Shown here piece by piece: positions 1 through 64,000 of a stretch of DNA of 64,000 bases (position 1 is its first letter; each line of letters begins with the position of its first letter). The DNA is from an uncultured virus (IMG/VR IMGVR_UViG_2860317346_000001) (Duplodnaviria; Heunggongvirae; Uroviricota; Caudoviricetes). The stretch is from IMG/VR virus record IMGVR_UViG_2860317346_000001, positions 1 to 64,000 of that record, one strand, 5' to 3'. The position numbers were made by a program, and so were the translations under genes. A model generated the notes under the pieces. That model had not been told where the DNA came from. It was given only the letters and a program-made list of their open reading frames with translations, and did not search any database.

Positions 1-537
1 ATGAAAGACCTCTGCGATGTATACGACGAAATGCGAAAACAGGTTATAGTTGCGCGTAATATCGTCATTTTACTAGGATTCAAGAACAGAACACTAAAAC
101 AACATAATTACAAATTGATACCAAACGCAGCAAACCACGCAATTCGATCATACTCTTACATACAACCGAACAGTATTGCAGCTAAAGGTAAAAGTTTTGA
201 GGTTTGTTCGATTCTATCAAAACTTAAATTCGTGGAACCTAGAACGATAAGGTTAGACGAACCTGCGCTTTTACCTAAAACTTGTTTCGTATTCGATAGC
301 ATATTATACAAGCCAGATACGAATGAATTTTTGTTTGTAAACATGAATGAAGGTTCACGGGATTATACAGTATCTGTTAATCGAACTTCAAACTTCTTAC
401 TTGAAAACGTACCAGAATCGATTGATGATGTCGTTAAAGAAATATACAACGAATATGTGGAATGTAACGCCCACAACGCCAAGATAGTCGATGAACTTCA
501 TACGTACGCGAAATTACAAAAATTAGATAAGGTGTAA
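1..537 (+). CDS. Hypothetical protein, paralog family A (possibly 5'-truncated by the window)
   Basis: Shares IQPN..GKSFEVCSIL, (F/Y)D.I and C-terminal KLDKV motifs with the ORFs at 1246, 2576 and 4098. Confidence 0.8.
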   Translation: MKDLCDVYDEMRKQVIVARNIVILLGFKNRTLKQHNYKLIPNAANHAIRSYSYIQPNSIAAKGKSFEVCSILSKLKFVEPRTIRLDEPALLPKTCFVFDSILYKPDTNEFLFVNMNEGSRDYTVSVNRTSNFLLENVPESIDDVVKEIYNEYVECNAHNAKIVDELHTYAKLQKLDKV

Positions 538-539
538 CG

Positions 540-1253
540 ATGGTTACACTTGACGATTTAAACGATATGTGGTCAAATGGCGTTTATAATAACTTACGTG
601 AATACGAATTACATCATATCGTTAAATTAGACAAGGATGTCGAGATTACGGCACGTAATGGTACTCTTATAAAATTCAATACGTTCGTAGTTGATAATAC
701 TAAATTTAAAGCGATTAATTCGTCGTACATTAAGTATAACAACGCTGGGTTTGATTACGCGACATTACTAACCGCATATCCTGAATACACGGACTTAGTG
801 TATGACTTATTTCAGGTTATTCTAAAAAGTAAAAGCGATGATGGGTTACACCTAGTAGATACATACGCTAACGATGAAATAAAGCGTATAATGGGTTTTG
901 TCGATAAAGTTAATAAAACCGAAAAGTTAGTTCGTGCAGCAGACGTTTTAAATAACGAATGGAAATTCAAGCATCTTATCGCGAACGACGATGGTAAAAT
1001 AACGTTAAACGAATTATGGGGTAAGTTTTCATATTATACCCTGGACGTTATCAACCAATACAAAGAAAACATACGACCGTATCTCATTTTCGGTAAAACG
1101 TACACGTACACGGTTATGCACAAATACAGGCGTGGAGACGTAAGTACTTACAATGTCGCTTACCACGCTATCGACGACGATTTAGATTGGCTTATGAGTG
1201 AGTATAATCGTGTATCGGCTTTACTTACACAAAAGGTGATTACGATTGATTGA
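540..1253 (+). CDS. Hypothetical protein
   Basis: 237-aa ORF; AAGGTG RBS within the end of the previous gene. Confidence 0.75.
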   Translation: MVTLDDLNDMWSNGVYNNLREYELHHIVKLDKDVEITARNGTLIKFNTFVVDNTKFKAINSSYIKYNNAGFDYATLLTAYPEYTDLVYDLFQVILKSKSDDGLHLVDTYANDEIKRIMGFVDKVNKTEKLVRAADVLNNEWKFKHLIANDDGKITLNELWGKFSYYTLDVINQYKENIRPYLIFGKTYTYTVMHKYRRGDVSTYNVAYHAIDDDLDWLMSEYNRVSALLTQKVITID

Positions 1254-1869
1254 TATCGATGAAACTATTGAAACTTTCCGTGATATGACGGGTGAATTGA
1301 CACGGGCCGAATCTCGTATATTCGCTGCTTTACGTAAAGCTGGTTTCAAAAATGTAATGGTCCCTACAACCGGTACACAATTATTAGCAAGAACACATTC
1401 ACTGTACACGATAGGCCACATAAAGACTAACACCATCCGTAAACGTGGTAAATTGAACGAGGTCTGTGCAATTCTCGAAAAGATACCATTACCGCCGGTT
1501 GTGTGCATAAATCTCAAAAAACCCGTCGTTGTACTTGATGGATACAGTGTTGTCACGATTTACGATACCATTATAATTGACGCTACACTGGAAATCGTTT
1601 CGATGGAATACCGTTACAATGATTTACCGGTCGGTGTAACGACTATAAACGAAAACCCGGAAGTTTACGTACATGACCGTTATAGGTTAACTGTAAACGA
1701 CTTTCACGATGAAATTGCGAATAGACTTACCACACTTGGTGTGTATGATGAGTTCGTTGAAAAATTAAAACAGTACAATAAAGATTTACAGATTTATCTT
1801 GACTCCATAAGTGACGTTATCAGCGAAACTGAACGATACTGTACGTTATGTACACTTGATAAGATTTAG
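1246..1869 (+). CDS. Hypothetical protein, paralog family A
   Basis: GKLNEVCAIL, IYDTII, C-terminal TLDKI; AGGTGA RBS before TTG. Confidence 0.8.
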   Translation: MIDIDETIETFRDMTGELTRAESRIFAALRKAGFKNVMVPTTGTQLLARTHSLYTIGHIKTNTIRKRGKLNEVCAILEKIPLPPVVCINLKKPVVVLDGYSVVTIYDTIIIDATLEIVSMEYRYNDLPVGVTTINENPEVYVHDRYRLTVNDFHDEIANRLTTLGVYDEFVEKLKQYNKDLQIYLDSISDVISETERYCTLCTLDKI

Positions 1870-2579
1870 TGATTGTTATGACTTTGTTTATAAAACTTAA
1901 AAAACCGTTTCAGAAAAAAACCTACGGTAATAAATGCGTTAATGTCGATGTCGTAAAATTTAAGTATGGTATCCCGTGTAGCGACGCGTGTACCATATCC
2001 TGTGTTGGTATAAACCCCACGTCGGGTCACATCGATTCTATTACCAGTGAATGGCGGAGTATTTCGGACGTAGAATGTCGAGCCTGTGCCGATGGTAACG
2101 CGCGTACATTGCCAGCTACGTTAAGTTTACCAGACGAAACCGCTGGACTTGTATTATTTTATCGTGTAATGGAACATTGTCTTACGATATCTCCGATTTT
2201 ACCAGGTGTAATAAATTATATACCAAACGAAATCGTTTTAGCTGGCGCTATGGTGGCGTTATTCAAGTTAAACCCGGCATGTTTAACGTACGCTGAATTT
2301 GAAAGAATGTATCCCGATAGTGTAGGTCATTTCGCAACTTATTATCATCACTGTAAAAGTATTGATAAAAAAGTGTCAAAGGATGTGTGTGTGTATTTAT
2401 TAACGCAGCATTTGTTAAAAATGTTTACAATATACAATAAAGCTATATGTACACCTACATCTACACGTAAACCTAAAAATAGACGGTTCCAAGCTTATCC
2501 AGTTGAGTACGTGATGGATAGCCCAGAATACTACGATGTTATTAGAATAATAGCACAAAATCTGGGTGTAAATGTATGA
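1869..2579 (+). CDS. Hypothetical Cys-containing protein
   Basis: 236-aa ORF translationally coupled to both neighbours. Confidence 0.7.
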   Translation: MIVMTLFIKLKKPFQKKTYGNKCVNVDVVKFKYGIPCSDACTISCVGINPTSGHIDSITSEWRSISDVECRACADGNARTLPATLSLPDETAGLVLFYRVMEHCLTISPILPGVINYIPNEIVLAGAMVALFKLNPACLTYAEFERMYPDSVGHFATYYHHCKSIDKKVSKDVCVYLLTQHLLKMFTIYNKAICTPTSTRKPKNRRFQAYPVEYVMDSPEYYDVIRIIAQNLGVNV

Positions 2580-3220
2580 CCAAATATGCTAAATTTTTAG
2601 ATTTATTTACCCGGTTGAACCGAATTAGATTCAAATTCGACGCTATATTTGATGATATCCGGGATGTAACCGGTACACACAAGGTTCGTAATATCGACAT
2701 TATTGCTGATAATGGTTATACGTACACCATTTTAGCTATGACGAACTTTAAAGATGTAAATCTCATACATTTCGCAAAATCAAAAACTAAATCCGGTAAA
2801 GCGTATGAATTCGCAAATATTTTACAACAATATCCTACTTTACCGGAATGTACGATTAGACTGAATACTATACATGATGTTCCAGCGTGGTCCGAATACC
2901 GTACTAGACACGTTTTTGATACAATTAATGTAACGTGTGGGAAATCCAAGTTGTATGTGTCGGGTAACACACTAAAACAGGGCCTTTACGAATTCAAAAA
3001 CGGTAAGCTACGAGACGAATTTATGTACCCTACTGATACGATTTCAATTTCTAAAATAGCATTAATTTGTAGCGCGATACAGGGTGATGACGGCGATACA
3101 TTATTCAATGGATTAAACCAGTACGTGATTGACGTAGAAGCGACCTACGATAAAACGTTGGTGATACACAAAGCGTTCATGGACCTAAATAACTTATACA
3201 AACTTGATATGGTGGGATAA
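2576..3220 (+). CDS. Hypothetical protein, paralog family A
   Basis: GKAYEFANIL, VFDTIN, C-terminal KLDMVG. Confidence 0.8.
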   Translation: MTKYAKFLDLFTRLNRIRFKFDAIFDDIRDVTGTHKVRNIDIIADNGYTYTILAMTNFKDVNLIHFAKSKTKSGKAYEFANILQQYPTLPECTIRLNTIHDVPAWSEYRTRHVFDTINVTCGKSKLYVSGNTLKQGLYEFKNGKLRDEFMYPTDTISISKIALICSAIQGDDGDTLFNGLNQYVIDVEATYDKTLVIHKAFMDLNNLYKLDMVG

Positions 3221-4098
3221 TGCGAGTATACGATGAACCTACCCATACGTTATTATGTGAGAAATTAGCCGCAGCTGAGACTTTATTATTAAAAAAACAC
3301 AACACACGGTATCCGTATTCAACGACCGATATACAGACAACGGGAGTATACCTTGAATTGGATGAACCTATACCGGAATTAACCTTTAGACCCGAATATT
3401 CAGAGGGTACCGTTACGCTAAAAAACATCATACGAATAAGTTACAGGTTTGGTGATGTAGGCGCTACACCGTATGTGCACGTAGCTGAGTATTCACCGCG
3501 TATTAGGGGTTTTAGTTGTCGAGTTGCACCAACATGTGAATATTACAAAGCTATCGAACCATACACAGATAGATTACTCAAACTTATCGACGACTGTATA
3601 AACAGTGGTTTACCAACCATTAACGTTTGTGATGACCTCGATGAATATACAAAGATGTATTACGCGATATCGGAACTAAAAGAACCTAAAATCCAAGATA
3701 TAGATTCACAGCTTAGGCGATTTATATCCGCGTGCAATCGTGATAAAAATATATTCATCGTCCTTGATAGGTTATTAAACGAAAAGGGCATTTTGTTTAA
3801 TAACGATGCTGAAATCGATGCGCTTATTAAAAATATTTTAGCAACACCAAAGTACCACACCCCGGAGGTACTAGTTAGTGCGATATCTAAATTTTTCATA
3901 AACGTTGTAAAACCTGTCGCTTTCGAGTTTCGCGGTAATTTGTATCTAGGTACGCATCGATACAGGGGTTATAATGTCGCTAATCTGTTTGGTGCCACAC
4001 ATTATTATTTAGCCGATTATACTGGATTACGTGAGTTTTACACGTTAGCTACAGCTTCGTGTGAAGTGTTATCAGGAATACAGTGGGTGAAGTTCTAA
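3220..4098 (+). CDS. Hypothetical protein
   Basis: 292-aa ORF; TAATG coupling, GGTGG RBS. Confidence 0.75.
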   Translation: MRVYDEPTHTLLCEKLAAAETLLLKKHNTRYPYSTTDIQTTGVYLELDEPIPELTFRPEYSEGTVTLKNIIRISYRFGDVGATPYVHVAEYSPRIRGFSCRVAPTCEYYKAIEPYTDRLLKLIDDCINSGLPTINVCDDLDEYTKMYYAISELKEPKIQDIDSQLRRFISACNRDKNIFIVLDRLLNEKGILFNNDAEIDALIKNILATPKYHTPEVLVSAISKFFINVVKPVAFEFRGNLYLGTHRYRGYNVANLFGATHYYLADYTGLREFYTLATASCEVLSGIQWVKF

Positions 4099-4712
4099 TG
4101 AGTGAATACACAACACCTGATGAAAAATTTGTCGCTATGCGGCTTGAACTTACGAATTTGTACAGGGCTAATACCGATTTAATTTACTTAGGTACTAAGT
4201 TCAGAACTCTATTCAAGAAAATTTGCCCGCGTAACCGAAAAATACCAGATACCAACCTCACCGCACATGGTGGCACAGATAGTGCATCGCTGTTCGTTAT
4301 AAGTCAAATACAACCTAATACGTTTAATAAACGTAATTCCGGTAGATATTACGAATGTTCGACATTTATATCGAAATTCGAAATTCCAAATATTAACGTA
4401 TATAAGGTTACACCGACTTTAGCTAAACTTCATAGCCGTATAATCGTGTACGATAAAATATATTACGACCCATACAATAACCAAATCGTGTTTGGTGGTA
4501 TACACGATGGTATATACGAATACCAGGGTCTATCATTAGATAATGAATACAGTATGTTTATGCTGGCTAATGAATTTGTTAAGCATTTTGATACGATGTA
4601 TCCAGTCGTAAAGCAATTACACGAAAGTGTTGATGTTTGTATTACCGCAAATAAACGACTATACGACGAATTTACGACGTACCATACTCTAACCAAATTA
4701 GATAAGGTGTAA
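4098..4712 (+). CDS. Hypothetical protein, paralog family A
   Basis: IQPNTF..GRYYECSTFI, VYDKIY, C-terminal KLDKV; start moved to ATG 4098 after GGTGA. Confidence 0.8.
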   Translation: MSEYTTPDEKFVAMRLELTNLYRANTDLIYLGTKFRTLFKKICPRNRKIPDTNLTAHGGTDSASLFVISQIQPNTFNKRNSGRYYECSTFISKFEIPNINVYKVTPTLAKLHSRIIVYDKIYYDPYNNQIVFGGIHDGIYEYQGLSLDNEYSMFMLANEFVKHFDTMYPVVKQLHESVDVCITANKRLYDEFTTYHTLTKLDKV

Positions 4713-4715
4713 CTA

Positions 4716-5588
4716 TTGAAACCAATCGAAATACGAAAATATCCGGTTAAATTAACACAACCGGGTAATTATGTACTTTACGGTAGCGCGACTACCAAAT
4801 CTGCCGAAACCAAAAACAAACCACTCGTAACCATCCACGGTAAAGACATCACCGTAACAACAGCAAAGATGTACCTGAAAGGTAATAAGGACCCGAATTG
4901 TCCTATGATTTTTATTGAACATTCGGATAATGTGAATATACACGTAAAAACAAACGAGGGGGCTAAAGCTGTTGTGGTTGAATCTTCTGAGAACATTACG
5001 ATTAGTGGTTCGATAAAAAACAGCGATACGGGTATTTTACTTAACAACTCACACAACATAGTTGTACAAAACACTGAATTACTCAATGGTTTGTGTGGAA
5101 TCGAATTTATAGATTGTACGAATTTAACCGTTAAAGACGTTATAATCGATAAATCAACGTGTGGTTTATGTGCACATAAACATTCGGCTGTTAATCTCAA
5201 TAACGTGAAAATAAAGAATAGTATGACGGGTATACTAGTTATGCGATACGCTATAGACACGTTTGATATACATTTCACGGGCTGTACCCACGATAGACTA
5301 CCTATGTTAAGTATTTATAATAGCGACGATTCCGGTAAACAAGAAGTCGAGAGATGTGGTTTCTTGTTCACTAAGGGTGTTAATGTTATTGTAAATGATG
5401 CCGTACTAACACATAACGATGTAGGCGCGATCGTTATCGATTCTAACGTTGTATTTAACTCGTGTGAATTTAGTTACGTGAATACAGGTGTATGTGCCAT
5501 TAAGTCTACCGTAAAAACTAATAATTGCAGTTTTGTCGGTGTAAAAACTAAAGACTTGGCATTCGTAAGTGATGTCGAACATTGCTAA
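4716..5588 (+). CDS. Right-handed parallel beta-helix repeat protein (NosD/pectate-lyase-like fold)
   Basis: Repeats such as GILLNNSHNIVVQN, GIEFIDCTNLTVKD, AVVVESSENITISG. Confidence 0.8.
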   Translation: MKPIEIRKYPVKLTQPGNYVLYGSATTKSAETKNKPLVTIHGKDITVTTAKMYLKGNKDPNCPMIFIEHSDNVNIHVKTNEGAKAVVVESSENITISGSIKNSDTGILLNNSHNIVVQNTELLNGLCGIEFIDCTNLTVKDVIIDKSTCGLCAHKHSAVNLNNVKIKNSMTGILVMRYAIDTFDIHFTGCTHDRLPMLSIYNSDDSGKQEVERCGFLFTKGVNVIVNDAVLTHNDVGAIVIDSNVVFNSCEFSYVNTGVCAIKSTVKTNNCSFVGVKTKDLAFVSDVEHC

Positions 5589-5677
5589 TTATAACGTTAA
5601 CTTTTGTAAAATTAATTATTTCTACATATCTCTCTTTTTTCAAAAAAACAATCAATTTCACTCTAAGAGGTGCTTTT

Positions 5678-6958
5678 ATGATGCAAATTTCACTCAAAGA
5701 TATGGCTACGTTAATCGAAGAAGCCGATACCGTGTATAAATCCGCGGCACAATGCGCAAATCCTATGTTATTCCTTGGTGAACCGGGAATTGGTAAATCA
5801 TCAATCGTTAAAGAAACTGCTATGAAACTTGCGTCCAAAGCCGGTAAAAAATTCGTAGATTTTACACTTGGAAAAGAAGTGAAAATCAAATGCTTATCGG
5901 ATGGCGAAGGAAACGAAACCTACGTTGTTGATGAAACAGCAGGTTCAATGAACATTGATTTGATTCAGGATATAATGAAAAACCCTGATGATTACTATGT
6001 GTTCGTTGATATCAGGTTAACAACGGTAGAACCATCAGATATCGGCGGTATTCCTAGACTCGAACCCGATTACTTTATCAACGTACCACCTATCTGGGCT
6101 AAATTATTATCGTTGTCACAAGGAATGCTTTTCCTCGATGAATTGACAATCGTTCAAAGAGACGAAATCTTTGCTGCAGCTTTCATGATTATTCAGGACA
6201 GGAAAACAGCGTTTGCTAAATTTAGAGATGACGTCGTAATCGTTTCAGCTGGTAACGCAGACACGAGCTCGTCAATCGCTAGAATGTTACCTGCACCATT
6301 AATCAACAGATTTGGTGTGTTTACAGTTAAAGCGCCTAGCCACAGAGAATGGTTGGATTACATCGGTGAAAAATACGATGAAAATAAGTGTGCACATCAG
6401 ATAACCTCTTTCATCACAATGAATAGAGGGGATAAATTTGCCGTGACCCCACCGGCAGCTGAGACTTTAGAAAATTTCCCAACACCAAGAACGTGGGAAA
6501 TGTTCTTGAAATCTTATAACGAAAAAGACAGCCAGGATTTAATACACGCTAAATGTGAAGCTTACTTGGGTCCAGCTGTAGCCGAACAGTTTGTAAAATA
6601 CGTGTTGATTTTCGATTCCCTGTCACTCGAAGATTTACTCAACCAGCCTGAGTTAATCAAAACGTTTGACTTCGATAAGAAGTTCGCAGCCATGTCGATT
6701 CTTGGTGCTTACATCAACAACCAGAAAACAGAGAAGAAAATCATAGAAGCAGCTCAAAGAGTTGAAAAAGTTATTGCCGTTCTTTCCACTGAAAATGGGT
6801 ACGAAGAATATTTGTTCTATTTACTCGGTGTGGCTATCGCACCGGTTACCGGAAACAGGAAATCAAAAAGAATGGTTACACAAAAAGCTTTAGCTGAAAT
6901 TAATCCAGCTTATACCGACACCATTATCAGAGTACTTTCAATTGTAAACGTTGCGTAA
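5678..6958 (+). CDS. MoxR-like AAA+ ATPase (copy 1)
   Basis: Walker A GEPGIGKS, Walker B LFLDEL, SAGN sensor, NRF arginine finger, PTPRTWE; start at ATG 5678 after GAGGTG. Confidence 0.9.
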   Translation: MMQISLKDMATLIEEADTVYKSAAQCANPMLFLGEPGIGKSSIVKETAMKLASKAGKKFVDFTLGKEVKIKCLSDGEGNETYVVDETAGSMNIDLIQDIMKNPDDYYVFVDIRLTTVEPSDIGGIPRLEPDYFINVPPIWAKLLSLSQGMLFLDELTIVQRDEIFAAAFMIIQDRKTAFAKFRDDVVIVSAGNADTSSSIARMLPAPLINRFGVFTVKAPSHREWLDYIGEKYDENKCAHQITSFITMNRGDKFAVTPPAAETLENFPTPRTWEMFLKSYNEKDSQDLIHAKCEAYLGPAVAEQFVKYVLIFDSLSLEDLLNQPELIKTFDFDKKFAAMSILGAYINNQKTEKKIIEAAQRVEKVIAVLSTENGYEEYLFYLLGVAIAPVTGNRKSKRMVTQKALAEINPAYTDTIIRVLSIVNVA

Positions 6959-6967
6959 GGTGAGTTA

Positions 6968-8290
6968 ATGAAAATTATCAATGATTTCAGAGTAGCTCGG
7001 ACGTCATTAATTAAAAACTCACCTTTCATCTTTTCGTTCATTGAACACATGAGGTTCTACCTTGACCCCAGTGTGGAATCTACAGTGATTAAAGATAATA
7101 CAATACACTTCAGTCCACAATTGATGAATGTAACACTCGAAACGCTCCTGTATGAAATGACCCACGTCGCTTTACACGTTGCATTTCTCGATAGGGAAAG
7201 GTATAGAGTTTTAATGAAAATTGGTGATGATGAAAATTTATGTCGTCGCGCGTGGAATGATGCGTGTGATTATGTTAATGATAACATTTTAGCCGAAAAC
7301 CACATCGGTAGTGTGTTTAGATTACCGATAGACGTTCCTAGCGAATACAACACAAAAGAATCGGTGTATCAGTATTTGATTACCGAATATTCAAAATCAC
7401 AACCGGCCCCACGGAAAAATAACGATTTGTTTGGTATGCTACCACCAATGGGCGGCGGTGGTAGTGGTGATGGTGACGGAGACGGTGACGGTGATGGCAG
7501 CGGCAATAATCAATCCGAAGACAAACAAGACAATGACGGTAATAACTCAGAAAGTAATGGCAGCGGTGATGGTAACGGTAATGACCAACAGGATGATAAA
7601 ATTTTATTATTCGAAGGTTCGCTAGCAAAAACCATCGACCAAGCTCCGATAAAGTACGATGCACTGAAAAGTGCAGCTACGAAATCTTTCGTTTACGCGA
7701 AAGGAATCGGTACGATAGCTGCGAACATGCTTAGGGAAATAAACGCCGTTGTTGAAGGTCATGTTAACTGGCGTATGCTTGTAAAACAACACATGTCATC
7801 GTACATTGGTAAATTCAGACGGTCATCATACAGTAAACGGAATAGAAAGGTTCCGATATTACCAGGTTACACATCATACGGTTATCCTGATATTTACGTC
7901 GCTATGGATACGAGCGGCTCAATATCCGAACAGGAGTTAAAAGATTTCCTTTCGGAAACTTATGGTGTAGCCAAACAACTAAACACACATATACACTTGT
8001 TTACGTTTGATGGTAATTCGTATTATACGGGTAAAATTAAACGAAAAGCAGACATTGCCAAACTCGCTAAAACCCTTAGAGGTGGCGGTGGTACGAACAT
8101 TAAACCTGTATTAACCGAAATCTGTAAACTTAAAAGCCATAAAGATTATGTTTTGATTTTTAGCGATGGATACATATTCGACGCTGATGATTACCAAACT
8201 ATTGATATGGTCAATTCATTGAAAGGTATTCTGTTATACACGGGCGATGCCCCGAAAAATTGGTGTATACCTAAGATTCACATGGTGTAA
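6968..8290 (+). CDS. DUF2201-type metallopeptidase-like + vWA domain protein (copy 1)
   Basis: YEMTH (degenerate HExxH), AWNDACDYVND, G/D/N-rich linker, MIDAS DTSGS, GGGGT, FSDG. Confidence 0.88.
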   Translation: MKIINDFRVARTSLIKNSPFIFSFIEHMRFYLDPSVESTVIKDNTIHFSPQLMNVTLETLLYEMTHVALHVAFLDRERYRVLMKIGDDENLCRRAWNDACDYVNDNILAENHIGSVFRLPIDVPSEYNTKESVYQYLITEYSKSQPAPRKNNDLFGMLPPMGGGGSGDGDGDGDGDGSGNNQSEDKQDNDGNNSESNGSGDGNGNDQQDDKILLFEGSLAKTIDQAPIKYDALKSAATKSFVYAKGIGTIAANMLREINAVVEGHVNWRMLVKQHMSSYIGKFRRSSYSKRNRKVPILPGYTSYGYPDIYVAMDTSGSISEQELKDFLSETYGVAKQLNTHIHLFTFDGNSYYTGKIKRKADIAKLAKTLRGGGGTNIKPVLTEICKLKSHKDYVLIFSDGYIFDADDYQTIDMVNSLKGILLYTGDAPKNWCIPKIHMV

Positions 8291-8292
8291 TT

Positions 8293-8916
8293 ATGAAAAC
8301 TGTAAAAACCGGTTACTTAACCATGATGAACGAATTGGCATACACGCATAGCATTTTAGCTTTAATTAATGGTATACTTGGCTACACAACGGCGTATAAA
8401 GTTGTAAACCATGATGACCTCGATAACTACCACATCACGTTTAACGAATCTAATCGTATAGATGGTGGTTATAATGATGAACAAACGTGTAATTACACAA
8501 CATCAGCTGTAAAGCTAATAGAACGGTTTACGTGTGAGTATTCGGACCACGATGATAAAATAATACGAAAACTATTCGATACAGCTTTCGCTTATTGTCG
8601 CGACCTTACATTATTCATGAGTGAAGCAAAAGAACAGTACAATAAGCGAGAACGGCCACTTTGTGAGCTGAAACTTGAACCATTCAAGATACGACACACA
8701 CTAATCTATGATGGTGTAACCATTGACGTTGACATAAACAAGTGCGATGCCGATTATAATGATTACGTCAAATCTTGTATGTTTAATGACATTGATTCTT
8801 GGTTAAAAACCCAAAGAACGCTCAATGCGATAATGGACCGTTATTTTAATAAATTTGTAACTATCCGTAACGAAATTAGAGCAGAGTGGAATTATGATTG
8901 CAGCAACCTCGAATAA
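8293..8916 (+). CDS. Hypothetical protein
   Basis: 207-aa ORF in the operon. Confidence 0.7.
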   Translation: MKTVKTGYLTMMNELAYTHSILALINGILGYTTAYKVVNHDDLDNYHITFNESNRIDGGYNDEQTCNYTTSAVKLIERFTCEYSDHDDKIIRKLFDTAFAYCRDLTLFMSEAKEQYNKRERPLCELKLEPFKIRHTLIYDGVTIDVDINKCDADYNDYVKSCMFNDIDSWLKTQRTLNAIMDRYFNKFVTIRNEIRAEWNYDCSNLE

Positions 8917-9604
8917 TGTAACGTCCGGCGTATCGTACAACCGTGAATGTTACGATAAACTTGAACGATTACAAAACATGTATTCCGATATATATACGGC
9001 AGCCGAACATATCGGTGAAAGTTTCTGTCGAATACGGTCAGGTCGACGTAGTGTGAACCTCGGATACATCAATCGTTTAAAATTAGATAATTTTAGCGCT
9101 GACGTTCGTAGGAGTGGCTCTAGTATTTATAGTGGTTACCGGTTCTATTCCGGTGAATATCACCACGATTACGTTTTCCACTTACCTACACTAATTGATA
9201 AAATCGATAAGGCTGAAGTGTACTCTAAAAATAAATTAGAGTTCGTAAATACCGTTTATGAGTACATGAAACCTGTATGTGATAAATTAGAAGGTTATAC
9301 CGAAAATAATGAGTTTTTAGGATATACCGTATATGGTGATTACGATCGCGTAGTTGGCCACACATCATTGAATATGTATATCTATAACCCGGTTGACGCA
9401 AAATGTACACGTACCGGAACGAATAACTTGGTAAAATACGATTCGTACCCAGATTTCGCTATAATGAGTGATACCAAATTAGATGAATTATGTGTATACC
9501 TCAATAGCAAATTAACTATGTATAATGACGTTTACACCGATATTCTCGATTTAGAGCGTAAAGTAAACGGGTACATAAAACTTATAGGTATAGACTCGTT
9601 ATAA
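8894..9604 (+). CDS. Hypothetical protein (possible distant family A member)
   Basis: 236-aa ORF; C-terminal YIKLIGIDSL resembles family A ends; followed by a T-tract. Confidence 0.7.
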   Translation: MIAATSNNVTSGVSYNRECYDKLERLQNMYSDIYTAAEHIGESFCRIRSGRRSVNLGYINRLKLDNFSADVRRSGSSIYSGYRFYSGEYHHDYVFHLPTLIDKIDKAEVYSKNKLEFVNTVYEYMKPVCDKLEGYTENNEFLGYTVYGDYDRVVGHTSLNMYIYNPVDAKCTRTGTNNLVKYDSYPDFAIMSDTKLDELCVYLNSKLTMYNDVYTDILDLERKVNGYIKLIGIDSL

Positions 9605-9720
9605 TGTAACCTTTTTATACCATCCACATAATTTTCGGGTTACCTGACAAACTAGGTGTAAAACAATTACGTTTCCCCGGTAATTGTATTATTTTATTTT
9701 CTATAAAAACTGGTGAAAAT

Positions 9721-10545
9721 ATGAACTTTGAGAACCTTGAAAAAATTAAAGCATTAGCAACAAAGTACAACGTTAGTGAAGAGGATGTGGAAAAAATCAT
9801 CCAAGAAGTTGGTGACAACCCACTAAAAGTCGTAAAAGCTATCACAGCTAAAGGAAAAGCAGACGGTGACACCGGAGCCGGTGGAGCACCAGCTGAAACT
9901 TACAATGTTATGGTGTTAGGTATAACCGAACCACTCGTATCAAATGAAGCTCAGTTAAGAAAATGTAAACAAGCAGACGGTAAATACTACGCGGTTGGTG
10001 ACGACGGCAACTGTATCAAAGAGGAAGGTAAGCTTGTAGAAGTTATCCCTAGAATTGAAAAAATCGGTTACGGGTTCCACGGTGAAGAGTTAGTGTCATT
10101 AACATTCTACAAGGATTACGAATTTGAAGGTGTTGGTAATTACGAAGTTAAAGGTACACTTTCCAAAAATGGTCACAGAATCTACGCTAGAACAGCTACC
10201 AAAATCGACGATGATATTGATGAAAATCTTATCATTACGAACCTCGTAGATGATTTACAGGAATTACCTTATGATACCGCGATTACCGGTATTTTCAACA
10301 TTGTATTCTACAAAAACACAGTCAACAGGAAAAGAGGTAACGATGAAGCATTATTCGGTGATGAAACATGGACCGTACAGAATGCTAAAGGCGAAACCAT
10401 GCCACAGTTCATCAATGGGCCTGTACCATTTAAACACGAAGGTGGCAAGTTAAAAGGTTTATTCGTTGGTACACTTAAAAAGAAAAACTTCAACGATAGA
10501 ACTTACGTAAATCTCTACGAACCTGTTTTCGTTTGTGAATTCTAA
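9721..10545 (+). CDS. Hypothetical protein, possibly an OB-fold ssDNA-binding (RPA-like) protein
   Basis: GGTGA RBS; helical N-terminus (VSEEDVEKII), Gly linker, beta-rich body. Function is a weak inference. Confidence 0.55.
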   Translation: MNFENLEKIKALATKYNVSEEDVEKIIQEVGDNPLKVVKAITAKGKADGDTGAGGAPAETYNVMVLGITEPLVSNEAQLRKCKQADGKYYAVGDDGNCIKEEGKLVEVIPRIEKIGYGFHGEELVSLTFYKDYEFEGVGNYEVKGTLSKNGHRIYARTATKIDDDIDENLIITNLVDDLQELPYDTAITGIFNIVFYKNTVNRKRGNDEALFGDETWTVQNAKGETMPQFINGPVPFKHEGGKLKGLFVGTLKKKNFNDRTYVNLYEPVFVCEF

Positions 10546-10572
10546 CTTCACAAATAACCCTTTTTATTTACT

Positions 10573-11019
10573 ATGGTGGTTTACATGAATTCTAGTAATA
10601 TACATAATTTTACAGCCACTCAAACGCTTCGAGCTATGGTGTGGGCGTTGAGTGTTGAAGTAAAACGATTTAAACGGTTAGTACGAAATGGTATTGATGA
10701 AGACGAAAAGACCGCAGTATGTAGAGTGGTAAACACTATAAGTTTACAAACCGATGATGTCGACAAATCGTATTTAGTCGATGTAGGGGATTCAACACTA
10801 AAATTACGGTCCAACGCAAATACTGACTATGATATCTCCGTTCATGAGGATTATGTTTACGTGAATAGAACGCGCATGGCGTTTGGTAAAGAATTTTATG
10901 ATAAATTCACCATCAGTGAAGCAAAGGTGATAAATCATTTTACACACTTTACAAACGCACATTATTTAATTTTGAAAGACATTAACACAAAACTTGAACA
11001 AAAACAATCTAATTTATAA
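10573..11019 (+). CDS. Hypothetical protein
   Basis: 148-aa ORF; true start probably ATG 10585 after GGTGG. Confidence 0.7.
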   Translation: MVVYMNSSNIHNFTATQTLRAMVWALSVEVKRFKRLVRNGIDEDEKTAVCRVVNTISLQTDDVDKSYLVDVGDSTLKLRSNANTDYDISVHEDYVYVNRTRMAFGKEFYDKFTISEAKVINHFTHFTNAHYLILKDINTKLEQKQSNL

Positions 11020-11037
11020 AAACAATGGTGATTTTTC

Positions 11038-12306
11038 ATGAAAATAGCACACGATGTTGATTTAGTTACACTTAAAGCAAACGTTATGAAATGTTTCGCA
11101 GCGAAATATCTTTCAGGTATGAGTCTTGTACCTCACATTGTTGGTAAACCTGGTATCGGTAAATCGGCATTCACTAGAAGTCTCGTGGGAACACACCAAC
11201 ACATGGGTATGAACTTTAACATTGACAGCATGATTGACTTTAGGTCTATGCTACACACACCCGACGAAATTAAAGGGTTATACTTACCTGCACCACCGGG
11301 AACAAAAGAATTTGAAGAAGGTAAATTGTTAAACCACATGGTTTCACACTTCCCATCAAAACCTAACACGTTGTTCGTTTACGAAGAGCTCAACGCTGCT
11401 GACCCTGATGTACAGAAGGCATTGTTGGAGCTCATGCTCGATGAGAAAATTAACGATAAAAAGCTTCCACCATTTACGTATTTCGTTGCTACAGGTAATG
11501 AGAAATCAGATGCGAAAAGAATGTACGATCTCATTGAGCCACTACAGGATAGAGTTATCACGATGAGATACAGTCCATCAGACAATGATATCATTAACAC
11601 GGTTTCAAGATTCAGTTTACCTTTAGGTCAACTATTAGCTAACACACCTACGTACCTAAAAGATGTTAAAAGCGCATCTGGGGACGGATGGTCACCAACG
11701 CCAAGGTTTTTAGAATTTATGTCACCTCTCGTTAACGCTTTCGTTACAGGTAAAATCGAAGCAGGTGCTATGAATAAATATAAAATGACAAAAGTTGCAG
11801 CTGAGCACTGTGATATATGCGATGACATCATCGGTGATGTATTTGGAAACAAAGAATACGTTACATTAAGTGTTGACGACAAAACCGAAGTCGGTGCATT
11901 CTTAGATTTAGTATTTGCAAGCCAATGGCCTACTTTCACTGATGACCTCTCAACTAAAACGAAAAAGATTATCGATTTAGTAAATGAATTAGCTTCAGGT
12001 AAAACCAACGAAAACACCGCTATCATTTTACCAATGGTATTGATGGGATACGACGCTAACAGATTCCAAGAGTACGGTTTATCGTCATATAAAGAAGCTG
12101 TCGATTTATTATTAGATGTAATCGAAGTTAACCAGAGTTCAATGAGAGCTGCTATCCAGTATCTTAACGCTATCGGTGAAACCGAATTCATCAAAAGAGT
12201 TGTTTCATCCATTAGAGTTTTGGGTGATAAGGACCCTAAATACCTTAAGGTCGTACACGAACTAAAACAGTTCGGAGCTGGAGCAAAATACGCATTCGAG
12301 ATTTAA
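11038..12306 (+). CDS. MoxR-like AAA+ ATPase (copy 2)
   Basis: GKPGIGKS, FVYEELN, ATGN, LIEPLQDR, PTPR. Confidence 0.9.
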   Translation: MKIAHDVDLVTLKANVMKCFAAKYLSGMSLVPHIVGKPGIGKSAFTRSLVGTHQHMGMNFNIDSMIDFRSMLHTPDEIKGLYLPAPPGTKEFEEGKLLNHMVSHFPSKPNTLFVYEELNAADPDVQKALLELMLDEKINDKKLPPFTYFVATGNEKSDAKRMYDLIEPLQDRVITMRYSPSDNDIINTVSRFSLPLGQLLANTPTYLKDVKSASGDGWSPTPRFLEFMSPLVNAFVTGKIEAGAMNKYKMTKVAAEHCDICDDIIGDVFGNKEYVTLSVDDKTEVGAFLDLVFASQWPTFTDDLSTKTKKIIDLVNELASGKTNENTAIILPMVLMGYDANRFQEYGLSSYKEAVDLLLDVIEVNQSSMRAAIQYLNAIGETEFIKRVVSSIRVLGDKDPKYLKVVHELKQFGAGAKYAFEI

Positions 12307-12309
12307 TTA

Positions 12310-12633
12310 TTGTCGGTGATTATTATTTCACATGGAAACGGACCGACTGAAGAAATTTATAACGAGATAGTAAACACTAAATTTCATTTTATGTATTGGA
12401 TACGCAGGAAGAAAATACTTGGTGTGAAAAAGTTAGGTTACAAACGATATATTAACGTCATCGAAGGTGAATTACAAGAGTATTTCACCTCTTTTTTACC
12501 CGAATACGAAAGCGCGTCCGGTGACAAAGAATACAGACGTATATTATTTTTACTTAACGAGAGACCCACACGTATAAAGTGGTATTCTATTGCGAAAAAC
12601 ATCATAGACGATAATTGTGTTTTTACAGGATGA
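12310..12633 (+). CDS. Hypothetical protein between MoxR copy 2 and vWA copy 2
   Basis: 107-aa ORF filling the intergenic gap. Confidence 0.6.
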   Translation: MSVIIISHGNGPTEEIYNEIVNTKFHFMYWIRRKKILGVKKLGYKRYINVIEGELQEYFTSFLPEYESASGDKEYRRILFLLNERPTRIKWYSIAKNIIDDNCVFTG

Positions 12634-12646
12634 TTGAGGGATTTTT

Positions 12647-14251
12647 ATGGCTAAATGTGGTATATCTGATGGTGATTTACACGAAATGTTTGAAAGCGGT
12701 AAGCTGGTTAAAGTGTTACCACAACTTATCGGCGTTAATTTCGATAGTGGGTCATTCCCATCGAACGACGAAAAAATGTTAAGTTTATACACGCCCATGT
12801 TTTCATATGTAACCGCTGGGTGTAAGCCTGATGAAATTGCAGCTGTACTAAACCAGCAGTTAAGACCGGAAGAGGTATCGCCGCCCGTGGTACATTCCAT
12901 TATCATGGCAACTAGACCTTTTACAGTTGTTATTGAAGAAGCGGACATCGTTTGTATGAAATTGAAATACCAAGTACCTATGGCTGATGTTAATCGTTTA
13001 AAGTACATTATGATTCACGAATACGGCCACGTGTTTTTAGGACATACAACATCACCGAAACCACCTTGTAAATGTGGTGATTGCCCGATACATGCAATCT
13101 TAACCGACATACACGTCGATACGTGGGTTGGCGCGTTATTAGGTTCATCGATAAACGGTTTTAACGCTACTATTAAGTGTAGACTTAATATGCTAAATGC
13201 GCTGCTCGAAAAATTCACGGACCAAAGACTCAATAAAAAATTAAGTGATATTACATGGTTAGACCTTGTACCTGATTGTAATTTGTGTAAAATGCAAAAA
13301 CAACAAAACCCGAAAAAACCACAACAAAAAGGTCAGTCCGGTGAATGTCAAGAAGGTGAAGGCGACCCTAGTGAAAACCAAGATGGTAACGGCGGACAAG
13401 GAAGTTCAGGTCAAAACGGACAGGGTAACCAACAGAACCAAAATCAAAACGGCCAAAACGGTCAAAACCCCGGCCAAAGTGGTCCAGCTTACGAACAGTT
13501 GAATGCTGACGAAAAACAATTGATAAAATCACATACACAATTAAACAAAACATCACATTCTAGTGTCATCGAAGCTGCTAAACAGAAAATGAAAAACACA
13601 ACTGATATTATCAGTGAAAAACTTAATAATAGCGGTAAAGGTAGTGGTATTGGTGGTAACGAAGAAGTTATACTTGAACCACAGTCATATAAAGAGCTTT
13701 TAGCGACGATGTTCGAAAAGAAACTTTCCAGAAAGAAACGAACGATTTTACCAGGTAAGAAATTCATCTCTACTATATGGAGAAAGGATATGTCACCTAT
13801 CTACCATATTAAGACTGAGGAAATCACAGATAACATACCCGATTGTATACTTATCGATACGAGCGGTTCTATGACCGAACAAGGCATCAAGAGTGTTTTA
13901 TCGAAGGTTATGTCTTACATGGGTGCGTACGATTTAACTGAAGATGATATTAGAATATTTACATTCTCTGGAACATTAATCGAACATAAACTCGACGATA
14001 TATTATCTGGAAAGCTTAGAATCGAATGTGGTGGAACGGATTTAACACCAGCGCTTGACAAATTGGCTGAAATGGATGTTTTGATGGATAACTTTATCGT
14101 TATCACCGATTTATATATCGATGAAACAGATGAAAGGAACTTAATAAATACTGAAGCTTTCATATTTAGTATAAACGAAAGAAACGCATACACGTTTATC
14201 AACCGATACAAATATGAGAATGTTGCTTACATTGATTGTAGTATCGATTAA
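12647..14251 (+). CDS. DUF2201-type metallopeptidase + vWA domain protein (copy 2)
   Basis: HEYGH, Cys cluster CKCGDC, Q/G/N-rich linker, MIDAS DTSGS, GGTD, VITD. Confidence 0.88.
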   Translation: MAKCGISDGDLHEMFESGKLVKVLPQLIGVNFDSGSFPSNDEKMLSLYTPMFSYVTAGCKPDEIAAVLNQQLRPEEVSPPVVHSIIMATRPFTVVIEEADIVCMKLKYQVPMADVNRLKYIMIHEYGHVFLGHTTSPKPPCKCGDCPIHAILTDIHVDTWVGALLGSSINGFNATIKCRLNMLNALLEKFTDQRLNKKLSDITWLDLVPDCNLCKMQKQQNPKKPQQKGQSGECQEGEGDPSENQDGNGGQGSSGQNGQGNQQNQNQNGQNGQNPGQSGPAYEQLNADEKQLIKSHTQLNKTSHSSVIEAAKQKMKNTTDIISEKLNNSGKGSGIGGNEEVILEPQSYKELLATMFEKKLSRKKRTILPGKKFISTIWRKDMSPIYHIKTEEITDNIPDCILIDTSGSMTEQGIKSVLSKVMSYMGAYDLTEDDIRIFTFSGTLIEHKLDDILSGKLRIECGGTDLTPALDKLAEMDVLMDNFIVITDLYIDETDERNLINTEAFIFSINERNAYTFINRYKYENVAYIDCSID

Positions 14252-14264
14252 TTGGTGGTTATTT

Positions 14265-14639
14265 ATGTCTATGGTTGGAACTACTACGCTTTGTAAAATA
14301 TACGGTACATTACACGTGGCACCCACACGCATTACAACTGAAGGCTGTGAGATGCATGAGATGTTTTACAACTTATATCTAAAAAATCTTACATCCAAAA
14401 CATATACCACTTTTGACGAGTTAATTGAACGGGGTTTATTATTAATCGATGATTACGATAAGTTCTACGCAATTAATTTCGTATCAGCTGGTATAGTTAA
14501 CCCATTTATCTTTATAGAAGATTCGGAAGAAAACTTATTTTATACCAAAAACGGTTTACGTGTAACCAAATTATTCAAGAAAGATGAAGTTACAGATAAC
14601 CTCGCAAAATTGCTAGATGATATATATGCTTCCGCATGA
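14265..14639 (+). CDS. Hypothetical protein
   Basis: Start moved to ATG 14265 after GGTGG. Confidence 0.65.
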   Translation: MSMVGTTTLCKIYGTLHVAPTRITTEGCEMHEMFYNLYLKNLTSKTYTTFDELIERGLLLIDDYDKFYAINFVSAGIVNPFIFIEDSEENLFYTKNGLRVTKLFKKDEVTDNLAKLLDDIYASA

Positions 14640-15072
14640 GTGGAGTAACGAAGCGACCGCTATGATGGATTTATTCATCGGCGATGGTATGTACGGGATA
14701 TTCGGAAAATACGTCAATATACTTTATAATGTTGATAAAAACGTTGATAATAACGCAGATGTTTCGACTGTAGCTTATTACGCCGAAACATACGTTAAAC
14801 AGTACATTGAAGATAATAAACATGTTATATCTCCTTTTATTTTGAGTAGATTAGAAGCTATTTTACCAAACGTTATATGGGAAGAAATAGCTGCAGCTAT
14901 ACTCGAAAATACACAGACCATATACGATGAATTTGACCGATGGGGAGAATTGTATATGACAGCGATACTAAAGGAAAACGTTACGCTGCTTGAAAATAAA
15001 AATATACGAACAGCGTTACAGAAACATGGTTATTTAATTGAAAGTGAATTGTTTGTCGATAATTTAGAATAA
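14617..15072 (+). CDS. Hypothetical protein
   Basis: 151-aa ORF followed by a T-tract. Confidence 0.65.
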   Translation: MIYMLPHEWSNEATAMMDLFIGDGMYGIFGKYVNILYNVDKNVDNNADVSTVAYYAETYVKQYIEDNKHVISPFILSRLEAILPNVIWEEIAAAILENTQTIYDEFDRWGELYMTAILKENVTLLENKNIRTALQKHGYLIESELFVDNLE

Positions 15073-15091
15073 AACTTTTTTTGGTGAGTAT

Positions 15092-16330
15092 ATGTTAATT
15101 AGAATAGCGCAGCGTATGTTAATTAAACGTGTCGATTTAAGCGGAGACTGTATTACGTGGTACAATTACTTAAACGGACGACCGATTAATAAACGTACGT
15201 TGAGATTCAGAACTGTACCATCAGCTAAGTTTTATGGTCGGATAACACACGTTAACGACTACTGGATTACCGAAAATGGTACAGAAATCATACGGAACAG
15301 TAGAGATATCGATGAACGACACTACGATAATTTAGATGATTTAATGTATTCGGTGGCTACACGTGGTGTTGATAATTATCGACCAGGCTGGTTTGATGTA
15401 AGACCTGAAGAATGTGAAGCGTTGTGTAAAGTTTGGTGTGAAAACCTAAACCAGTACGATACCATATCCGGGTATACGCCAACTAATTCGTTTTACGAAA
15501 TAAAATGCGTTTACAACCCAAAATTAAAAACCGAAGATAAGTATCTAATTTTAGGTGCGTATATGTGGGTGGAAGACTATTATGGTTTCTGGGGCCAGCT
15601 TCATGACGAATTACAGCAAACCAAAGGTATGTCGCTGAAAGTGTTAAAACACTCACCGGACCCTGACCGTTATTATACGTTAGACGGTTTCCGTAAATTA
15701 TCACCTACGACTATAACGCGGTTGTATATCCAATACCATTGCGGTAAACCGGTTAATATTTCAAATTGTTCAAAATCACTATTGCTCGAAAAATTACCGG
15801 AATTACAAGATAAATACCTGAAGAAAAACGTACAAAATAAAAATTTACACTATGTTGGTTACACTAAAGGTAGATACGGTGTAAAATTACCGATATTCGA
15901 TTATTTCGGCGATCGTTATGTTCGTGGCGAGCGTATGCGTTACATGAAGGAAACATATACTGGAATGAGTAAATTAGCTAAATACAATAGCAGTTACCGA
16001 TTTTATTCCGCGACAGCCGACGAAGGGGTTAAACGTTTAGATGAAACTCCTGAACAGTCTGACCCGTATATTATATTCGGTATAGGTGACGAAGATATCG
16101 CTATACTGTTCCTTGATGGAACCGGGGATAGCAATGCCCTCGACGAACATACACGTATGTATACGATGACACACGCGTCAGCTTTAGATTACATGTCCTG
16201 GTACGATGAAATTTACTGCGCGTATAAGGATTACGTTGAAGGTGCATTCATGTTTACATTCGAGCAGGCTTTCGTATTTAATGACATTTATCGGTTCATT
16301 GAAGGTGAATTAAAATGTACCACGCAGTAA
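15092..16330 (+). CDS. Hypothetical protein, family X (C-terminal half paralogous to 17333..18034)
   Basis: YVGY..LPIFDY and GVKRLDET..DPYIIFGI motifs shared with 17333. Confidence 0.8.
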   Translation: MLIRIAQRMLIKRVDLSGDCITWYNYLNGRPINKRTLRFRTVPSAKFYGRITHVNDYWITENGTEIIRNSRDIDERHYDNLDDLMYSVATRGVDNYRPGWFDVRPEECEALCKVWCENLNQYDTISGYTPTNSFYEIKCVYNPKLKTEDKYLILGAYMWVEDYYGFWGQLHDELQQTKGMSLKVLKHSPDPDRYYTLDGFRKLSPTTITRLYIQYHCGKPVNISNCSKSLLLEKLPELQDKYLKKNVQNKNLHYVGYTKGRYGVKLPIFDYFGDRYVRGERMRYMKETYTGMSKLAKYNSSYRFYSATADEGVKRLDETPEQSDPYIIFGIGDEDIAILFLDGTGDSNALDEHTRMYTMTHASALDYMSWYDEIYCAYKDYVEGAFMFTFEQAFVFNDIYRFIEGELKCTTQ

Positions 16331-16881
16331 TTGACAACGAATACATATACGCCGATGATGACTGCGAATTTTACATTATTAATGATTCGCTTGAGCAAGA
16401 TTACCTTTACCTAGGTGAAGTGTTATGGCGCTATATTCGAAACCACTACGATAAAGTATCTGTAATTTACACAAAACGTACCAACCGTAAAATTGGAAAT
16501 ATATTTGACGATGACCGTGGACCATTTTTTATTGTATTCAAAAATAACGATTCACCTATCATTAACGTAATTGGTAAAGATAATTGTATTGACGTTGATA
16601 TGGACTGGAGTATGGGTATGTTACTGGATAAATGCACACCCGAAACCATTGTTGAAACTTTAATCGACATTATTGTAACTGACGCGAGAGTTGAATACCC
16701 GTTAAGCGGTTGCACATTCCTGGAGTTCACGGACCGTTTTGGTAAAACTTTATCAAACACATCGCATATACGAGCTAATTTGTCACCGGAAATGATGGTA
16801 AGTATGGTTAAATTGTACGAAAACGCGTTAAGCAAAGTATTTAACGGTTCGTTTACATGGCAACCTTACTACGAATTATAG
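16315..16881 (+). CDS. Hypothetical protein, family Y
   Basis: N-terminal ID..Y...IINDSL motif. Confidence 0.72.
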   Translation: MYHAVIDNEYIYADDDCEFYIINDSLEQDYLYLGEVLWRYIRNHYDKVSVIYTKRTNRKIGNIFDDDRGPFFIVFKNNDSPIINVIGKDNCIDVDMDWSMGMLLDKCTPETIVETLIDIIVTDARVEYPLSGCTFLEFTDRFGKTLSNTSHIRANLSPEMMVSMVKLYENALSKVFNGSFTWQPYYEL

Positions 16882-16884
16882 TAT

Positions 16885-17343
16885 GTGATTAACATGATAA
16901 ATGGAATTGATTACGAGAATTTAATCTTCACTGATGACGGTGACGTGGTTATTATTGATGATGACCTCGAAGGTATATACGTATCTATGCGAGATATAGT
17001 CGCTGATGTATTCGATGTTCGTAGCGGAAGTGTAACACACGTTCACACGTCAGAATACTATGACATTTTGTATTGGTATAATGATAAATTCAGCTATAAA
17101 ATTATCGTCTACGATAGACGTGACTTAGCTGGGTTCACACCGATTAATATCGAATCAGATAAACGTGCTGCCTTGGTTGATGCCCTTAAAGTATACATGG
17201 ACGAAGTCAGTCGCAAATCGTATAATGGATTATGTGATAAATTAACACCAAATGCGAACACTAAAGCTAAAGCTAAGGTTTCTAGTGTAATCGATATGCT
17301 TATCGGTAGAGTTTATGGTTCGGTGATGTCACTTGCTTGCTAA
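16885..17343 (+). CDS. Hypothetical protein, family Y
   Basis: N-terminal ID...IIDDDL motif. Confidence 0.72.
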   Translation: MINMINGIDYENLIFTDDGDVVIIDDDLEGIYVSMRDIVADVFDVRSGSVTHVHTSEYYDILYWYNDKFSYKIIVYDRRDLAGFTPINIESDKRAALVDALKVYMDEVSRKSYNGLCDKLTPNANTKAKAKVSSVIDMLIGRVYGSVMSLAC

Positions 17344-18034
17344 CATGGGTTTTGGATATAAATACATAACGTATAGTATGCTACAGCGTTGGCCAAATGA
17401 AAAATTAGTGGCAGCGTACGTCGAATTGTCAGGTGAATACCAAATTTATGACGATTTGCTGTATGATATTACCAACGCAAACGAATTTTATAATTTTACT
17501 AAAAAGCGTATAATTGAATCTATCGTAATGATGCAGGACCGCCATTTATTTGATGTGACGTACAATAACCGTTACGGACCGATAAAATATGCTGGTTCTA
17601 TATCCCGAGGTAGCCAAACATATCCAGTGTTTGAATACAATAAAACCTGGTATTCTAGTGGTTATAACATTGATAAAAATCCATTCGCAACGTGGATAGA
17701 GTACGCTGAGAAAGAAAAAGATTACGATAAATGGTTTACAGTGTCAACTGGTTTTGGTCTTGAAGATTTGAGACGTACGACCGATTCAGATAACCCTGTG
17801 TTGATGTTGGGTGTCACACCGGATAATTATTTAGCTACGTTAGTGATTTATGATGACAACGATGCCATAAATAAATCTTCCAGTATGTTAATCGACACGG
17901 ATATATCATACGAAGAACTATACAGCCGTTTAGTAAAGTTGAAGAGTATATATATGCGTGGTTTACGTTATAGTGATGCTTACGAATTAATCAATTTAAT
18001 TTACGATAAATTACAGGAATTTAGAATTGAGTGA
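17333..18034 (+). CDS. Hypothetical protein, family X
   Basis: YAGS..YPVFEY and GLEDLRRT..NPVLMLGV motifs. Confidence 0.75.
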   Translation: MLANMGFGYKYITYSMLQRWPNEKLVAAYVELSGEYQIYDDLLYDITNANEFYNFTKKRIIESIVMMQDRHLFDVTYNNRYGPIKYAGSISRGSQTYPVFEYNKTWYSSGYNIDKNPFATWIEYAEKEKDYDKWFTVSTGFGLEDLRRTTDSDNPVLMLGVTPDNYLATLVIYDDNDAINKSSSMLIDTDISYEELYSRLVKLKSIYMRGLRYSDAYELINLIYDKLQEFRIE

Positions 18035-18545
18035 TACAATGATGATACCCATTTTACTTGACGGTATATCGTATGTAGTTGATACTGACACGTATCGTGT
18101 GCGATTCGTTATGATTGATGATGATTTTCAGGATATACCGGTTTATAAATCGGATTTCATTAAATCAGCGTTTAAAGAGTATTGTAATGTTAAACACGCG
18201 ATTAAAGCTTCAACGTTTTCATACGAAGGGGTTGAGTATGGTGTGGGTACCGTTGGTTCCAGGCATATCATTTTATGTGTAAACGATTCATTACTCGAAG
18301 ATGCTATCAAAGATTTTGAAATTAAAAGTGTAAACGATGACGAAGTTATGTTAACGAAAGTGTTTGACATTATTGAACGGTTTTCATTTAACATCCCAAT
18401 CGCATCGGATTCGTTGCTTGATTACGTTAAATGTGTTAAACGTAGTGTTGTAGCAAATAATACGAAGTGGTCCAATTCATTGAAGCAGGACCCGGCTTGG
18501 GTATTGTGGCGGTACATGAAAGAAACTGGTGTTATTGATGATTAA
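18027..18545 (+). CDS. Hypothetical protein, family Y
   Basis: PILLDGISY...MIDDDF. Confidence 0.72.
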   Translation: MSDTMMIPILLDGISYVVDTDTYRVRFVMIDDDFQDIPVYKSDFIKSAFKEYCNVKHAIKASTFSYEGVEYGVGTVGSRHIILCVNDSLLEDAIKDFEIKSVNDDEVMLTKVFDIIERFSFNIPIASDSLLDYVKCVKRSVVANNTKWSNSLKQDPAWVLWRYMKETGVIDD

Positions 18546-19023
18546 ACCGTTAATCATAGATGATATTGCTTATTATCTGGATAATGCTACCGGTAATGTG
18601 TATTCGATAGCTGATGATTTTACAATTGAAACACACTCGACACCAGCGATACTTTACAGTTATTTAGCTAAAACGTACGAACATGTTACAGCGGAAATGA
18701 AAGAACGACGTTATTATGATGGTCAAACTTTTACGAAGATGGTTTTTTCTGAAGATATTTCAACTTCAATTAACATCATATACTGTGAAAATTTTACATA
18801 CGCCGAACAGTTATTGGCGATAGCTGAAATATACCAAGCTAAACACAACGCTATATGTGACCTAGAATCCGCATTCGATATGTTCGTAGATAATAACGCG
18901 TTAAAGTTTAATTGTGATGGTGATGGTGAATCTCGGTTAATTTCATCACAACCAACCCCGGATGGTGCGCTTTTAGCCTATAACGCGCTTCGGGTTGCTA
19001 GAGCCAATTACGGTGAATTTTAA
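18529..19023 (+). CDS. Hypothetical protein, family Y
   Basis: PLIIDDIAY...SIADDF; followed by a T10 tract. Confidence 0.72.
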   Translation: MLLMIKPLIIDDIAYYLDNATGNVYSIADDFTIETHSTPAILYSYLAKTYEHVTAEMKERRYYDGQTFTKMVFSEDISTSINIIYCENFTYAEQLLAIAEIYQAKHNAICDLESAFDMFVDNNALKFNCDGDGESRLISSQPTPDGALLAYNALRVARANYGEF

Positions 19024-19027
19024 TTTA

Positions 19028-19036
19028 TTTTTTTTT
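19028..19036 (+). terminator. Oligo-T archaeal-type terminator (representative; similar tracts near 10561, 15076, 29274, 53451)
   Basis: Long T-run directly after a stop codon at an operon end. Confidence 0.5.
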
Positions 19037-19077
19037 ATGATTATATATTGATATATCTAAATCTATTGGTGGTTATA

Positions 19078-19677
19078 TTGCGAAGCATCATCAGTTTCGG
19101 TAACACCAAGCTAAACACTATTTTCAACTTTAACCTTCCTGCAGTAACGACGTGTCCAGGTGCGACACAGACGTGTCTTGATGCGTGTTATGCCAATAAA
19201 AGGCGGTACAAGTGGGATAACATAAAATCGAAATATGAGTTTAACTTGCGGTTATCACGAAACGCTGAGAAATTTACGACGGCACTTAAGTCGTTTTTAA
19301 TTTTGAATGACGAACTTGATGATTCAAGAAAAATTATGAGAATACACACGTCCGGTGACTTTTACTCAAACGAATATATCAAAGCGTGGCAGGAAATCGT
19401 AGGTTACGACGACAGCTGGACCTTTTATGGGTACACCAGAAGTTGGCGTTGTGATAACCTAATTGACGAATTGAACGTTTTACGGAATAATGATAATGTT
19501 AACATTTTTGCTTCAACCGATAAAGACAGCGGTGAACCACCAAAAGGTTGGCTCGAAGCTGCGTTTTTGAAAGCTTACAGTAGTGAATATAAAGAATGCC
19601 ACAGGGACATGCATTGTGACCAGTGCCGACACTGCCTTACAGGTGCAGGTAATGTGTGTTTCATGAAATCGATTTAA
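19078..19677 (+). CDS. GP88-like phage protein (radical-SAM-related Cys motif)
   Basis: FNLPAVTTCPGATQTCLDACYA, RIHTSGDFYS, YTR, C-terminal CxxCxxC; TTG start after GGTGG. Confidence 0.75.
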   Translation: MRSIISFGNTKLNTIFNFNLPAVTTCPGATQTCLDACYANKRRYKWDNIKSKYEFNLRLSRNAEKFTTALKSFLILNDELDDSRKIMRIHTSGDFYSNEYIKAWQEIVGYDDSWTFYGYTRSWRCDNLIDELNVLRNNDNVNIFASTDKDSGEPPKGWLEAAFLKAYSSEYKECHRDMHCDQCRHCLTGAGNVCFMKSI

Positions 19678-19798
19678 TTCAGCTGCTGTATCAAGTATTT
19701 ATATTATCCACGATTACGATTCTTTTGAAAGAGTTATTCTGAGTAACGTTTAGGTGATAAACCGTAACGTTATACGCACGCTTAAGTAGGTGTTGAAC

Positions 19799-20377
19799 AT
19801 GGTCAAAATTATAGCATTTACGGGTCCAGCCAGTAGTGGAAAAACCACAATTATCGATGCGATGATTGCGGACCTTGAAGATAAAGATAAAAAAGTTATC
19901 AGAATTAGTAACGTTACACGTGATGTATTCACTTTATACAGCACACGCTACGGTGTAACAAGTTTAGATGATTTACGTGATAAACCTGCGGTTGTATTTC
20001 AGTTTCAGAAAGATTGTATAGCTCGACAGATTGCAATGGAAATGTCTGCGAAATTAGAAGATGTTGATTTTGTTATATCTGACAGGTCAGTATTCGATTA
20101 CATGGTATACGCAAGTATATTCATGCGGTTTGATGACTACGTTGAGTATATAAAGGTGTACGAACAACAATTACATGTAAGTAGGTATGATGAATTGGTT
20201 TATACCGAACCACTAACCTATGTCGCAGATAACTTCAGGACTACTGAAGGTCGTGAAGCTGAAATATGTATTTACGAAAAAAGCATTAAACCATTAGCGA
20301 CGTTAGTGTTACCAAATACTTCGGTTGAAAATCGTTTGAATTATGTAGAAGGTAAATTAGAGAGTGTTGTTAGCTAA
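19799..20377 (+). CDS. P-loop nucleotide kinase (AAA_28/NadR/dNMP-kinase-like)
   Basis: IAFTGPASSGKTT, ISDRSVFDY. Confidence 0.8.
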   Translation: MVKIIAFTGPASSGKTTIIDAMIADLEDKDKKVIRISNVTRDVFTLYSTRYGVTSLDDLRDKPAVVFQFQKDCIARQIAMEMSAKLEDVDFVISDRSVFDYMVYASIFMRFDDYVEYIKVYEQQLHVSRYDELVYTEPLTYVADNFRTTEGREAEICIYEKSIKPLATLVLPNTSVENRLNYVEGKLESVVS

Positions 20378-20420
20378 ATTACCCTCACTTTGATTTTACA
20401 GTTACATATACAGTTATCAA

Positions 20421-21017
20421 TTATTTACGTGACTTTTTTACCCTTTTTACAGCATACGGGTTTGCTTCTTCAAGTTTTTTCGCGTAGTTTATAATACTAA
20501 CTACTGCATGTTCGTACATTGCAACTAAACCTGGTTTAAGTGCGTCTGGTAACGTTTGACTTTTACAATCATCTGTACACTCGACGTATTTAATCGTTTT
20601 TAGCGCACGTACTACACTCTGAAAATCCTTATCTGAATTTATTCGTATGGGCGTGTTGTCTACCAACAGCCTATGTATGTCTATTTCTGCCTGCATCATA
20701 CGCTTTTCGTCCACCAAAGTGTTACATTCAAGCGTTTTTACAGTTAGCGCTTTTCTAGTTTCTTCCAAATCTTTACGTAAACTGTCAACGTATAATTTCG
20801 TTGCATCTTCGTTACCTTCAGCCAGTACTAGCGGGTTCGATAAAATCTTATTTAACCCCTCTGATCGATTGTCAAGTTTATGTATCTTAACATAGGTATC
20901 AATGTTACGTAAACTAAACGGAGTTATAGAAAAGGTTTTCTTTTCTTTCTTCGTACCTGAAGCTTTAGAACCATAGGTTTTAGGTGTTTCAGGTATATCA
21001 TCGACAAAACCTGTCAA
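20421..21017 (-). CDS. Ribbon-helix-helix DNA-binding protein with coiled coil
   Basis: KKTFSIT strand, helix, then NRSEGLNKIL as in CopG/RHH proteins; GGAGGGG RBS; diverges from the non-coding region. Confidence 0.6.
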   Translation of the reverse strand: MTGFVDDIPETPKTYGSKASGTKKEKKTFSITPFSLRNIDTYVKIHKLDNRSEGLNKILSNPLVLAEGNEDATKLYVDSLRKDLEETRKALTVKTLECNTLVDEKRMMQAEIDIHRLLVDNTPIRINSDKDFQSVVRALKTIKYVECTDDCKSQTLPDALKPGLVAMYEHAVVSIINYAKKLEEANPYAVKRVKKSRK

Positions 21018-21262
21018 TGCTTCCCCTCCTACGTTATGTCATTGTGCATACTCACGTCTATCAAAGTTGATAAATGGTGTACAAGCTAACAAACGTAGCT
21101 GGTGACCATTAAACGAGTATATCATATTCTCGATAGTATTAACCTGTCATTACGACATGTAACACTAACAATGAATTCTGTTTGTGGATACTATATATAT
21201 TTTATGCTTTAATCGTCAGTACAACAAAAAAAGTTACCCGTACGGTGATAATACGGATAAAT

Positions 21263-21277
21263 CGAAACATTTATATA
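21263..21277 (+). promoter_or_regulatory. Archaeal BRE/TATA-like promoter
   Basis: CGAAACA-TTTATATA, about 25 nt upstream of the structured element. Confidence 0.45.
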
Positions 21278-21296
21278 GCGAATATAACATACATAA

Positions 21297-21410
21297 TCAC
21301 ACCTAGGTTTAACTTTTTTAGGTGACTACCCTAATTAAACGAGGTCCGAGCAATCGGACCTATCATTTTCTCGTAGGGTGTATTAACAAATTTCACAAAA
21401 AAGTTGCAGG
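21297..21410 (+). ncRNA. Candidate structured non-coding RNA (long hairpin with GCAA tetraloop)
   Basis: Nested complementary segments AACTTTTTT/AAAAAAGTT, GTGA/TCAC, ACCCTA/TAGGGT, CGAG/CTCG and GTCCGA-GCAA-TCGGAC. Confidence 0.45.
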
Positions 21411-21487
21411 GTCCGTACAATGTGTGTGGTGTGAGTGTGACTCACAAAGTGATGAATTGTGTATTACTTTCGAACGTTTTTTTTGGA

Positions 21488-21861
21488 AAAAAGGGTATGA
21501 CCCTTTTTGTGAAAAGGGTATGACTCTTTTTAGGTAAAATTAAATGTATGTATAAACGAATTGATTTTGTATTTATTATATGACCGGAAATTTCATATAT
21601 CTAAATTTATGGATTTGATTTTTTCTTACGTGTATATATTTACACCCAAAAAGGGTATGACCAAATTCCTAAAAAGGGTATGACCCTTTTTTCTAAGAAT
21701 GAATAATTGTTATTTTCACTAAAAGAAGTAGTATATTGTATATTATTATAATATATTATATAATATATTATATTATTATATTATACGTTATTATTATACG
21801 TGTTTTCTGAATAGTGTTTATAAAGTTATTGATTTTTACGGAAAAGGGTATGACCCTTTTT
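21488..21861. repeat. Five palindromic iterons AAAAAGGGT-ATG-ACCCTTTTT (probable replication origin)
   Basis: Copies at 21488, 21512, 21648 (partial), 21671 and 21842. Confidence 0.85.
21731..21800. other. AT-rich tract, candidate DNA unwinding element
   Basis: Almost pure A/T (TATTATTATAATATATTATATAATATATT...) between iterons 4 and 5. Confidence 0.65.
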
Positions 21862-21921
21862 TCTGAAAAAACGAATTTCGTATCATCATTTTTGACACAT
21901 TTTCGGTGAAACGTAACAAAC

Positions 21922-22375
21922 GTGAATATAAAACGCTTGTGTAAAAACGCACCCACGTGGGAATAATATCCCGAAAATATTGTGAATATAAACGATAAAT
22001 TTTTCGCGCCGTATTTTCACATATAACGAACGGATTCGTGCGGTATAAACACACGACCACCAACACGTTTGGCGTTTTTTCGATTATTGTAAAACGGAGT
22101 TAAATCGTAAAATAATTGTGAATCTAAAACGTGCCGTTTAATGAACGTACACAGTAGCTGGTAATGCGTTAAAATACGTTATATTCACAATATTGTAAAT
22201 TTACGTAGATGACAAAATCGGTTATAACCGGAAAAGTACAAAACAGAACACATATACGCACTTTCATTATCGTAACTCGTTATATTCACAATCTTTAACG
22301 AATTTTTTCAAATGATGTTTGAAAATATAATTTCGTGAATCTAAAGGCGACGTGGACCACGAAAGTTATATTCAC
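21922..22375. repeat. Seven copies of GTGAAT(A/C)TAA in both orientations
   Basis: Plus strand at 21922, 21982, 22118, 22335; minus strand at 22179, 22280, 22366. Confidence 0.75.
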
Positions 22376-22661
22376 AGTAAATATTGATAAGTGGGCGTAT
22401 TTGTAACGGAATAAGTGTTTCCAATATTACCACAATCGTAGGTAGTATATAAACCTTAACTATTTTTTCGTACCTAAACGTAAAAACTTGTTAATGCCGT
22501 TATAATTACAACATTATATCTATACACTTGAATGTATCGTTATTATGACGCGAAATTCAAAACGTAATAAATAATATGCGCAAACAGCCGCGGGTCCAGA
22601 AAAAACGTAACAACGTATATAATGAATCTACGAATGTTTCGATTATAAGGTGAATCGTAAT

Positions 22662-23915
22662 ATGACTAACGATATCCAGAAGTTTAAAGAGCTTCACGCT
22701 AAAATATCCGAAATTAGAGCTACATCCTCGACTAACGCTAAGAAAGCAATCATCGAAAAATACAAAGATGATGAATTGTTCGCGAAGGTCCTGCAGTACA
22801 CGTATAACATACATATGAAATTTTACATGAAAAAATTACCAGAACCGGTAATCTTCGAAGAATTTTCGATTGAAGAACTCTTTAATCACCTAGATTATCT
22901 TAACACAAAAGGTAGTGCATCTAAACATGATAAAATGCGGTTAGCCGCAATCGCCGGTGAAACACCTGAGATAATCGACATTGTAACGTGTATACTCAAA
23001 AAGGATATACGTGCAAACATCAGTTCGAAAATAGTTTCACCGTATGTGGATTTACCACTCGGTAAGACTATACAACTCGCCGAACCACAATCGAAACTTG
23101 ATAAATTCAAGAAAAAATTCGATACGGTTGGAATCCAGTACAAATTGGATGGTGTGCGTAACGTTTGTACGATTAAAGATGGCGTGTTAACACACGTTTC
23201 ACGTAAAGGGCTACCGTACCAGTGTTTCGATGATGAACTCCTGAGAACAAAAATTACGGAATTTGCACAACCGCTCATAGACAAATACGGTCCGGTTATA
23301 CTGGACGGTGAGATGGTTGCGATACTACCTGATAAATTCGGTAGCACATTGCAAGAATTAATGACATTCGTTCAACGTAAATCCGGTGAAGGTACGGTTA
23401 AAGTTGAACATCTAAGGTATTGTGTCTACGATATCATGATGGACGATTTAACACAAGAAGAACGCTGGAAAGTTCTCAGTGAATGTGTTGATAACGATGT
23501 CGTGTTGGTGTTACCGCACTATATCGATAGTTCAGCGAATTTACTCAAATACCGTGACGAAGCTTTAGCCGCTGGATATGAGGGTATTGTGGCAAAAAAC
23601 CTCAAGGGTTTGTACCACGGTAAACGTACAATCGATTGGATTAAGTATAAACGCTTTGACACAATCGATGTTACCGTCATAGACGTCGTAGAAGGTGAAG
23701 GTAAATGTAAAGGTTCCATGGGCACGTTAACAATTGAATTACCTACGGGTGTTACACAAGACCTCGGTACAGGGTTTACTGATGATTTCAGAATGAAATG
23801 TTGGACCAACCCGAGCGAAATCATTGGTAAAGTTATCGAAGTTGAACACCAGGGTTATTCGAATGAAGGTAAACTTGTGTTCGCGTCCTTTGAAAAAATC
23901 AGAAACGATAAGTGA
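22662..23915 (+). CDS. lig: ATP-dependent DNA ligase
   Basis: YKLDGVR (motif I), LDGEMV, YDI, EGIVAK, WIKYK, C-terminal OB domain with GTGF. Confidence 0.95.
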   Translation: MTNDIQKFKELHAKISEIRATSSTNAKKAIIEKYKDDELFAKVLQYTYNIHMKFYMKKLPEPVIFEEFSIEELFNHLDYLNTKGSASKHDKMRLAAIAGETPEIIDIVTCILKKDIRANISSKIVSPYVDLPLGKTIQLAEPQSKLDKFKKKFDTVGIQYKLDGVRNVCTIKDGVLTHVSRKGLPYQCFDDELLRTKITEFAQPLIDKYGPVILDGEMVAILPDKFGSTLQELMTFVQRKSGEGTVKVEHLRYCVYDIMMDDLTQEERWKVLSECVDNDVVLVLPHYIDSSANLLKYRDEALAAGYEGIVAKNLKGLYHGKRTIDWIKYKRFDTIDVTVIDVVEGEGKCKGSMGTLTIELPTGVTQDLGTGFTDDFRMKCWTNPSEIIGKVIEVEHQGYSNEGKLVFASFEKIRNDK

Positions 23916-24505
23916 TTGATATGGATAAACTAGCTGAATTATATGTTCGTAAATTAGCTTGTGTTAAAGCTATAAATGAAGCATCTTCAACGTTAAACGA
24001 ACTTGACGGCGAAATACAACAAATGCTCGATTGCACCAATACCGATGAGGGTCTAGGACCGATTAAACCGAACGGAACGTATTATACCCTTGACTGTACA
24101 TTTTCACCGGTACCTGTTAAAGCTGAACCAAGTGTACCTGAAGACGTAATCGCATCTGGTAATTATTTCAGTAATGAATGTTCAGCCGATTATTACGGTA
24201 GTATATTCAAATTTATACTTGGTTTCGTCAGGTCCGGTGAATACGCCGTATCTACCCTACCGATAAACATGTTGGCTGTACCTACCATGAACTTGGTTAC
24301 AGTACACGACTCAGCTTATGTGATCGAGTTAGATGAAAATAACGACACGTTTTCGGTAGTTCCAGCTACAAAAGCCACAACGTGTATATTCGGAATGTCT
24401 TTCATAAACGAAGATGCAGCTACAGCTGTACTCACGAAGTATAAACGAGATTTTGAGCATATGAGAGAAGTTTACATCCATATGCCATACAATTACGATG
24501 AGTAA
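23912..24505 (+). CDS. Hypothetical protein, paralog of 24515..25237
   Basis: VPEDVIASGNYF...SA and AYVI...F....A motifs. Confidence 0.75.
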   Translation: MIDMDKLAELYVRKLACVKAINEASSTLNELDGEIQQMLDCTNTDEGLGPIKPNGTYYTLDCTFSPVPVKAEPSVPEDVIASGNYFSNECSADYYGSIFKFILGFVRSGEYAVSTLPINMLAVPTMNLVTVHDSAYVIELDENNDTFSVVPATKATTCIFGMSFINEDAATAVLTKYKRDFEHMREVYIHMPYNYDE

Positions 24506-24514
24506 GGTGATTTA

Positions 24515-25237
24515 ATGACATTCAATTCAACAGAAAGTATAAAATCTTTAGACGAACGCATACAAGCAGCTCAACAAGATAAAGATGAGCTCGATAAAAC
24601 CATATGTGCGTTAAAGAATGAGAAGAAAATTATTTTAGAACACGAGAGTAAGTTGGCTAAGTACGGGCTAGTTACACCTACCGAACCAGATACCGACGTA
24701 TACATCATATCTTCTGATTTTAAAGTACTGCCGATGAGATACGCAGAAGTACCTGAGTCTGTAATTGAAGCAGGTAATGTGTTTACCATTAAAGAAAGCG
24801 CAATGTACGTTGCAACCATGATGAAACACATGATGTTCGATTTACGTGACATATACTACGGTAATGGTGCTAATTTAATGCAACCACTCAAACCTGTACC
24901 ACAAGGCACGAACCCAGATGCATACGTTATAAAATGCGACCTTGCAATCAGTGAAGTGTATGTAGATATAGCGGCAAACGCTGACCTCATAGTTGGTGGT
25001 TTAGTATTTACTACTGAAAAATCAGCTATCATCTACCTAAACACCAGAGGTCCGTTGATTCAAGAATACATCACAACTTATGCTAAATTTCTAAATGAAT
25101 TTAGCGATGAAATATCCGCTGACGTGGATGATACTGTGGATGTAGAAACACCAGCAGCCGCCGATTCGTGTGAAATCATAAACCCAACGATTTTATGCTT
25201 TACGTGCTCACACGAGGGTGACGGGTGTGAGATTTAA
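24515..25237 (+). CDS. Hypothetical protein, paralog of 23912..24505
   Basis: VPESVIEAGNVF...SA and AYVI motifs; N-terminal coiled coil. Confidence 0.75.
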   Translation: MTFNSTESIKSLDERIQAAQQDKDELDKTICALKNEKKIILEHESKLAKYGLVTPTEPDTDVYIISSDFKVLPMRYAEVPESVIEAGNVFTIKESAMYVATMMKHMMFDLRDIYYGNGANLMQPLKPVPQGTNPDAYVIKCDLAISEVYVDIAANADLIVGGLVFTTEKSAIIYLNTRGPLIQEYITTYAKFLNEFSDEISADVDDTVDVETPAAADSCEIINPTILCFTCSHEGDGCEI

Positions 25238-25532
25238 ATACAATTTCGAATTTGAAACGAACATCCCAATAGGCGACTTACACCACATTACCGAAAATAT
25301 CGTAAAATTGTTACCCGATTCTATATCGGATTATTCTTTTACACCGAAAGATGATGGGTTTACGTTAGAAGGAAACAGTGCGTTGTCGATGATCGAAACA
25401 GACGCACTTATAAGCCATCTTAACGTTTATTATGGTAAAACCGGTATAGGTTACACGGTCAAAAAAGTAGATTCAGCGACATCACCGTTTACAACTTTGA
25501 ATGACCGGACGGTGCTAAGTGTACACGTTTGA
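25218..25532 (+). CDS. Hypothetical protein
   Basis: 104-aa ORF coupled to its neighbours. Confidence 0.6.
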   Translation: MTGVRFKYNFEFETNIPIGDLHHITENIVKLLPDSISDYSFTPKDDGFTLEGNSALSMIETDALISHLNVYYGKTGIGYTVKKVDSATSPFTTLNDRTVLSVHV

Positions 25533-25908
25533 TGAGGTTATTGAAACATCAGAAGTGGTATCATTACCAATTAACCGCGGTTTTATCCTGCAGTGTGGAA
25601 CGATAATAAACATCGGTGATATATCGAAAAACCACATTGCACACTGTAAGTATTTTGAAGTTCGGACTACGAATAATAAATACAAAATGGTACCTTATTC
25701 TGTATCAAACGGTGAATTGGATGTAAAAGTGTACAAGTATTTGTCAATCGCACAAAAACTTGCTATAACACGAGCATTCACCGAACAAGATATAATCATA
25801 AACGTGGACCTGTATGACATTAGTGTTGATGGTAGATTTATCGAAGTCGACTGGTTAACTATCACGAATATAACAGAATTACGGTCATTTTTCGATCGGT
25901 TTACTTAA
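25519..25908 (+). CDS. Hypothetical protein
   Basis: 129-aa ORF, GGTG RBS. Confidence 0.6.
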   Translation: MYTFDEVIETSEVVSLPINRGFILQCGTIINIGDISKNHIAHCKYFEVRTTNNKYKMVPYSVSNGELDVKVYKYLSIAQKLAITRAFTEQDIIINVDLYDISVDGRFIEVDWLTITNITELRSFFDRFT

Positions 25909-25919
25909 TGGTGTAAAGT

Positions 25920-26672
25920 ATGTACGCTATTGTTGCAGAAAACATAAAAGAAGCTTACGAAGACCTTATCGTAACGATAATGGATGACGGGCAATCTATG
26001 ATAACCGAAGACGGTCAGAAGTGCCGAGAACTCGAAAACGTTGTTATAGAAATTAATAACCCACAGGATTTAACTGTGTCCAGAAAATTCCCACTTGGTC
26101 TTAATTCAGTTAAATCGTATGCTGATCAATTATTACACGGCGTTAAATCTGAATCAGCGTTCGTATACGACTACCATAGTCGATTGTTTAAATATCCATC
26201 AAGTTCATTGATGATGATGTTCAAAAATAAAGGTGCTGAGTTAGTATTTCGATTATACCCTGATATCGTGACGAAATATCACGACAAGTTACTTGGTGCC
26301 GAAAGAAACGATGAATGTGACCAGATAGCATACACTATTGCAAAGTTGAAATCACAAATAAATTCCAGGCGAGCGGTTGCGATTACATGGTCACCGAAAC
26401 GAGACCATTACGAAAAGCACGTACCGTGTATGCAGTATATCCAGTTTTTAGTACGTGATGGTAACATGACGATGACTGTACTGTTTAGGTCAAATGATGC
26501 GCTGTTGGCATTCCACGCCAATGCTATCGGACTCGTTACACTCGGTCAGATGGTAGCGGACGAGCTTGGTGTTACCTTCAACAAATACGTACACCATTCG
26601 GTTTCGATGCACATCTACGAGGAACGCGATTCGGATGATTTGAAAAAATATTTCTTTATAGGTAAAAAATGA
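25920..26672 (+). CDS. thyA: Thymidylate synthase, archaeal (methanogen-like) type
   Basis: ITEDGQKCRE N-terminus, FVYDYHSRL, SRRAVA, catalytic VPC, FRSND, SMHIYE. Confidence 0.9.
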   Translation: MYAIVAENIKEAYEDLIVTIMDDGQSMITEDGQKCRELENVVIEINNPQDLTVSRKFPLGLNSVKSYADQLLHGVKSESAFVYDYHSRLFKYPSSSLMMMFKNKGAELVFRLYPDIVTKYHDKLLGAERNDECDQIAYTIAKLKSQINSRRAVAITWSPKRDHYEKHVPCMQYIQFLVRDGNMTMTVLFRSNDALLAFHANAIGLVTLGQMVADELGVTFNKYVHHSVSMHIYEERDSDDLKKYFFIGKK

Positions 26673-27223
26673 TTTATTTAGATATCGATAACACGGTGTT
26701 TAATTCAATCGATAAGTTCATAGAGATTATATGTAAAGAAAATGACGTTAAACCGAACGGTAAATGGGAAGATGTTACAGCTTACAACTTCGCACCCGTT
26801 ATCAACGGTTTAACTGAAACCAAAATACTTGACGTATTTGACCACCCTGACTTTTACAGTACGATGCATTATATGCCTGGTGCGAAAAAAGCGGTAACGA
26901 ACTTAATCGACGAATATCCCGATGATGTGTGTTTCACAACCATGGGTTCGAATAAAAATATCGTAAACAAACTTAATCTCATTCAGGAAACCTTTCCCGG
27001 TTGCCCGATGATAGTTTTAACCAACATTCATAATAAAAGAATGTTACACCAGCATAACTCGATATACGTAGATGACCATCCGAAAAATCTAATCGGGGCT
27101 GAAATACCTGTTTTGTACGAACATGGTATCAAAAAAGAATGGAATAAGGAGTGGACCGATGACGTTTTCAAAAGTTGGTCAGACATCGAAACATTCATCC
27201 ATAATCGCTTAACGTTTATGTGA
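26669..27223 (+). CDS. 5'(3')-deoxyribonucleotidase, HAD superfamily
   Basis: IYLDIDNTV, YVDDHPKN, WN motif. Confidence 0.85.
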   Translation: MIYLDIDNTVFNSIDKFIEIICKENDVKPNGKWEDVTAYNFAPVINGLTETKILDVFDHPDFYSTMHYMPGAKKAVTNLIDEYPDDVCFTTMGSNKNIVNKLNLIQETFPGCPMIVLTNIHNKRMLHQHNSIYVDDHPKNLIGAEIPVLYEHGIKKEWNKEWTDDVFKSWSDIETFIHNRLTFM

Positions 27224-27649
27224 TGACAATTTCATCACTTCGGTAGCTTGTGTTTGCGTTTTTGTAAGAACTGAATTAATCCACGCATTATCTGCGGTCT
27301 CAGCGTCAGTTATTTCCAAAACGGTTAACGTTTTCCTATTAACAACACACCACGTTATAAGCCCGACTTTACATACGATGTTAGATTTTTCGAATATAGA
27401 TTCACTAATGTTTCTATATTTAGCTATCTGCTCAATTAAATGGTTGTAAAGCGCTTTCGTAGGTTTTGTAATATCTGCTATCGATTTTACTTCAATTAGA
27501 TACATTATACCGTCTTTAAACGCTATAATATCTGGATTGGTATCACTAACAGCGGTTTTGAAAACGTAATAGCCTTGTTTTTCGAGTAACGTTTTGGTTT
27601 TTGATTCGTACGCGGCACCCCGCCGCTTATTATTTTTTATAACAGCCAA
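27209..27649 (-). CDS. hjc: Archaeal-type Holliday junction resolvase
   Basis: RRGAAYE...L...GYYV....S...PDIIA......LIEVKS. Confidence 0.88.
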   Translation of the reverse strand: MAVIKNNKRRGAAYESKTKTLLEKQGYYVFKTAVSDTNPDIIAFKDGIMYLIEVKSIADITKPTKALYNHLIEQIAKYRNISESIFEKSNIVCKVGLITWCVVNRKTLTVLEITDAETADNAWINSVLTKTQTQATEVMKLSSHKR

Positions 27650-27730
27650 GAGAACACCTGAAGGGTTTTTTACAAACTTATAAAAATGTGTGTAGCTTTT
27701 TATTATTTACCCAAAGAATGGTGGTGCTAT

Positions 27731-28528
27731 TTGATAGAAATAAAAATTATACCTGGTTTGGTAGTAAAACGACAAGAACGGTCAATGTTATGTGCAATCG
27801 TTGAATCCGAAAACGGTTGCATGGTACAGGTAAAATGTAATAGTTTATCGTACTATTTCAGTATGTCTACACCGGATTCTACACGAACAGCAGTTACGAA
27901 ACTTAGAATGTTTGCAACTAAATCGATATCCGCAATGTTTTTATTTATGACGAATATGAACCCGCAGATACCACTTATAGTAACACATCGTGATAATTTA
28001 GGCCCAGAAACGTTTATAATCGAACACCGAATAGCTAAACCACCATTCGTTATCGACATTGACAACCATAGCGATTACAAGATAATTCATCTAGGTTCAT
28101 CGCCTATGCTGCTCAACTCGAAGAATGAAAAAGTTATAAAACACGGAATTAACATATTCGAGCCGCCGTTAACCGTAAAGGAGTTATTTAATTATTTACG
28201 TAAGCACGGACGTGTATACGAAGGTATGCTCAAAATGATGTATACGAACCAAGGCATGGTTACGAACGCTTTTTATATCGAAGATTACGATTCTTACGTT
28301 ATCGTAACCGACGATTATATTTTTAGTGAAAAAACCATCGCCGTTGACGATTATACGTTTGTTGTGAATGAATCCGAACCACTACTTGATGGTATAATCG
28401 ACACGACTACAACGTACGGGTTGTGTCATATTAACGATGATTTTTCGTTTTCAACATGTGAATCACAAGAAGACATCGAAGTGTTCAAAAATATATTGGA
28501 GAAAAATTATGTCAGTAAAGTTGTATGA
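27731..28528 (+). CDS. Hypothetical protein (probable paralog of the next gene)
   Basis: TTG start after GGTGG; C-terminal GLCHINDDF..F..IL resembles GLYKINDEL..F..IL of the next gene. Confidence 0.7.
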   Translation: MIEIKIIPGLVVKRQERSMLCAIVESENGCMVQVKCNSLSYYFSMSTPDSTRTAVTKLRMFATKSISAMFLFMTNMNPQIPLIVTHRDNLGPETFIIEHRIAKPPFVIDIDNHSDYKIIHLGSSPMLLNSKNEKVIKHGINIFEPPLTVKELFNYLRKHGRVYEGMLKMMYTNQGMVTNAFYIEDYDSYVIVTDDYIFSEKTIAVDDYTFVVNESEPLLDGIIDTTTTYGLCHINDDFSFSTCESQEDIEVFKNILEKNYVSKVV

Positions 28529-29270
28529 GACATTTAATTGTTTATCGTTTGGGTATATCGATGATAGGATTCGATTCAATAAATTACCAGCATTTTCCGT
28601 ATACGACGTTGAATTTGATGGATTCCATATGTACTTATCGATTATGCCAAGCGTAGGACAAGCTGGACAACGATTACAAGAAGACCCATTAGCATTTATA
28701 CAGACAATCCAAACTCCAAAAATTGTATTGAATAATCGACCGTTATCATCATACATGATAAAATGGGGATTACACACGAATACACCAATTATGAACAACA
28801 CGCCGTATATTCACGTTGAAAACACAAAAAGTACGTTTACCCCATGTAAAATGTCGGTTGGTAGTAACATTCTAGTAACGACTAAGGACGGTCGCGTCTT
28901 TTACTACTACGATGGTGAAATTACTGAGGTAACACCTGTTGGGGTTTCGTTTGACGATGATATCATCAATAATAGAAAAACACAGACGATGACCACACCG
29001 ATTTATTACAATAAACGTTATGACAACTATGTAAATCAGTACGGTCGTGTTGATTATATTTTCGATAACGGCGAAGTTTTACTGAACGTTAGTAAAAATG
29101 GCGTCGTATTTTCAGGTGGAACATCGTTTACATTCGACGATTATATCCTAAATAATGAAGGTTTATATAAAATCAACGATGAACTCCAAATCACACGAGC
29201 CACAAGCTCGGATATGTTGGAGTTTAAGGATAAAATATTGAAAACGGATGACTTGAAAAGTTTACCGTAA
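28509..29270 (+). CDS. Hypothetical protein
   Basis: ATG 28509 after GGAG; shares C-terminal motif with the previous gene. Confidence 0.7.
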   Translation: MSVKLYETFNCLSFGYIDDRIRFNKLPAFSVYDVEFDGFHMYLSIMPSVGQAGQRLQEDPLAFIQTIQTPKIVLNNRPLSSYMIKWGLHTNTPIMNNTPYIHVENTKSTFTPCKMSVGSNILVTTKDGRVFYYYDGEITEVTPVGVSFDDDIINNRKTQTMTTPIYYNKRYDNYVNQYGRVDYIFDNGEVLLNVSKNGVVFSGGTSFTFDDYILNNEGLYKINDELQITRATSSDMLEFKDKILKTDDLKSLP

Positions 29271-29356
29271 CTCTTTTTATCAAACACTCACCGTAAAACA
29301 CCGTTGAGTGATTACACTAACAACAATGTATCTAAATGTACAAATGAGGTATCACT

Positions 29357-30268
29357 ATGTCAGAATTAGCAACATCAACTTTGGAAACCATTGACCTTAA
29401 CAAGTTATCCGCGTACAGCGATGACGTTAGAAGGTCTACATGGTTCAACTTGAAATTATCCATTTCAGGTGATGCAGGTACTGGAAAATCAACATTCGCA
29501 TTGGAAGAAGCAGCATACATAGCTTCAATGTTCCCAGATATTACCGTACCGTTATACGTTGTTGATACTGATGACGCTATTATGTCAAATTTAACGGATA
29601 AAATCGTTAGAGAGAAATTGATTAAAGCTGGCGTCGATTTGAAAATCATCAACACGACAAAAATTCTACACTCACACAAAAACCTCATGGAAGGCTACAT
29701 TAAGTTACTCGACACGTTATACGAATTAAGGGACGAAGTAACCAAAGCAGAAACGCCTGTAATCATGATTATGGATTCTTTGACCGACTTGAGAACAAAC
29801 GCTGCGATCGCAATGACGCAAGCTAGATACGAGAAAGAATCAAAAGACCCTACGAAAAAGATTAGTAAAACCAGTACAACCGGAAACGTCGCTGATATGT
29901 TAAAAGATACGAGCACACAAGGTTTAGACTGGATGAAAGTTAAGTCGATTATGATTGATTTAACCTCAATCGCTAAAAACTCAAACATTCACGCGATTTT
30001 TACGTCAAAAGAAAAATACGAGAAAATCGAAAACAAAATGATTCCGAAACTCGATGGTTACGCTGGAATCGCATACGATTGTGCGGTTAACATGAGAATC
30101 TACAAAGAAGAAGATATCGTAAATGGCGAATCCAAAATGACTAGAAAAATCGAAATCAAGAAATTCAGACTCGGTAGGGAAACAGCTGAAGAAATTTACG
30201 TAATCCCAGGGAACTTTGACGATTACATGCAATTCGTTGAGGAAAAACTCAAAGTACAATACGCATAA
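29357..30268 (+). CDS. RecA-superfamily AAA_24/Sak4-like ATPase
   Basis: GDAGTGKST, VDTD, IMDSLTD, IFTSKEK; upstream of SSB. Confidence 0.75.
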   Translation: MSELATSTLETIDLNKLSAYSDDVRRSTWFNLKLSISGDAGTGKSTFALEEAAYIASMFPDITVPLYVVDTDDAIMSNLTDKIVREKLIKAGVDLKIINTTKILHSHKNLMEGYIKLLDTLYELRDEVTKAETPVIMIMDSLTDLRTNAAIAMTQARYEKESKDPTKKISKTSTTGNVADMLKDTSTQGLDWMKVKSIMIDLTSIAKNSNIHAIFTSKEKYEKIENKMIPKLDGYAGIAYDCAVNMRIYKEEDIVNGESKMTRKIEIKKFRLGRETAEEIYVIPGNFDDYMQFVEEKLKVQYA

Positions 30269-30484
30269 GTGATTGTTATGAAAAAACCTACTACGGTCAC
30301 GATAAAGCAAATGGATGGCCATTACTATTTTGACTGTAATAGAACATCAAACGCTTATCGTGTGCTGGAACGAGAATTAGAAATCATCGGTGTCCCGTAT
30401 TCACGTGAAGAAGCCGATGACATTAAATCTTTATTAATTAAACACAATTATGTAAAATCAAACGAAATTATGGAGATGGTATAA
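30269..30484 (+). CDS. Small hypothetical protein
   Basis: 71-aa ORF exactly filling the gap. Confidence 0.6.
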   Translation: MIVMKKPTTVTIKQMDGHYYFDCNRTSNAYRVLERELEIIGVPYSREEADDIKSLLIKHNYVKSNEIMEMV

Positions 30485-30485
30485 A

Positions 30486-30803
30486 ATGCAAGTATTCATG
30501 GGCGAAGGAAGACCAACAGCTGACCCAGTTAAGGGTGAAAACGGAAAACCTACAACATTCACAATCGCAATAAACAGGTCTTACAAAGACAAAAACACCA
30601 ACAAATACGAAGCCGATTTCTTTGAAGTTGTAGCTTTCGGTGAACTCGGTGCCCTCATCGCGAATTTAGCTAAAAAGGGTAAAATGTGTTCCGTTATCGG
30701 TGAAGTTCACAATGACAGGTGGACCGATAAACAAACCGGTGCGCCAAGACAAACCACAAAAATTTATGCGAATAAGTTTTTGTTACTCGATAGGAGTGAA
30801 TAA
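30486..30803 (+). CDS. ssb: Single-stranded DNA-binding protein, bacterial type
   Basis: GRPTADP, FTIAINR, ADFFEVVAFG, KKG..V.G, W.DK..G. Confidence 0.88.
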   Translation: MQVFMGEGRPTADPVKGENGKPTTFTIAINRSYKDKNTNKYEADFFEVVAFGELGALIANLAKKGKMCSVIGEVHNDRWTDKQTGAPRQTTKIYANKFLLLDRSE

Positions 30804-30804
30804 C

Positions 30805-31599
30805 TTGAAACCGACCGTAATAGTTTTATTCGGTAAATCGGGTTCTGGTAAATCATCGGTTGAGAAAAAATTATGTGAGGAATACGACTTTCACAAGTGT
30901 ATATCACATACAACAAGACCGATAAGACCCGGTGAAGTAGATGGTGTAGATTACCATTTTGTCGATAAATCCATATTCGAAAACCACAACGATTACATCG
31001 AAGTAACCTCGTACAACGGTAATGTGTACGGTTTACACAAATCCGAAATTAAGTCCGATAAAATCAATGTTGTCGTGATGGAACCTAACGGTGTACAGCA
31101 AATCACCAACAATTCGAATTACAATGTAATAAAAGTTATGATACAAGTTGATGATGCGATTGTAATCGATAGAATGCGATTACGTGGTGATAATGACGAC
31201 GATATCTTTAAAAGACTTAAAGTTGACGCCGAAACGTTTAAAGATGCCGAAGCGTTAGCCGATTTCGTCATAGTTAACCATAAATGTAAAAAGACATGTA
31301 ATAGTATAAAGCGTATCATTAATGGTGGCACGTTAGACATGCTATCATTTGGTGATGCGCTAAACCTTGTACAAACAGGCATACCTGTTATGAGAAACAG
31401 TTGGGATAACCAATACCTGTATACGGTTCCGGCAAACTGTTATCCAGCTCAAACAGATTTAGCAAAACAAGAATTCGGTGACATAGTTCCATACGAACCG
31501 TACATAGCGGTAAAAACTACTAAAGGTACAGTATCGATTTGGGCACCAACACAAGAAGATATGTTTGCGAAAGATTGGGTTGAAGCTGAGGTAATATAA
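30805..31599 (+). CDS. gmk: Guanylate kinase fused to a C-terminal Tad2-like (DUF2829) domain
   Basis: GKSGSGKS, SHTTRPIRPGEVDGVDYHFV, YNGNVYG; then SFGDAL...R.SW...PYIAVKT..G....WAPTQEDMFAKDW. Confidence 0.85.
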   Translation: MKPTVIVLFGKSGSGKSSVEKKLCEEYDFHKCISHTTRPIRPGEVDGVDYHFVDKSIFENHNDYIEVTSYNGNVYGLHKSEIKSDKINVVVMEPNGVQQITNNSNYNVIKVMIQVDDAIVIDRMRLRGDNDDDIFKRLKVDAETFKDAEALADFVIVNHKCKKTCNSIKRIINGGTLDMLSFGDALNLVQTGIPVMRNSWDNQYLYTVPANCYPAQTDLAKQEFGDIVPYEPYIAVKTTKGTVSIWAPTQEDMFAKDWVEAEVI

Positions 31600-31838
31600 T
31601 GCGTATAATTACGACATCACATAAACGTCTACGTGATGATGATGTACGTGAAGGATACCTATACCACATACGCGGCGAAGACGACAACGGTGAACCTTAT
31701 TCGGTTGAAAAACACGTCTGGGTTAACCATTGTTATAGTGTAGTTTTATCAGAACCGATTGATTTCGGTGATGATAATTACATGACGCTCGGTATGTTTG
31801 CTGAAACGTATGGTATTGATTTACTACAAGTAGTTTAA
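31599..31838 (+). CDS. Stand-alone LPD28-like domain protein
   Basis: LYHIRGEDDNGEP.SVEKHVWVNH..SVV..EPIDFG. Confidence 0.65.
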   Translation: MRIITTSHKRLRDDDVREGYLYHIRGEDDNGEPYSVEKHVWVNHCYSVVLSEPIDFGDDNYMTLGMFAETYGIDLLQVV

Positions 31839-31853
31839 GGCAGGTGGGGTACG

Positions 31854-32117
31854 ATGGTAAATATTCAGGTGACCGTGCGAGCCGGTGAATATAAAGGTGA
31901 ACGAAATCATATCGTTGAAGAATCGGAAACGTGTAAACGTAATTACGATTATTTAAATGCTCACGATTTTATGATGGTCCGTCACGAAACTAAAGATGAA
32001 ATCGAATCTACATATATGTTTATGAACAATGAACTGGAAATCCCCATCGCGACCATATTAGATTTAATTCGCGGTATGCCACACCCCGAAGATATCGTCG
32101 GTGTAAATATCGAGTGA
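31854..32117 (+). CDS. Hypothetical protein
   Basis: 87-aa ORF, GGTGG RBS. Confidence 0.6.
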   Translation: MVNIQVTVRAGEYKGERNHIVEESETCKRNYDYLNAHDFMMVRHETKDEIESTYMFMNNELEIPIATILDLIRGMPHPEDIVGVNIE

Positions 32118-32121
32118 TGAT

Positions 32122-32454
32122 ATGGTAAGCGAAACAGTAGATTACGAGAAAATGTACAACGATCTAAAAATCGAACATGAAGCGTTACAGCGTATATATG
32201 GTAATTTCCCATGTTGTATGGCATTATACGGTAAGTTAAAAACCTTTGCGGACCTCAACGATACCAAAGATGTAATTCTTACCGATACAGACATGAAATA
32301 TCATATATGTTACGATACGTATACCGGTTTTCACGTTGCAGCAACCATCACCCGTATTGGTGTGATGGACGTATTTTTCGCTTCACATGAGTGTGCAACG
32401 AAAGCGTTAGAATCGTTCAAAGACGAATTTGAAACATTACTAAAATTAAAATAG
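32122..32454 (+). CDS. Hypothetical protein
   Basis: 110-aa ORF; C-terminal Y.I..D...FF.S.E.A resembles the second domain of 23912/24515. Confidence 0.6.
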   Translation: MVSETVDYEKMYNDLKIEHEALQRIYGNFPCCMALYGKLKTFADLNDTKDVILTDTDMKYHICYDTYTGFHVAATITRIGVMDVFFASHECATKALESFKDEFETLLKLK

Positions 32455-32533
32455 CATTCTAGTCGATTTACGTTAAGTGTATGAAACTTTTGTGAAACGA
32501 AGTGTAAATTGAAAAGATAGATGTGCGAAAACC

Positions 32534-32806
32534 ATGAATCCAATCCCCATTATAATGATAATCGTACTGTTGTCCATAGCTCTCGGTTATACCGCTGCTA
32601 AAATAAAATTATACGAAAATAATAATAATTTTACGATGCTATGTGCAGTGTTCGCAATATTAGCAGGTTACATGCTGTATAACCATGGTGATATTTACTT
32701 ACGTATCACCTACTTTATGTCAGCTGTAATTCACATACTTGTATACGTAGATTGGAGTGATAGATTCCAGGTACGTGAAATAAAGGCTAGAAAGTTAAAT
32801 TATTAA
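32534..32806 (+). CDS. Small membrane protein
   Basis: Three hydrophobic segments. Confidence 0.6.
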   Translation: MNPIPIIMIIVLLSIALGYTAAKIKLYENNNNFTMLCAVFAILAGYMLYNHGDIYLRITYFMSAVIHILVYVDWSDRFQVREIKARKLNY

Positions 32807-33138
32807 CTTTCATTAACCTTTCCAAATACGTGAACAGTAACATTAGCTGAACTTTTCATGTAAATAGACTGATTTAATGTAAACGTTAGACCTTCACCGA
32901 GCACATCAGTGTTTAAACTGGCAATTTCGAGCGAATAAGCCCCAGTGTTATTTAGGTTAACGTTATCATCAAGGTATTCACTTTCAACTGTTTTATCGAC
33001 GAAATAGACGTCAACCGTACAATCCGAATCGTTTGGGTTGAATACGTGTATTTTACTAATAATAGTATCGACTGCAGCACCATACACTTCCGTGAGTGTA
33101 GTGGGTACGGTCGTAGTCTGGATTTTTTTATAAACCAT
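32803..33138 (-). CDS. Small beta-sandwich virion/tail-associated protein
   Basis: Last gene of the minus-strand module; IHVFNPNDSDCTVDVYF, VTVHVFG. Confidence 0.6.
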   Translation of the reverse strand: MVYKKIQTTTVPTTLTEVYGAAVDTIISKIHVFNPNDSDCTVDVYFVDKTVESEYLDDNVNLNNTGAYSLEIASLNTDVLGEGLTFTLNQSIYMKSSANVTVHVFGKVNES

Positions 33139-33159
33139 TTTATATCCCTCAAAAAGAAA

Positions 33160-36100
33160 TTATTGATGGTTCTTTTCGATGAAAGAAACCGTACATGTCT
33201 GTTTCGAATATACTTTCAAGTGTGTGAACAAACAATCACCATAGAGTTGGATAGTTGTTAGTTCAGTAAACGTGTCATCCGCTGAAAGTTTAAGTTCGTT
33301 ATCCACATAGACCTGAAGGTTACCTGTGAAGTCGAGTGTTATCCGCTTTCTTTCGGACGTTAGGAACACATCACTAATCGTAGCGTAAAGTGAATCACCA
33401 TTATAAACCGTTAAATCACTATTTTCTTGTTTTAATTTAATGTTACCAACCACAGCTATCGTTGTAGCCTCATTAACTTCAACGACAACATCAACTATTT
33501 TACCATCACAAGTTAAGGTCCGTTCAATGTAACCACTTATAACATTAACACCACGACCGTATGGTCCTATCTTAATGTTAGCATTAGACGCTGACCAGTT
33601 ATTTGATAGTGTACCGACAGCATTAGTTAGTATCGTATCGTCGGATTGTGCGTTAGAACTTTTTACTAAATATATTTCTTTAGTGGCGTTTGCGCCAATA
33701 TCCAGTATTGTATACACCGAACCTGTACTATTAATATACACTTTATTAGATGCGCACGGTACATATGGTACAAATTCTTCACCTTCAGGTATATCTTCGA
33801 GTGTAGTTGTAACGTATAGATTTGTTGTATTATCGGCTAATCCTAATTTAGAAACATTTAATTCAACCGGATAATTCGTTAATTCATCTTCACTGTATAT
33901 TGTGAATTTTAACGTATTTTCGTCGATTACTTCAATTCCTGTAACAACCGGTTCGTTTGTAACTTTAGGTTCATAATAAAGTTCACCGGTTTCAAACGCG
34001 AAATCTAGTATATTTGTGTCTGATTCGTAAGGTAGCACAATCGGTATTGTGTCACACCCCGTATTAATCGGTGTTATATTTTTATTAACGATACCTGTTG
34101 TGTAATCCGCGATACGGGTGAATATATGTTCACCGTTTTCACCAACTAATACTAAAGTCGAATATGTGGTATTCGTGGTACCTGCTGAAAAAAACATATC
34201 CACTACGTTATACGGAATGTCAACTTTCGTAAACGTTGTGTATTTTATGTTATCTGGTAGTAACGTAAACCTGTATATACCTGAATTATCACCAGACGAA
34301 TATACGTCACCATTGCTGTCTAATACAAAAGACCCGAAAGTATATGTTAGAATTTTAATGGCACCGCTTAAGGTTATAGGTGTTGGATTCGTAACGATTT
34401 CAGTATCACCAGTTCCAAATTGACCATAATAGTTATTACCGCATACATAAATCGTATCATTTGATTTATAAGTCAAAGTATTCGTGGTTTCAGCTTTAAA
34501 GTCTTCGACTTCATTATAATTTATTGAAAGTTGTGTAGGTATCAACATGGGGTTCGCCGACCCTTCACCTAAACCCGTTTGACACGCGTTATTCGAGCCA
34601 CATGCGTAAATATCACCGTTGTTTAAAACGAAATAACTAGTTGAATTATCCAAATTCGCTATAATTTTACTAACATTCATTAAATCTAACTTTGTTACAG
34701 TTGTAACGGGTGTTGTGTTGTGACCTAACCCCAATTGACCATAATAATTATAGCCACAAGCGTACACATCACCATTGGACTGTATAAAATGACACAATAA
34801 AGCTGACGTGTTATTAATATCAACAACGTCGGACACAGCACATAATGTTGGTATTTCGTATTGTATTTCACCACCATTTACACCTAATTGACCATAATTA
34901 TTATAGCCACAAGCGTACACGTTACCATCATTTAAAAGTATGTACGTACAGTTATAATTTAACCAACACCGGTTCACGTTCGATAAATTAAGTTTAACGG
35001 GTGTATATCTATCCACGGTGTCACCTAAGCCAAGCTGACCACGTAGGTTGTTACCGCATATATAAACATCACCGTTATTCAATACAAACGCAGTATGGTT
35101 GGCTGTGGCAGCTATACTTTTTACATCAGATACGTTTTCATTTTTAACCCACGTTGTCACGACCGCATTATGACCTAAGCCAAGCTGACCATGTGAGTTG
35201 CAGCCATAACAATATACATCACCGTTATCATCTAAATAAAAAACATCAAATCCTGTCCGTGTAATTTTAGATTCATCGTAATCCCAAGCTGCGATATGGG
35301 GCTCAATTTGGTACCCATACATGTATAATCTCAGATAGCCATACAATTCAATTTTGTTATTCGTTACAAACGCGACACCATAATCGTGTGCGTATATATT
35401 TGTGTAATCGGCTAATGGTAATGTTATAGGTACAGGTGTATTTTGGGCTTTAATTCCGGTAGCGTCACATAGATAAGCATATTTACCACAAACGTAATCA
35501 CCGTTACTTTCTGATAAAAACAAAGTGTACATGGAATTACCAACGATTTTATCGACACTGCTTAGTACCAAAGTCGGTGATAATACAGTTGCGTTATCAA
35601 TACCATGTGTATAACTGGTCGTACCACCGAATGTATATACATCACCGTTAGTTAATAGACATATAAAACCGGTAAACACCACGACAACATCTGCGATATT
35701 CGTAATACTTATTTTCGTTGGTGTGTTTCTGGAAGTATAATCACCTAACCCCAACTGACCACATTGATTAGTCCCACATGTGTATACGTCACCATTAATT
35801 AATGTAAATAAAGTGACCCCACCTAACGCGTATACATCGTCAACGTCGGATAAGCTTGTAACTTTAGTTAATATAGTTCGGTTTGTATTGTCACCCAACC
35901 CAAGCTGACCGGATTGGTTATCACCATATACATAAACGTCACCGTTTTCTAGTAATATCGTGATATGTATGCCACGGTTATAATCGGTATACGTTTGTAT
36001 ATATTGTCCACCGACACAAACCTTTTTAATGCTATCTGGTAAAGTCGATGTATCAATTTTTACTGGCGTATATAATTCAACGCCGACACCGAGGGTGTTG

Positions 36101-36483
36101 TAATAATCGTACCCACATACGTATACGTCGCCATTTTCTAATAAAAATGCCGTTATTATGTTACCCGGACACGCGTATATTTGTTTAACGTTGGTTAATG
36201 GGTGTTTCACGTAATGTGTTACATCGGTGATATCACCTAACCCCAATCTACCATAACGGTTGTATCCGCGGCAGTAAACATCACCATTTGTAAGTAATAC
36301 AAAATTGTCAACGATATCAGCAATTTCATAAGGTGTATCGATATCAAAAGATGCATAAACGTTAGTAGCGTCGGATAATTCCGAGCCACCAACTTGAACG
36401 TACACTTCATTTTCACCAGCATTTAATGTAGGAGCGAGTACGTGAGCGTTATCTTTTGATTCCGCCCAATATTCTAAAGTCAT
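33160..36483 (-). CDS. RCC1-repeat tail fibre/adhesin protein
   Basis: About 14 repeats of L.NGDVY.CG.N.YGQLGLG, flanked by DUF2341-like segments. Confidence 0.9.
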   Translation of the reverse strand: MTLEYWAESKDNAHVLAPTLNAGENEVYVQVGGSELSDATNVYASFDIDTPYEIADIVDNFVLLTNGDVYCRGYNRYGRLGLGDITDVTHYVKHPLTNVKQIYACPGNIITAFLLENGDVYVCGYDYYNTLGVGVELYTPVKIDTSTLPDSIKKVCVGGQYIQTYTDYNRGIHITILLENGDVYVYGDNQSGQLGLGDNTNRTILTKVTSLSDVDDVYALGGVTLFTLINGDVYTCGTNQCGQLGLGDYTSRNTPTKISITNIADVVVVFTGFICLLTNGDVYTFGGTTSYTHGIDNATVLSPTLVLSSVDKIVGNSMYTLFLSESNGDYVCGKYAYLCDATGIKAQNTPVPITLPLADYTNIYAHDYGVAFVTNNKIELYGYLRLYMYGYQIEPHIAAWDYDESKITRTGFDVFYLDDNGDVYCYGCNSHGQLGLGHNAVVTTWVKNENVSDVKSIAATANHTAFVLNNGDVYICGNNLRGQLGLGDTVDRYTPVKLNLSNVNRCWLNYNCTYILLNDGNVYACGYNNYGQLGVNGGEIQYEIPTLCAVSDVVDINNTSALLCHFIQSNGDVYACGYNYYGQLGLGHNTTPVTTVTKLDLMNVSKIIANLDNSTSYFVLNNGDIYACGSNNACQTGLGEGSANPMLIPTQLSINYNEVEDFKAETTNTLTYKSNDTIYVCGNNYYGQFGTGDTEIVTNPTPITLSGAIKILTYTFGSFVLDSNGDVYSSGDNSGIYRFTLLPDNIKYTTFTKVDIPYNVVDMFFSAGTTNTTYSTLVLVGENGEHIFTRIADYTTGIVNKNITPINTGCDTIPIVLPYESDTNILDFAFETGELYYEPKVTNEPVVTGIEVIDENTLKFTIYSEDELTNYPVELNVSKLGLADNTTNLYVTTTLEDIPEGEEFVPYVPCASNKVYINSTGSVYTILDIGANATKEIYLVKSSNAQSDDTILTNAVGTLSNNWSASNANIKIGPYGRGVNVISGYIERTLTCDGKIVDVVVEVNEATTIAVVGNIKLKQENSDLTVYNGDSLYATISDVFLTSERKRITLDFTGNLQVYVDNELKLSADDTFTELTTIQLYGDCLFTHLKVYSKQTCTVSFIEKNHQ

Positions 36484-39400
36484 TTAAATCACATCCGTTA
36501 TTTTGATACTCGTGTTTTCAGTTACTACACCAAATACTGAACTGTTGATATATACGTTACCGTCAATATCAGAACCTGTATCGTTCGTCAAAATAACTTT
36601 AAACGTTCCATCACCGTAATTAATCACTGTTGGTGTAAGTTCAACACCTTCAGGAATTACACTTGTAATGGATTCAATCAATAAGCTATCATCCGCACTG
36701 ATTAACCCCAAATCACTAACATCAAGTGCAATCTGGTAATTTTCGATCGAACATTCGCCGATTGTAAACGAATTTCCAGTTTTTGAAACACTTGGTGGAG
36801 TTTCGAGATATTTTCGAATAAACCAATAATCAATGTATTGAGCTGAATCATTTTCACCCATTATACCTAAATATAATTGTTTAGGCGAAACCGGCACATG
36901 ATTTGTTTTTTCGAGTAAATGAACACCATCTTTATAAAAATCTACGGTTGAGCTTTTCATATCAAACCTATAAGTGTGATAATCATCTTCGAAGGTACCA
37001 CCAATATCAATTAACTCAAATGTACCATCAGATTTTGTTAAAACCGAATTTACAGCATCCGAATGTCCAAATAATATATAATCTGTGTTTGTAGGCTCCA
37101 GTAATCCGATATATTCAGCATAAGACGTACCTGTGTGTGCACCTTTCATGCGACCCTCTAAGATTACATTCTCTAAGGTTATTGGTGTATTCGAATGTAA
37201 ATAACATTTACCGCCTATGGTGTTTGTTGCAGCTAATATACCGTCAGCTACATTTATCGTTAAACCCGTGTTTGTATACTTAGTCAGATCATCAAATGAA
37301 TCATCAAAATCTTCGAAAACCGATACACCGTCAGGGCTATGACCTTCGGTAACATTAACATTGATAACTTCGTTACCATCGGCTATGGTCCACAGCGTCT
37401 GTAAATCTGGTGTAATCCAGTAAGGTTTAACGCTTGATATAGGTGTGTTTGTACATTTATACCCAAGTTTGTTGAAATCAAATAGTATTTGTTTTGATTG
37501 ACCAACTGGAATATTGAGTTTAACACCAACCGAATCTTCAGTTACGATATAGTTTCTTTTCAATTCCGGTGGTACAACACGGGTTATTTGTAATGAATCA
37601 CTATCAACTTCACCAAGACGTATCCAACCATCCTTAGTTGTGTTGTCATTGGTTACAGTATATACGGTATATACATAATCATTGTTATCCATAGATACAG
37701 ACATACTTGTGTACACATCACCAGTAGCAACACTAGGTACGTAACCACTTGTCATACACACATAGTAGTCCACCGTGTCCATTGGTTCAAGTATATCATT
37801 GACATACAGTACACCATTTTCAACCGTATACTCTAACACTTCCGTCAGTGTATCGGGTACATTCTTACACACTTTGAGGTTTTCACCGTTGAACGTTAAT
37901 CCTGTGTCGACCTGCATTTCTGTAATCGTCTCAGGGCACGTTATAGTCATAACATAACCTTCGACATAACGCTTGAGTGTGTATGTGAGTTCATTTTCTG
38001 TGAATTTAGTTGCCGTAGTGACGCTATTAATTTCAGAGGGTGATAATTCTCTATCAAAAACATACGCATCGCCAAGTCTACCACCGAAACCTTGTCCGAT
38101 GTAGTTTAAAAGTAAACCACTTAGCGCAACTGAGTTTTCACATGATAACAATGAACCATCAACGTAAACAGACGTGGACGTACCGCTAGTTATAGCAATC
38201 TTATACCATTTTTCGGTTTCGAACGTGTAAGGTGTTGTGTATATATTTGAATTGTAACTTATCGTAACGTTACCATCATCGTTTAAATTCATAACATCGG
38301 GAATTACTACGGCGGTTTCATTTGAATCCATGTAAACGTCGAATATTAAAGTAGATGCTTCGGGTAATGTAATCCCTGTGTGAATATAACCAGTACCATT
38401 AAACGCCCAAGCTCGGTTCGGTCGACCGAACCTATCGGTAGCAAAATGTACATCGTATAAACTAGGTTTTACGAAACCGTACGTGTCGGCCATACCGTTT
38501 GGTGTTACCGCAAACTGTAACGTTGCGTATTCATCGCTTGTAATTACAGTTGTAGGTTCGTTTACAAAACGTTTAATCGTAGTATCCGTGGCTAACCCGT
38601 CGTATACTTTAAAGTTGGACACTTCACCGTTTAGATAGTATGCATCACTATCATAACGTGAACCTAATCTAATCTGGTTAGACAAAGTTACATTAGAGTT
38701 ATCACTCGTTGTACCACATGAAACGCCGTTTACGATTAACTCAATAAATCCACCTTTCTTGTAGCGAACTGTAACTTGGTTTTTTTCACCGAGGTATACG
38801 TAATTAGACATAACATAGACAGTTCGTAACCCATCGTACAACATAGCATAGATTCTTTTGTAAAGGTACACGACGTTCAATACGTTATTAGCACCATCCC
38901 CACATGACATGATAGGTTTGAAATCGTCCATAGCATTTAATTTTACATCCATCGAAAATGTGTGTTCGTTTTTATTTTCAAAATCCATTTCAACGTAAGA
39001 CGTTCCAGTGAAAACGAACGAATTACCATAATCATTATAATTTACACTCACACCGTTATACGCGGTATAATTTTTGTCTTCACAGTTAATTGTGAATCGT
39101 GACAGTAAACCATCATTTATTATATTTTTATCAACCATGAAAACGTTCATATACGCAGTTGGAGCTACAGTATCGACTTCATTCGTTATAAAAAATGTAT
39201 TTGTAAGCTCCTTGTAGATATCGGCTTTAAACCATACACTATCGGAATATGTATACGGTACCCGTTCAATGAACATTTCCGGGTCATAATCGGTTAATAT
39301 ATCGAAAGCGTCACCGACGACATCATCAACTTTAATGATAGCATCTTCTATATCGAAAAGATTATCGTTACTCACAGTTACTTTGTAAGCGTTATCATCA

Positions 39401-40584
39401 ATTTTCTCGACGGTACATGGTAATAGCTGTAAATTGGGTGTAAAATCATCACACATATCAAATATAGACGTGTTTCCAATTACATCAAAATTGGTGTTAC
39501 CAAATTTAACCATACACGTTACCGGTTCGGATGTATCGAGGTCTATCCAAATTCGAGTTGAAACGGTGCCCACTGTATCAGGTTCAACGTAACAAGAACA
39601 GTTTGTAATAACATCATCGTTCGAATCAACCAACGCTACAACGATATCGCTGCCGTCAGCTTTCATCATACCAGATGTAACGTAATCGGTGGTGTCTAAT
39701 ATTATACACACAGGACCGGATACCGTCGTGTCTGGTGTTATATCAAATTTAATGAAATACTTCAAGTCGTCTCCTGGGGTGGTAATCAATTTCGATACAA
39801 CGTCTACGGTTTGTGTCGTATAAGGTGCACGTTTTTGAACAAATACACCTAACCCGGCGATTTCAGCGTTAACATCGTCGTTAGCAGCGTAACCATTTGT
39901 TGATTCAACGATGACAACGTCGTTAATGTCTAGTGTACTTGTATCAACGTATAATTTACCGTACATGGTTTTCCATGGTAATTTTACGTTGGGTGCTTTA
40001 GCCGGATATATATTCAGTTTATTTGTAGGTAAAACATCATCGTTTAATACGTAGGTTATAGCCCCACTAGCTCTGAATGCCGTTACGATGTTATCTGGAT
40101 TCCCAAATATAACGTAGAAGTTTTTAACCTCACCCAAATCCATTTCAGCTTTGATACCGATAGTAATTTCACCGAAATATTCGTTACCATCGTAGTACCA
40201 ATCGTAGATGGTTCCGTTAGCATCAATCACAAACATATCATTAAGTTTACTGTGTAGTAGATGTTTTGACATTGGAATTACTGTGTTTACGGTCAGACTG
40301 ATATCCACATCCGTATATGCTGAACCGTTATAAACCGCATAAATCAAACCACTACTGTAAATGTCACTCAAAGGATTAATGCGCCACACATAATCGGTTA
40401 AATCGTAAATATTTTTGGCTATTTCGTAATCGAGACCACCACTAAAATTTATATTGGTGACATTGGCTCCGTGTTTATCATGATTGACATCGAAACCGTT
40501 ACCAAACACAATGTTCCGAACTAAACGTTCGGAACCATTCGAATCAATTAATTTTATATATCCAGTTTTCATGTTAAGCACCAA
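36484..40584 (-). CDS. Large tail/adhesin protein with DUF2341 and LamG/concanavalin-like domains
   Basis: MKADGSDI...RIWI...FGN; DRFGRPNRAWAFNG; YLNGEVSNFKVYD; FDRELSPSEI; start probably ATG 40572. Confidence 0.82.
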   Translation of the reverse strand: MVLNMKTGYIKLIDSNGSERLVRNIVFGNGFDVNHDKHGANVTNINFSGGLDYEIAKNIYDLTDYVWRINPLSDIYSSGLIYAVYNGSAYTDVDISLTVNTVIPMSKHLLHSKLNDMFVIDANGTIYDWYYDGNEYFGEITIGIKAEMDLGEVKNFYVIFGNPDNIVTAFRASGAITYVLNDDVLPTNKLNIYPAKAPNVKLPWKTMYGKLYVDTSTLDINDVVIVESTNGYAANDDVNAEIAGLGVFVQKRAPYTTQTVDVVSKLITTPGDDLKYFIKFDITPDTTVSGPVCIILDTTDYVTSGMMKADGSDIVVALVDSNDDVITNCSCYVEPDTVGTVSTRIWIDLDTSEPVTCMVKFGNTNFDVIGNTSIFDMCDDFTPNLQLLPCTVEKIDDNAYKVTVSNDNLFDIEDAIIKVDDVVGDAFDILTDYDPEMFIERVPYTYSDSVWFKADIYKELTNTFFITNEVDTVAPTAYMNVFMVDKNIINDGLLSRFTINCEDKNYTAYNGVSVNYNDYGNSFVFTGTSYVEMDFENKNEHTFSMDVKLNAMDDFKPIMSCGDGANNVLNVVYLYKRIYAMLYDGLRTVYVMSNYVYLGEKNQVTVRYKKGGFIELIVNGVSCGTTSDNSNVTLSNQIRLGSRYDSDAYYLNGEVSNFKVYDGLATDTTIKRFVNEPTTVITSDEYATLQFAVTPNGMADTYGFVKPSLYDVHFATDRFGRPNRAWAFNGTGYIHTGITLPEASTLIFDVYMDSNETAVVIPDVMNLNDDGNVTISYNSNIYTTPYTFETEKWYKIAITSGTSTSVYVDGSLLSCENSVALSGLLLNYIGQGFGGRLGDAYVFDRELSPSEINSVTTATKFTENELTYTLKRYVEGYVMTITCPETITEMQVDTGLTFNGENLKVCKNVPDTLTEVLEYTVENGVLYVNDILEPMDTVDYYVCMTSGYVPSVATGDVYTSMSVSMDNNDYVYTVYTVTNDNTTKDGWIRLGEVDSDSLQITRVVPPELKRNYIVTEDSVGVKLNIPVGQSKQILFDFNKLGYKCTNTPISSVKPYWITPDLQTLWTIADGNEVINVNVTEGHSPDGVSVFEDFDDSFDDLTKYTNTGLTINVADGILAATNTIGGKCYLHSNTPITLENVILEGRMKGAHTGTSYAEYIGLLEPTNTDYILFGHSDAVNSVLTKSDGTFELIDIGGTFEDDYHTYRFDMKSSTVDFYKDGVHLLEKTNHVPVSPKQLYLGIMGENDSAQYIDYWFIRKYLETPPSVSKTGNSFTIGECSIENYQIALDVSDLGLISADDSLLIESITSVIPEGVELTPTVINYGDGTFKVILTNDTGSDIDGNVYINSSVFGVVTENTSIKITDVI

Positions 40585-41059
40585 ACGTAATGTCTACTGT
40601 GATAGTAAGTTTATTTAATTCGGATTTAATCGTTAGAGGGTCGAATAGTACATGATTGAATAAATACCCATTCGTATAATCTGTAATCGGGATAAAAGTA
40701 TCACCGGTTGGTATTATACCATCGTAAATACCGGCTTCGTAATAAACACCGTTCGTATCATTGGAATCGTAAACAACCTTGTACGTTAATTTATTGTTAG
40801 CAACGGTTAACGTTCCGGTATTGGCTGTGATTGACACAGGTGTATTTAACGCTATATCACTAGCTAATGGTGTGTTATCATTCGTACCGAGTACTATACA
40901 CCATTCATTTTTAACGAATCCATTAGCAAACCATTCAGCAAGTTTCGTTTTAGCTGTATCAGTTATTATGTTGTTAATTACGTTCTCCGAAACGATATTA
41001 TCGTTTAAATCGTATTCCGTAATAGTCCAGACCCCTTTTATGCTCATATTCGAATTCAT
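40574..41059 (-). CDS. Tail/baseplate-associated protein
   Basis: NIITD...LGT....P...D..L...NG...EAGIY...LF...K...LTI pattern typical of phage tail-fibre attachment proteins. Confidence 0.7.
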   Translation of the reverse strand: MNSNMSIKGVWTITEYDLNDNIVSENVINNIITDTAKTKLAEWFANGFVKNEWCIVLGTNDNTPLASDIALNTPVSITANTGTLTVANNKLTYKVVYDSNDTNGVYYEAGIYDGIIPTGDTFIPITDYTNGYLFNHVLFDPLTIKSELNKLTITVDITFGA

Positions 41060-41092
41060 AGTTTATCCTCACATTTAGATGTATCAATGTTA

Positions 41093-41140
41093 CTACCAAT
41101 TAACTACCAAAACCTACCAATATCTACCAAATTGGTAGAT
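41093..41140. repeat. Phased CTACCAA x4 plus one inverted copy
   Basis: CTACCAA at 41093, 41104, 41114, 41124; TTGGTAG at 41132. Confidence 0.8.
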
Positions 41141-41160
41141 GTCGTGTAGGTAATTATAAT

Positions 41161-42345
41161 TTAGACTATACGTGTCATCGTCATATTCAAAAACAAATCA
41201 GCATAAGTAGTTTCCGTAACTGAGCCAGAGCCATCTACAAGATACGATAACGTTAAATCTTCTAAAGAATAGTTTTTAGGTATAATCATAGTTTTATCGT
41301 AAGTTTGGTTCAATAAGTCAACATTACAACTATCAATAACGTTATCGGATGAGTCTTTGACAGTTACCGTGCAGTTTAATTGTGTTATACCAGTAAGGTC
41401 ACCAACGATTATTTCTGGCGTTAATATACAGTCGAATAACCCATCGCCGTCAAATTTAAATGATTTTTCTTGCAAGTTATCATTTTCATTCAGCGGTGAA
41501 ATGAATTGATAAACTGCTTTATCCTGGAGTGGATTGTGGTTTATTATATTTTCATACTGATATAGTTTAATTGGTCGCATATTATTCGTTTTATCCAATA
41601 ACAACACGAATGAACTTTGTCGCTCAAAAGCTACACCAACGTTACTAGTTATGATGGTCTGGATATTATCTACGGTAGATGATGGTGATAACCATGTACC
41701 CATACCACCTAATGGTACGGCAAATGTGGCTGTAGATGTATTATACATAGCATTTACAGATAAATTAGCTGTAGCTGGAGGTTTGTATTCTGATGTTATA
41801 AAGGCACAATCGGTTAATTCCGGTCTGGACACATTATACGTTTGTGATGTCGAAGTTTCACCAAGTATACATGATTTATACGTTCTATCCGGCTCAAGAA
41901 TGTAATAGCCACCAAGGTACACGTAAGGCACCGGATAACTCCAACAACCGCTTTTATAATTATCGAATGCGAATGAAAACGATGTAGCTCCGTCTGGAAT
42001 CTTATGTAAAACTATAAATGATGTAGAACCACCACTTCTAAAAGATACGCTACGTGAATTTGTAGACTCAATAACAGCTCCACTAGCATTACGAAACTGA
42101 ATATACATTTTAACTGTAGATGTATAACCGGAACAATTCGTACCGCCGAATTTACCGCCCATATACAGGTATTTACCATTAAATGTATTTTCTATTAATG
42201 GTACGGTAAATGCTCCAGTGTAAACATTACCAAATGAACGGTAAACGGACGACGTGAAATAGTCAACGGCTCCTTTATGTGAAAACCCATAATCTGCAAA
42301 TTCCATAGCTGAGTTCTCAAAAGTTCGTTCTAATAATATCGGCAT
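41161..42345 (-). CDS. Putative virion structural protein
   Basis: 394-aa S/T/G-rich beta protein in the tail module. Confidence 0.65.
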   Translation of the reverse strand: MPILLERTFENSAMEFADYGFSHKGAVDYFTSSVYRSFGNVYTGAFTVPLIENTFNGKYLYMGGKFGGTNCSGYTSTVKMYIQFRNASGAVIESTNSRSVSFRSGGSTSFIVLHKIPDGATSFSFAFDNYKSGCWSYPVPYVYLGGYYILEPDRTYKSCILGETSTSQTYNVSRPELTDCAFITSEYKPPATANLSVNAMYNTSTATFAVPLGGMGTWLSPSSTVDNIQTIITSNVGVAFERQSSFVLLLDKTNNMRPIKLYQYENIINHNPLQDKAVYQFISPLNENDNLQEKSFKFDGDGLFDCILTPEIIVGDLTGITQLNCTVTVKDSSDNVIDSCNVDLLNQTYDKTMIIPKNYSLEDLTLSYLVDGSGSVTETTYADLFLNMTMTRIV

Positions 42346-42349
42346 AACG

Positions 42350-42724
42350 TTACACCTCCGATTGTGTTATACTTATGGTAGCTTGTGGTGTACTGTAAGT
42401 TAATGATACGTTTTCATCATACGCCTCCATTTCTAACGGCGGGTAAATGTTAATCGTGTGTTGACTTATAATGAACGTTACGGTTTGTTGACACAATTCA
42501 ATAACATCATCACTTACGACGCTGACTTCATCAGTTATATTTACATTTTCAGATACAACGTTTGGTGTTTCTGGTAGATTCGATTTATCTAACATATTAA
42601 CGAGTAAAACGTCTTTTTTTAACCCAGGTTTCATTTCAAGTATACCATCCGGGTCAACTTCAAATACAACACCATACTCCGAATTCAGCTCATTAACTTG
42701 ATTACTATTAACCTTTACCATCAT
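42350..42724 (-). CDS. Hypothetical tail-module protein
   Basis: 124-aa coupled ORF. Confidence 0.65.
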   Translation of the reverse strand: MMVKVNSNQVNELNSEYGVVFEVDPDGILEMKPGLKKDVLLVNMLDKSNLPETPNVVSENVNITDEVSVVSDDVIELCQQTVTFIISQHTINIYPPLEMEAYDENVSLTYSTPQATISITQSEV

Positions 42725-43719
42725 TACACCTCGTTATATACCGTAATTATAGGTTCATTTTCAGTAATAGGTTTAACGAGGAGATAATCGTAATAAACAT
42801 CACCTGAAAGATTGATAAACGCTAACTGCGTGCTAGCAAATTCACATTCGTATTCCATATCTAATTCTAACGCATCGCAAATGAGTTTTATCGAATTTCC
42901 AGATTTTTTAACCGTTATTGTGTAAAATGTATTATAACTAACAACGTTGTCGTTGAACTGGTAAAATGCATCAGCTGCAAGATATCTAATGAGTACACCG
43001 TTATGATAATCAGGTCTAACGGATAAAGCTATAAAATTGTTATCGTCAATGTAAACCGGAGCAATATTGATACCTTGTTCGGATGCAACGTAACCTGTGT
43101 TTACAAGTTTAACTGACGTTTCGAGCTCATAATCAGTTAACGTCGGGGTTATAAACGCCGACGAAGTGTACGGGTTCGATGTTATACTTGAATGGTAAAA
43201 TTCGTCACCAACGATATACCAGTAATCTGTTGTGGTCCAGTTATCATCGGATATAGTAAAATCATCAAACGTTGGGAAAACCGCAGTACCATCAGATACA
43301 GCTTCTAATAGCTTATTTCCGTAGTACATTATTAGTAAATCCTCACCCGGGTCCATCGTTAGCTTTGTCCATATGTCAGTTTGTGCGGTTCCAAATGTTG
43401 CTGTGTTTATCCATATTGGTAACTGTATACCATCCTTATAAATACGAATATCAGAACCATCAACGTTTACTTTACCATCACTAATTAAATCGGTCGTATC
43501 TAACGTTATTTTTACAGGATAATTATCTAATGCGTCGTAAGTATTAATTTTGATATATCTTTTGTATTCTGTTTTTTCAATAACACTTTCGACTTTTCGA
43601 ATAATCACTTCGGTTGGTTTCGTGCCGTACTTTAATTCTGGTACGACTTCTTTATGGTCAACGTAAGCACCATATGGGAAATTAACTGGAAGTGATGTCT
43701 CTTTTCCGTTTACACGCAT
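42724..43719 (-). CDS. DUF2341-domain virion protein
   Basis: NYPVKITLD...DGSDIRI...LPIWI...IWTK...MYYGN...G.AVF.TFDDF. Confidence 0.82.
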   Translation of the reverse strand: MRVNGKETSLPVNFPYGAYVDHKEVVPELKYGTKPTEVIIRKVESVIEKTEYKRYIKINTYDALDNYPVKITLDTTDLISDGKVNVDGSDIRIYKDGIQLPIWINTATFGTAQTDIWTKLTMDPGEDLLIMYYGNKLLEAVSDGTAVFPTFDDFTISDDNWTTTDYWYIVGDEFYHSSITSNPYTSSAFITPTLTDYELETSVKLVNTGYVASEQGINIAPVYIDDNNFIALSVRPDYHNGVLIRYLAADAFYQFNDNVVSYNTFYTITVKKSGNSIKLICDALELDMEYECEFASTQLAFINLSGDVYYDYLLVKPITENEPIITVYNEV

Positions 43720-44744
43720 TAGAACTCACCACGTACCTGTTTTTCCAACGTAAATGTGAATGGAAAAGTTTTAACGTTGGTCCTTAATGGGACCTCAACT
43801 ATAACTTCAGGTGCTGGTGCGAGTAACTGTGCTAATTCGATTTCGGTTAAATCTTTAGCGATTATAACACGTTTAACGCAACCGTTGAAATAACTACCAT
43901 CGTTGTACCTGCCGATGTAATAATTTTCATCGTTGGTATAATCCGTGGTATTCGCTATAGATACAATTTTACTTTCTAAATCGGTGTGAAGTGTAGCTAA
44001 ACTATTAGCTTTATCATTAACTAGTATAGCTTTATGTGATTCACCATCGGTGTACGTATAATCTGTAACGATGGACGAAGAACCTAATTCGCTATAAACG
44101 TCACCAGCCAATTTACCCGGCTCTACACCTTTAACCTTAATTAAACCAATATGATACGATGCACCTGAACCATACGGACTTAATATATGTTGGTCAGCCG
44201 TATTTAGTGTACTGAATTCTACAAATTGAACGTATTTACACTCCGTATCACCAAACATCGTTTGAGTCGTCGGTAATTGTATATAACTCGTTCCAACAAA
44301 ATTAGCACCCGTTTCGTCGTATACAACATCATAATCAATCGCGTTGTGTCCGTTTAACCCAACATCGATAGGTAATCCTGTAGCGTAAAACGGATAAATC
44401 GCAACGAATTTATCACCGAATGTATCAGCCCATGAGCTCGTGTTTTCTATGATAACATCAGAATAATATGCCATGTTTAATACGGTAAATTCAACCGGTG
44501 AAATATACGGAACTTTAACGTATACTAATGCGGTTTTGTTTAGTGTGTCAACGTTTGCCACGTAATGACTACATACGGTTTCACCGAACGTAAACTGAAT
44601 ATCTGAGAAATCCGGTCGCATCGTTACGAAATTCAAGTTAGATGAGTCAAATAAAATTGGTATAACGTAATCGGTTAATTCGTACGCATTGGGTTTGATG
44701 ATAATTCTTTTATTATAGACAAAATCGACCATAGGTCTCACCAC
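43719..44744 (-). CDS. DUF2341 + LamG virion protein
   Basis: LTDYVI...RPDFSDIQF...VYVKVP; YIGRY...YFNG. Confidence 0.82.
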   Translation of the reverse strand: MVRPMVDFVYNKRIIIKPNAYELTDYVIPILFDSSNLNFVTMRPDFSDIQFTFGETVCSHYVANVDTLNKTALVYVKVPYISPVEFTVLNMAYYSDVIIENTSSWADTFGDKFVAIYPFYATGLPIDVGLNGHNAIDYDVVYDETGANFVGTSYIQLPTTQTMFGDTECKYVQFVEFSTLNTADQHILSPYGSGASYHIGLIKVKGVEPGKLAGDVYSELGSSSIVTDYTYTDGESHKAILVNDKANSLATLHTDLESKIVSIANTTDYTNDENYYIGRYNDGSYFNGCVKRVIIAKDLTEIELAQLLAPAPEVIVEVPLRTNVKTFPFTFTLEKQVRGEF

Positions 44745-44772
44745 GCTCGCGGTAATAAAAAAAGAAAAGCAA

Positions 44773-45258
44773 TTAAGCTATTTGTGTAGCTGCGTAAATT
44801 TCGTAATCGTCACCTTCAAGAACTTTATCTTGAACGCGTGTGAAGATTTCCTGCTTTGCAGCCATAGCTGCTAACATGTCAGCGTGTTTATTTGCAACCG
44901 CTAAACCTGTACCAACTGGCATCATAGTTTGTGTTTCTGGATGCGTTGTCTGTAACACCATAACACCACCATCGGGGTTTTTAAGTAAATAAACCTCACC
45001 GTTTGGTGGTATAGGGTGCTGTTGTTTAACTTTATCAGCTGGTGCACCATTAATAGGACTTACTTGGTCCCATACTTCAGGTACAAATTTAGCTCTATGT
45101 TTTTCAAACGTTGCGTCTTCATCGATTGCATTGTACGCAGTTTCAATTGTAGCTTGTAACGCTTTTATTCCGCATTTAGCTAATTCTTTCTTTAATTCTG
45201 AAATTGAAATGTACAAGTATTCCTGTACGTAATCTGGAAGTGTATTTGAATATACCAA
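44773..45258 (-). CDS. Phage tail-associated hypothetical protein
   Basis: WDQVSPING...GEVYL motif; GGTGA RBS. Confidence 0.6.
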   Translation of the reverse strand: MVYSNTLPDYVQEYLYISISELKKELAKCGIKALQATIETAYNAIDEDATFEKHRAKFVPEVWDQVSPINGAPADKVKQQHPIPPNGEVYLLKNPDGGVMVLQTTHPETQTMMPVGTGLAVANKHADMLAAMAAKQEIFTRVQDKVLEGDDYEIYAATQIA

Positions 45259-45300
45259 TCTATCACCGTATCTGAAACGGTCCTAGATGATATATAAAGT

Positions 45301-46362
45301 TTATTTATATACAAAAAACGAAGTAATTACACAATCGGGGATATCAATCGTAGCACCCTCGGAATACATTTCATTTGGTGCGGAAATTCCAGTTCCTGTA
45401 CCACCAACACTGTAGAGCTTGCCGTCAATCGTGAAACAGATACTTGCATATTTTGCGGTAGGCATCGGCTCACCTATAACCCATGTATTCGTAATAGTAT
45501 CGTAAATGTAATGCCAATCATGCTGTGATACGGAATCGTATCCACCTACAATATGTATTTGGTCAGCTATTGAGCTACCGGATGCAGCAGCTATACCTAC
45601 TGGCATCGGTGTTTTCGTGGACCACGTGCGTGATACGGCGTTGAATGCTTCGTTGGTAGATTTAAGTGCGCTATCAATCCAACCGAAACCACCAATCATA
45701 TACCCGTTAGCACCAACGACACCTAAAGCGCAGGATGTACGCGATACCGACATGGCTACTCCGATGTTACCGTTATCATCGTTTGTGGTTTTAATGTAAA
45801 ACGTACGGCTATAACGTAACGCGAAAGCTTCATTTGAATATGTAAAAGCGTGACCGTGGGTGTAGTTTGTACCATCATCTAACCAACCTAAATAACTCCA
45901 GACGTCTAACGTTGTATCGTATTTATAGATGTATCTACAATCGCTAGTTGAACCGGTACTACCGCCAATGGTGATAATGTAATTATTATAACTGGTTACC
46001 ATCATATAACGATAACTTAACGGGCAGTCCGTTTTATTCGTCCATGTGTCGGTTATGGAATCATACATACAATTCAAATTCTGATACGTGGTACTATCAC
46101 CACCAAGTACGTACGCACACGACCCAACTACACCTACATCGGAATATTTACGATGGATTGGTATCGGTGTCTTTGTAACCCAGCCGCCGGCTCCGGCCTG
46201 TTCGGGTATTTCGATATTTTTAGCAACGGTTGAATCGTAATATTCACCATTTATAAGTGCGGTATTACGCAATTTACGATTACAGTCCACGACGGCGGTT
46301 GTGTCATTCTCAACGACAGCTTCTCTGAAATGTTTAATGATGGCGTGACGGGGTATTCTCAT
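45301..46362 (-). CDS. Kelch-repeat protein
   Basis: Repeats YVLGG...YD..TDTW, IHIVGG...YD..TNTW...MPT. Confidence 0.88.
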   Translation of the reverse strand: MRIPRHAIIKHFREAVVENDTTAVVDCNRKLRNTALINGEYYDSTVAKNIEIPEQAGAGGWVTKTPIPIHRKYSDVGVVGSCAYVLGGDSTTYQNLNCMYDSITDTWTNKTDCPLSYRYMMVTSYNNYIITIGGSTGSTSDCRYIYKYDTTLDVWSYLGWLDDGTNYTHGHAFTYSNEAFALRYSRTFYIKTTNDDNGNIGVAMSVSRTSCALGVVGANGYMIGGFGWIDSALKSTNEAFNAVSRTWSTKTPMPVGIAAASGSSIADQIHIVGGYDSVSQHDWHYIYDTITNTWVIGEPMPTAKYASICFTIDGKLYSVGGTGTGISAPNEMYSEGATIDIPDCVITSFFVYK

Positions 46363-46368
46363 ACTCTA

Positions 46369-46833
46369 TCACACCGTAGGTACAGTTACTTTCGTTTTAT
46401 TCTGTAATACGAAACTTTCATCGTACACATAGGTTGTAGTCGACGTGTTTCCTGTAACAGCGTTCACTTCAACCATAGTTTCCATGTCACCATTAACATT
46501 GTATGTGAAAGTTGTAGTTCTAACAACCACATCTGATATTTTTTCGGTAACCGTTTGAATGTTACCATCCACATCGTACCCGTATTCAGTATAATCTGGG
46601 TCTAACGGTAGTAACGTAACATCAGCTTTATCGGCTAAAGCTGTAATGAGTGCATCAATTGATGCTTTCAAGGTATCTGCGTTTTTCGCACCGTTAGATA
46701 TACGTTTAACCATAAAATCAACGTACGGTGCAGGTAGCATTTCACCGACAACGATATACTCTTCGTCCGGCATCACACCTTCTTTGCTGTATTCAAATGC
46801 TTGATTTTCGATAAAAGTCATTTTGGACCACAC
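46369..46833 (-). CDS. Tail-module protein with YD-like repeats
   Basis: YDVDGNIQT, TFTYNVNGDM, TYVYD. Confidence 0.65.
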   Translation of the reverse strand: MWSKMTFIENQAFEYSKEGVMPDEEYIVVGEMLPAPYVDFMVKRISNGAKNADTLKASIDALITALADKADVTLLPLDPDYTEYGYDVDGNIQTVTEKISDVVVRTTTFTYNVNGDMETMVEVNAVTGNTSTTTYVYDESFVLQNKTKVTVPTV

Positions 46834-46840
46834 TCGTTGA

Positions 46841-47386
46841 TTATACTAACGTTCCACCAATAGTCCTATCTAAATCGGATAAACCTGCAGACTCATCGTA
46901 TATACCAGGTATATCTGATAGATACAACGTTCCAGCGATTGCACCCGAATCATTGATGGTTATGGGAGTACCGATATTCGCTTCTAAGGAGCCGTAATAA
47001 AGATAAAAAACGTTAGGGCCGGTATTTACTTTCATATTAACGTAAAACATTGCATTTTTCACATCGATATAACTATCAAGTAGGTTTCCTTCAGAATCAA
47101 TACAGTAGATATCAGTCCTACCGTAGAGTTCGGTAGATTCATAAATGGTAGTTAAATCATAATACGCGTAATCAGCATCGGTGTAATCTGCTGTAAACGA
47201 TAATATGTAACGATATAATGATTCACCGTAAGCTTCAACATCGTTTAAGCTTCTTATACTAATGTACGCCGTATCACCGGAAAAATTAACGTTAAACTCA
47301 CTAGATATACGCAAAGCGTCAATATAGTGGCCATCGAAAACCATAGGCGTTTGTTTGGTTCTATTGTGTATTACCATATGGACCAC
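46841..47386 (-). CDS. Tail-module protein, degenerate DUF2341-like
   Basis: DIY.IDSEGNLL.SYI...FYLYYG. Confidence 0.6.
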   Translation of the reverse strand: MVHMVIHNRTKQTPMVFDGHYIDALRISSEFNVNFSGDTAYISIRSLNDVEAYGESLYRYILSFTADYTDADYAYYDLTTIYESTELYGRTDIYCIDSEGNLLDSYIDVKNAMFYVNMKVNTGPNVFYLYYGSLEANIGTPITINDSGAIAGTLYLSDIPGIYDESAGLSDLDRTIGGTLV

Positions 47387-47413
47387 CGGAAAAAAGGATA
47401 ATGTTGTAAATGG

Positions 47414-47530
47414 TTATACAAGGTAGTAAACTACCCGTACAATCCAAATATTCACACCTAATTGAACTGATATTTCATCAATCGTTTTACCTTCTGTCTT
47501 TAACGCTTTAACGTCGGAATAAAGTGACAC
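47414..47530 (-). CDS. 38-aa HTH-like microprotein (not in the ORF track)
   Basis: Manually translated MSLYSDVKALKTEGKTIDEISVQLGVNIWIVRVVYYLV; GGTGA RBS, GTG start. Confidence 0.75.
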   Translation of the reverse strand: MSLYSDVKALKTEGKTIDEISVQLGVNIWIVRVVYYLV

Positions 47531-47540
47531 GGTAACTCAC

Positions 47541-47657
47541 CTAAACGTTTTTATAAATAGGTCTTATAATCCAGATACTCGTTTCGAGTAAAACAGCAAT
47601 CTGTTCGGCTGTTTTACCTGAAGCTTTCAATTCTTTTACACGTTCAATTAATTCCAC
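47541..47657 (-). CDS. 38-aa HTH-like microprotein (not in the ORF track)
   Basis: Manually translated MELIERVKELKASGKTAEQIAVLLETSIWIIRPIYKNV; GGTGA RBS, GTG start. Confidence 0.75.
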   Translation of the reverse strand: MELIERVKELKASGKTAEQIAVLLETSIWIIRPIYKNV

Positions 47658-47666
47658 TTTATCACC

Positions 47667-48020
47667 TTAAATAAATTCAGTAATAGCGTAACCTGTAAGT
47701 GTTTTAACCTGTTCGCTTAAATTCGCAAATTCAGCATACAATAACGCTTTACTGGTTTCGGTAATATTTTCATCGACAAGTTTCATTTGAATCGCGATGA
47801 TTTGTGATAACAACACTTCCAATTTAGCTTCATCATCACTTCTATCTTCCACCATAACAACCGCGTTTGTGGTAGCGGTAGGTTTTAACCCACTAATATC
47901 GGCACGTATAACTTCATATCCCTTCAAATCGTATTTAGGGATAGTAATTATGATGTCACCGTTAGTAGCCGTTTCAACTTTACCGTTTATCGATTGGAGA
48001 GTTTTAGGTACTATTTTCAT
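47667..48020 (-). CDS. Hypothetical tail-module protein
   Basis: 117-aa ORF, GGTGA RBS. Confidence 0.65.
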   Translation of the reverse strand: MKIVPKTLQSINGKVETATNGDIIITIPKYDLKGYEVIRADISGLKPTATTNAVVMVEDRSDDEAKLEVLLSQIIAIQMKLVDENITETSKALLYAEFANLSEQVKTLTGYAITEFI

Positions 48021-48031
48021 CAGATGTCACC

Positions 48032-49765
48032 TCAGACTGTCTGGAACTCTGCGTTTATTAATACTTCACCGTAACCTTTAACGACACCAGCAACGGTTGT
48101 TGAAGCATCGGTTGCGGTCGTAACTACTATAACATCGGTTTCTGCGGCGTTATCAATAAATTTGAAATTATCATTCAACGACCTTAACGTCACGGATGTG
48201 GCTAATCTATTGTTCGTGTAATCGTAAGCGTCAACTAGACAAGATGTCGAAATATCGCTACCGGTGAATAAATACTCGGTTTCGGTTGTAGTTACACTAA
48301 CACGTAGCGGTATGTTTGAATTGAATACTTCAACTGCCCCAGAATTTGAACAAATGTAAATGGTATCAGCTGAATCTATACCTATTCCAGCGTAATCGGA
48401 AGTTAGTGGACCATACACAATATACTCTTCATTTTCGTAATCGTAACTTGCTAATTTTGCGGTTGATTCGAAACATAATATTATTTCACTGTAATCACGT
48501 TTCACCGGAAGCATACCACGTAAATCGGTAAATTCGGTCGAATCCCATTCAATTTTACTTAAAAGTGTCATGGTATGAGCTCTACCCGTAAAGGTATCAC
48601 CGGATGTTCTTAACATCGAAGGGTCTTCTACCCAATCGAGTTCGAATACGAGTAAAATATCATAAGATAACGCAGCACTTGTAGATACAATACCGACTCT
48701 TTGCTTATGGTGTGTAACATCTTCGATAACTTCAGTCCACGCGTCACCAATTCTAAACGATAAACCGTGGTTACCGTAGGCTGAATGGTTATATGGCATT
48801 TCGATATATTTTTCTTTAGCAATCTGAATCTGTTCAAGTTTTTGTTCAGCGGTTAACAGTTCATCGGCATTAATTACATCAATCTGGTCTTGAACGAATG
48901 AATCTGGAATGATTGGTCCGAATTCGGAGTAATGCCAAGCCGTGTTTAATGTCATATTCGTTAAATGGTCGATGTTAACGTATCTATATTTAAGAATCTT
49001 TGTGGTACCATCTAAACCAAATTCACAAAATGGTTGAACCGTATGTACACCATTTGTGTCAACTTCTGGTGAGAAAGGTTTACATGTCAAACAACCCGAC
49101 CCAGATGTGCTGTAAACGTTATCGATAGCATTATACGTGGTTCCATCGTATTTTTTGTAAACCTGAACATAATGCTTGTTTCTACCATAACCGGATGTAT
49201 CAGCACTTGTACTGTACGTGGTCATGGTACTGTATAGTAAATAATTTTCATCTTCATACAAAATAAAAGCTAACCCGGGTGCGTTATCGATATTGATTAA
49301 ATTCGCAGCCTCGTTTGTAACTGTGTTGAGTCGTAACACACGTGTATCATGGTCATCGTATAACCCTGTCATGTACACGTAATCATCTTCACGATTGGAC
49401 GGTACTGTGTTACTGAAATAACCCTTATAATCGTAAGACCTTATGGTTTCAAATGACTCAGCGTCAAGTGTGTAAATCGTGTCACCATTATCGTAGTAAT
49501 ATGAGTTTACATCTTTTCTAAGACAACGCGTTAATCGCGGTGTCAAATCTTGAACCTCGGTACACGCGTACCGATTATACCTAACCGATGTATTACTAAA
49601 AGAACGACCGAATTGAAAATAGAACGAAGCTCGTGTCATTGATGGGTGCATAGAAAACGGTATAGGTATTCCTGTAGCTTTATCAAACACCTGGCCATCA
49701 AAAACTATACGGTCGTCATATTCAATACCGACAACGTCACAAAGTTTTTTGTCAAATAATTTCAT
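48032..49765 (-). CDS. Putative beta-propeller + Ig-like tail protein, paralog of 51200..52744
   Basis: C-terminal EY.F.GS......V.A..Y...L...V.L shared with 51200. Confidence 0.72.
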   Translation of the reverse strand: MKLFDKKLCDVVGIEYDDRIVFDGQVFDKATGIPIPFSMHPSMTRASFYFQFGRSFSNTSVRYNRYACTEVQDLTPRLTRCLRKDVNSYYYDNGDTIYTLDAESFETIRSYDYKGYFSNTVPSNREDDYVYMTGLYDDHDTRVLRLNTVTNEAANLINIDNAPGLAFILYEDENYLLYSTMTTYSTSADTSGYGRNKHYVQVYKKYDGTTYNAIDNVYSTSGSGCLTCKPFSPEVDTNGVHTVQPFCEFGLDGTTKILKYRYVNIDHLTNMTLNTAWHYSEFGPIIPDSFVQDQIDVINADELLTAEQKLEQIQIAKEKYIEMPYNHSAYGNHGLSFRIGDAWTEVIEDVTHHKQRVGIVSTSAALSYDILLVFELDWVEDPSMLRTSGDTFTGRAHTMTLLSKIEWDSTEFTDLRGMLPVKRDYSEIILCFESTAKLASYDYENEEYIVYGPLTSDYAGIGIDSADTIYICSNSGAVEVFNSNIPLRVSVTTTETEYLFTGSDISTSCLVDAYDYTNNRLATSVTLRSLNDNFKFIDNAAETDVIVVTTATDASTTVAGVVKGYGEVLINAEFQTV

Positions 49766-49767
49766 GG

Positions 49768-49914
49768 TTATTCCTCGTAAGTGGTATTAATTGTGTATCC
49801 GTCAACGTCAGCGACGTCGGTTTCACCGACGCCGTTCGTTGATATCTTGGTTATTACAATCGTTTCATTTTCAATTTTTACGATGACTTGGTCATCCTTT
49901 ATTTGCATTTCCAC
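49768..49914 (-). CDS. 48-aa small protein (not in the ORF track)
   Basis: MEMQIKDDQVIVKIENETIVITKISTNGVGETDVADVDGYTINTTYEE; GGTGA RBS; fills the gap exactly. Confidence 0.65.
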   Translation of the reverse strand: MEMQIKDDQVIVKIENETIVITKISTNGVGETDVADVDGYTINTTYEE

Positions 49915-49924
49915 AACTATCACC

Positions 49925-50878
49925 TTATATGGTGTACATGTTGATGTATAATTTCAAATCGAAAGTAGTACCATCGTCGAATACAACTGTAATTTCGTGT
50001 AAGCCGGGTTGACTTAATTTACACTGCAACGTGCTGCCACTAAACTCGATAATATTCGGTGAGATACTAATTATCTCTTTAGGGAATTTTACTGTAATTA
50101 ATGTATTTACCGATGATATCAGTGTTATAGCGTTCATAGCCATATCCGTAATCTCATAAGTCTTAGCTCTCGCGTCGGACACCTGAGCAGGATAAACGTC
50201 AACGTTAATCTTCTCATACAAACGTTTCGATACCGATTCTATCAAACGGGTTTCACAGGTTAATTCATTTACAAAAGCCGTATCAGTTATAAATTTAGAT
50301 GTATCAATGTTTATATCAACCAAATCTACGGTCGGGTTTACCATGAAATGTAATTGTGATTTAACCGGCACGTATGATTTAGAGCAACTAAATTCACGTA
50401 CATTAGAAACCTTAATTTTTGAAATCGTATTTGATGGTACGTTAAATTCGGGGTATTCAAATTCGTTCTGTTTTACAAAAAACCTATAATAGAACGGCGT
50501 TTGATTTGTAACCGGTACATCAGTTTTATATTTTACCGTGATGGGGTTATTTGTAGGTTTCATTACAACTACAGCCGACACGTCATCGTTCGATGATGCG
50601 CGTTTAAATTTAGATTTTGGTAACACAAAGTTTATACCCGAACTAATAACACCATATACGGTCGCACCGGCTGTAGCTACATCCTTAACCTGTAATACCA
50701 GATTACAAACGATGGAACTGGTTGTAGCCGATAAACACCGTGTAGTTTCCGGTAATACATTTACCGTATCCATAACAGTTGATGTCCCACGACTTTTCGA
50801 TTTGAATAGCTGCCGAACCGAACCCACATTAAACTTAATGACCTGGTGTGCGGTTTCACGAACGCTATCCTTCTTCAT
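49925..50878 (-). CDS. Hypothetical tail-module protein
   Basis: 317-aa coupled ORF. Confidence 0.65.
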   Translation of the reverse strand: MKKDSVRETAHQVIKFNVGSVRQLFKSKSRGTSTVMDTVNVLPETTRCLSATTSSIVCNLVLQVKDVATAGATVYGVISSGINFVLPKSKFKRASSNDDVSAVVVMKPTNNPITVKYKTDVPVTNQTPFYYRFFVKQNEFEYPEFNVPSNTISKIKVSNVREFSCSKSYVPVKSQLHFMVNPTVDLVDINIDTSKFITDTAFVNELTCETRLIESVSKRLYEKINVDVYPAQVSDARAKTYEITDMAMNAITLISSVNTLITVKFPKEIISISPNIIEFSGSTLQCKLSQPGLHEITVVFDDGTTFDLKLYINMYTI

Positions 50879-51186
50879 CTAATCACCAACTCCGAATATA
50901 CAAGTTTAACATCGGTCGAACCTATAATGTCTATACGGTGGTTAAATTTAGAATCGAGCGCAATAACGAAGTCAGAAATTAACATGTCGGCGTCAACGTT
51001 TATGACATTAAGGTCGGTATTTGTGATTTTAATGTGTACAGTAGCACTTTGTCTAGTGATAGCTAAGGTTAGCGAATCAACGGGCAGCGTGATATAATCG
51101 GTTACGTTTAAACTGGTATCGGTTACCGTGCCAACGTCAACGGTCTGTACCATCATACGACCTACGCTAGTTTGTTTTTTCTTCAT
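50875..51186 (-). CDS. Hypothetical tail-module protein
   Basis: 103-aa ORF, GGTGA RBS. Confidence 0.65.
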   Translation of the reverse strand: MKKKQTSVGRMMVQTVDVGTVTDTSLNVTDYITLPVDSLTLAITRQSATVHIKITNTDLNVINVDADMLISDFVIALDSKFNHRIDIIGSTDVKLVYSELVIR

Positions 51187-51199
51187 GTGTTATCACCTT

Positions 51200-52744
51200 T
51201 TAATACACAACTGTAGCTTCGATTCCGATATTTCCAGCTGATGTAATCGTAACCGGTATAGTTACGGGTCCGGTATTAACAAGTGAAATGGTTCGTGTGG
51301 TTAAACCTGTATCCGTAAACGTAGCGCCGTTTGTAAGTTTTACGTTTATAGTCATGTCAAGGTATTCACTTTTATAATTTTTAGCATAACACACGATATC
51401 GGTTTCAAGGGTTGAACCATCAAACACGTATTCATCATTCTCAAACCTACAAACAACCTGTTTCGGTAGGGTTATATGTTCAATATATAACGAACCGTCG
51501 TTTTTCATGTAAGCTAATTTATTATCATATGTTATACCAAACCCAGACCAATTAACACACACGGTTCTCTGGTAAACAAATTTATCAGTTACGGTATCAA
51601 TGGTGAATTGTCTAACGGATGAATCACCGCAGATGAAAAAGGTATCCCACGTATCGTTATACTTTAGCGTACCCATTAAACGCTCATATTGTTTGTATTC
51701 ATCACACAACCGAAGTGTCATTTTATTTATATCAACACCCAAGCCAGCTGACGTATAATCAGCATAAGTAGCTTCAAATAAGTATATGTGCGAATACCCA
51801 CTCTTATCCATACATTGAAGGTACACGTAGGTTTTACCATCTTTTTCGAAGATTGTTGGTTCGTAGTGAATGTAATTATCGTTGTAAGGGAAAGGTACAC
51901 CCGATGCGTAATCCGTGATATCTATACTAATAACTTCCAAATTGGAACTGCTATCAACAAAATTATCAGCATCTTTGATGGTAGCTTGGTAAAATGATAT
52001 CGTTGACGTTGAGTTTTTGTAAGGTATCAAAAATGTAAGAAACTTCATAGCATTTTTATCATACACCTGTAGGTTTGAGGGGTGACACATACCGTCGTAT
52101 TTATCCATCGTCCATTTTTCACCAGAGCAGATACTCATCGAAGCTGGGTTTTTGTACACGATGGCTAAACGACCATAGTATTTACTTTCTGTAAATATGG
52201 TATAATCACCATACGAGCCCACAACGTCGTGACACAGTGGTGCGTACTGCGATGAACTGTTCGATGCGGTCCATATAAGTGATAAATCACCTTGGTATGT
52301 TAACCCGTATAGATGTGACCGCAGATAATACGTGCCGGACCTATCGTTATGCATAAGGTACGTTATACCATGTAATTCGTCATAGTAGATCGGAATTAAG
52401 TTACTACCACTTTCTGAGTGGTGTACGGTTTTTTTACCAAGTGATGTGATTTCGTGTGCATCGTAATGGTCATTATAACCCGTGTATATCGTATTACCAT
52501 ATTTTTTATACGAAAACGGTAATTTGGGGCTAGCCGACGTAGGTCCGGTTAACCTAGCAATGTAATCACAAGCGTTATCACGTTTATTTAAAATCGTTTT
52601 CTTAGCACAGAATTGTACTGGTAATGTCGTAGACGGGTCAACAATCGTTGCGGATTTTAAACCGAGATTGGTGTCGAATACGTTATTACCAATGATGTGT
52701 TCGCCATTTTGCAGGTCGAAATAACTTACTTTACCAATTTTCAA
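51200..52744 (-). CDS. Putative beta-propeller + Ig-like tail protein, paralog of 48032..49765
   Basis: Shared N- and C-terminal motifs with 48032. Confidence 0.72.
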   Translation of the reverse strand: MKIGKVSYFDLQNGEHIIGNNVFDTNLGLKSATIVDPSTTLPVQFCAKKTILNKRDNACDYIARLTGPTSASPKLPFSYKKYGNTIYTGYNDHYDAHEITSLGKKTVHHSESGSNLIPIYYDELHGITYLMHNDRSGTYYLRSHLYGLTYQGDLSLIWTASNSSSQYAPLCHDVVGSYGDYTIFTESKYYGRLAIVYKNPASMSICSGEKWTMDKYDGMCHPSNLQVYDKNAMKFLTFLIPYKNSTSTISFYQATIKDADNFVDSSSNLEVISIDITDYASGVPFPYNDNYIHYEPTIFEKDGKTYVYLQCMDKSGYSHIYLFEATYADYTSAGLGVDINKMTLRLCDEYKQYERLMGTLKYNDTWDTFFICGDSSVRQFTIDTVTDKFVYQRTVCVNWSGFGITYDNKLAYMKNDGSLYIEHITLPKQVVCRFENDEYVFDGSTLETDIVCYAKNYKSEYLDMTINVKLTNGATFTDTGLTTRTISLVNTGPVTIPVTITSAGNIGIEATVVY

Positions 52745-52758
52745 TTAAATCACCACAA

Positions 52759-53094
52759 TTATTTTTCCAGTCCACCTAGAATGATGTTACATGTTCCGTT
52801 TAAACACTTACCAGCGAGAGCTTGTCCCGGTCCAAGTGTTACGGTACCGTTCGTAACATCCGTATCCGGTTCAGTGAACTCAAGATACATTAAAGTTGCA
52901 GCTTCTAAATCAACTGACCCTATCGTTTCACCGACATCCAAGATATAAAGCCAAACTTTATCACCGTTGTATTCGCCACCATTACGAGGTACACTCGTAA
53001 TAAAGACACCTGCGGTTAAAGTTGTACCCGTGGATGTGTGAATAACGTCCTGAACAGTTGGAATCATAGCTCGCATCAACGTTTTATATGTCAT
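52759..53094 (-). CDS. Small beta-sandwich virion protein; first gene of the minus-strand module
   Basis: ATG 53094 after AGGTG; LGPGQAL...NIILGGLE. Confidence 0.62.
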   Translation of the reverse strand: MTYKTLMRAMIPTVQDVIHTSTGTTLTAGVFITSVPRNGGEYNGDKVWLYILDVGETIGSVDLEAATLMYLEFTEPDTDVTNGTVTLGPGQALAGKCLNGTCNIILGGLEK

Positions 53095-53185
53095 AAATTG
53101 CACCTGTATATTTAGATTTATGGATACGTTTTTTATACGATTGGTATGTCAATATAAACGTTACCCAAATCTACGAGGTGTGTAT

Positions 53186-53443
53186 ATGATACCTTTCCTA
53201 AGTATCCCGAATACACCCGGAATGGTTATACGGTCTATTTCGGTAAATTATTCACAATTAGATTTACCACAGGATTCAGTGTACCTATTTTGGGATAAGG
53301 ATGCTAAAGAATTGAAAATCTGGGATGGTGTCTCGGTTAAAAATATTGTTGGTGAGGGTGTTATTGAGAACCCAGAAGACGAACTCGATTCATTCTTCAT
53401 GTTTGTATCGAAGTTACCGTTTACCGATGACGCTTTACCATAA
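53186..53443 (+). CDS. Small hypothetical protein
   Basis: ATG after GAGGTG; FWD....LKIWDG motif. Confidence 0.6.
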   Translation: MIPFLSIPNTPGMVIRSISVNYSQLDLPQDSVYLFWDKDAKELKIWDGVSVKNIVGEGVIENPEDELDSFFMFVSKLPFTDDALP

Positions 53444-53477
53444 AACTCTCTTTTTTCATTTTTCGAGGTTAATTAAT

Positions 53478-54425
53478 ATGATGGTTTCACGAACTGAAGC
53501 CGTAACACTCCTCGATGTAATTAAAGAAACGAATGAACATCATGTTTCTAACAACGATAACGAAGCCTGTAAGGTTCCGTATATTTCAGGACCACCCGGT
53601 ATAGGTAAATCCGCATTAGTGAGAAATTACGGTAAAACGTTGGATTTACCTTATAATCGTATATCATTGACATCATTGGAGTACTACGAGCTTAAAGGGT
53701 TATTATACCCGAATACGGATAAAACCGTTGACATTTTACCGCTAAATATTTTTCCACCGCAACGTTGTTTTTTATTCATAGATGAATTAAACGCGGCCGA
53801 CGTTACAATACAGAAAGTTTTATTGGATTTATTCCACGAACGACGCATTAATTCGTTCAGCTTAGACCCTAACACATTTATAGTATCGGCTGGAAACCGT
53901 CCCGATGATGTCCCGGAGATGTGTGATTTAATAAAACCGCTAGCTGATAGATGTCGTGAAATAAGGCTAACCAACACGTTAGAAGATGCGCTATTGTATC
54001 TAAAAACGATATCACACACTATGTACGTTGCTATGATAGCTAACAAAGATGTGTTACGTAGAATATTGAATAACGGCGACCCTGTAACGTTCAGAAATTT
54101 TACATACACGAGTTATATCGTGAACCAGTATGCCACGACACAAAATAACAGATATAAAGTTACATTAGACTGGTATCTCGGTAAAGAGCTAACCGACGTA
54201 ATTCTAACAGCAAGCTGTAAACGTGAGTGTATTTCCAGTATGTCAACTGTGGAAAAAATTTGTACACTCTACGAAATGGTTGTAAACAACAACGCGTATA
54301 GTGATGAAGAATTAAAAACGGCACGTGGGTATTTGAATGATTATGAGTTTTTAACGGTCGGATTATACTGTAAAGCCAACGGTACAATCGATAAACTACA
54401 CGAATTTAACGAAAAGGTGATTTGA
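53478..54425 (+). CDS. MoxR-like AAA+ ATPase (copy 3)
   Basis: GPPGIGKS, LFIDELNAAD, SAGN, LIKPLADR, VTFR; ATG 53478 after GAGGT. Confidence 0.9.
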   Translation: MMVSRTEAVTLLDVIKETNEHHVSNNDNEACKVPYISGPPGIGKSALVRNYGKTLDLPYNRISLTSLEYYELKGLLYPNTDKTVDILPLNIFPPQRCFLFIDELNAADVTIQKVLLDLFHERRINSFSLDPNTFIVSAGNRPDDVPEMCDLIKPLADRCREIRLTNTLEDALLYLKTISHTMYVAMIANKDVLRRILNNGDPVTFRNFTYTSYIVNQYATTQNNRYKVTLDWYLGKELTDVILTASCKRECISSMSTVEKICTLYEMVVNNNAYSDEELKTARGYLNDYEFLTVGLYCKANGTIDKLHEFNEKVI

Positions 54426-54426
54426 T

Positions 54427-55386
54427 GTGAGCTTACACGATTCGGTAATGTTTTTAGTAGACGCTATAACTAATCCGTACATTAAACTGGAAAAATTAAC
54501 AGCGGTTAAACTCGTGTCACTATTATTCGGTTCGAAAGTGATATCTGCTGACGGTAAAACATTCTGCGCTGGAACTACGTGTAAATACGAAATACACGTC
54601 GATGCGTCTTTAGATATGACAGTTGAACACCAGATACTACACGAGATTTTACACATCTTTTTTGGTCATACTGGATTTACCAGATGTAGATTACACGAAA
54701 AATGCCAGTGTGAAAATTTAGCAATGGATATAGTCGTTGAAAAATTCATAAAAGAGAAATTCAATTTCGTAACTGGAAATTTAGACGAATTACGTGAAAA
54801 ATTCAGTGATACATACTCCTTAACGTTTAACGAGACAAATGGTGGGTTATTCGACATCAACTGCAGTTACTGTGTAAATACAGACAACCATGACATTGAT
54901 ACCAACATGAACACTGTATATACATGTCCCTGTACACACGTAGATACGTACATACATGAAACACTTATCCATGTATTAACATGTGTCAGTGAAAAACGTA
55001 TACACGCAGCACCACACCGTAATTATCTACACAACAAGGATATGTACGTACCAACGTGTCGAAGTGTACCAACCACAGTTCATGTTATCATGGATACGTC
55101 GACATCAATACCACGGGAAATTGTACATAGGATAGTTGAAACCTGTACGCGGTTTAAACAAGCAAATATGACAATTAAACTCTACGGATTTTCCGATACA
55201 TTATACGAGTGGAATGGTGTACTAAGGTATAAAAATGATACGCAGTTTGAACAGGTATACGACAAGTTTAAGGGGACCAAAAACGTCGTCGTGATTTCGG
55301 ATTTCAGTTTTACACAATACCAACACGAGCTACTGGACCGCTCATCATTCCATACGATAGAAATTCCAAAGGTGACCGAATGTTAA
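54427..55386 (+). CDS. Compact metallopeptidase + vWA protein (copy 3)
   Basis: HEILH, NLAMD, MIDAS DTSTS, VISD; no low-complexity linker. Confidence 0.85.
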   Translation: MSLHDSVMFLVDAITNPYIKLEKLTAVKLVSLLFGSKVISADGKTFCAGTTCKYEIHVDASLDMTVEHQILHEILHIFFGHTGFTRCRLHEKCQCENLAMDIVVEKFIKEKFNFVTGNLDELREKFSDTYSLTFNETNGGLFDINCSYCVNTDNHDIDTNMNTVYTCPCTHVDTYIHETLIHVLTCVSEKRIHAAPHRNYLHNKDMYVPTCRSVPTTVHVIMDTSTSIPREIVHRIVETCTRFKQANMTIKLYGFSDTLYEWNGVLRYKNDTQFEQVYDKFKGTKNVVVISDFSFTQYQHELLDRSSFHTIEIPKVTEC

Positions 55387-55745
55387 TCATCCCAGAATTA
55401 ATATTTGCAATACTACTCGTATTTTCATTATCGAATGACGCCGTTAAACTTGTAACGGCTGTTATACTGTTATTGTTATATTTCAATCTTATACGAAAGT
55501 TTACAACTAAAGCAAAGAAATTTACTCTGGTTATATCGGTGTTTGTATCGATTTTATCCATAATAATGCTAATGCTTTCAATAACTACACTTAATGGTAG
55601 TATAATCGGCGATATATGTTTCGCATATACCCTCATACAGTATTATCCACTCGCTATAGCGGATATTAGTAGATTAACGAAGAATTTACCAACTTTAATC
55701 AAACTTTACAAAGGAGTCATACAATGGGTAACGACAAAGAAATAG
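55380..55745 (+). CDS. Membrane protein
   Basis: Three to four hydrophobic helices. Confidence 0.65.
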   Translation: MLIIPELIFAILLVFSLSNDAVKLVTAVILLLLYFNLIRKFTTKAKKFTLVISVFVSILSIIMLMLSITTLNGSIIGDICFAYTLIQYYPLAIADISRLTKNLPTLIKLYKGVIQWVTTKK

Positions 55746-56998
55746 CACTATTTCATGATAGAATAGCTAAAGATATGGGAATCGTTTCGTCAAGAAATGC
55801 CGTAAATATGATATTTACGTCACTTGGTGGACACTACATGAATCTATTACAGAAAACAAGCGATGCTGTTAATCCTGTACGTAAAAACGGGTCAATTGTT
55901 GATACGAGGAAACACCTTATGTTCATCAGGCCACCAGGGTTTGGTAAGACCATGATGTTAAAAGGTTTACTTTATGATGTGTTACCTGAAGAAACTAAAT
56001 ACACCTCTCACCCCGATACCGGTAACAGAATCGAAACATCGACGTTTCAGAACATTTTAACCGAAGCAGGGTTTACCGGTACAGTAAGAGGTAACGGAAA
56101 TATGGTTGAAAACGTAGAAGGTATCGCAGCAAGATGTAACCGTGGTTTTGTTGTCGTTGAGGAGTTTTCTGCTATTTTGGAATCATTTTCACAGACACAC
56201 TCATCGAATTTCGAACAAGCGTTATTAATGGCACTTGATAGTGGTAGAGTTACAAAATCATTAGCAAACGGTACAATATCATATGATACTAATTTAACAT
56301 TAGCTGCAGGTATTCAACCTACAAAAATGGTTGATGCGTCATCAGGTCTTATGAGAAGATTCTTAGTTGAATACTGTATTCCGTCAGCCGAAGCAAGTAA
56401 AAATATTGTAGCCGCTTCAAGAAACGCATGGTTGGAACAGGATAAAAATGACAACGCAATGGATTTGAAACGAGATTTACAAGCTTATATCAAAACCGAA
56501 GTGATGAACCAAACATACAACTCGATAACATACGAGCATGATAAACTTTTCAAATTATTTGATACTTTTGGTATGCCAGCTGGAATTGAATCTGATATTT
56601 ACATGCAAGCAGCGATAGCATACAATTACTTCGTTGGAAACATCGAAGATAACACCATCGTTGTTAAATTAAACAAAGACCTCGAAAACATGCTTACGGT
56701 AGATTTCGTATCACGTTACTTGTTGTCGTTTAACATGCACGCTATCGTATTGCTGGTGATTTTGAAAAATATGCGCAACGAGGGTATCGCATCGATAAAA
56801 CTCGTTGATATCCTCGAAGCTTCGAACGCATATCAGATGAACTCACAACAAATAACCTACGCTTTGAAAAGTTTAGAAGATATGTCAATCATAACAAAGA
56901 TGAAAATTAAACAGAGTGACGTGTATTCGATTACAAATGACGTATTTTTTGATAAAATCGTCAATAGGTTAGACGCGATCCAAAAGGCGATGGTGTAA
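55724..56998 (+). CDS. MCM-like AAA+ helicase lacking the N-terminal domain
   Basis: PPGFGKT; TEAGFTG (cf. S.AGLT); G.AA.CNRGFVVVEEF (cf. GALVLAD.G...IDEF); ALDSG.VT; GLMRRF. Confidence 0.75.
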   Translation: MGNDKEIALFHDRIAKDMGIVSSRNAVNMIFTSLGGHYMNLLQKTSDAVNPVRKNGSIVDTRKHLMFIRPPGFGKTMMLKGLLYDVLPEETKYTSHPDTGNRIETSTFQNILTEAGFTGTVRGNGNMVENVEGIAARCNRGFVVVEEFSAILESFSQTHSSNFEQALLMALDSGRVTKSLANGTISYDTNLTLAAGIQPTKMVDASSGLMRRFLVEYCIPSAEASKNIVAASRNAWLEQDKNDNAMDLKRDLQAYIKTEVMNQTYNSITYEHDKLFKLFDTFGMPAGIESDIYMQAAIAYNYFVGNIEDNTIVVKLNKDLENMLTVDFVSRYLLSFNMHAIVLLVILKNMRNEGIASIKLVDILEASNAYQMNSQQITYALKSLEDMSIITKMKIKQSDVYSITNDVFFDKIVNRLDAIQKAMV

Positions 56999-57285
56999 TG
57001 AAGTTTACGCCTAATTACAATCGTTACCAGTTATTACTAACAAAATATTTAACGTCAACCAGTTTCAATCTGAACCAAAAAAGTAAGGTTGATGCGTTGA
57101 TAAAATTATACTCGCCGCCTATCGAACCTATTATACGTAATGATATACTGTATTACAGGTCTTTTTCCGATTTTGGGATATGTTCGAATATAACCACAAC
57201 CGATAGACGAATAACGAGCTTATACGATGAAATGATTAACTCGTACAATTACCCGTCATTTGACATACAAAAAGAAGATGGGTAA
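56998..57285 (+). CDS. Hypothetical protein
   Basis: 95-aa ORF, TAATG-coupled. Confidence 0.6.
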   Translation: MKFTPNYNRYQLLLTKYLTSTSFNLNQKSKVDALIKLYSPPIEPIIRNDILYYRSFSDFGICSNITTTDRRITSLYDEMINSYNYPSFDIQKEDG

Positions 57286-57337
57286 TATTATAAGTTTTAC
57301 GTCACCGTTACCCCGGTAGACTAACATACAGTATAAT

Positions 57338-57958
57338 TTACTGCGATTTATACTGAGCAACGTCTATATACACAGCGTATATAGATTGTGCTTGTTTATC
57401 GAGGTTACTCTTCAAATTATAAATGGTTTTAACTTCAGCATCTATAATATCCTGCATAGCCGCAGGCTTATCGGCCGAACCGTTAGCAACGAATGTACTG
57501 ATACGATCGGATATGAGCTTTGGTAAGTCATATGACATCGTATATGCATCCAATGTCGCTTTAACGGTTAGTATATCCGTCGTGGCATCGAATGAATAAT
57601 CAGAAACATTTACGTCGTTACCTGTACTTACAATTGAAGCGTAAATTTTATACAGTATCGATAATTTTGCATTATCCAGAACATCATCCTGGATAAGATA
57701 CGATGTATCATTTAAGAGAATCGTGAATTTATCGTAAACGATAGTTACCGTATTTAATTCGGTATCTATGGTAACTGTTGGTGATTCAAATAATGAACCA
57801 TCACAGTCGTACAATACCTCATTACAGAGTATAAAATACTTAGAATTTGTAATTCTGGTATAAATACCCGCTTCTTCGCTATCGAGTTTGTTATCGGTAA
57901 CGTTTAGTTGTAGATAGGGGTTTGAAGATTGCATTGGCATACTCATTTGGTGTACCAC
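57338..57958 (-). CDS. Hypothetical protein
   Basis: 206-aa ORF, GAGGTGG RBS. Confidence 0.7.
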   Translation of the reverse strand: MVHQMSMPMQSSNPYLQLNVTDNKLDSEEAGIYTRITNSKYFILCNEVLYDCDGSLFESPTVTIDTELNTVTIVYDKFTILLNDTSYLIQDDVLDNAKLSILYKIYASIVSTGNDVNVSDYSFDATTDILTVKATLDAYTMSYDLPKLISDRISTFVANGSADKPAAMQDIIDAEVKTIYNLKSNLDKQAQSIYAVYIDVAQYKSQ

Positions 57959-58019
57959 CTCGGTGTTTACAGGAATCGTCCTGTGGAATTCTTATAAAAA
58001 TGTTATCGGGAGGGATAGC

Positions 58020-58775
58020 ATGTTATTTGGAAATGAGTGGCTACATAAGTCACACTTAAAGGTGTACAAAGATTGTCCACGTAAATTCCTTGAAACGTAC
58101 GACCAAGTCGTATACAAAGATAAACCATCGTATGCTTTGCCCCTAACACTGGGTACTGCGTTTCACGAATGGGCCGCTTATATTGTTGATAATAATGTAA
58201 CAGATTTTTCACAAATAGCCGATTACATTACAGTAAAACCATTAGATTCGATGGTGAGCTGGTTTGTTGAAGCCAACCAAACACTTGACGCGGTTTGGAA
58301 TAAATGCGAACATTACATGCAGACTGATGAATTCATACGAGGTACAATCGATCGTATCTACAAGAATGCTGCCGGTGAATTAACATTAGTCGAGTACAAA
58401 ACTGGAAACGTAACGTTTTCTGGTGCTAAAATTGATTTCGCATACTATACAAAATTGTTAGAAGACAACGGCCACACGGTACATAAATGGGAGTTAATTA
58501 ACCCAAATAAACAAAAAGTGTACACTAAAACTGTACAACGACTTGAACCTAGCAACGACCCTCTCACCAAAGAAGAAAAGATGAAAGGCGACGAAATGAA
58601 AAAGGTTCGTGAAATGATTTACGAAATCAGAAACAAACCATTAGACCAGTTTGACCATGCTAAATATGTACAATACTGGTGTTATGATTGTCCAACAAAA
58701 GAAACGTGCGGTAAATACTGTAGTTATTATTCACGTGGACGACAGGTAATAGATGAAATAAAAGCCGAAATGTAA
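58020..58775 (+). CDS. Cas4/RecB-like PD-(D/E)xK exonuclease with Fe-S cysteines
   Basis: S.L..Y..CPRKF, GTAFH, RGTIDRI, VEYKTG, CYDCPTKETC. Confidence 0.85.
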   Translation: MLFGNEWLHKSHLKVYKDCPRKFLETYDQVVYKDKPSYALPLTLGTAFHEWAAYIVDNNVTDFSQIADYITVKPLDSMVSWFVEANQTLDAVWNKCEHYMQTDEFIRGTIDRIYKNAAGELTLVEYKTGNVTFSGAKIDFAYYTKLLEDNGHTVHKWELINPNKQKVYTKTVQRLEPSNDPLTKEEKMKGDEMKKVREMIYEIRNKPLDQFDHAKYVQYWCYDCPTKETCGKYCSYYSRGRQVIDEIKAEM

Positions 58776-58784
58776 GGTGTTCAT

Positions 58785-59858
58785 GTGATTACAGATAAAG
58801 AAATAGAAAAGTTAGTAACAATCGAACCATTCAATAAACAAAACCTCGGACCGTCATCGTACGACCTGAGAATATCCGGTGCCCTCGTTAAGTATGTCAT
58901 CGATGTAAAACAGGGTGAAGCCTTATTGAAAGACGAAATACCAAAAGTGGAACATATAGCTTTCGAACGCGTTATGTTCTTACCACCGTGGTTTACAGAA
59001 GATGAGGTTGCCTTATACAAAGCTATACACCACGACAAAACTGTGGTACAAACTCCCGTACTTGGTGCATCTGAAGAAATTGTAACTCTACCGAAAAATA
59101 TCTGTGCATCATATACAGGTCGCAGCTCATGGGGTAGAAAATTTTTAGAATCACACATGACAGCAGGTTACGTTGATAACGGGTTTAGTGGAACTATAAC
59201 ATTTGAGATTATAGCACATATTCCTGTTGAAGTAGCCGCTGGTGACAGAATCGGACAACTTATTTTCCAGAAGACTAAAGTTCCGACCAAACATTATGGT
59301 GAAAAAGCTGACGCGAAATACCAAAATCAGATTTTACCAACACCATCACGTGCACACGAAGACCACGATTGTGGTACAACTGAATACATTTACGTCGACG
59401 GCTCAGTTGCAAAAAACCCCGGTGATTTCGGTATAGCTGGGATGTTATTTAGGGGCGTCGCGAACTGTTTTACTTACAGTGGTGAGGGCATAACAAATAA
59501 CATGATGGAAGTTTTAGCAATCAGACATGCGCTATTAAAAATAGAAGAACAGTTAATCGTAAACCCCAAAAAGCAATTCGTGATTATTTCAGACAGTTTA
59601 CTCGCAATAAACGGCACAACCGGAACGTATAATATCCGAGCAGAAAATCTGATACCATTGGTTGAAAAGAACGCTGAACTTTACGATAAGTTACAAGAAA
59701 ACGTTACAATTAAACACGTCAAAGGTCATTCTAAGGATGACATCATCGGTGACACCATCACAGCGTTATCCAAACAATATACGCAGACTGGAAGGTTGGT
59801 CCCTAATGAAAAATCAACCGTAATCATTGAATCGTCATTAACCGAGGTATACGCATGA
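58785..59858 (+). CDS. dcd: dCTP deaminase - RNase HI fusion
   Basis: PSSYDLR, GRSSWGR, AGYVDNGFSGTITFE, RIGQLIF, KYQNQ; then YVDGS..NPG, TNNMME, SDS, HVKGH. Confidence 0.9.
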   Translation: MITDKEIEKLVTIEPFNKQNLGPSSYDLRISGALVKYVIDVKQGEALLKDEIPKVEHIAFERVMFLPPWFTEDEVALYKAIHHDKTVVQTPVLGASEEIVTLPKNICASYTGRSSWGRKFLESHMTAGYVDNGFSGTITFEIIAHIPVEVAAGDRIGQLIFQKTKVPTKHYGEKADAKYQNQILPTPSRAHEDHDCGTTEYIYVDGSVAKNPGDFGIAGMLFRGVANCFTYSGEGITNNMMEVLAIRHALLKIEEQLIVNPKKQFVIISDSLLAINGTTGTYNIRAENLIPLVEKNAELYDKLQENVTIKHVKGHSKDDIIGDTITALSKQYTQTGRLVPNEKSTVIIESSLTEVYA

Positions 59859-60256
59859 TTAACAACGAAATATACATACTAGACGCGACAACCGATAGAA
59901 CCGGTATAACGGTCATTGAAGATAATTTGACATATAACGCACTGTTAAAGTATTTTATAAACAGTGAACAGTTTTTAACTGAGTTATTGACGGTTACATG
60001 TGTAAACTCCGATTTCGTAATAACTGATACCGAAAACCCGGATTTAATTGACGTTACATCGGACGTTAATGAATTATTGTTGCGAATGAATTTAGTAGAA
60101 ACGGATTGGTACGTTTACTCCAATTCTATGACTTTTAGAGAAGGTGATGTTGTTAGTGTACTAAAAGCTTTAGTACATTGTACTTACCTGTACTATATCT
60201 ACGGTTACATGACGACACTAGATGAAAATAAAACCTATATGATATGTAAGATGTGA
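59855..60256 (+). CDS. Hypothetical protein (N-terminus resembles family Y)
   Basis: INNEIYILD....G...IEDNL. Confidence 0.6.
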   Translation: MINNEIYILDATTDRTGITVIEDNLTYNALLKYFINSEQFLTELLTVTCVNSDFVITDTENPDLIDVTSDVNELLLRMNLVETDWYVYSNSMTFREGDVVSVLKALVHCTYLYYIYGYMTTLDENKTYMICKM

Positions 60257-61239
60257 TTAACGTGGAAAATGTCGACAGAAAAAAAGTATTAGGGTTATAC
60301 GGTGTGTTAGCACCGTACCACGGTTCGGGTGACACCGTTTATGTTCCAAAGTATATGAGAACTGTCGACGGAAAACCCGTTAAAAATGGTATGACCGCAA
60401 TTGTATGGCGCTACCCGGTCGTATCGAAAAATGCGGTTATTAAACTTACGTTACAGGTACATGATGAAAATGTCATACGTGTTCCAGTTAAATACATAAG
60501 TAGTCTCGATGGCGATTATGACGGCGATTGTGTCGCATGTATGGCTATCGATGATAATATCCCGTGGGTACATACAGATTATATTGTTAACAATTATTCA
60601 ACGTGTAATACGGATATAGATTTATCCCTATCCAAATTTAAATCATCGAAGCGTGCGGGTTCCTTCCTTGATGTTTTGCTAACCAGAAATACTGAAATGT
60701 GGACCGAATTATATGATGATGCGACTAACCGAGATATGTTAACTGATATGTTACCAAAATTACCTGGTGCCATATTTAAACATTTAATCGGTATGGGTGT
60801 GGGTAAATATCAAGTAATTAGTAATTATATTGTTTATAACCATGAAAATGAAACGGAAATCATAACTAACACGACAAACACTCTAAATGGAAAAACCGAT
60901 ATATGGGTATCGGCTGTTCATAACGTAATGGCCGAATTCTATAAACAAACATTAAACACCAAACACCCTAACGTTAAATCAGATTTACGTGATATGTACA
61001 AGTTTTATAATCTCGTATTCGGTGATATACCACGATGGTTTATAGATGAGACCGGAATCACCTACCCACTGGAAAAGGTTGAGGTGGCATACTTTTATGA
61101 TAAATTCTTCAACGGACCACAGAAATCCAATTTTGATGTAGTTTTACACGGGTTAAAAAATGCAAAAAACAAACAAATGTTATTCGAATCGACCAATAAC
61201 GAGCATATACACATCACCGTACCGACAGTTAATCGGTGA
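60253..61239 (+). CDS. Miniature RNA polymerase beta'/Rpo1-like catalytic subunit (DPBB-A)
   Basis: RKKV.G..GV.....VYVP, WRYP, LDGDYDGD; bridge-helix-like RDMLTD...K..G; trigger-loop-like QTLNTKH. Confidence 0.85.
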   Translation: MINVENVDRKKVLGLYGVLAPYHGSGDTVYVPKYMRTVDGKPVKNGMTAIVWRYPVVSKNAVIKLTLQVHDENVIRVPVKYISSLDGDYDGDCVACMAIDDNIPWVHTDYIVNNYSTCNTDIDLSLSKFKSSKRAGSFLDVLLTRNTEMWTELYDDATNRDMLTDMLPKLPGAIFKHLIGMGVGKYQVISNYIVYNHENETEIITNTTNTLNGKTDIWVSAVHNVMAEFYKQTLNTKHPNVKSDLRDMYKFYNLVFGDIPRWFIDETGITYPLEKVEVAYFYDKFFNGPQKSNFDVVLHGLKNAKNKQMLFESTNNEHIHITVPTVNR

Positions 61240-62008
61240 AAAATCATTTAACGCATCAATAGGTACGGATTCTATACCAAAACGATACCATTTACGTAAT
61301 GGGGCTAAAGCGAAAACATGGTTTCGTGGTGGTCTAAATGTTGAAGGTTATACGTATAAAGTAGCCATATGTAATCACAACTTGACCGTGGAAGATTCCT
61401 ACGTATTCACTAAAAAAGCAGCGGATGTCCCTGAAATCAAATTTAATGTTCACTTTAATGAAGACGACACGCGTAAACCAAAAGAGATTTACAGAAACGA
61501 TAACGCGAAATTAGTTACAGGTGGTATTGACGTTGATGGTGTGAAAAGCTTGGAGGTTGGTGATAAAATATCTAACCTTCACGGACAGAAGGGTACAATC
61601 ACAAACATCATTCCAGATAGACGTTTCAAGGTGGAACCCTGTGTATTCGAATCCGATACACTAGAAACTATAGAAACGAAAATGAAAACTATCGACGTGT
61701 TAATGAATTATGATTCAATTATCTCACGTGGCGCGTTTGGTATTTTCTGTGAGTTAGGTTACGCTACGGCTAAACGTGCACCAAATGTAACTTCTGAATT
61801 TTTACCGGTTGAAAGTGGTTATCTTATCGATAGTGAAACCGATACAAAACACGCGGCCTTATTTGGTAAACTTCATTTCATGGTATTAGACAAAATGTCA
61901 AGGTTTATAATGAATCGGTTTGCCACAATTGATTACATGACAAGATACGCCATGTACGCTAACACTGGAAGTGATTGCCTTTGGACGGATTTACCTTATC
62001 AGATATAA
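61160..62008 (+). CDS. Miniature RNA polymerase beta/Rpo2-like subunit (DPBB-B)
   Basis: G....VAI....VEDSYV, VGDKISNLHGQKGTI, DVLMN..SIISR...G...E, FG...FM.L.KM; start codon uncertain. Confidence 0.88.
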   Translation: MQKTNKCYSNRPITSIYTSPYRQLIGEKSFNASIGTDSIPKRYHLRNGAKAKTWFRGGLNVEGYTYKVAICNHNLTVEDSYVFTKKAADVPEIKFNVHFNEDDTRKPKEIYRNDNAKLVTGGIDVDGVKSLEVGDKISNLHGQKGTITNIIPDRRFKVEPCVFESDTLETIETKMKTIDVLMNYDSIISRGAFGIFCELGYATAKRAPNVTSEFLPVESGYLIDSETDTKHAALFGKLHFMVLDKMSRFIMNRFATIDYMTRYAMYANTGSDCLWTDLPYQI

Positions 62009-62010
62009 TT

Positions 62011-62640
62011 ATGCAGCAACCGAAATTATTAGAAAGTACCGGGGCTGCTCTAAATACACTTAGGTTGTTGTGTAACGGAATGGCACCCGTTATACGAATA
62101 AATGGGCCGGTTACCTTCGTCGACATATACGGTGATACGTATGATGTATCTACGGAAAACGTAACGAATCGGTTCGAACCTATTACATTTTACGACGAAG
62201 AAACTAACGTTAGGTTTCGAGGTAGTATGATATACCAGATTCTTGACGCTGAAATAAATTATGATTTTATTCCTGTTAACACTGTTAATTATTCAAACGA
62301 TGTTTTTTATATAAACGGCGAAATCAAAACACTAGCCGATATACTGTGTAATTATTCGTCACCGGACGTAATCAATGCGTTACCACGGTTTGACCATAAA
62401 AAAATAATATACAACTTTGATGACCGGCAATATATCGGTTATAATGCGGTAGATAAAATAATAGACGACGTTGAGTATAGAAACCATACGTTATCACCTT
62501 GTGATAACGGTTATGTTGTGGGACGGCAAAAATATCCGTTTTCAATGTTTCATAGTTACGACACGAATACGTTCGTTAATGATGTATTGGGTGTGGATAT
62601 AGCTCCAGTTTCAAATAAACTGTCATTGCTATACTCATAA
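62011..62640 (+). CDS. Hypothetical protein directly downstream of the RNAP genes
   Basis: ATG 62011, 2 nt after the previous stop. Confidence 0.7.
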   Translation: MQQPKLLESTGAALNTLRLLCNGMAPVIRINGPVTFVDIYGDTYDVSTENVTNRFEPITFYDEETNVRFRGSMIYQILDAEINYDFIPVNTVNYSNDVFYINGEIKTLADILCNYSSPDVINALPRFDHKKIIYNFDDRQYIGYNAVDKIIDDVEYRNHTLSPCDNGYVVGRQKYPFSMFHSYDTNTFVNDVLGVDIAPVSNKLSLLYS

Positions 62641-62645
62641 CCGCG

Positions 62646-63182
62646 CTAACGTTTATTAATCGCAGCTCCTTCCAAGACAGCTAAAATTCTGTCGATAAAT
62701 GATTGTGGGAACATGGTACGTATAAACGGTAACTGAAATAGGTTTAACATTATCCATCTCGCGTATAAGACCAAAATGGGTATCACGGTATACGTGAAGT
62801 CAAACGACAACCCCATGAGGGTTATTAATTGATTTAACAACACTACACATTCGTATAACATTATAAGGGATAACCCTTTTGTCATACCAATGGTTGCTGA
62901 TTTCAATAAAATACCTATGAATTCCCGAACGTGACATGAAAATGAAAAATCATGCGAAGAACACTTCTCGGTTTGCACGCTGAACTGTTTTACCGTCATG
63001 GTCAATACATCCATAACTAAAAACACGTTTAGTATACGTAGAAGTTCAAATTCGGGCTGCATAATATATGCGATAATTACAGTTAGAATGGATAACATGA
63101 AAACACCAGCCGACGCAGATTGCTGTAACACGTATTGTAGTAACCACACCAAAAATACTTCATTTGTTACGTTATTTTCCAA
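62646..63182 (-). CDS. Membrane protein, possibly holin-like
   Basis: Several hydrophobic helices; VFLVMDVLT resembles a holin-type motif (weak). Confidence 0.55.
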   Translation of the reverse strand: MENNVTNEVFLVWLLQYVLQQSASAGVFMLSILTVIIAYIMQPEFELLRILNVFLVMDVLTMTVKQFSVQTEKCSSHDFSFSCHVREFIGILLKSATIGMTKGLSLIMLYECVVLLNQLITLMGLSFDFTYTVIPILVLYARWIMLNLFQLPFIRTMFPQSFIDRILAVLEGAAINKR

Positions 63183-63198
63183 GAAAACACACCTCTGA

Positions 63199-63819
63199 TT
63201 GGTGATGATTATGTTAGGTAAAATGAAAAACGGTGTCTATGTTCCTGTGTCCGAAAATGGGCCCGAAAATAGATTACAATGCCCCGCGTGTGGTAAGGTA
63301 TTGTTAACCGGTGGGTGTGATTGTACAGCGTACACCGGCGTCAAAATTGACAGCGACCACATACTGAAAATTGAAGAAATTATACAAATCTTGCGAGCTT
63401 CTGGTTATCACCCAGCAAAATTCGGTTTACAAGGTAAACACAAATTCCATTATTCCGATATCATGGTTAAACATGATACACCAGGTTTTCAAAATTCGAT
63501 AACATTGATAAATGAAGAACCACCGATAGAGGAACTTAGGAAGCGAACTTTCGCACTATCTATGGTGAAAATGTTCGTGGGTTATATCGTAGATTACGAT
63601 GCTATTGATGTATCGAAGTCTGAAGCGGTCGATTTTATCGTTGAACATTACGGGTACGTAACTGTTTACAGTAAACGTCGACTATATAACTATTATCCAA
63701 AAACCGATACTTTTATACCGTTAAATCATGTTAATTTGCGGACAGTTACGTCCGATAAAATGAAAAATCAAACATATTATAAGGTATGTAAACTGGAGCC
63801 TAAAGAGGATGTAAAATGA
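63199..63819 (+). CDS. Zn-ribbon-containing hypothetical protein
   Basis: CPACG...CDC; start probably ATG 63211 after GGTGA. Confidence 0.7.
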   Translation: MVMIMLGKMKNGVYVPVSENGPENRLQCPACGKVLLTGGCDCTAYTGVKIDSDHILKIEEIIQILRASGYHPAKFGLQGKHKFHYSDIMVKHDTPGFQNSITLINEEPPIEELRKRTFALSMVKMFVGYIVDYDAIDVSKSEAVDFIVEHYGYVTVYSKRRLYNYYPKTDTFIPLNHVNLRTVTSDKMKNQTYYKVCKLEPKEDVK

Positions 63820-64000
63820 TAACCAAATTAAATGGTAATCTAGCGTCAACGATGATACGGGGACACATTAAAGCCGTATCAACATACGATGATGCTGAGC
63901 AGGATATAGGTGAATACAAACCTACGTTAGTGTTCAAACTCCCAAAATCCTCATTAAAACTAATATACGCAGATATACGTGGTATGCGTCGTTCGTTAAA
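63816..64000 (+). CDS. Partial ORF running off the window end
   Basis: ATGA overlap with the previous stop, GAGGA RBS, open to 64000. Confidence 0.6.
   Translation, partial: MITKLNGNLASTMIRGHIKAVSTYDDAEQDIGEYKPTLVFKLPKSSLKLIYADIRGMRRSL

Follow-up and report, generated by a model that had tools for sequence, protein, structure and literature searches.

The residues that are invariant in two-barrel RNA polymerases (RNAPs), and the roles of these residues, have been set out in PMC2919709. As described there, two-barrel hallmarks are the Rpb1 Asp triad D481/D483/D485, Rpb1 R446 and P448, and Rpb2 D837, K979, and K987; a Glu precedes the catalytic Asp (Rpb2 D837) in DNA-dependent enzymes; switch 2 spans Rpb1 327–351, with K332; and the funnel involves Rpb1 G750 and K752 together with Rpb2 R1020. 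The same source presents LEF-9/LEF-8 of baculoviruses and nudiviruses as "minimal active site" reductions comprising the barrels, switch 2, and the funnel. The RNAPs of jumbo phages (phiKZ, AR9/PBS2) have 4 to 5 subunits and are described as keeping beta-N, beta'-C, and a flap insert (PMC7598289, PMC7824862), the last being a sandwich-barrel-hybrid insert in the beta barrel (PMC7824862). Phage P23-45 encodes a tape-measure-fused virion RNAP, gp96, and a non-virion RNAP, gp64 (PMC10770324). According to that report, whose supplement holds alignments of 23 RNAP families, gp96 (5002 aa) combines a DFDGD site with a peptidase domain, and both gp64 and gp96 are single chains with a connector from DPBB-B to DPBB-A, forming a clade of divergent single-subunit enzymes.

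For archaeal viruses, reviews state that no known member encodes an RNA polymerase, in agreement with the preliminary description of the DNA analyzed here, which held that such viruses rely on the host enzyme; a later report of an archaeal-virus RNAP was not found in the literature. Here, we describe two adjacent genes of a large tailed virus whose products carry the motifs of both polymerase barrels.

Results

A two-gene locus in a large tailed virus

The window, that is, the whole 64,000-nucleotide stretch of DNA that was analyzed, is part of a 175-kb tailed virus genome. Because the viral tRNA-Tyr has an intron with a canonical bulge-helix-bulge (BHB), the host is probably an archaeon, which supports the earlier assignment to an archaeal virus. 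A nucleotide search of a phage collection gave zero matches. The two adjacent open reading frames reported previously, of 328 aa and up to 282 aa, were confirmed with their motifs in the ORF list and are referred to below as ORF1 and ORF2 (together, the mini pair).

ORF1 and the beta'/Rpo1 barrel

ORF1 (60253..61239, + strand; 328 aa, GTG start) is beta'/Rpo1-like from switch 2 onward, with DPBB-A and a helical C-terminal part. Both motifs first noticed in it are present: R53-Y54-P55 (60409..60417, + strand), equivalent to Rpb1 R446/P448, is followed by L85-D-G-D88-Y-D90-G-D92 (60505..60528, + strand), a metal-binding loop of the NADFDGD type. D88, D90, G91, and D92 are invariant in the seven aligned ORF1-type sequences, and the loop reads (D/N)ADIDGD in the six other homologs. 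P55 is likewise kept in 7/7; position 53 is R in four sequences and K in three, a basic residue being kept while the Arg itself varies. A profile of the seven homologs, searched against PDB sequences, gave three matches, all to the DPBB of the plant Pol V largest subunit (best E 3.3e-5), with the triad D88/D90/D92 aligned to the Pol V metal loop. The match to Pfam RNA_pol_Rpb1_2 was weak and below the cut-off (E 0.052; 14.2 vs 25.3 bits).

The AF2 model of ORF1 has a mean pLDDT of 42.6 (alignment n=7), with residues 14–100 at 55–75. All Foldseek matches listed for this model were largest RNAP subunits (best 2.2e-6), and VIA placed residues 5..108 on yeast Rpb1 339..503 (Z 13.4, rmsd 2.5 Å, 100–101 residues aligned). 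The alignment starts within switch 2, ORF1 residue 5 corresponding to Rpb1 339, and a basic residue, R9, lies nearby.

Residues 103–328 have pLDDT below 50 and zero family-profile matches. In this part, K133, invariant in 7/7, is a candidate for the Rpb1 G750/K752 funnel motif, in a region of pLDDT <50. A predicted helix of 24 residues (157–180; 60721..60792, + strand; pLDDT ~40) with conserved R160, D165, G172, and K176 is a candidate bridge helix, to be viewed with caution because it contains a proline, P168, that is invariant in the 7-sequence alignment. L234..K237-H238-P239-N240 (60952..60972, + strand) is a candidate trigger-loop motif, the named residues being invariant in 7/7.

ORF2 and the beta/Rpo2 barrel

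ORF2 (61160..62008, + strand; 282 aa, ATG start) is beta/Rpo2-like, a stripped-down "domain 6" with DPBB-B and two catalytic lysines. Its motifs occur in the order E-D, GDKISNLHGQKG, and SIISR, and F235-GKLHFMVLDKM is also present. E78-D79 (61391..61396, + strand), within V-E78-D79-S-Y-V, is equivalent to Rpb2 E836/D837; D79 is found in all four ORF2-type sequences, and position 78 is E in two (including the window), H in one, and N in one. The basic loop G134-D-K136-I-S-N-L-H-G-Q-K144-G (61559..61594, + strand), equivalent to Rpb2 K979/K987, has its two lysines eight residues apart, is invariant at G134–K136 and N139–G145 (4/4), and aligned in the profile search against the PDB with GDK..HG.KG in both Thermus beta and Pol IV/V subunit 2. 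D179-VLMNYDSIIS-R190 (61694..61729, + strand), in which D179, L181, M182, S186, and R190 are invariant in 4/4, is the equivalent of the funnel motif and ends at the position of Rpb2 R1020, an equivalence based on motif order and on the range 43..245 aligned by VIA.

ORF2 matched Pfam RNA_pol_Rpb2_6 (PF00562) above the curated cut-off (E 1.2e-5; 25.1 vs 23.4 bits). The profile of four homologs gave 18 PDB matches at E<=1, all of them second-largest RNAP subunits at GDK..KG, the best reaching only 0.01. The AF2 model (mean pLDDT 52.6, alignment n=4; barrel up to ~90) found second-largest RNAP subunits in 50/50 of the Foldseek matches listed (best 1.1e-7), and the 29 best named matches in a comparison with viral models were all second subunits of RNAPs from large DNA viruses of eukaryotes. 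VIA aligned residues 43..245 with E. coli beta 690..1237 (Z 11.7, rmsd 4.4 Å, 179 residues aligned). The Foldseek comparison proposed in the preliminary description was thus run for both chains, and each found the expected large subunit.

The reading frames of ORF1 and ORF2 overlap by 80 bases (61160..61239, + strand), and the conserved frame there is that of ORF2 (R11-P-x-T..T18-S-P-Y-R-Q..G26): R11, P12, T14, T18–Q23, and G26 are invariant in 4/4 homologs, and a counterpart of the ORF1 tail (residues ~302–328) is absent from the six other ORF1 homologs. The ATG at 61160 is the sole ORF2 start that retains this N-terminal conserved motif.

The pair as a reduced two-barrel polymerase

All eight residues called invariant for two-barrel polymerases are present, namely, R53, P55, D88, D90, and D92 of ORF1 and D79, K136, and K144 of ORF2, and all except R53 (R or K) are conserved in 7/7 ORF1 and 4/4 ORF2 homologs, so that the motif erosion contemplated in the preliminary description is not seen. 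Nor do the models lack double-psi beta-barrels, as had also been contemplated: although of moderate quality, both match RNAP large subunits, and only these among the matches listed, in Foldseek and VIA. Profile searches, predicted folds, and fold searches therefore agree with the original reading that ORF1 and ORF2 match the beta'/Rpo1 and beta/Rpo2 motifs in order. Together, these results support the conclusion that the two proteins are truly homologous to the barrels of beta'/Rpo1 and beta/Rpo2 and that their active site is conserved and intact; by analogy with every two-barrel polymerase, this site would be formed jointly at the barrel interface.

Since ORF1 aligns from Rpb1 339 and ORF2 to beta 690–1237, the clamp N-terminus, lobes, and protrusion appear to be absent, and no families matching them were found among the genome ORFs scanned (Pfam, PHROGs), although unannotated ORFs may encode such parts. 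The proposed lack of clamp, lobe, and flap domains accordingly held for the clamp N-terminus and lobes, by alignment range; as for the flap, an insert of full size does not fit, whereas a remnant may be present. D79 and K136 are separated by 57 residues, modeled with three short strands, compared with 142 residues between D837 and K979 of yeast Rpb2 (numbering as given in PMC2919709), so a flap/wall insert would be a stub at most.

Homologs and conservation of the gene block

The mini-pair family is very rare: 1.84 billion proteins searched exhaustively gave one relative. Including the window, the homolog sets comprise seven ORF1-type and four ORF2-type sequences, and the catalytic residues are kept even though identity among the homologs is only 24–52%. 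A check for syntenic homologs identified a complete 141-kb virus with the same block, ORF1-ORF2-ORF3, in which order and overlapping junctions are kept at 29–40% identity; their retention at this level of identity suggests purifying selection on the pair and ORF3. Viral contigs scanned with ORF2 alone gave giant-virus RPB2 only (27%); with the ORF2 alignment they gave zero matches, and with the ORF3 alignment solely the 141-kb relative again. Prokaryote genomes gave zero matches with the ORF1 alignment and zero with NrdD. A scan of metagenomes gave three loci with a match confined to residues 133–204 (34–38%). One of these three, L011, was rejected, as it comes from another virus, whose beta/beta' pair is larger and of conventional type.

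Two further polymerase sets in the genome

Two more two-barrel sets are encoded in the part of the genome that lies beyond the window, one being a giant protein of 5748 aa and the other a 549+362-aa pair; the mini pair is therefore not the sole polymerase of this virus. The giant protein contains NADFDGD, matches PF00623 (E 1.6e-5), has a C-terminal peptidase match, and matches the P23-45 gp96 fragment 8h2n_A weakly at the metal loop (E 0.14). In hhalign comparisons, the ORF1 profile met it at the metal loop only, with 5% probability, and the ORF2 profile gave no match to its first 800 residues. The 549+362-aa pair has a beta'-like protein followed by a beta-like one, the same order as ORF1-ORF2, and sits among the first genes of a long + strand block. 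It is present in both genomes, having been found in the relative by BLASTP of a neighboring gene and direct reading. A separate beta'-type barrel is present in every one of the three sets, and the RNAP-like proteins found were all barrel-bearing.

These sets bear on whether ORF1 and ORF2 could be pieces of a phiKZ/AR9-type split RNAP of a bacterial virus, with the rest encoded elsewhere. Consistent with that reading, ORF2 matches phrog_3295, annotated as "RNA polymerase beta subunit" (PHROGs), the fold search with ORF1 also matched 7s01_d, the beta' chain of the AR9 non-virion enzyme, and the genome does hold other RNAP-like genes. However, because each of the other sets carries both barrels, they are paralogs of the mini pair and not its complements, and the known split bacteriophage enzyme envisaged in the preliminary description gives way to self-contained sets. 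Furthermore, no family of N-terminal beta or C-terminal beta' fragments was found in the ORFs scanned (Pfam, PHROGs), ORF2 fits jumbo-phage beta-like models at E ~1e-2 to 1e-3 vs 1e-7 for eukaryotic-virus and cellular subunits, and the host, judged by the BHB intron of the tRNA, is probably archaeal. We consider a split enzyme the least probable of the readings weighed here.

A second way to explain such a small set is that the mini pair is a decaying or dead paralog with a non-catalytic role or near loss. The other two sets are larger, and its family comprises very few sequences. Yet both frames are open, and the conservation of catalytic residues among divergent homologs and of gene order and overlaps in a second genome argues against decay, making this explanation very improbable.

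Gene neighborhood and a candidate third subunit

ORF3 (61975..62640, + strand; 221 aa) belongs to no known family, with zero matches in family profiles and no usable protein-atlas match, and overlaps the end of ORF2 by 34 bases. It is 32–35% identical to its counterpart in the relative (35% over the full length to L008:11608-12279; BLASTP E 1e-16). Because it overlaps ORF2, stays adjacent, and is conserved in the relative, ORF3 is a likely complex partner, and probably a third subunit, e.g., for template or promoter handling. Two other neighbors are less conserved. ORF0 (59855..60256, + strand; 133 aa, no family match), whose end runs 4 bases into the start of ORF1, is barely similar to its positional counterpart in the relative (25% identity, partial). 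ORF5 (63199..63819, + strand; 206 aa) has a CxxC..C zinc-ribbon-like N-terminus with sub-threshold family matches only, and shares 21% identity with its positional counterpart, C28, C31, and C40 being conserved; a role for it in the mini polymerase is speculative.

Counterparts of ORF0, ORF3, and ORF5 were not detected beside the 549+362-aa pair (hhalign <=3% probability in 21 comparisons with seven proteins), and two subunits may therefore be the ancestral functional unit. This result is relevant to a narrower proposal, that the mini pair is self-sufficient, with exactly two subunits of ~610 aa in all, a bridge helix, and a trigger loop, and with no further viral protein. In its favor, the 549+362-aa locus has only the two catalytic genes in common with the mini locus, and the places proposed for the bridge helix and trigger loop coincide in ORF1 with a predicted helix of 24 residues and a conserved K-H-P, respectively. 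On the other hand, the overlap, adjacency, and conservation of ORF3 are typical of a complex partner; neither the candidate bridge helix nor the candidate trigger loop is matched by a family profile or a confident model, and the helix holds an invariant proline. Full self-sufficiency thus seems rather unlikely.

The operon is set in what its genes indicate to be a replication and nucleotide-metabolism module. Directly upstream is a dCTP deaminase-RNase H fusion (58785..59858, + strand; DCD 3.1e-23, RNase_H 1.2e-12), the two activities being encoded by separate genes in the relative; further genes are AAA+ ATPases and a PD-(D/E)XK nuclease upstream and NrdD, NrdG, and PolB downstream. Most ORFs scanned in the genome had no family match. 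K-mer enrichment over 82 upstream regions gave no convincing promoter motif, and in the 56.5–64 kb interval there were 31 sigma-70-like sites vs 31.1 by chance and 6 intrinsic terminators vs 5.3 by chance. Among matching sequencing runs, no RNA run was listed, and the one DNA run is probably the source.

This setting suggests a different function, in which the mini pair primes the viral family-B DNA polymerase, as an RNA primase or an origin-transcribing polymerase, transcription being left to the other sets or the host RNAP. The operon lies within the replication module, with the RNase H-dCTP deaminase fusion two genes upstream, and none of three primase families, PF09250 (Prim-Pol), PF01896 (AEP small subunit), and PF13155 (Toprim_2), was found at E<=1 in this genome or the 141-kb relative, in a search that gave matches in control genomes. 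In addition, an enzyme without a clamp would be expected to have low processivity, and two other polymerase sets could cover transcription. We know of no two-barrel enzyme acting as a primase, however, and the early or replication genes of phages often include a non-virion RNAP in any case. The many unannotated ORFs could also conceal a divergent primase, and the switch-2 region of ORF1 and the funnel arginine of ORF2 are features of transcription from double-stranded DNA, as described in PMC2919709. We judge a priming function unlikely, and doubt somewhat more its specific form, in which the pair would serve the viral PolB replisome as a dedicated two-barrel RNA primase or origin-priming polymerase, in an archaeal virus lineage that has three two-barrel polymerases and is maybe independent of host RNAP.

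Discussion

The explanation that we favor, with some reserve, is that ORF1 and ORF2 are the barrel subunits of a drastically reduced non-virion DNA-dependent RNAP encoded by a large tailed virus with a probable archaeal host. ORF1 would contribute switch 2, the DxDxD barrel for the catalytic Mg ions, and the helical C-terminal part; ORF2 would supply the second barrel, the Asp for the second metal, and the two lysines contacting the RNA 3' end and the incoming NTP; and ORF3 may work with the mini polymerase as a probable third subunit. We propose an order in which the three sets could act: the giant tape-measure-like protein may come first, as in phage P23-45, followed by the 549+362-aa pair, and then the mini polymerase, encoded in the replication module, would serve a later class of genes.

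Provided that the host is indeed archaeal, the three sets of this lineage would each be an exception to the rule that archaeal viruses lack RNAPs. The mini pair would also be smaller than any other two-barrel polymerase core known to us. With cellular-type motifs and little beyond the two barrels, it lends itself to testing which parts a minimal machine for templated RNA synthesis needs, bears on models in which the large subunits grew by accretion around the barrels, and would be a compact, expressible enzyme for structural work. Should the priming function instead prove true, the pair would link transcription-type enzymes functionally to replication, as PolD does for DNA synthesis, in a virus lineage that has three separate two-barrel polymerases and may not need host RNAP.

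Comparison with known systems

The mini pair differs from each of the reduced enzymes compared here. Like the jumbo-phage RNAPs, it is virus encoded, lacks alpha/omega, and occurs with paralogous virion and non-virion sets, with beta/beta' cut smaller (PMC7598289, PMC7824862); in contrast to them, no beta-N, beta'-C, flap insert, or phage-specific subunit was found in the genome ORFs scanned. The parallel with P23-45 lies in a giant protein (5748 aa vs 5002 aa) accompanied by separate non-virion two-barrel enzymes (PMC10770324). Unlike in P23-45, the non-virion enzymes here are encoded by two genes each, in the opposite order and with cellular-type motifs, and PDB sequence searches with the ORF1 and ORF2 profiles gave no match to gp64. 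The fold search with ORF2 also matched subunits of nudiviruses and baculoviruses; those proteins have ~850–1260 aa in the matched models and belong to insect viruses. ORF1 and ORF2 are not members of the primase families AEP/Prim-Pol or DnaG-Toprim (PF09250, PF01896, PF13155).

Small, clamp-poor two-barrel enzymes of mobile elements, YonO and QDE-1, offer another likeness, although enzymes of this type were not among the fold matches listed for ORF1 and ORF2. YonO, at ~770 aa, is larger than the mini pair. Both barrels of these enzymes are on one chain, and they are described as lacking the Glu before the catalytic Asp (PMC2919709) and have no GDK..HGQKG loop. More generally, YonO, QDE-1, crAss gp66, and gp64 are single polypeptides with the beta-type barrel first, whereas the barrels here are encoded by two ORFs in different frames, with the beta'-type first.

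The cellular RNAPs (Rpo1/Rpo2, Rpb1/Rpb2, beta'/beta) likewise have their barrels on two polypeptides, and they have in common with the mini pair the metal loop, R-x-P, E-D, GDK..HGQKG, and the funnel arginine, in equal motif order in each subunit. The mini pair has no equivalent of Rpb1 1–338 or beta 1–689, and its ~610 aa compare with the more than 2300 aa given for the large cellular subunits in the preliminary description.

Results

Two conserved open genes near the end of the window are shown here to encode both barrels of a cellular-type RNA polymerase (RNAP) with an intact catalytic constellation. A preliminary description had proposed a two-subunit core of about 600 aa, and the open reading frame listing and translated sequence contain both genes with the motifs that it named. 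ORF1 (60253-61239, plus strand; 328 aa), the beta'/Rpo1-like gene, contains W-R53-Y-P55 followed by L-D-G-D88-Y-D90-G-D92 (bases 60505-60528), and ORF2 (61160-62008, plus strand; 282 aa), the beta/Rpo2-like gene, carries in order V-E78-D79-S, G-D-K136-ISNLHGQ-K144-G, D179-VLMNYDSIIS-R190, and FGKLHFMVLDKM. In Pfam, RNA_pol_Rpb2_6 matched ORF2 slightly over its curated cut-off (E 1.2e-5; 25.1 versus 23.4 bits) and RNA_pol_Rpb1_2 matched ORF1 weakly (E 0.052), while PHROGs assigned ORF2 to "RNA polymerase beta subunit" (6.2e-6) and matched no family to ORF1. Searched against PDB sequences, the ORF1 profile gave three matches, all to the active-site barrel of plant Pol V largest subunits (best 3.3e-5); the ORF2 profile gave 18 at E<=1, with a best E of only 0.01, all to second-largest RNAP subunits at the GDK..KG loop.

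Homologs of either protein are very rare. An indexed search with ORF1 matched 1 of 663 candidates, the window's own protein, and thus no relative; with ORF2 it turned up two, 52% and 48% identical. Exhaustive phmmer with ORF1 over 1.84 billion representatives returned ORF1 itself and one other protein, P0005 (E 2.7e-18, 32%), and a profile search brought the ORF1 family to seven. Across the seven aligned ORF1 proteins P55, D88, D90, G91, and D92 do not vary, arginine occupies position 53 in four and lysine in three, and the metal loop of the six relatives, (D/N)ADIDGD, is nearer the canonical loop than is LDGDYDGD of the window. Invariant in the four-sequence ORF2 alignment are D79, G134-K136, N139-G145, and R190, as well as an N-terminal R-P-x-T...T-S-P-Y-R-Q motif encoded within the 80-base overlap of the ORF2 start with the ORF1 end. 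Because this motif is kept, and the ORF1 tail inside the overlap shows no conservation among the seven sequences, we place the ORF2 start at ATG 61160; the 206-aa database version of ORF2 (P0002) is a short call. Ruprich-Robert and Thuriaux (PMC2919709) list eight residues as invariant across all two-barrel polymerases, and the conserved residues of ORF1 and ORF2 comprise all eight of these positions plus the funnel arginine. Eroded relics, in which homologs would have lost their motifs, are therefore excluded: the catalytic residues are conserved in both alignments.

Both AlphaFold2 models were poor overall. For ORF1 the mean pLDDT was 42.6 (55-75 over residues 14-100, below 50 over 103-328); for ORF2 it was 52.6, with a pTM of 0.54 and a barrel of moderate to good quality. 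In Foldseek, all 50 listed matches of ORF2 were RNAP large subunits (best 1.1e-7), as were all those listed for ORF1 (best 2.2e-6), among them the AR9 non-virion chain 7s01_d. VIA-align superposed the ORF1 stretch 5..108 on residues 339..503 of yeast Rpb1, with 100-101 positions aligned at an rmsd of 2.5 A (Z 13.4). The ORF2 stretch 43..245 fitted residues 690..1237 of E. coli beta, with 179 positions aligned at 4.4 A (Z 11.7), and residues 782..1097 of yeast Rpb2 (Z 10.9). The Rpb1/Rpb2 kinship and the lack of clamp and lobe proposed in the preliminary description are supported by these ranges, in which alignment begins at Rpb1 339 and E. coli beta 690. On these ranges ORF1 is predicted to begin inside switch 2, with no clamp N-terminus, and ORF2 to be a stripped "domain 6" with neither lobes nor protrusion; just 57 residues of ORF2 occupy the flap/wall position of cellular enzymes. 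A 24-residue helix predicted at ORF1 157-180, with conserved R160, D165, G172, and K176 and an invariant internal proline, is the preliminary description's candidate bridge helix, and K-H-P-N at 237-240, invariant in the seven-sequence alignment, is its candidate trigger-loop motif; neither drew a supporting family profile or a confident model. Among viral models, ORF2 best matched second subunits of pitho-, pox-, asco-, mimi-, nudi-, and baculoviruses (best 1.5e-7), and jumbo-phage beta-like models reached only about 1e-2 to 1e-3.

The virus record, G000, is 174,953 bases long with 38% GC, of which the window is the first 64 kb; IMG/VR labels it "provirus," CheckV estimates 84% completeness, and an identical ORF1 protein is present on a 207-kb database contig. 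G000 is a tailed virus, with a large terminase (phrog_2, 8.7e-15) and also a family-B DNA polymerase (PolB), NrdD/NrdG, DNA ligase, thymidylate synthase, and an Hjc-type resolvase. The polymerase genes lie in a tight operon, ORF0-ORF1-ORF2-ORF3, with successive overlaps of 4, 80, and 34 bases, directly after a 357-aa dCTP deaminase-RNase H fusion (58785-59858, plus strand). IMG/VR contains one related record, G001, a sequence of 141,059 bases with direct terminal repeats that is rated 100% complete and in which gene order is kept: dCTP deaminase and RNase H as adjacent separate genes (L008:8191-8859 and 8888-9493), a 171-aa ORF, the homologs of ORF1, ORF2, and ORF3, an opposite-strand membrane protein, a zinc-ribbon protein, an ERCC4 nuclease, NrdD, and NrdG. 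At 1e-5, 36 of the 136 G001 ORFs match G000 proteins. ORF3 is 35% identical to its counterpart over its full length, and ORF0 and ORF5, a gene downstream at 63199..63819, are barely alignable with theirs (25% and 21%).

Elsewhere in the window, one gene joins a guanylate kinase to a Tad2-like (Thoeris anti-defence 2) domain (30700-31599, plus strand), and positions 33160-40584 (minus strand) encode two very large proteins, probably tail or fibre, one of 1107 aa packed with RCC1 repeats and one of 1366 aa with a laminin-G/concanavalin-like domain; proteins with Kelch repeats or DUF2341 are encoded close by. A protein conserved in both viruses (424/457 aa; window 55724-56998 and L008:6039-7412) weakly matches Mg-chelatase-type AAA+ and may be an MCM-like helicase. 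Outside the window, nicotinamide phosphoribosyltransferase occupies two adjacent plus-strand ORFs, L005:9592-10467 with the N-terminal domain and the start of the catalytic domain and L005:10489-11100 with the remainder; the gene may be truly split, or interrupted by an intron or a frameshift. Several stretches of 1.6-2.6 kb are non-coding, at genome 123048-124854, 135734-137321, and 140074-142663 and at window 21018-22649; the first (1.8 kb) divides a minus-strand structural block from a plus-strand block and could be the site of an origin or of early promoters, and the third contains a tRNA cluster.

Two further polymerase sets lie outside the window. A 5748-aa giant ORF (genome 85470-102716, L002:1470-18716, minus strand; PF00623 E 1.6e-5, over cut-off) has R-Y-P ... 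NADFDGD at residues about 323-383, archaeal Rpo1N as its best PDB matches, a C-terminal part matching a phage peptidase family, and a 6956-6961 aa counterpart in G001 (L012). By analogy it is probably a tape-measure-fused virion RNAP like gp96 of Thermus phage P23-45, described in PMC10770324 as a 5002-residue tape measure protein with an N-terminal virion RNAP and a metallopeptidase domain; the match to gp96 chain 8h2n_A is weak (E 0.14) and falls on the same NADFDGD loop. The second set comprises a 549-aa protein with R-H-P ... EGDFDGD (L004:6885-8534, plus strand; PF00623 E 2.1e-6, over cut-off) and, directly after it, a 362-aa protein with G-V-K-MIGYDAQ-K-G (L004:8557-9645, plus strand). 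These are among the first genes past the 1.8-kb non-coding switch region (123-124.8 kb), near the start of the long plus-strand block, and recur in G001 as 459 aa with GGDFDGD (131636-133015) and 376 aa (133012-134142). In hhalign, 247 columns of the ORF2 profile align with the 362-aa protein (probability 95.8%, E 6.6e-9), whereas the 549-aa protein aligns with ORF1 around the barrel only (probability 41-59%). Each set has its own barrels, so the three are paralogous enzymes, not complementary fragments, and ORF1 and ORF2 are very unlikely to be pieces of a split RNAP completed elsewhere in the genome. In all three two-gene or fused forms the beta'-type barrel either comes first or lies close to the N-terminus. 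A metagenome contig of 75 kb from an unrelated source (L011:4471-7978, plus strand) encodes a beta subunit of conventional phage type (740 aa, GDKISNLHAAKG) and then a beta' N-half (441 aa, AGDFDGD), the usual order, unlike that of ORF1 and ORF2.

The tRNA cluster of G000 bears on the host. ARAGORN with intron search found a tRNA-Tyr(GTA), anticodon GUA, with a 192-base intron (genome 142062-142326, L005:4062-4326, plus strand). In the minimum-energy fold of the precursor, the 5-bp anticodon stem leads into a 4-bp helix flanked by two 3-base bulges, the nearer on the 3' strand and the farther on the 5' strand, and then into a 14-bp helix. This predicted structure is the canonical bulge-helix-bulge form cut by the archaeal/eukaryal splicing endonuclease, and removal of the intron, which sits at 37/38, would restore a seven-base loop of normal size carrying the GUA anticodon. 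To our knowledge, this endonuclease is absent from bacteria, and we know of no hosts of terminase-bearing tailed viruses other than bacteria and archaea. The host is therefore very probably an archaeon, in keeping with the earlier suggestion of an archaeal virus. A second tRNA (L005:4480-4615, plus strand; Rfam 44 bits) has a 60-base insert in its anticodon loop and lacks the long variable arm expected from its ARAGORN call, "Leu(tag)."

Other features hint at the same host. The far nearest NrdD is that of Methanobacterium virus PhiF1 (32%, E 5e-94; other phage NrdD at most 28%), a 209-aa protein (L004:17816-18445, plus strand) has a C-terminal archaeal/eukaryal histone fold (CBFD_NFYB_HMF, 6e-14), and a TrmB-type domain and Hjc are encoded in G000 and the ERCC4 nuclease in G001. 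Of the 172 predicted starts in G000, 36 have GGTGA in the 20 bases before them (3.3 expected) and only 1 has AGGAGG; GGTGA, a ribosome-binding word linked to archaea, is likely the ribosome-binding motif here. Sigma-70-type promoters occurred at chance level only in the 56.5-64 kb region. Neutral or against an archaeal host are the terminase, nearest to Streptomyces phages (25%), and PolB, equally distant (24-27%) from cyanophages and haloviruses.

Discussion

The analysis confirms what the preliminary description observed and supports its interpretation in part. We infer that ORF1 and ORF2 form a heterodimeric NTP polymerase, or a trimeric one with the co-conserved ORF3. The enzyme is presumably non-virion, since its genes are placed apart from the structural ones and the giant protein probably serves in the virion. 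A role in priming would fit an operon within the replication module beside RNase H and an enzyme that, lacking a clamp, is expected to be poorly processive. Moreover, searches of the whole of G000 and G001 detected no Prim-Pol, AEP small-subunit, or Toprim_2 primase domain, despite PolB, ligase, RNase H, and AAA+ ATPases, and gave matches in control genomes. We regard priming as a serious but less probable alternative and lean toward transcription, in a cascade in which the giant protein would act first, the 549- and 362-aa pair second, and the ORF1-ORF2 enzyme third.

Archaeal viruses encode no RNAP according to reviews (PMC5569661, PMC9501531, and an Asgard-virus preprint), and 2026 surveys of archaeal viruses make no mention, in the passages searched, of a viral DNA-dependent RNAP. 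We found no literature report of an archaeal-virus RNAP, though the ORF1-ORF2 family may already be among the 23 RNAP families aligned in PMC10770324. This is probably the first polymerase-encoding archaeal virus lineage, a single lineage with three two-barrel polymerase systems, and ORF1 and ORF2 make up an apparently new form of two-barrel RNAP, one that is reduced to an extreme degree. Cellular Rpo1/Rpo2 share their motifs and are, by the preliminary description's figure, roughly four times larger; jumbo-phage split RNAPs keep beta-N, beta'-C, and the flap. The strategy of virion and non-virion enzymes is common to P23-45 and G000, but the P23-45 enzymes gp64 and gp96, both assayed in PMC10770324 by primer extension on an RNA-DNA scaffold, are single chains with the opposite barrel order and belong to another clade in the dendrogram of that paper. 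Among the systems closest to the ORF1-ORF2 pair are LEF-8/LEF-9 of baculoviruses and nudiviruses.
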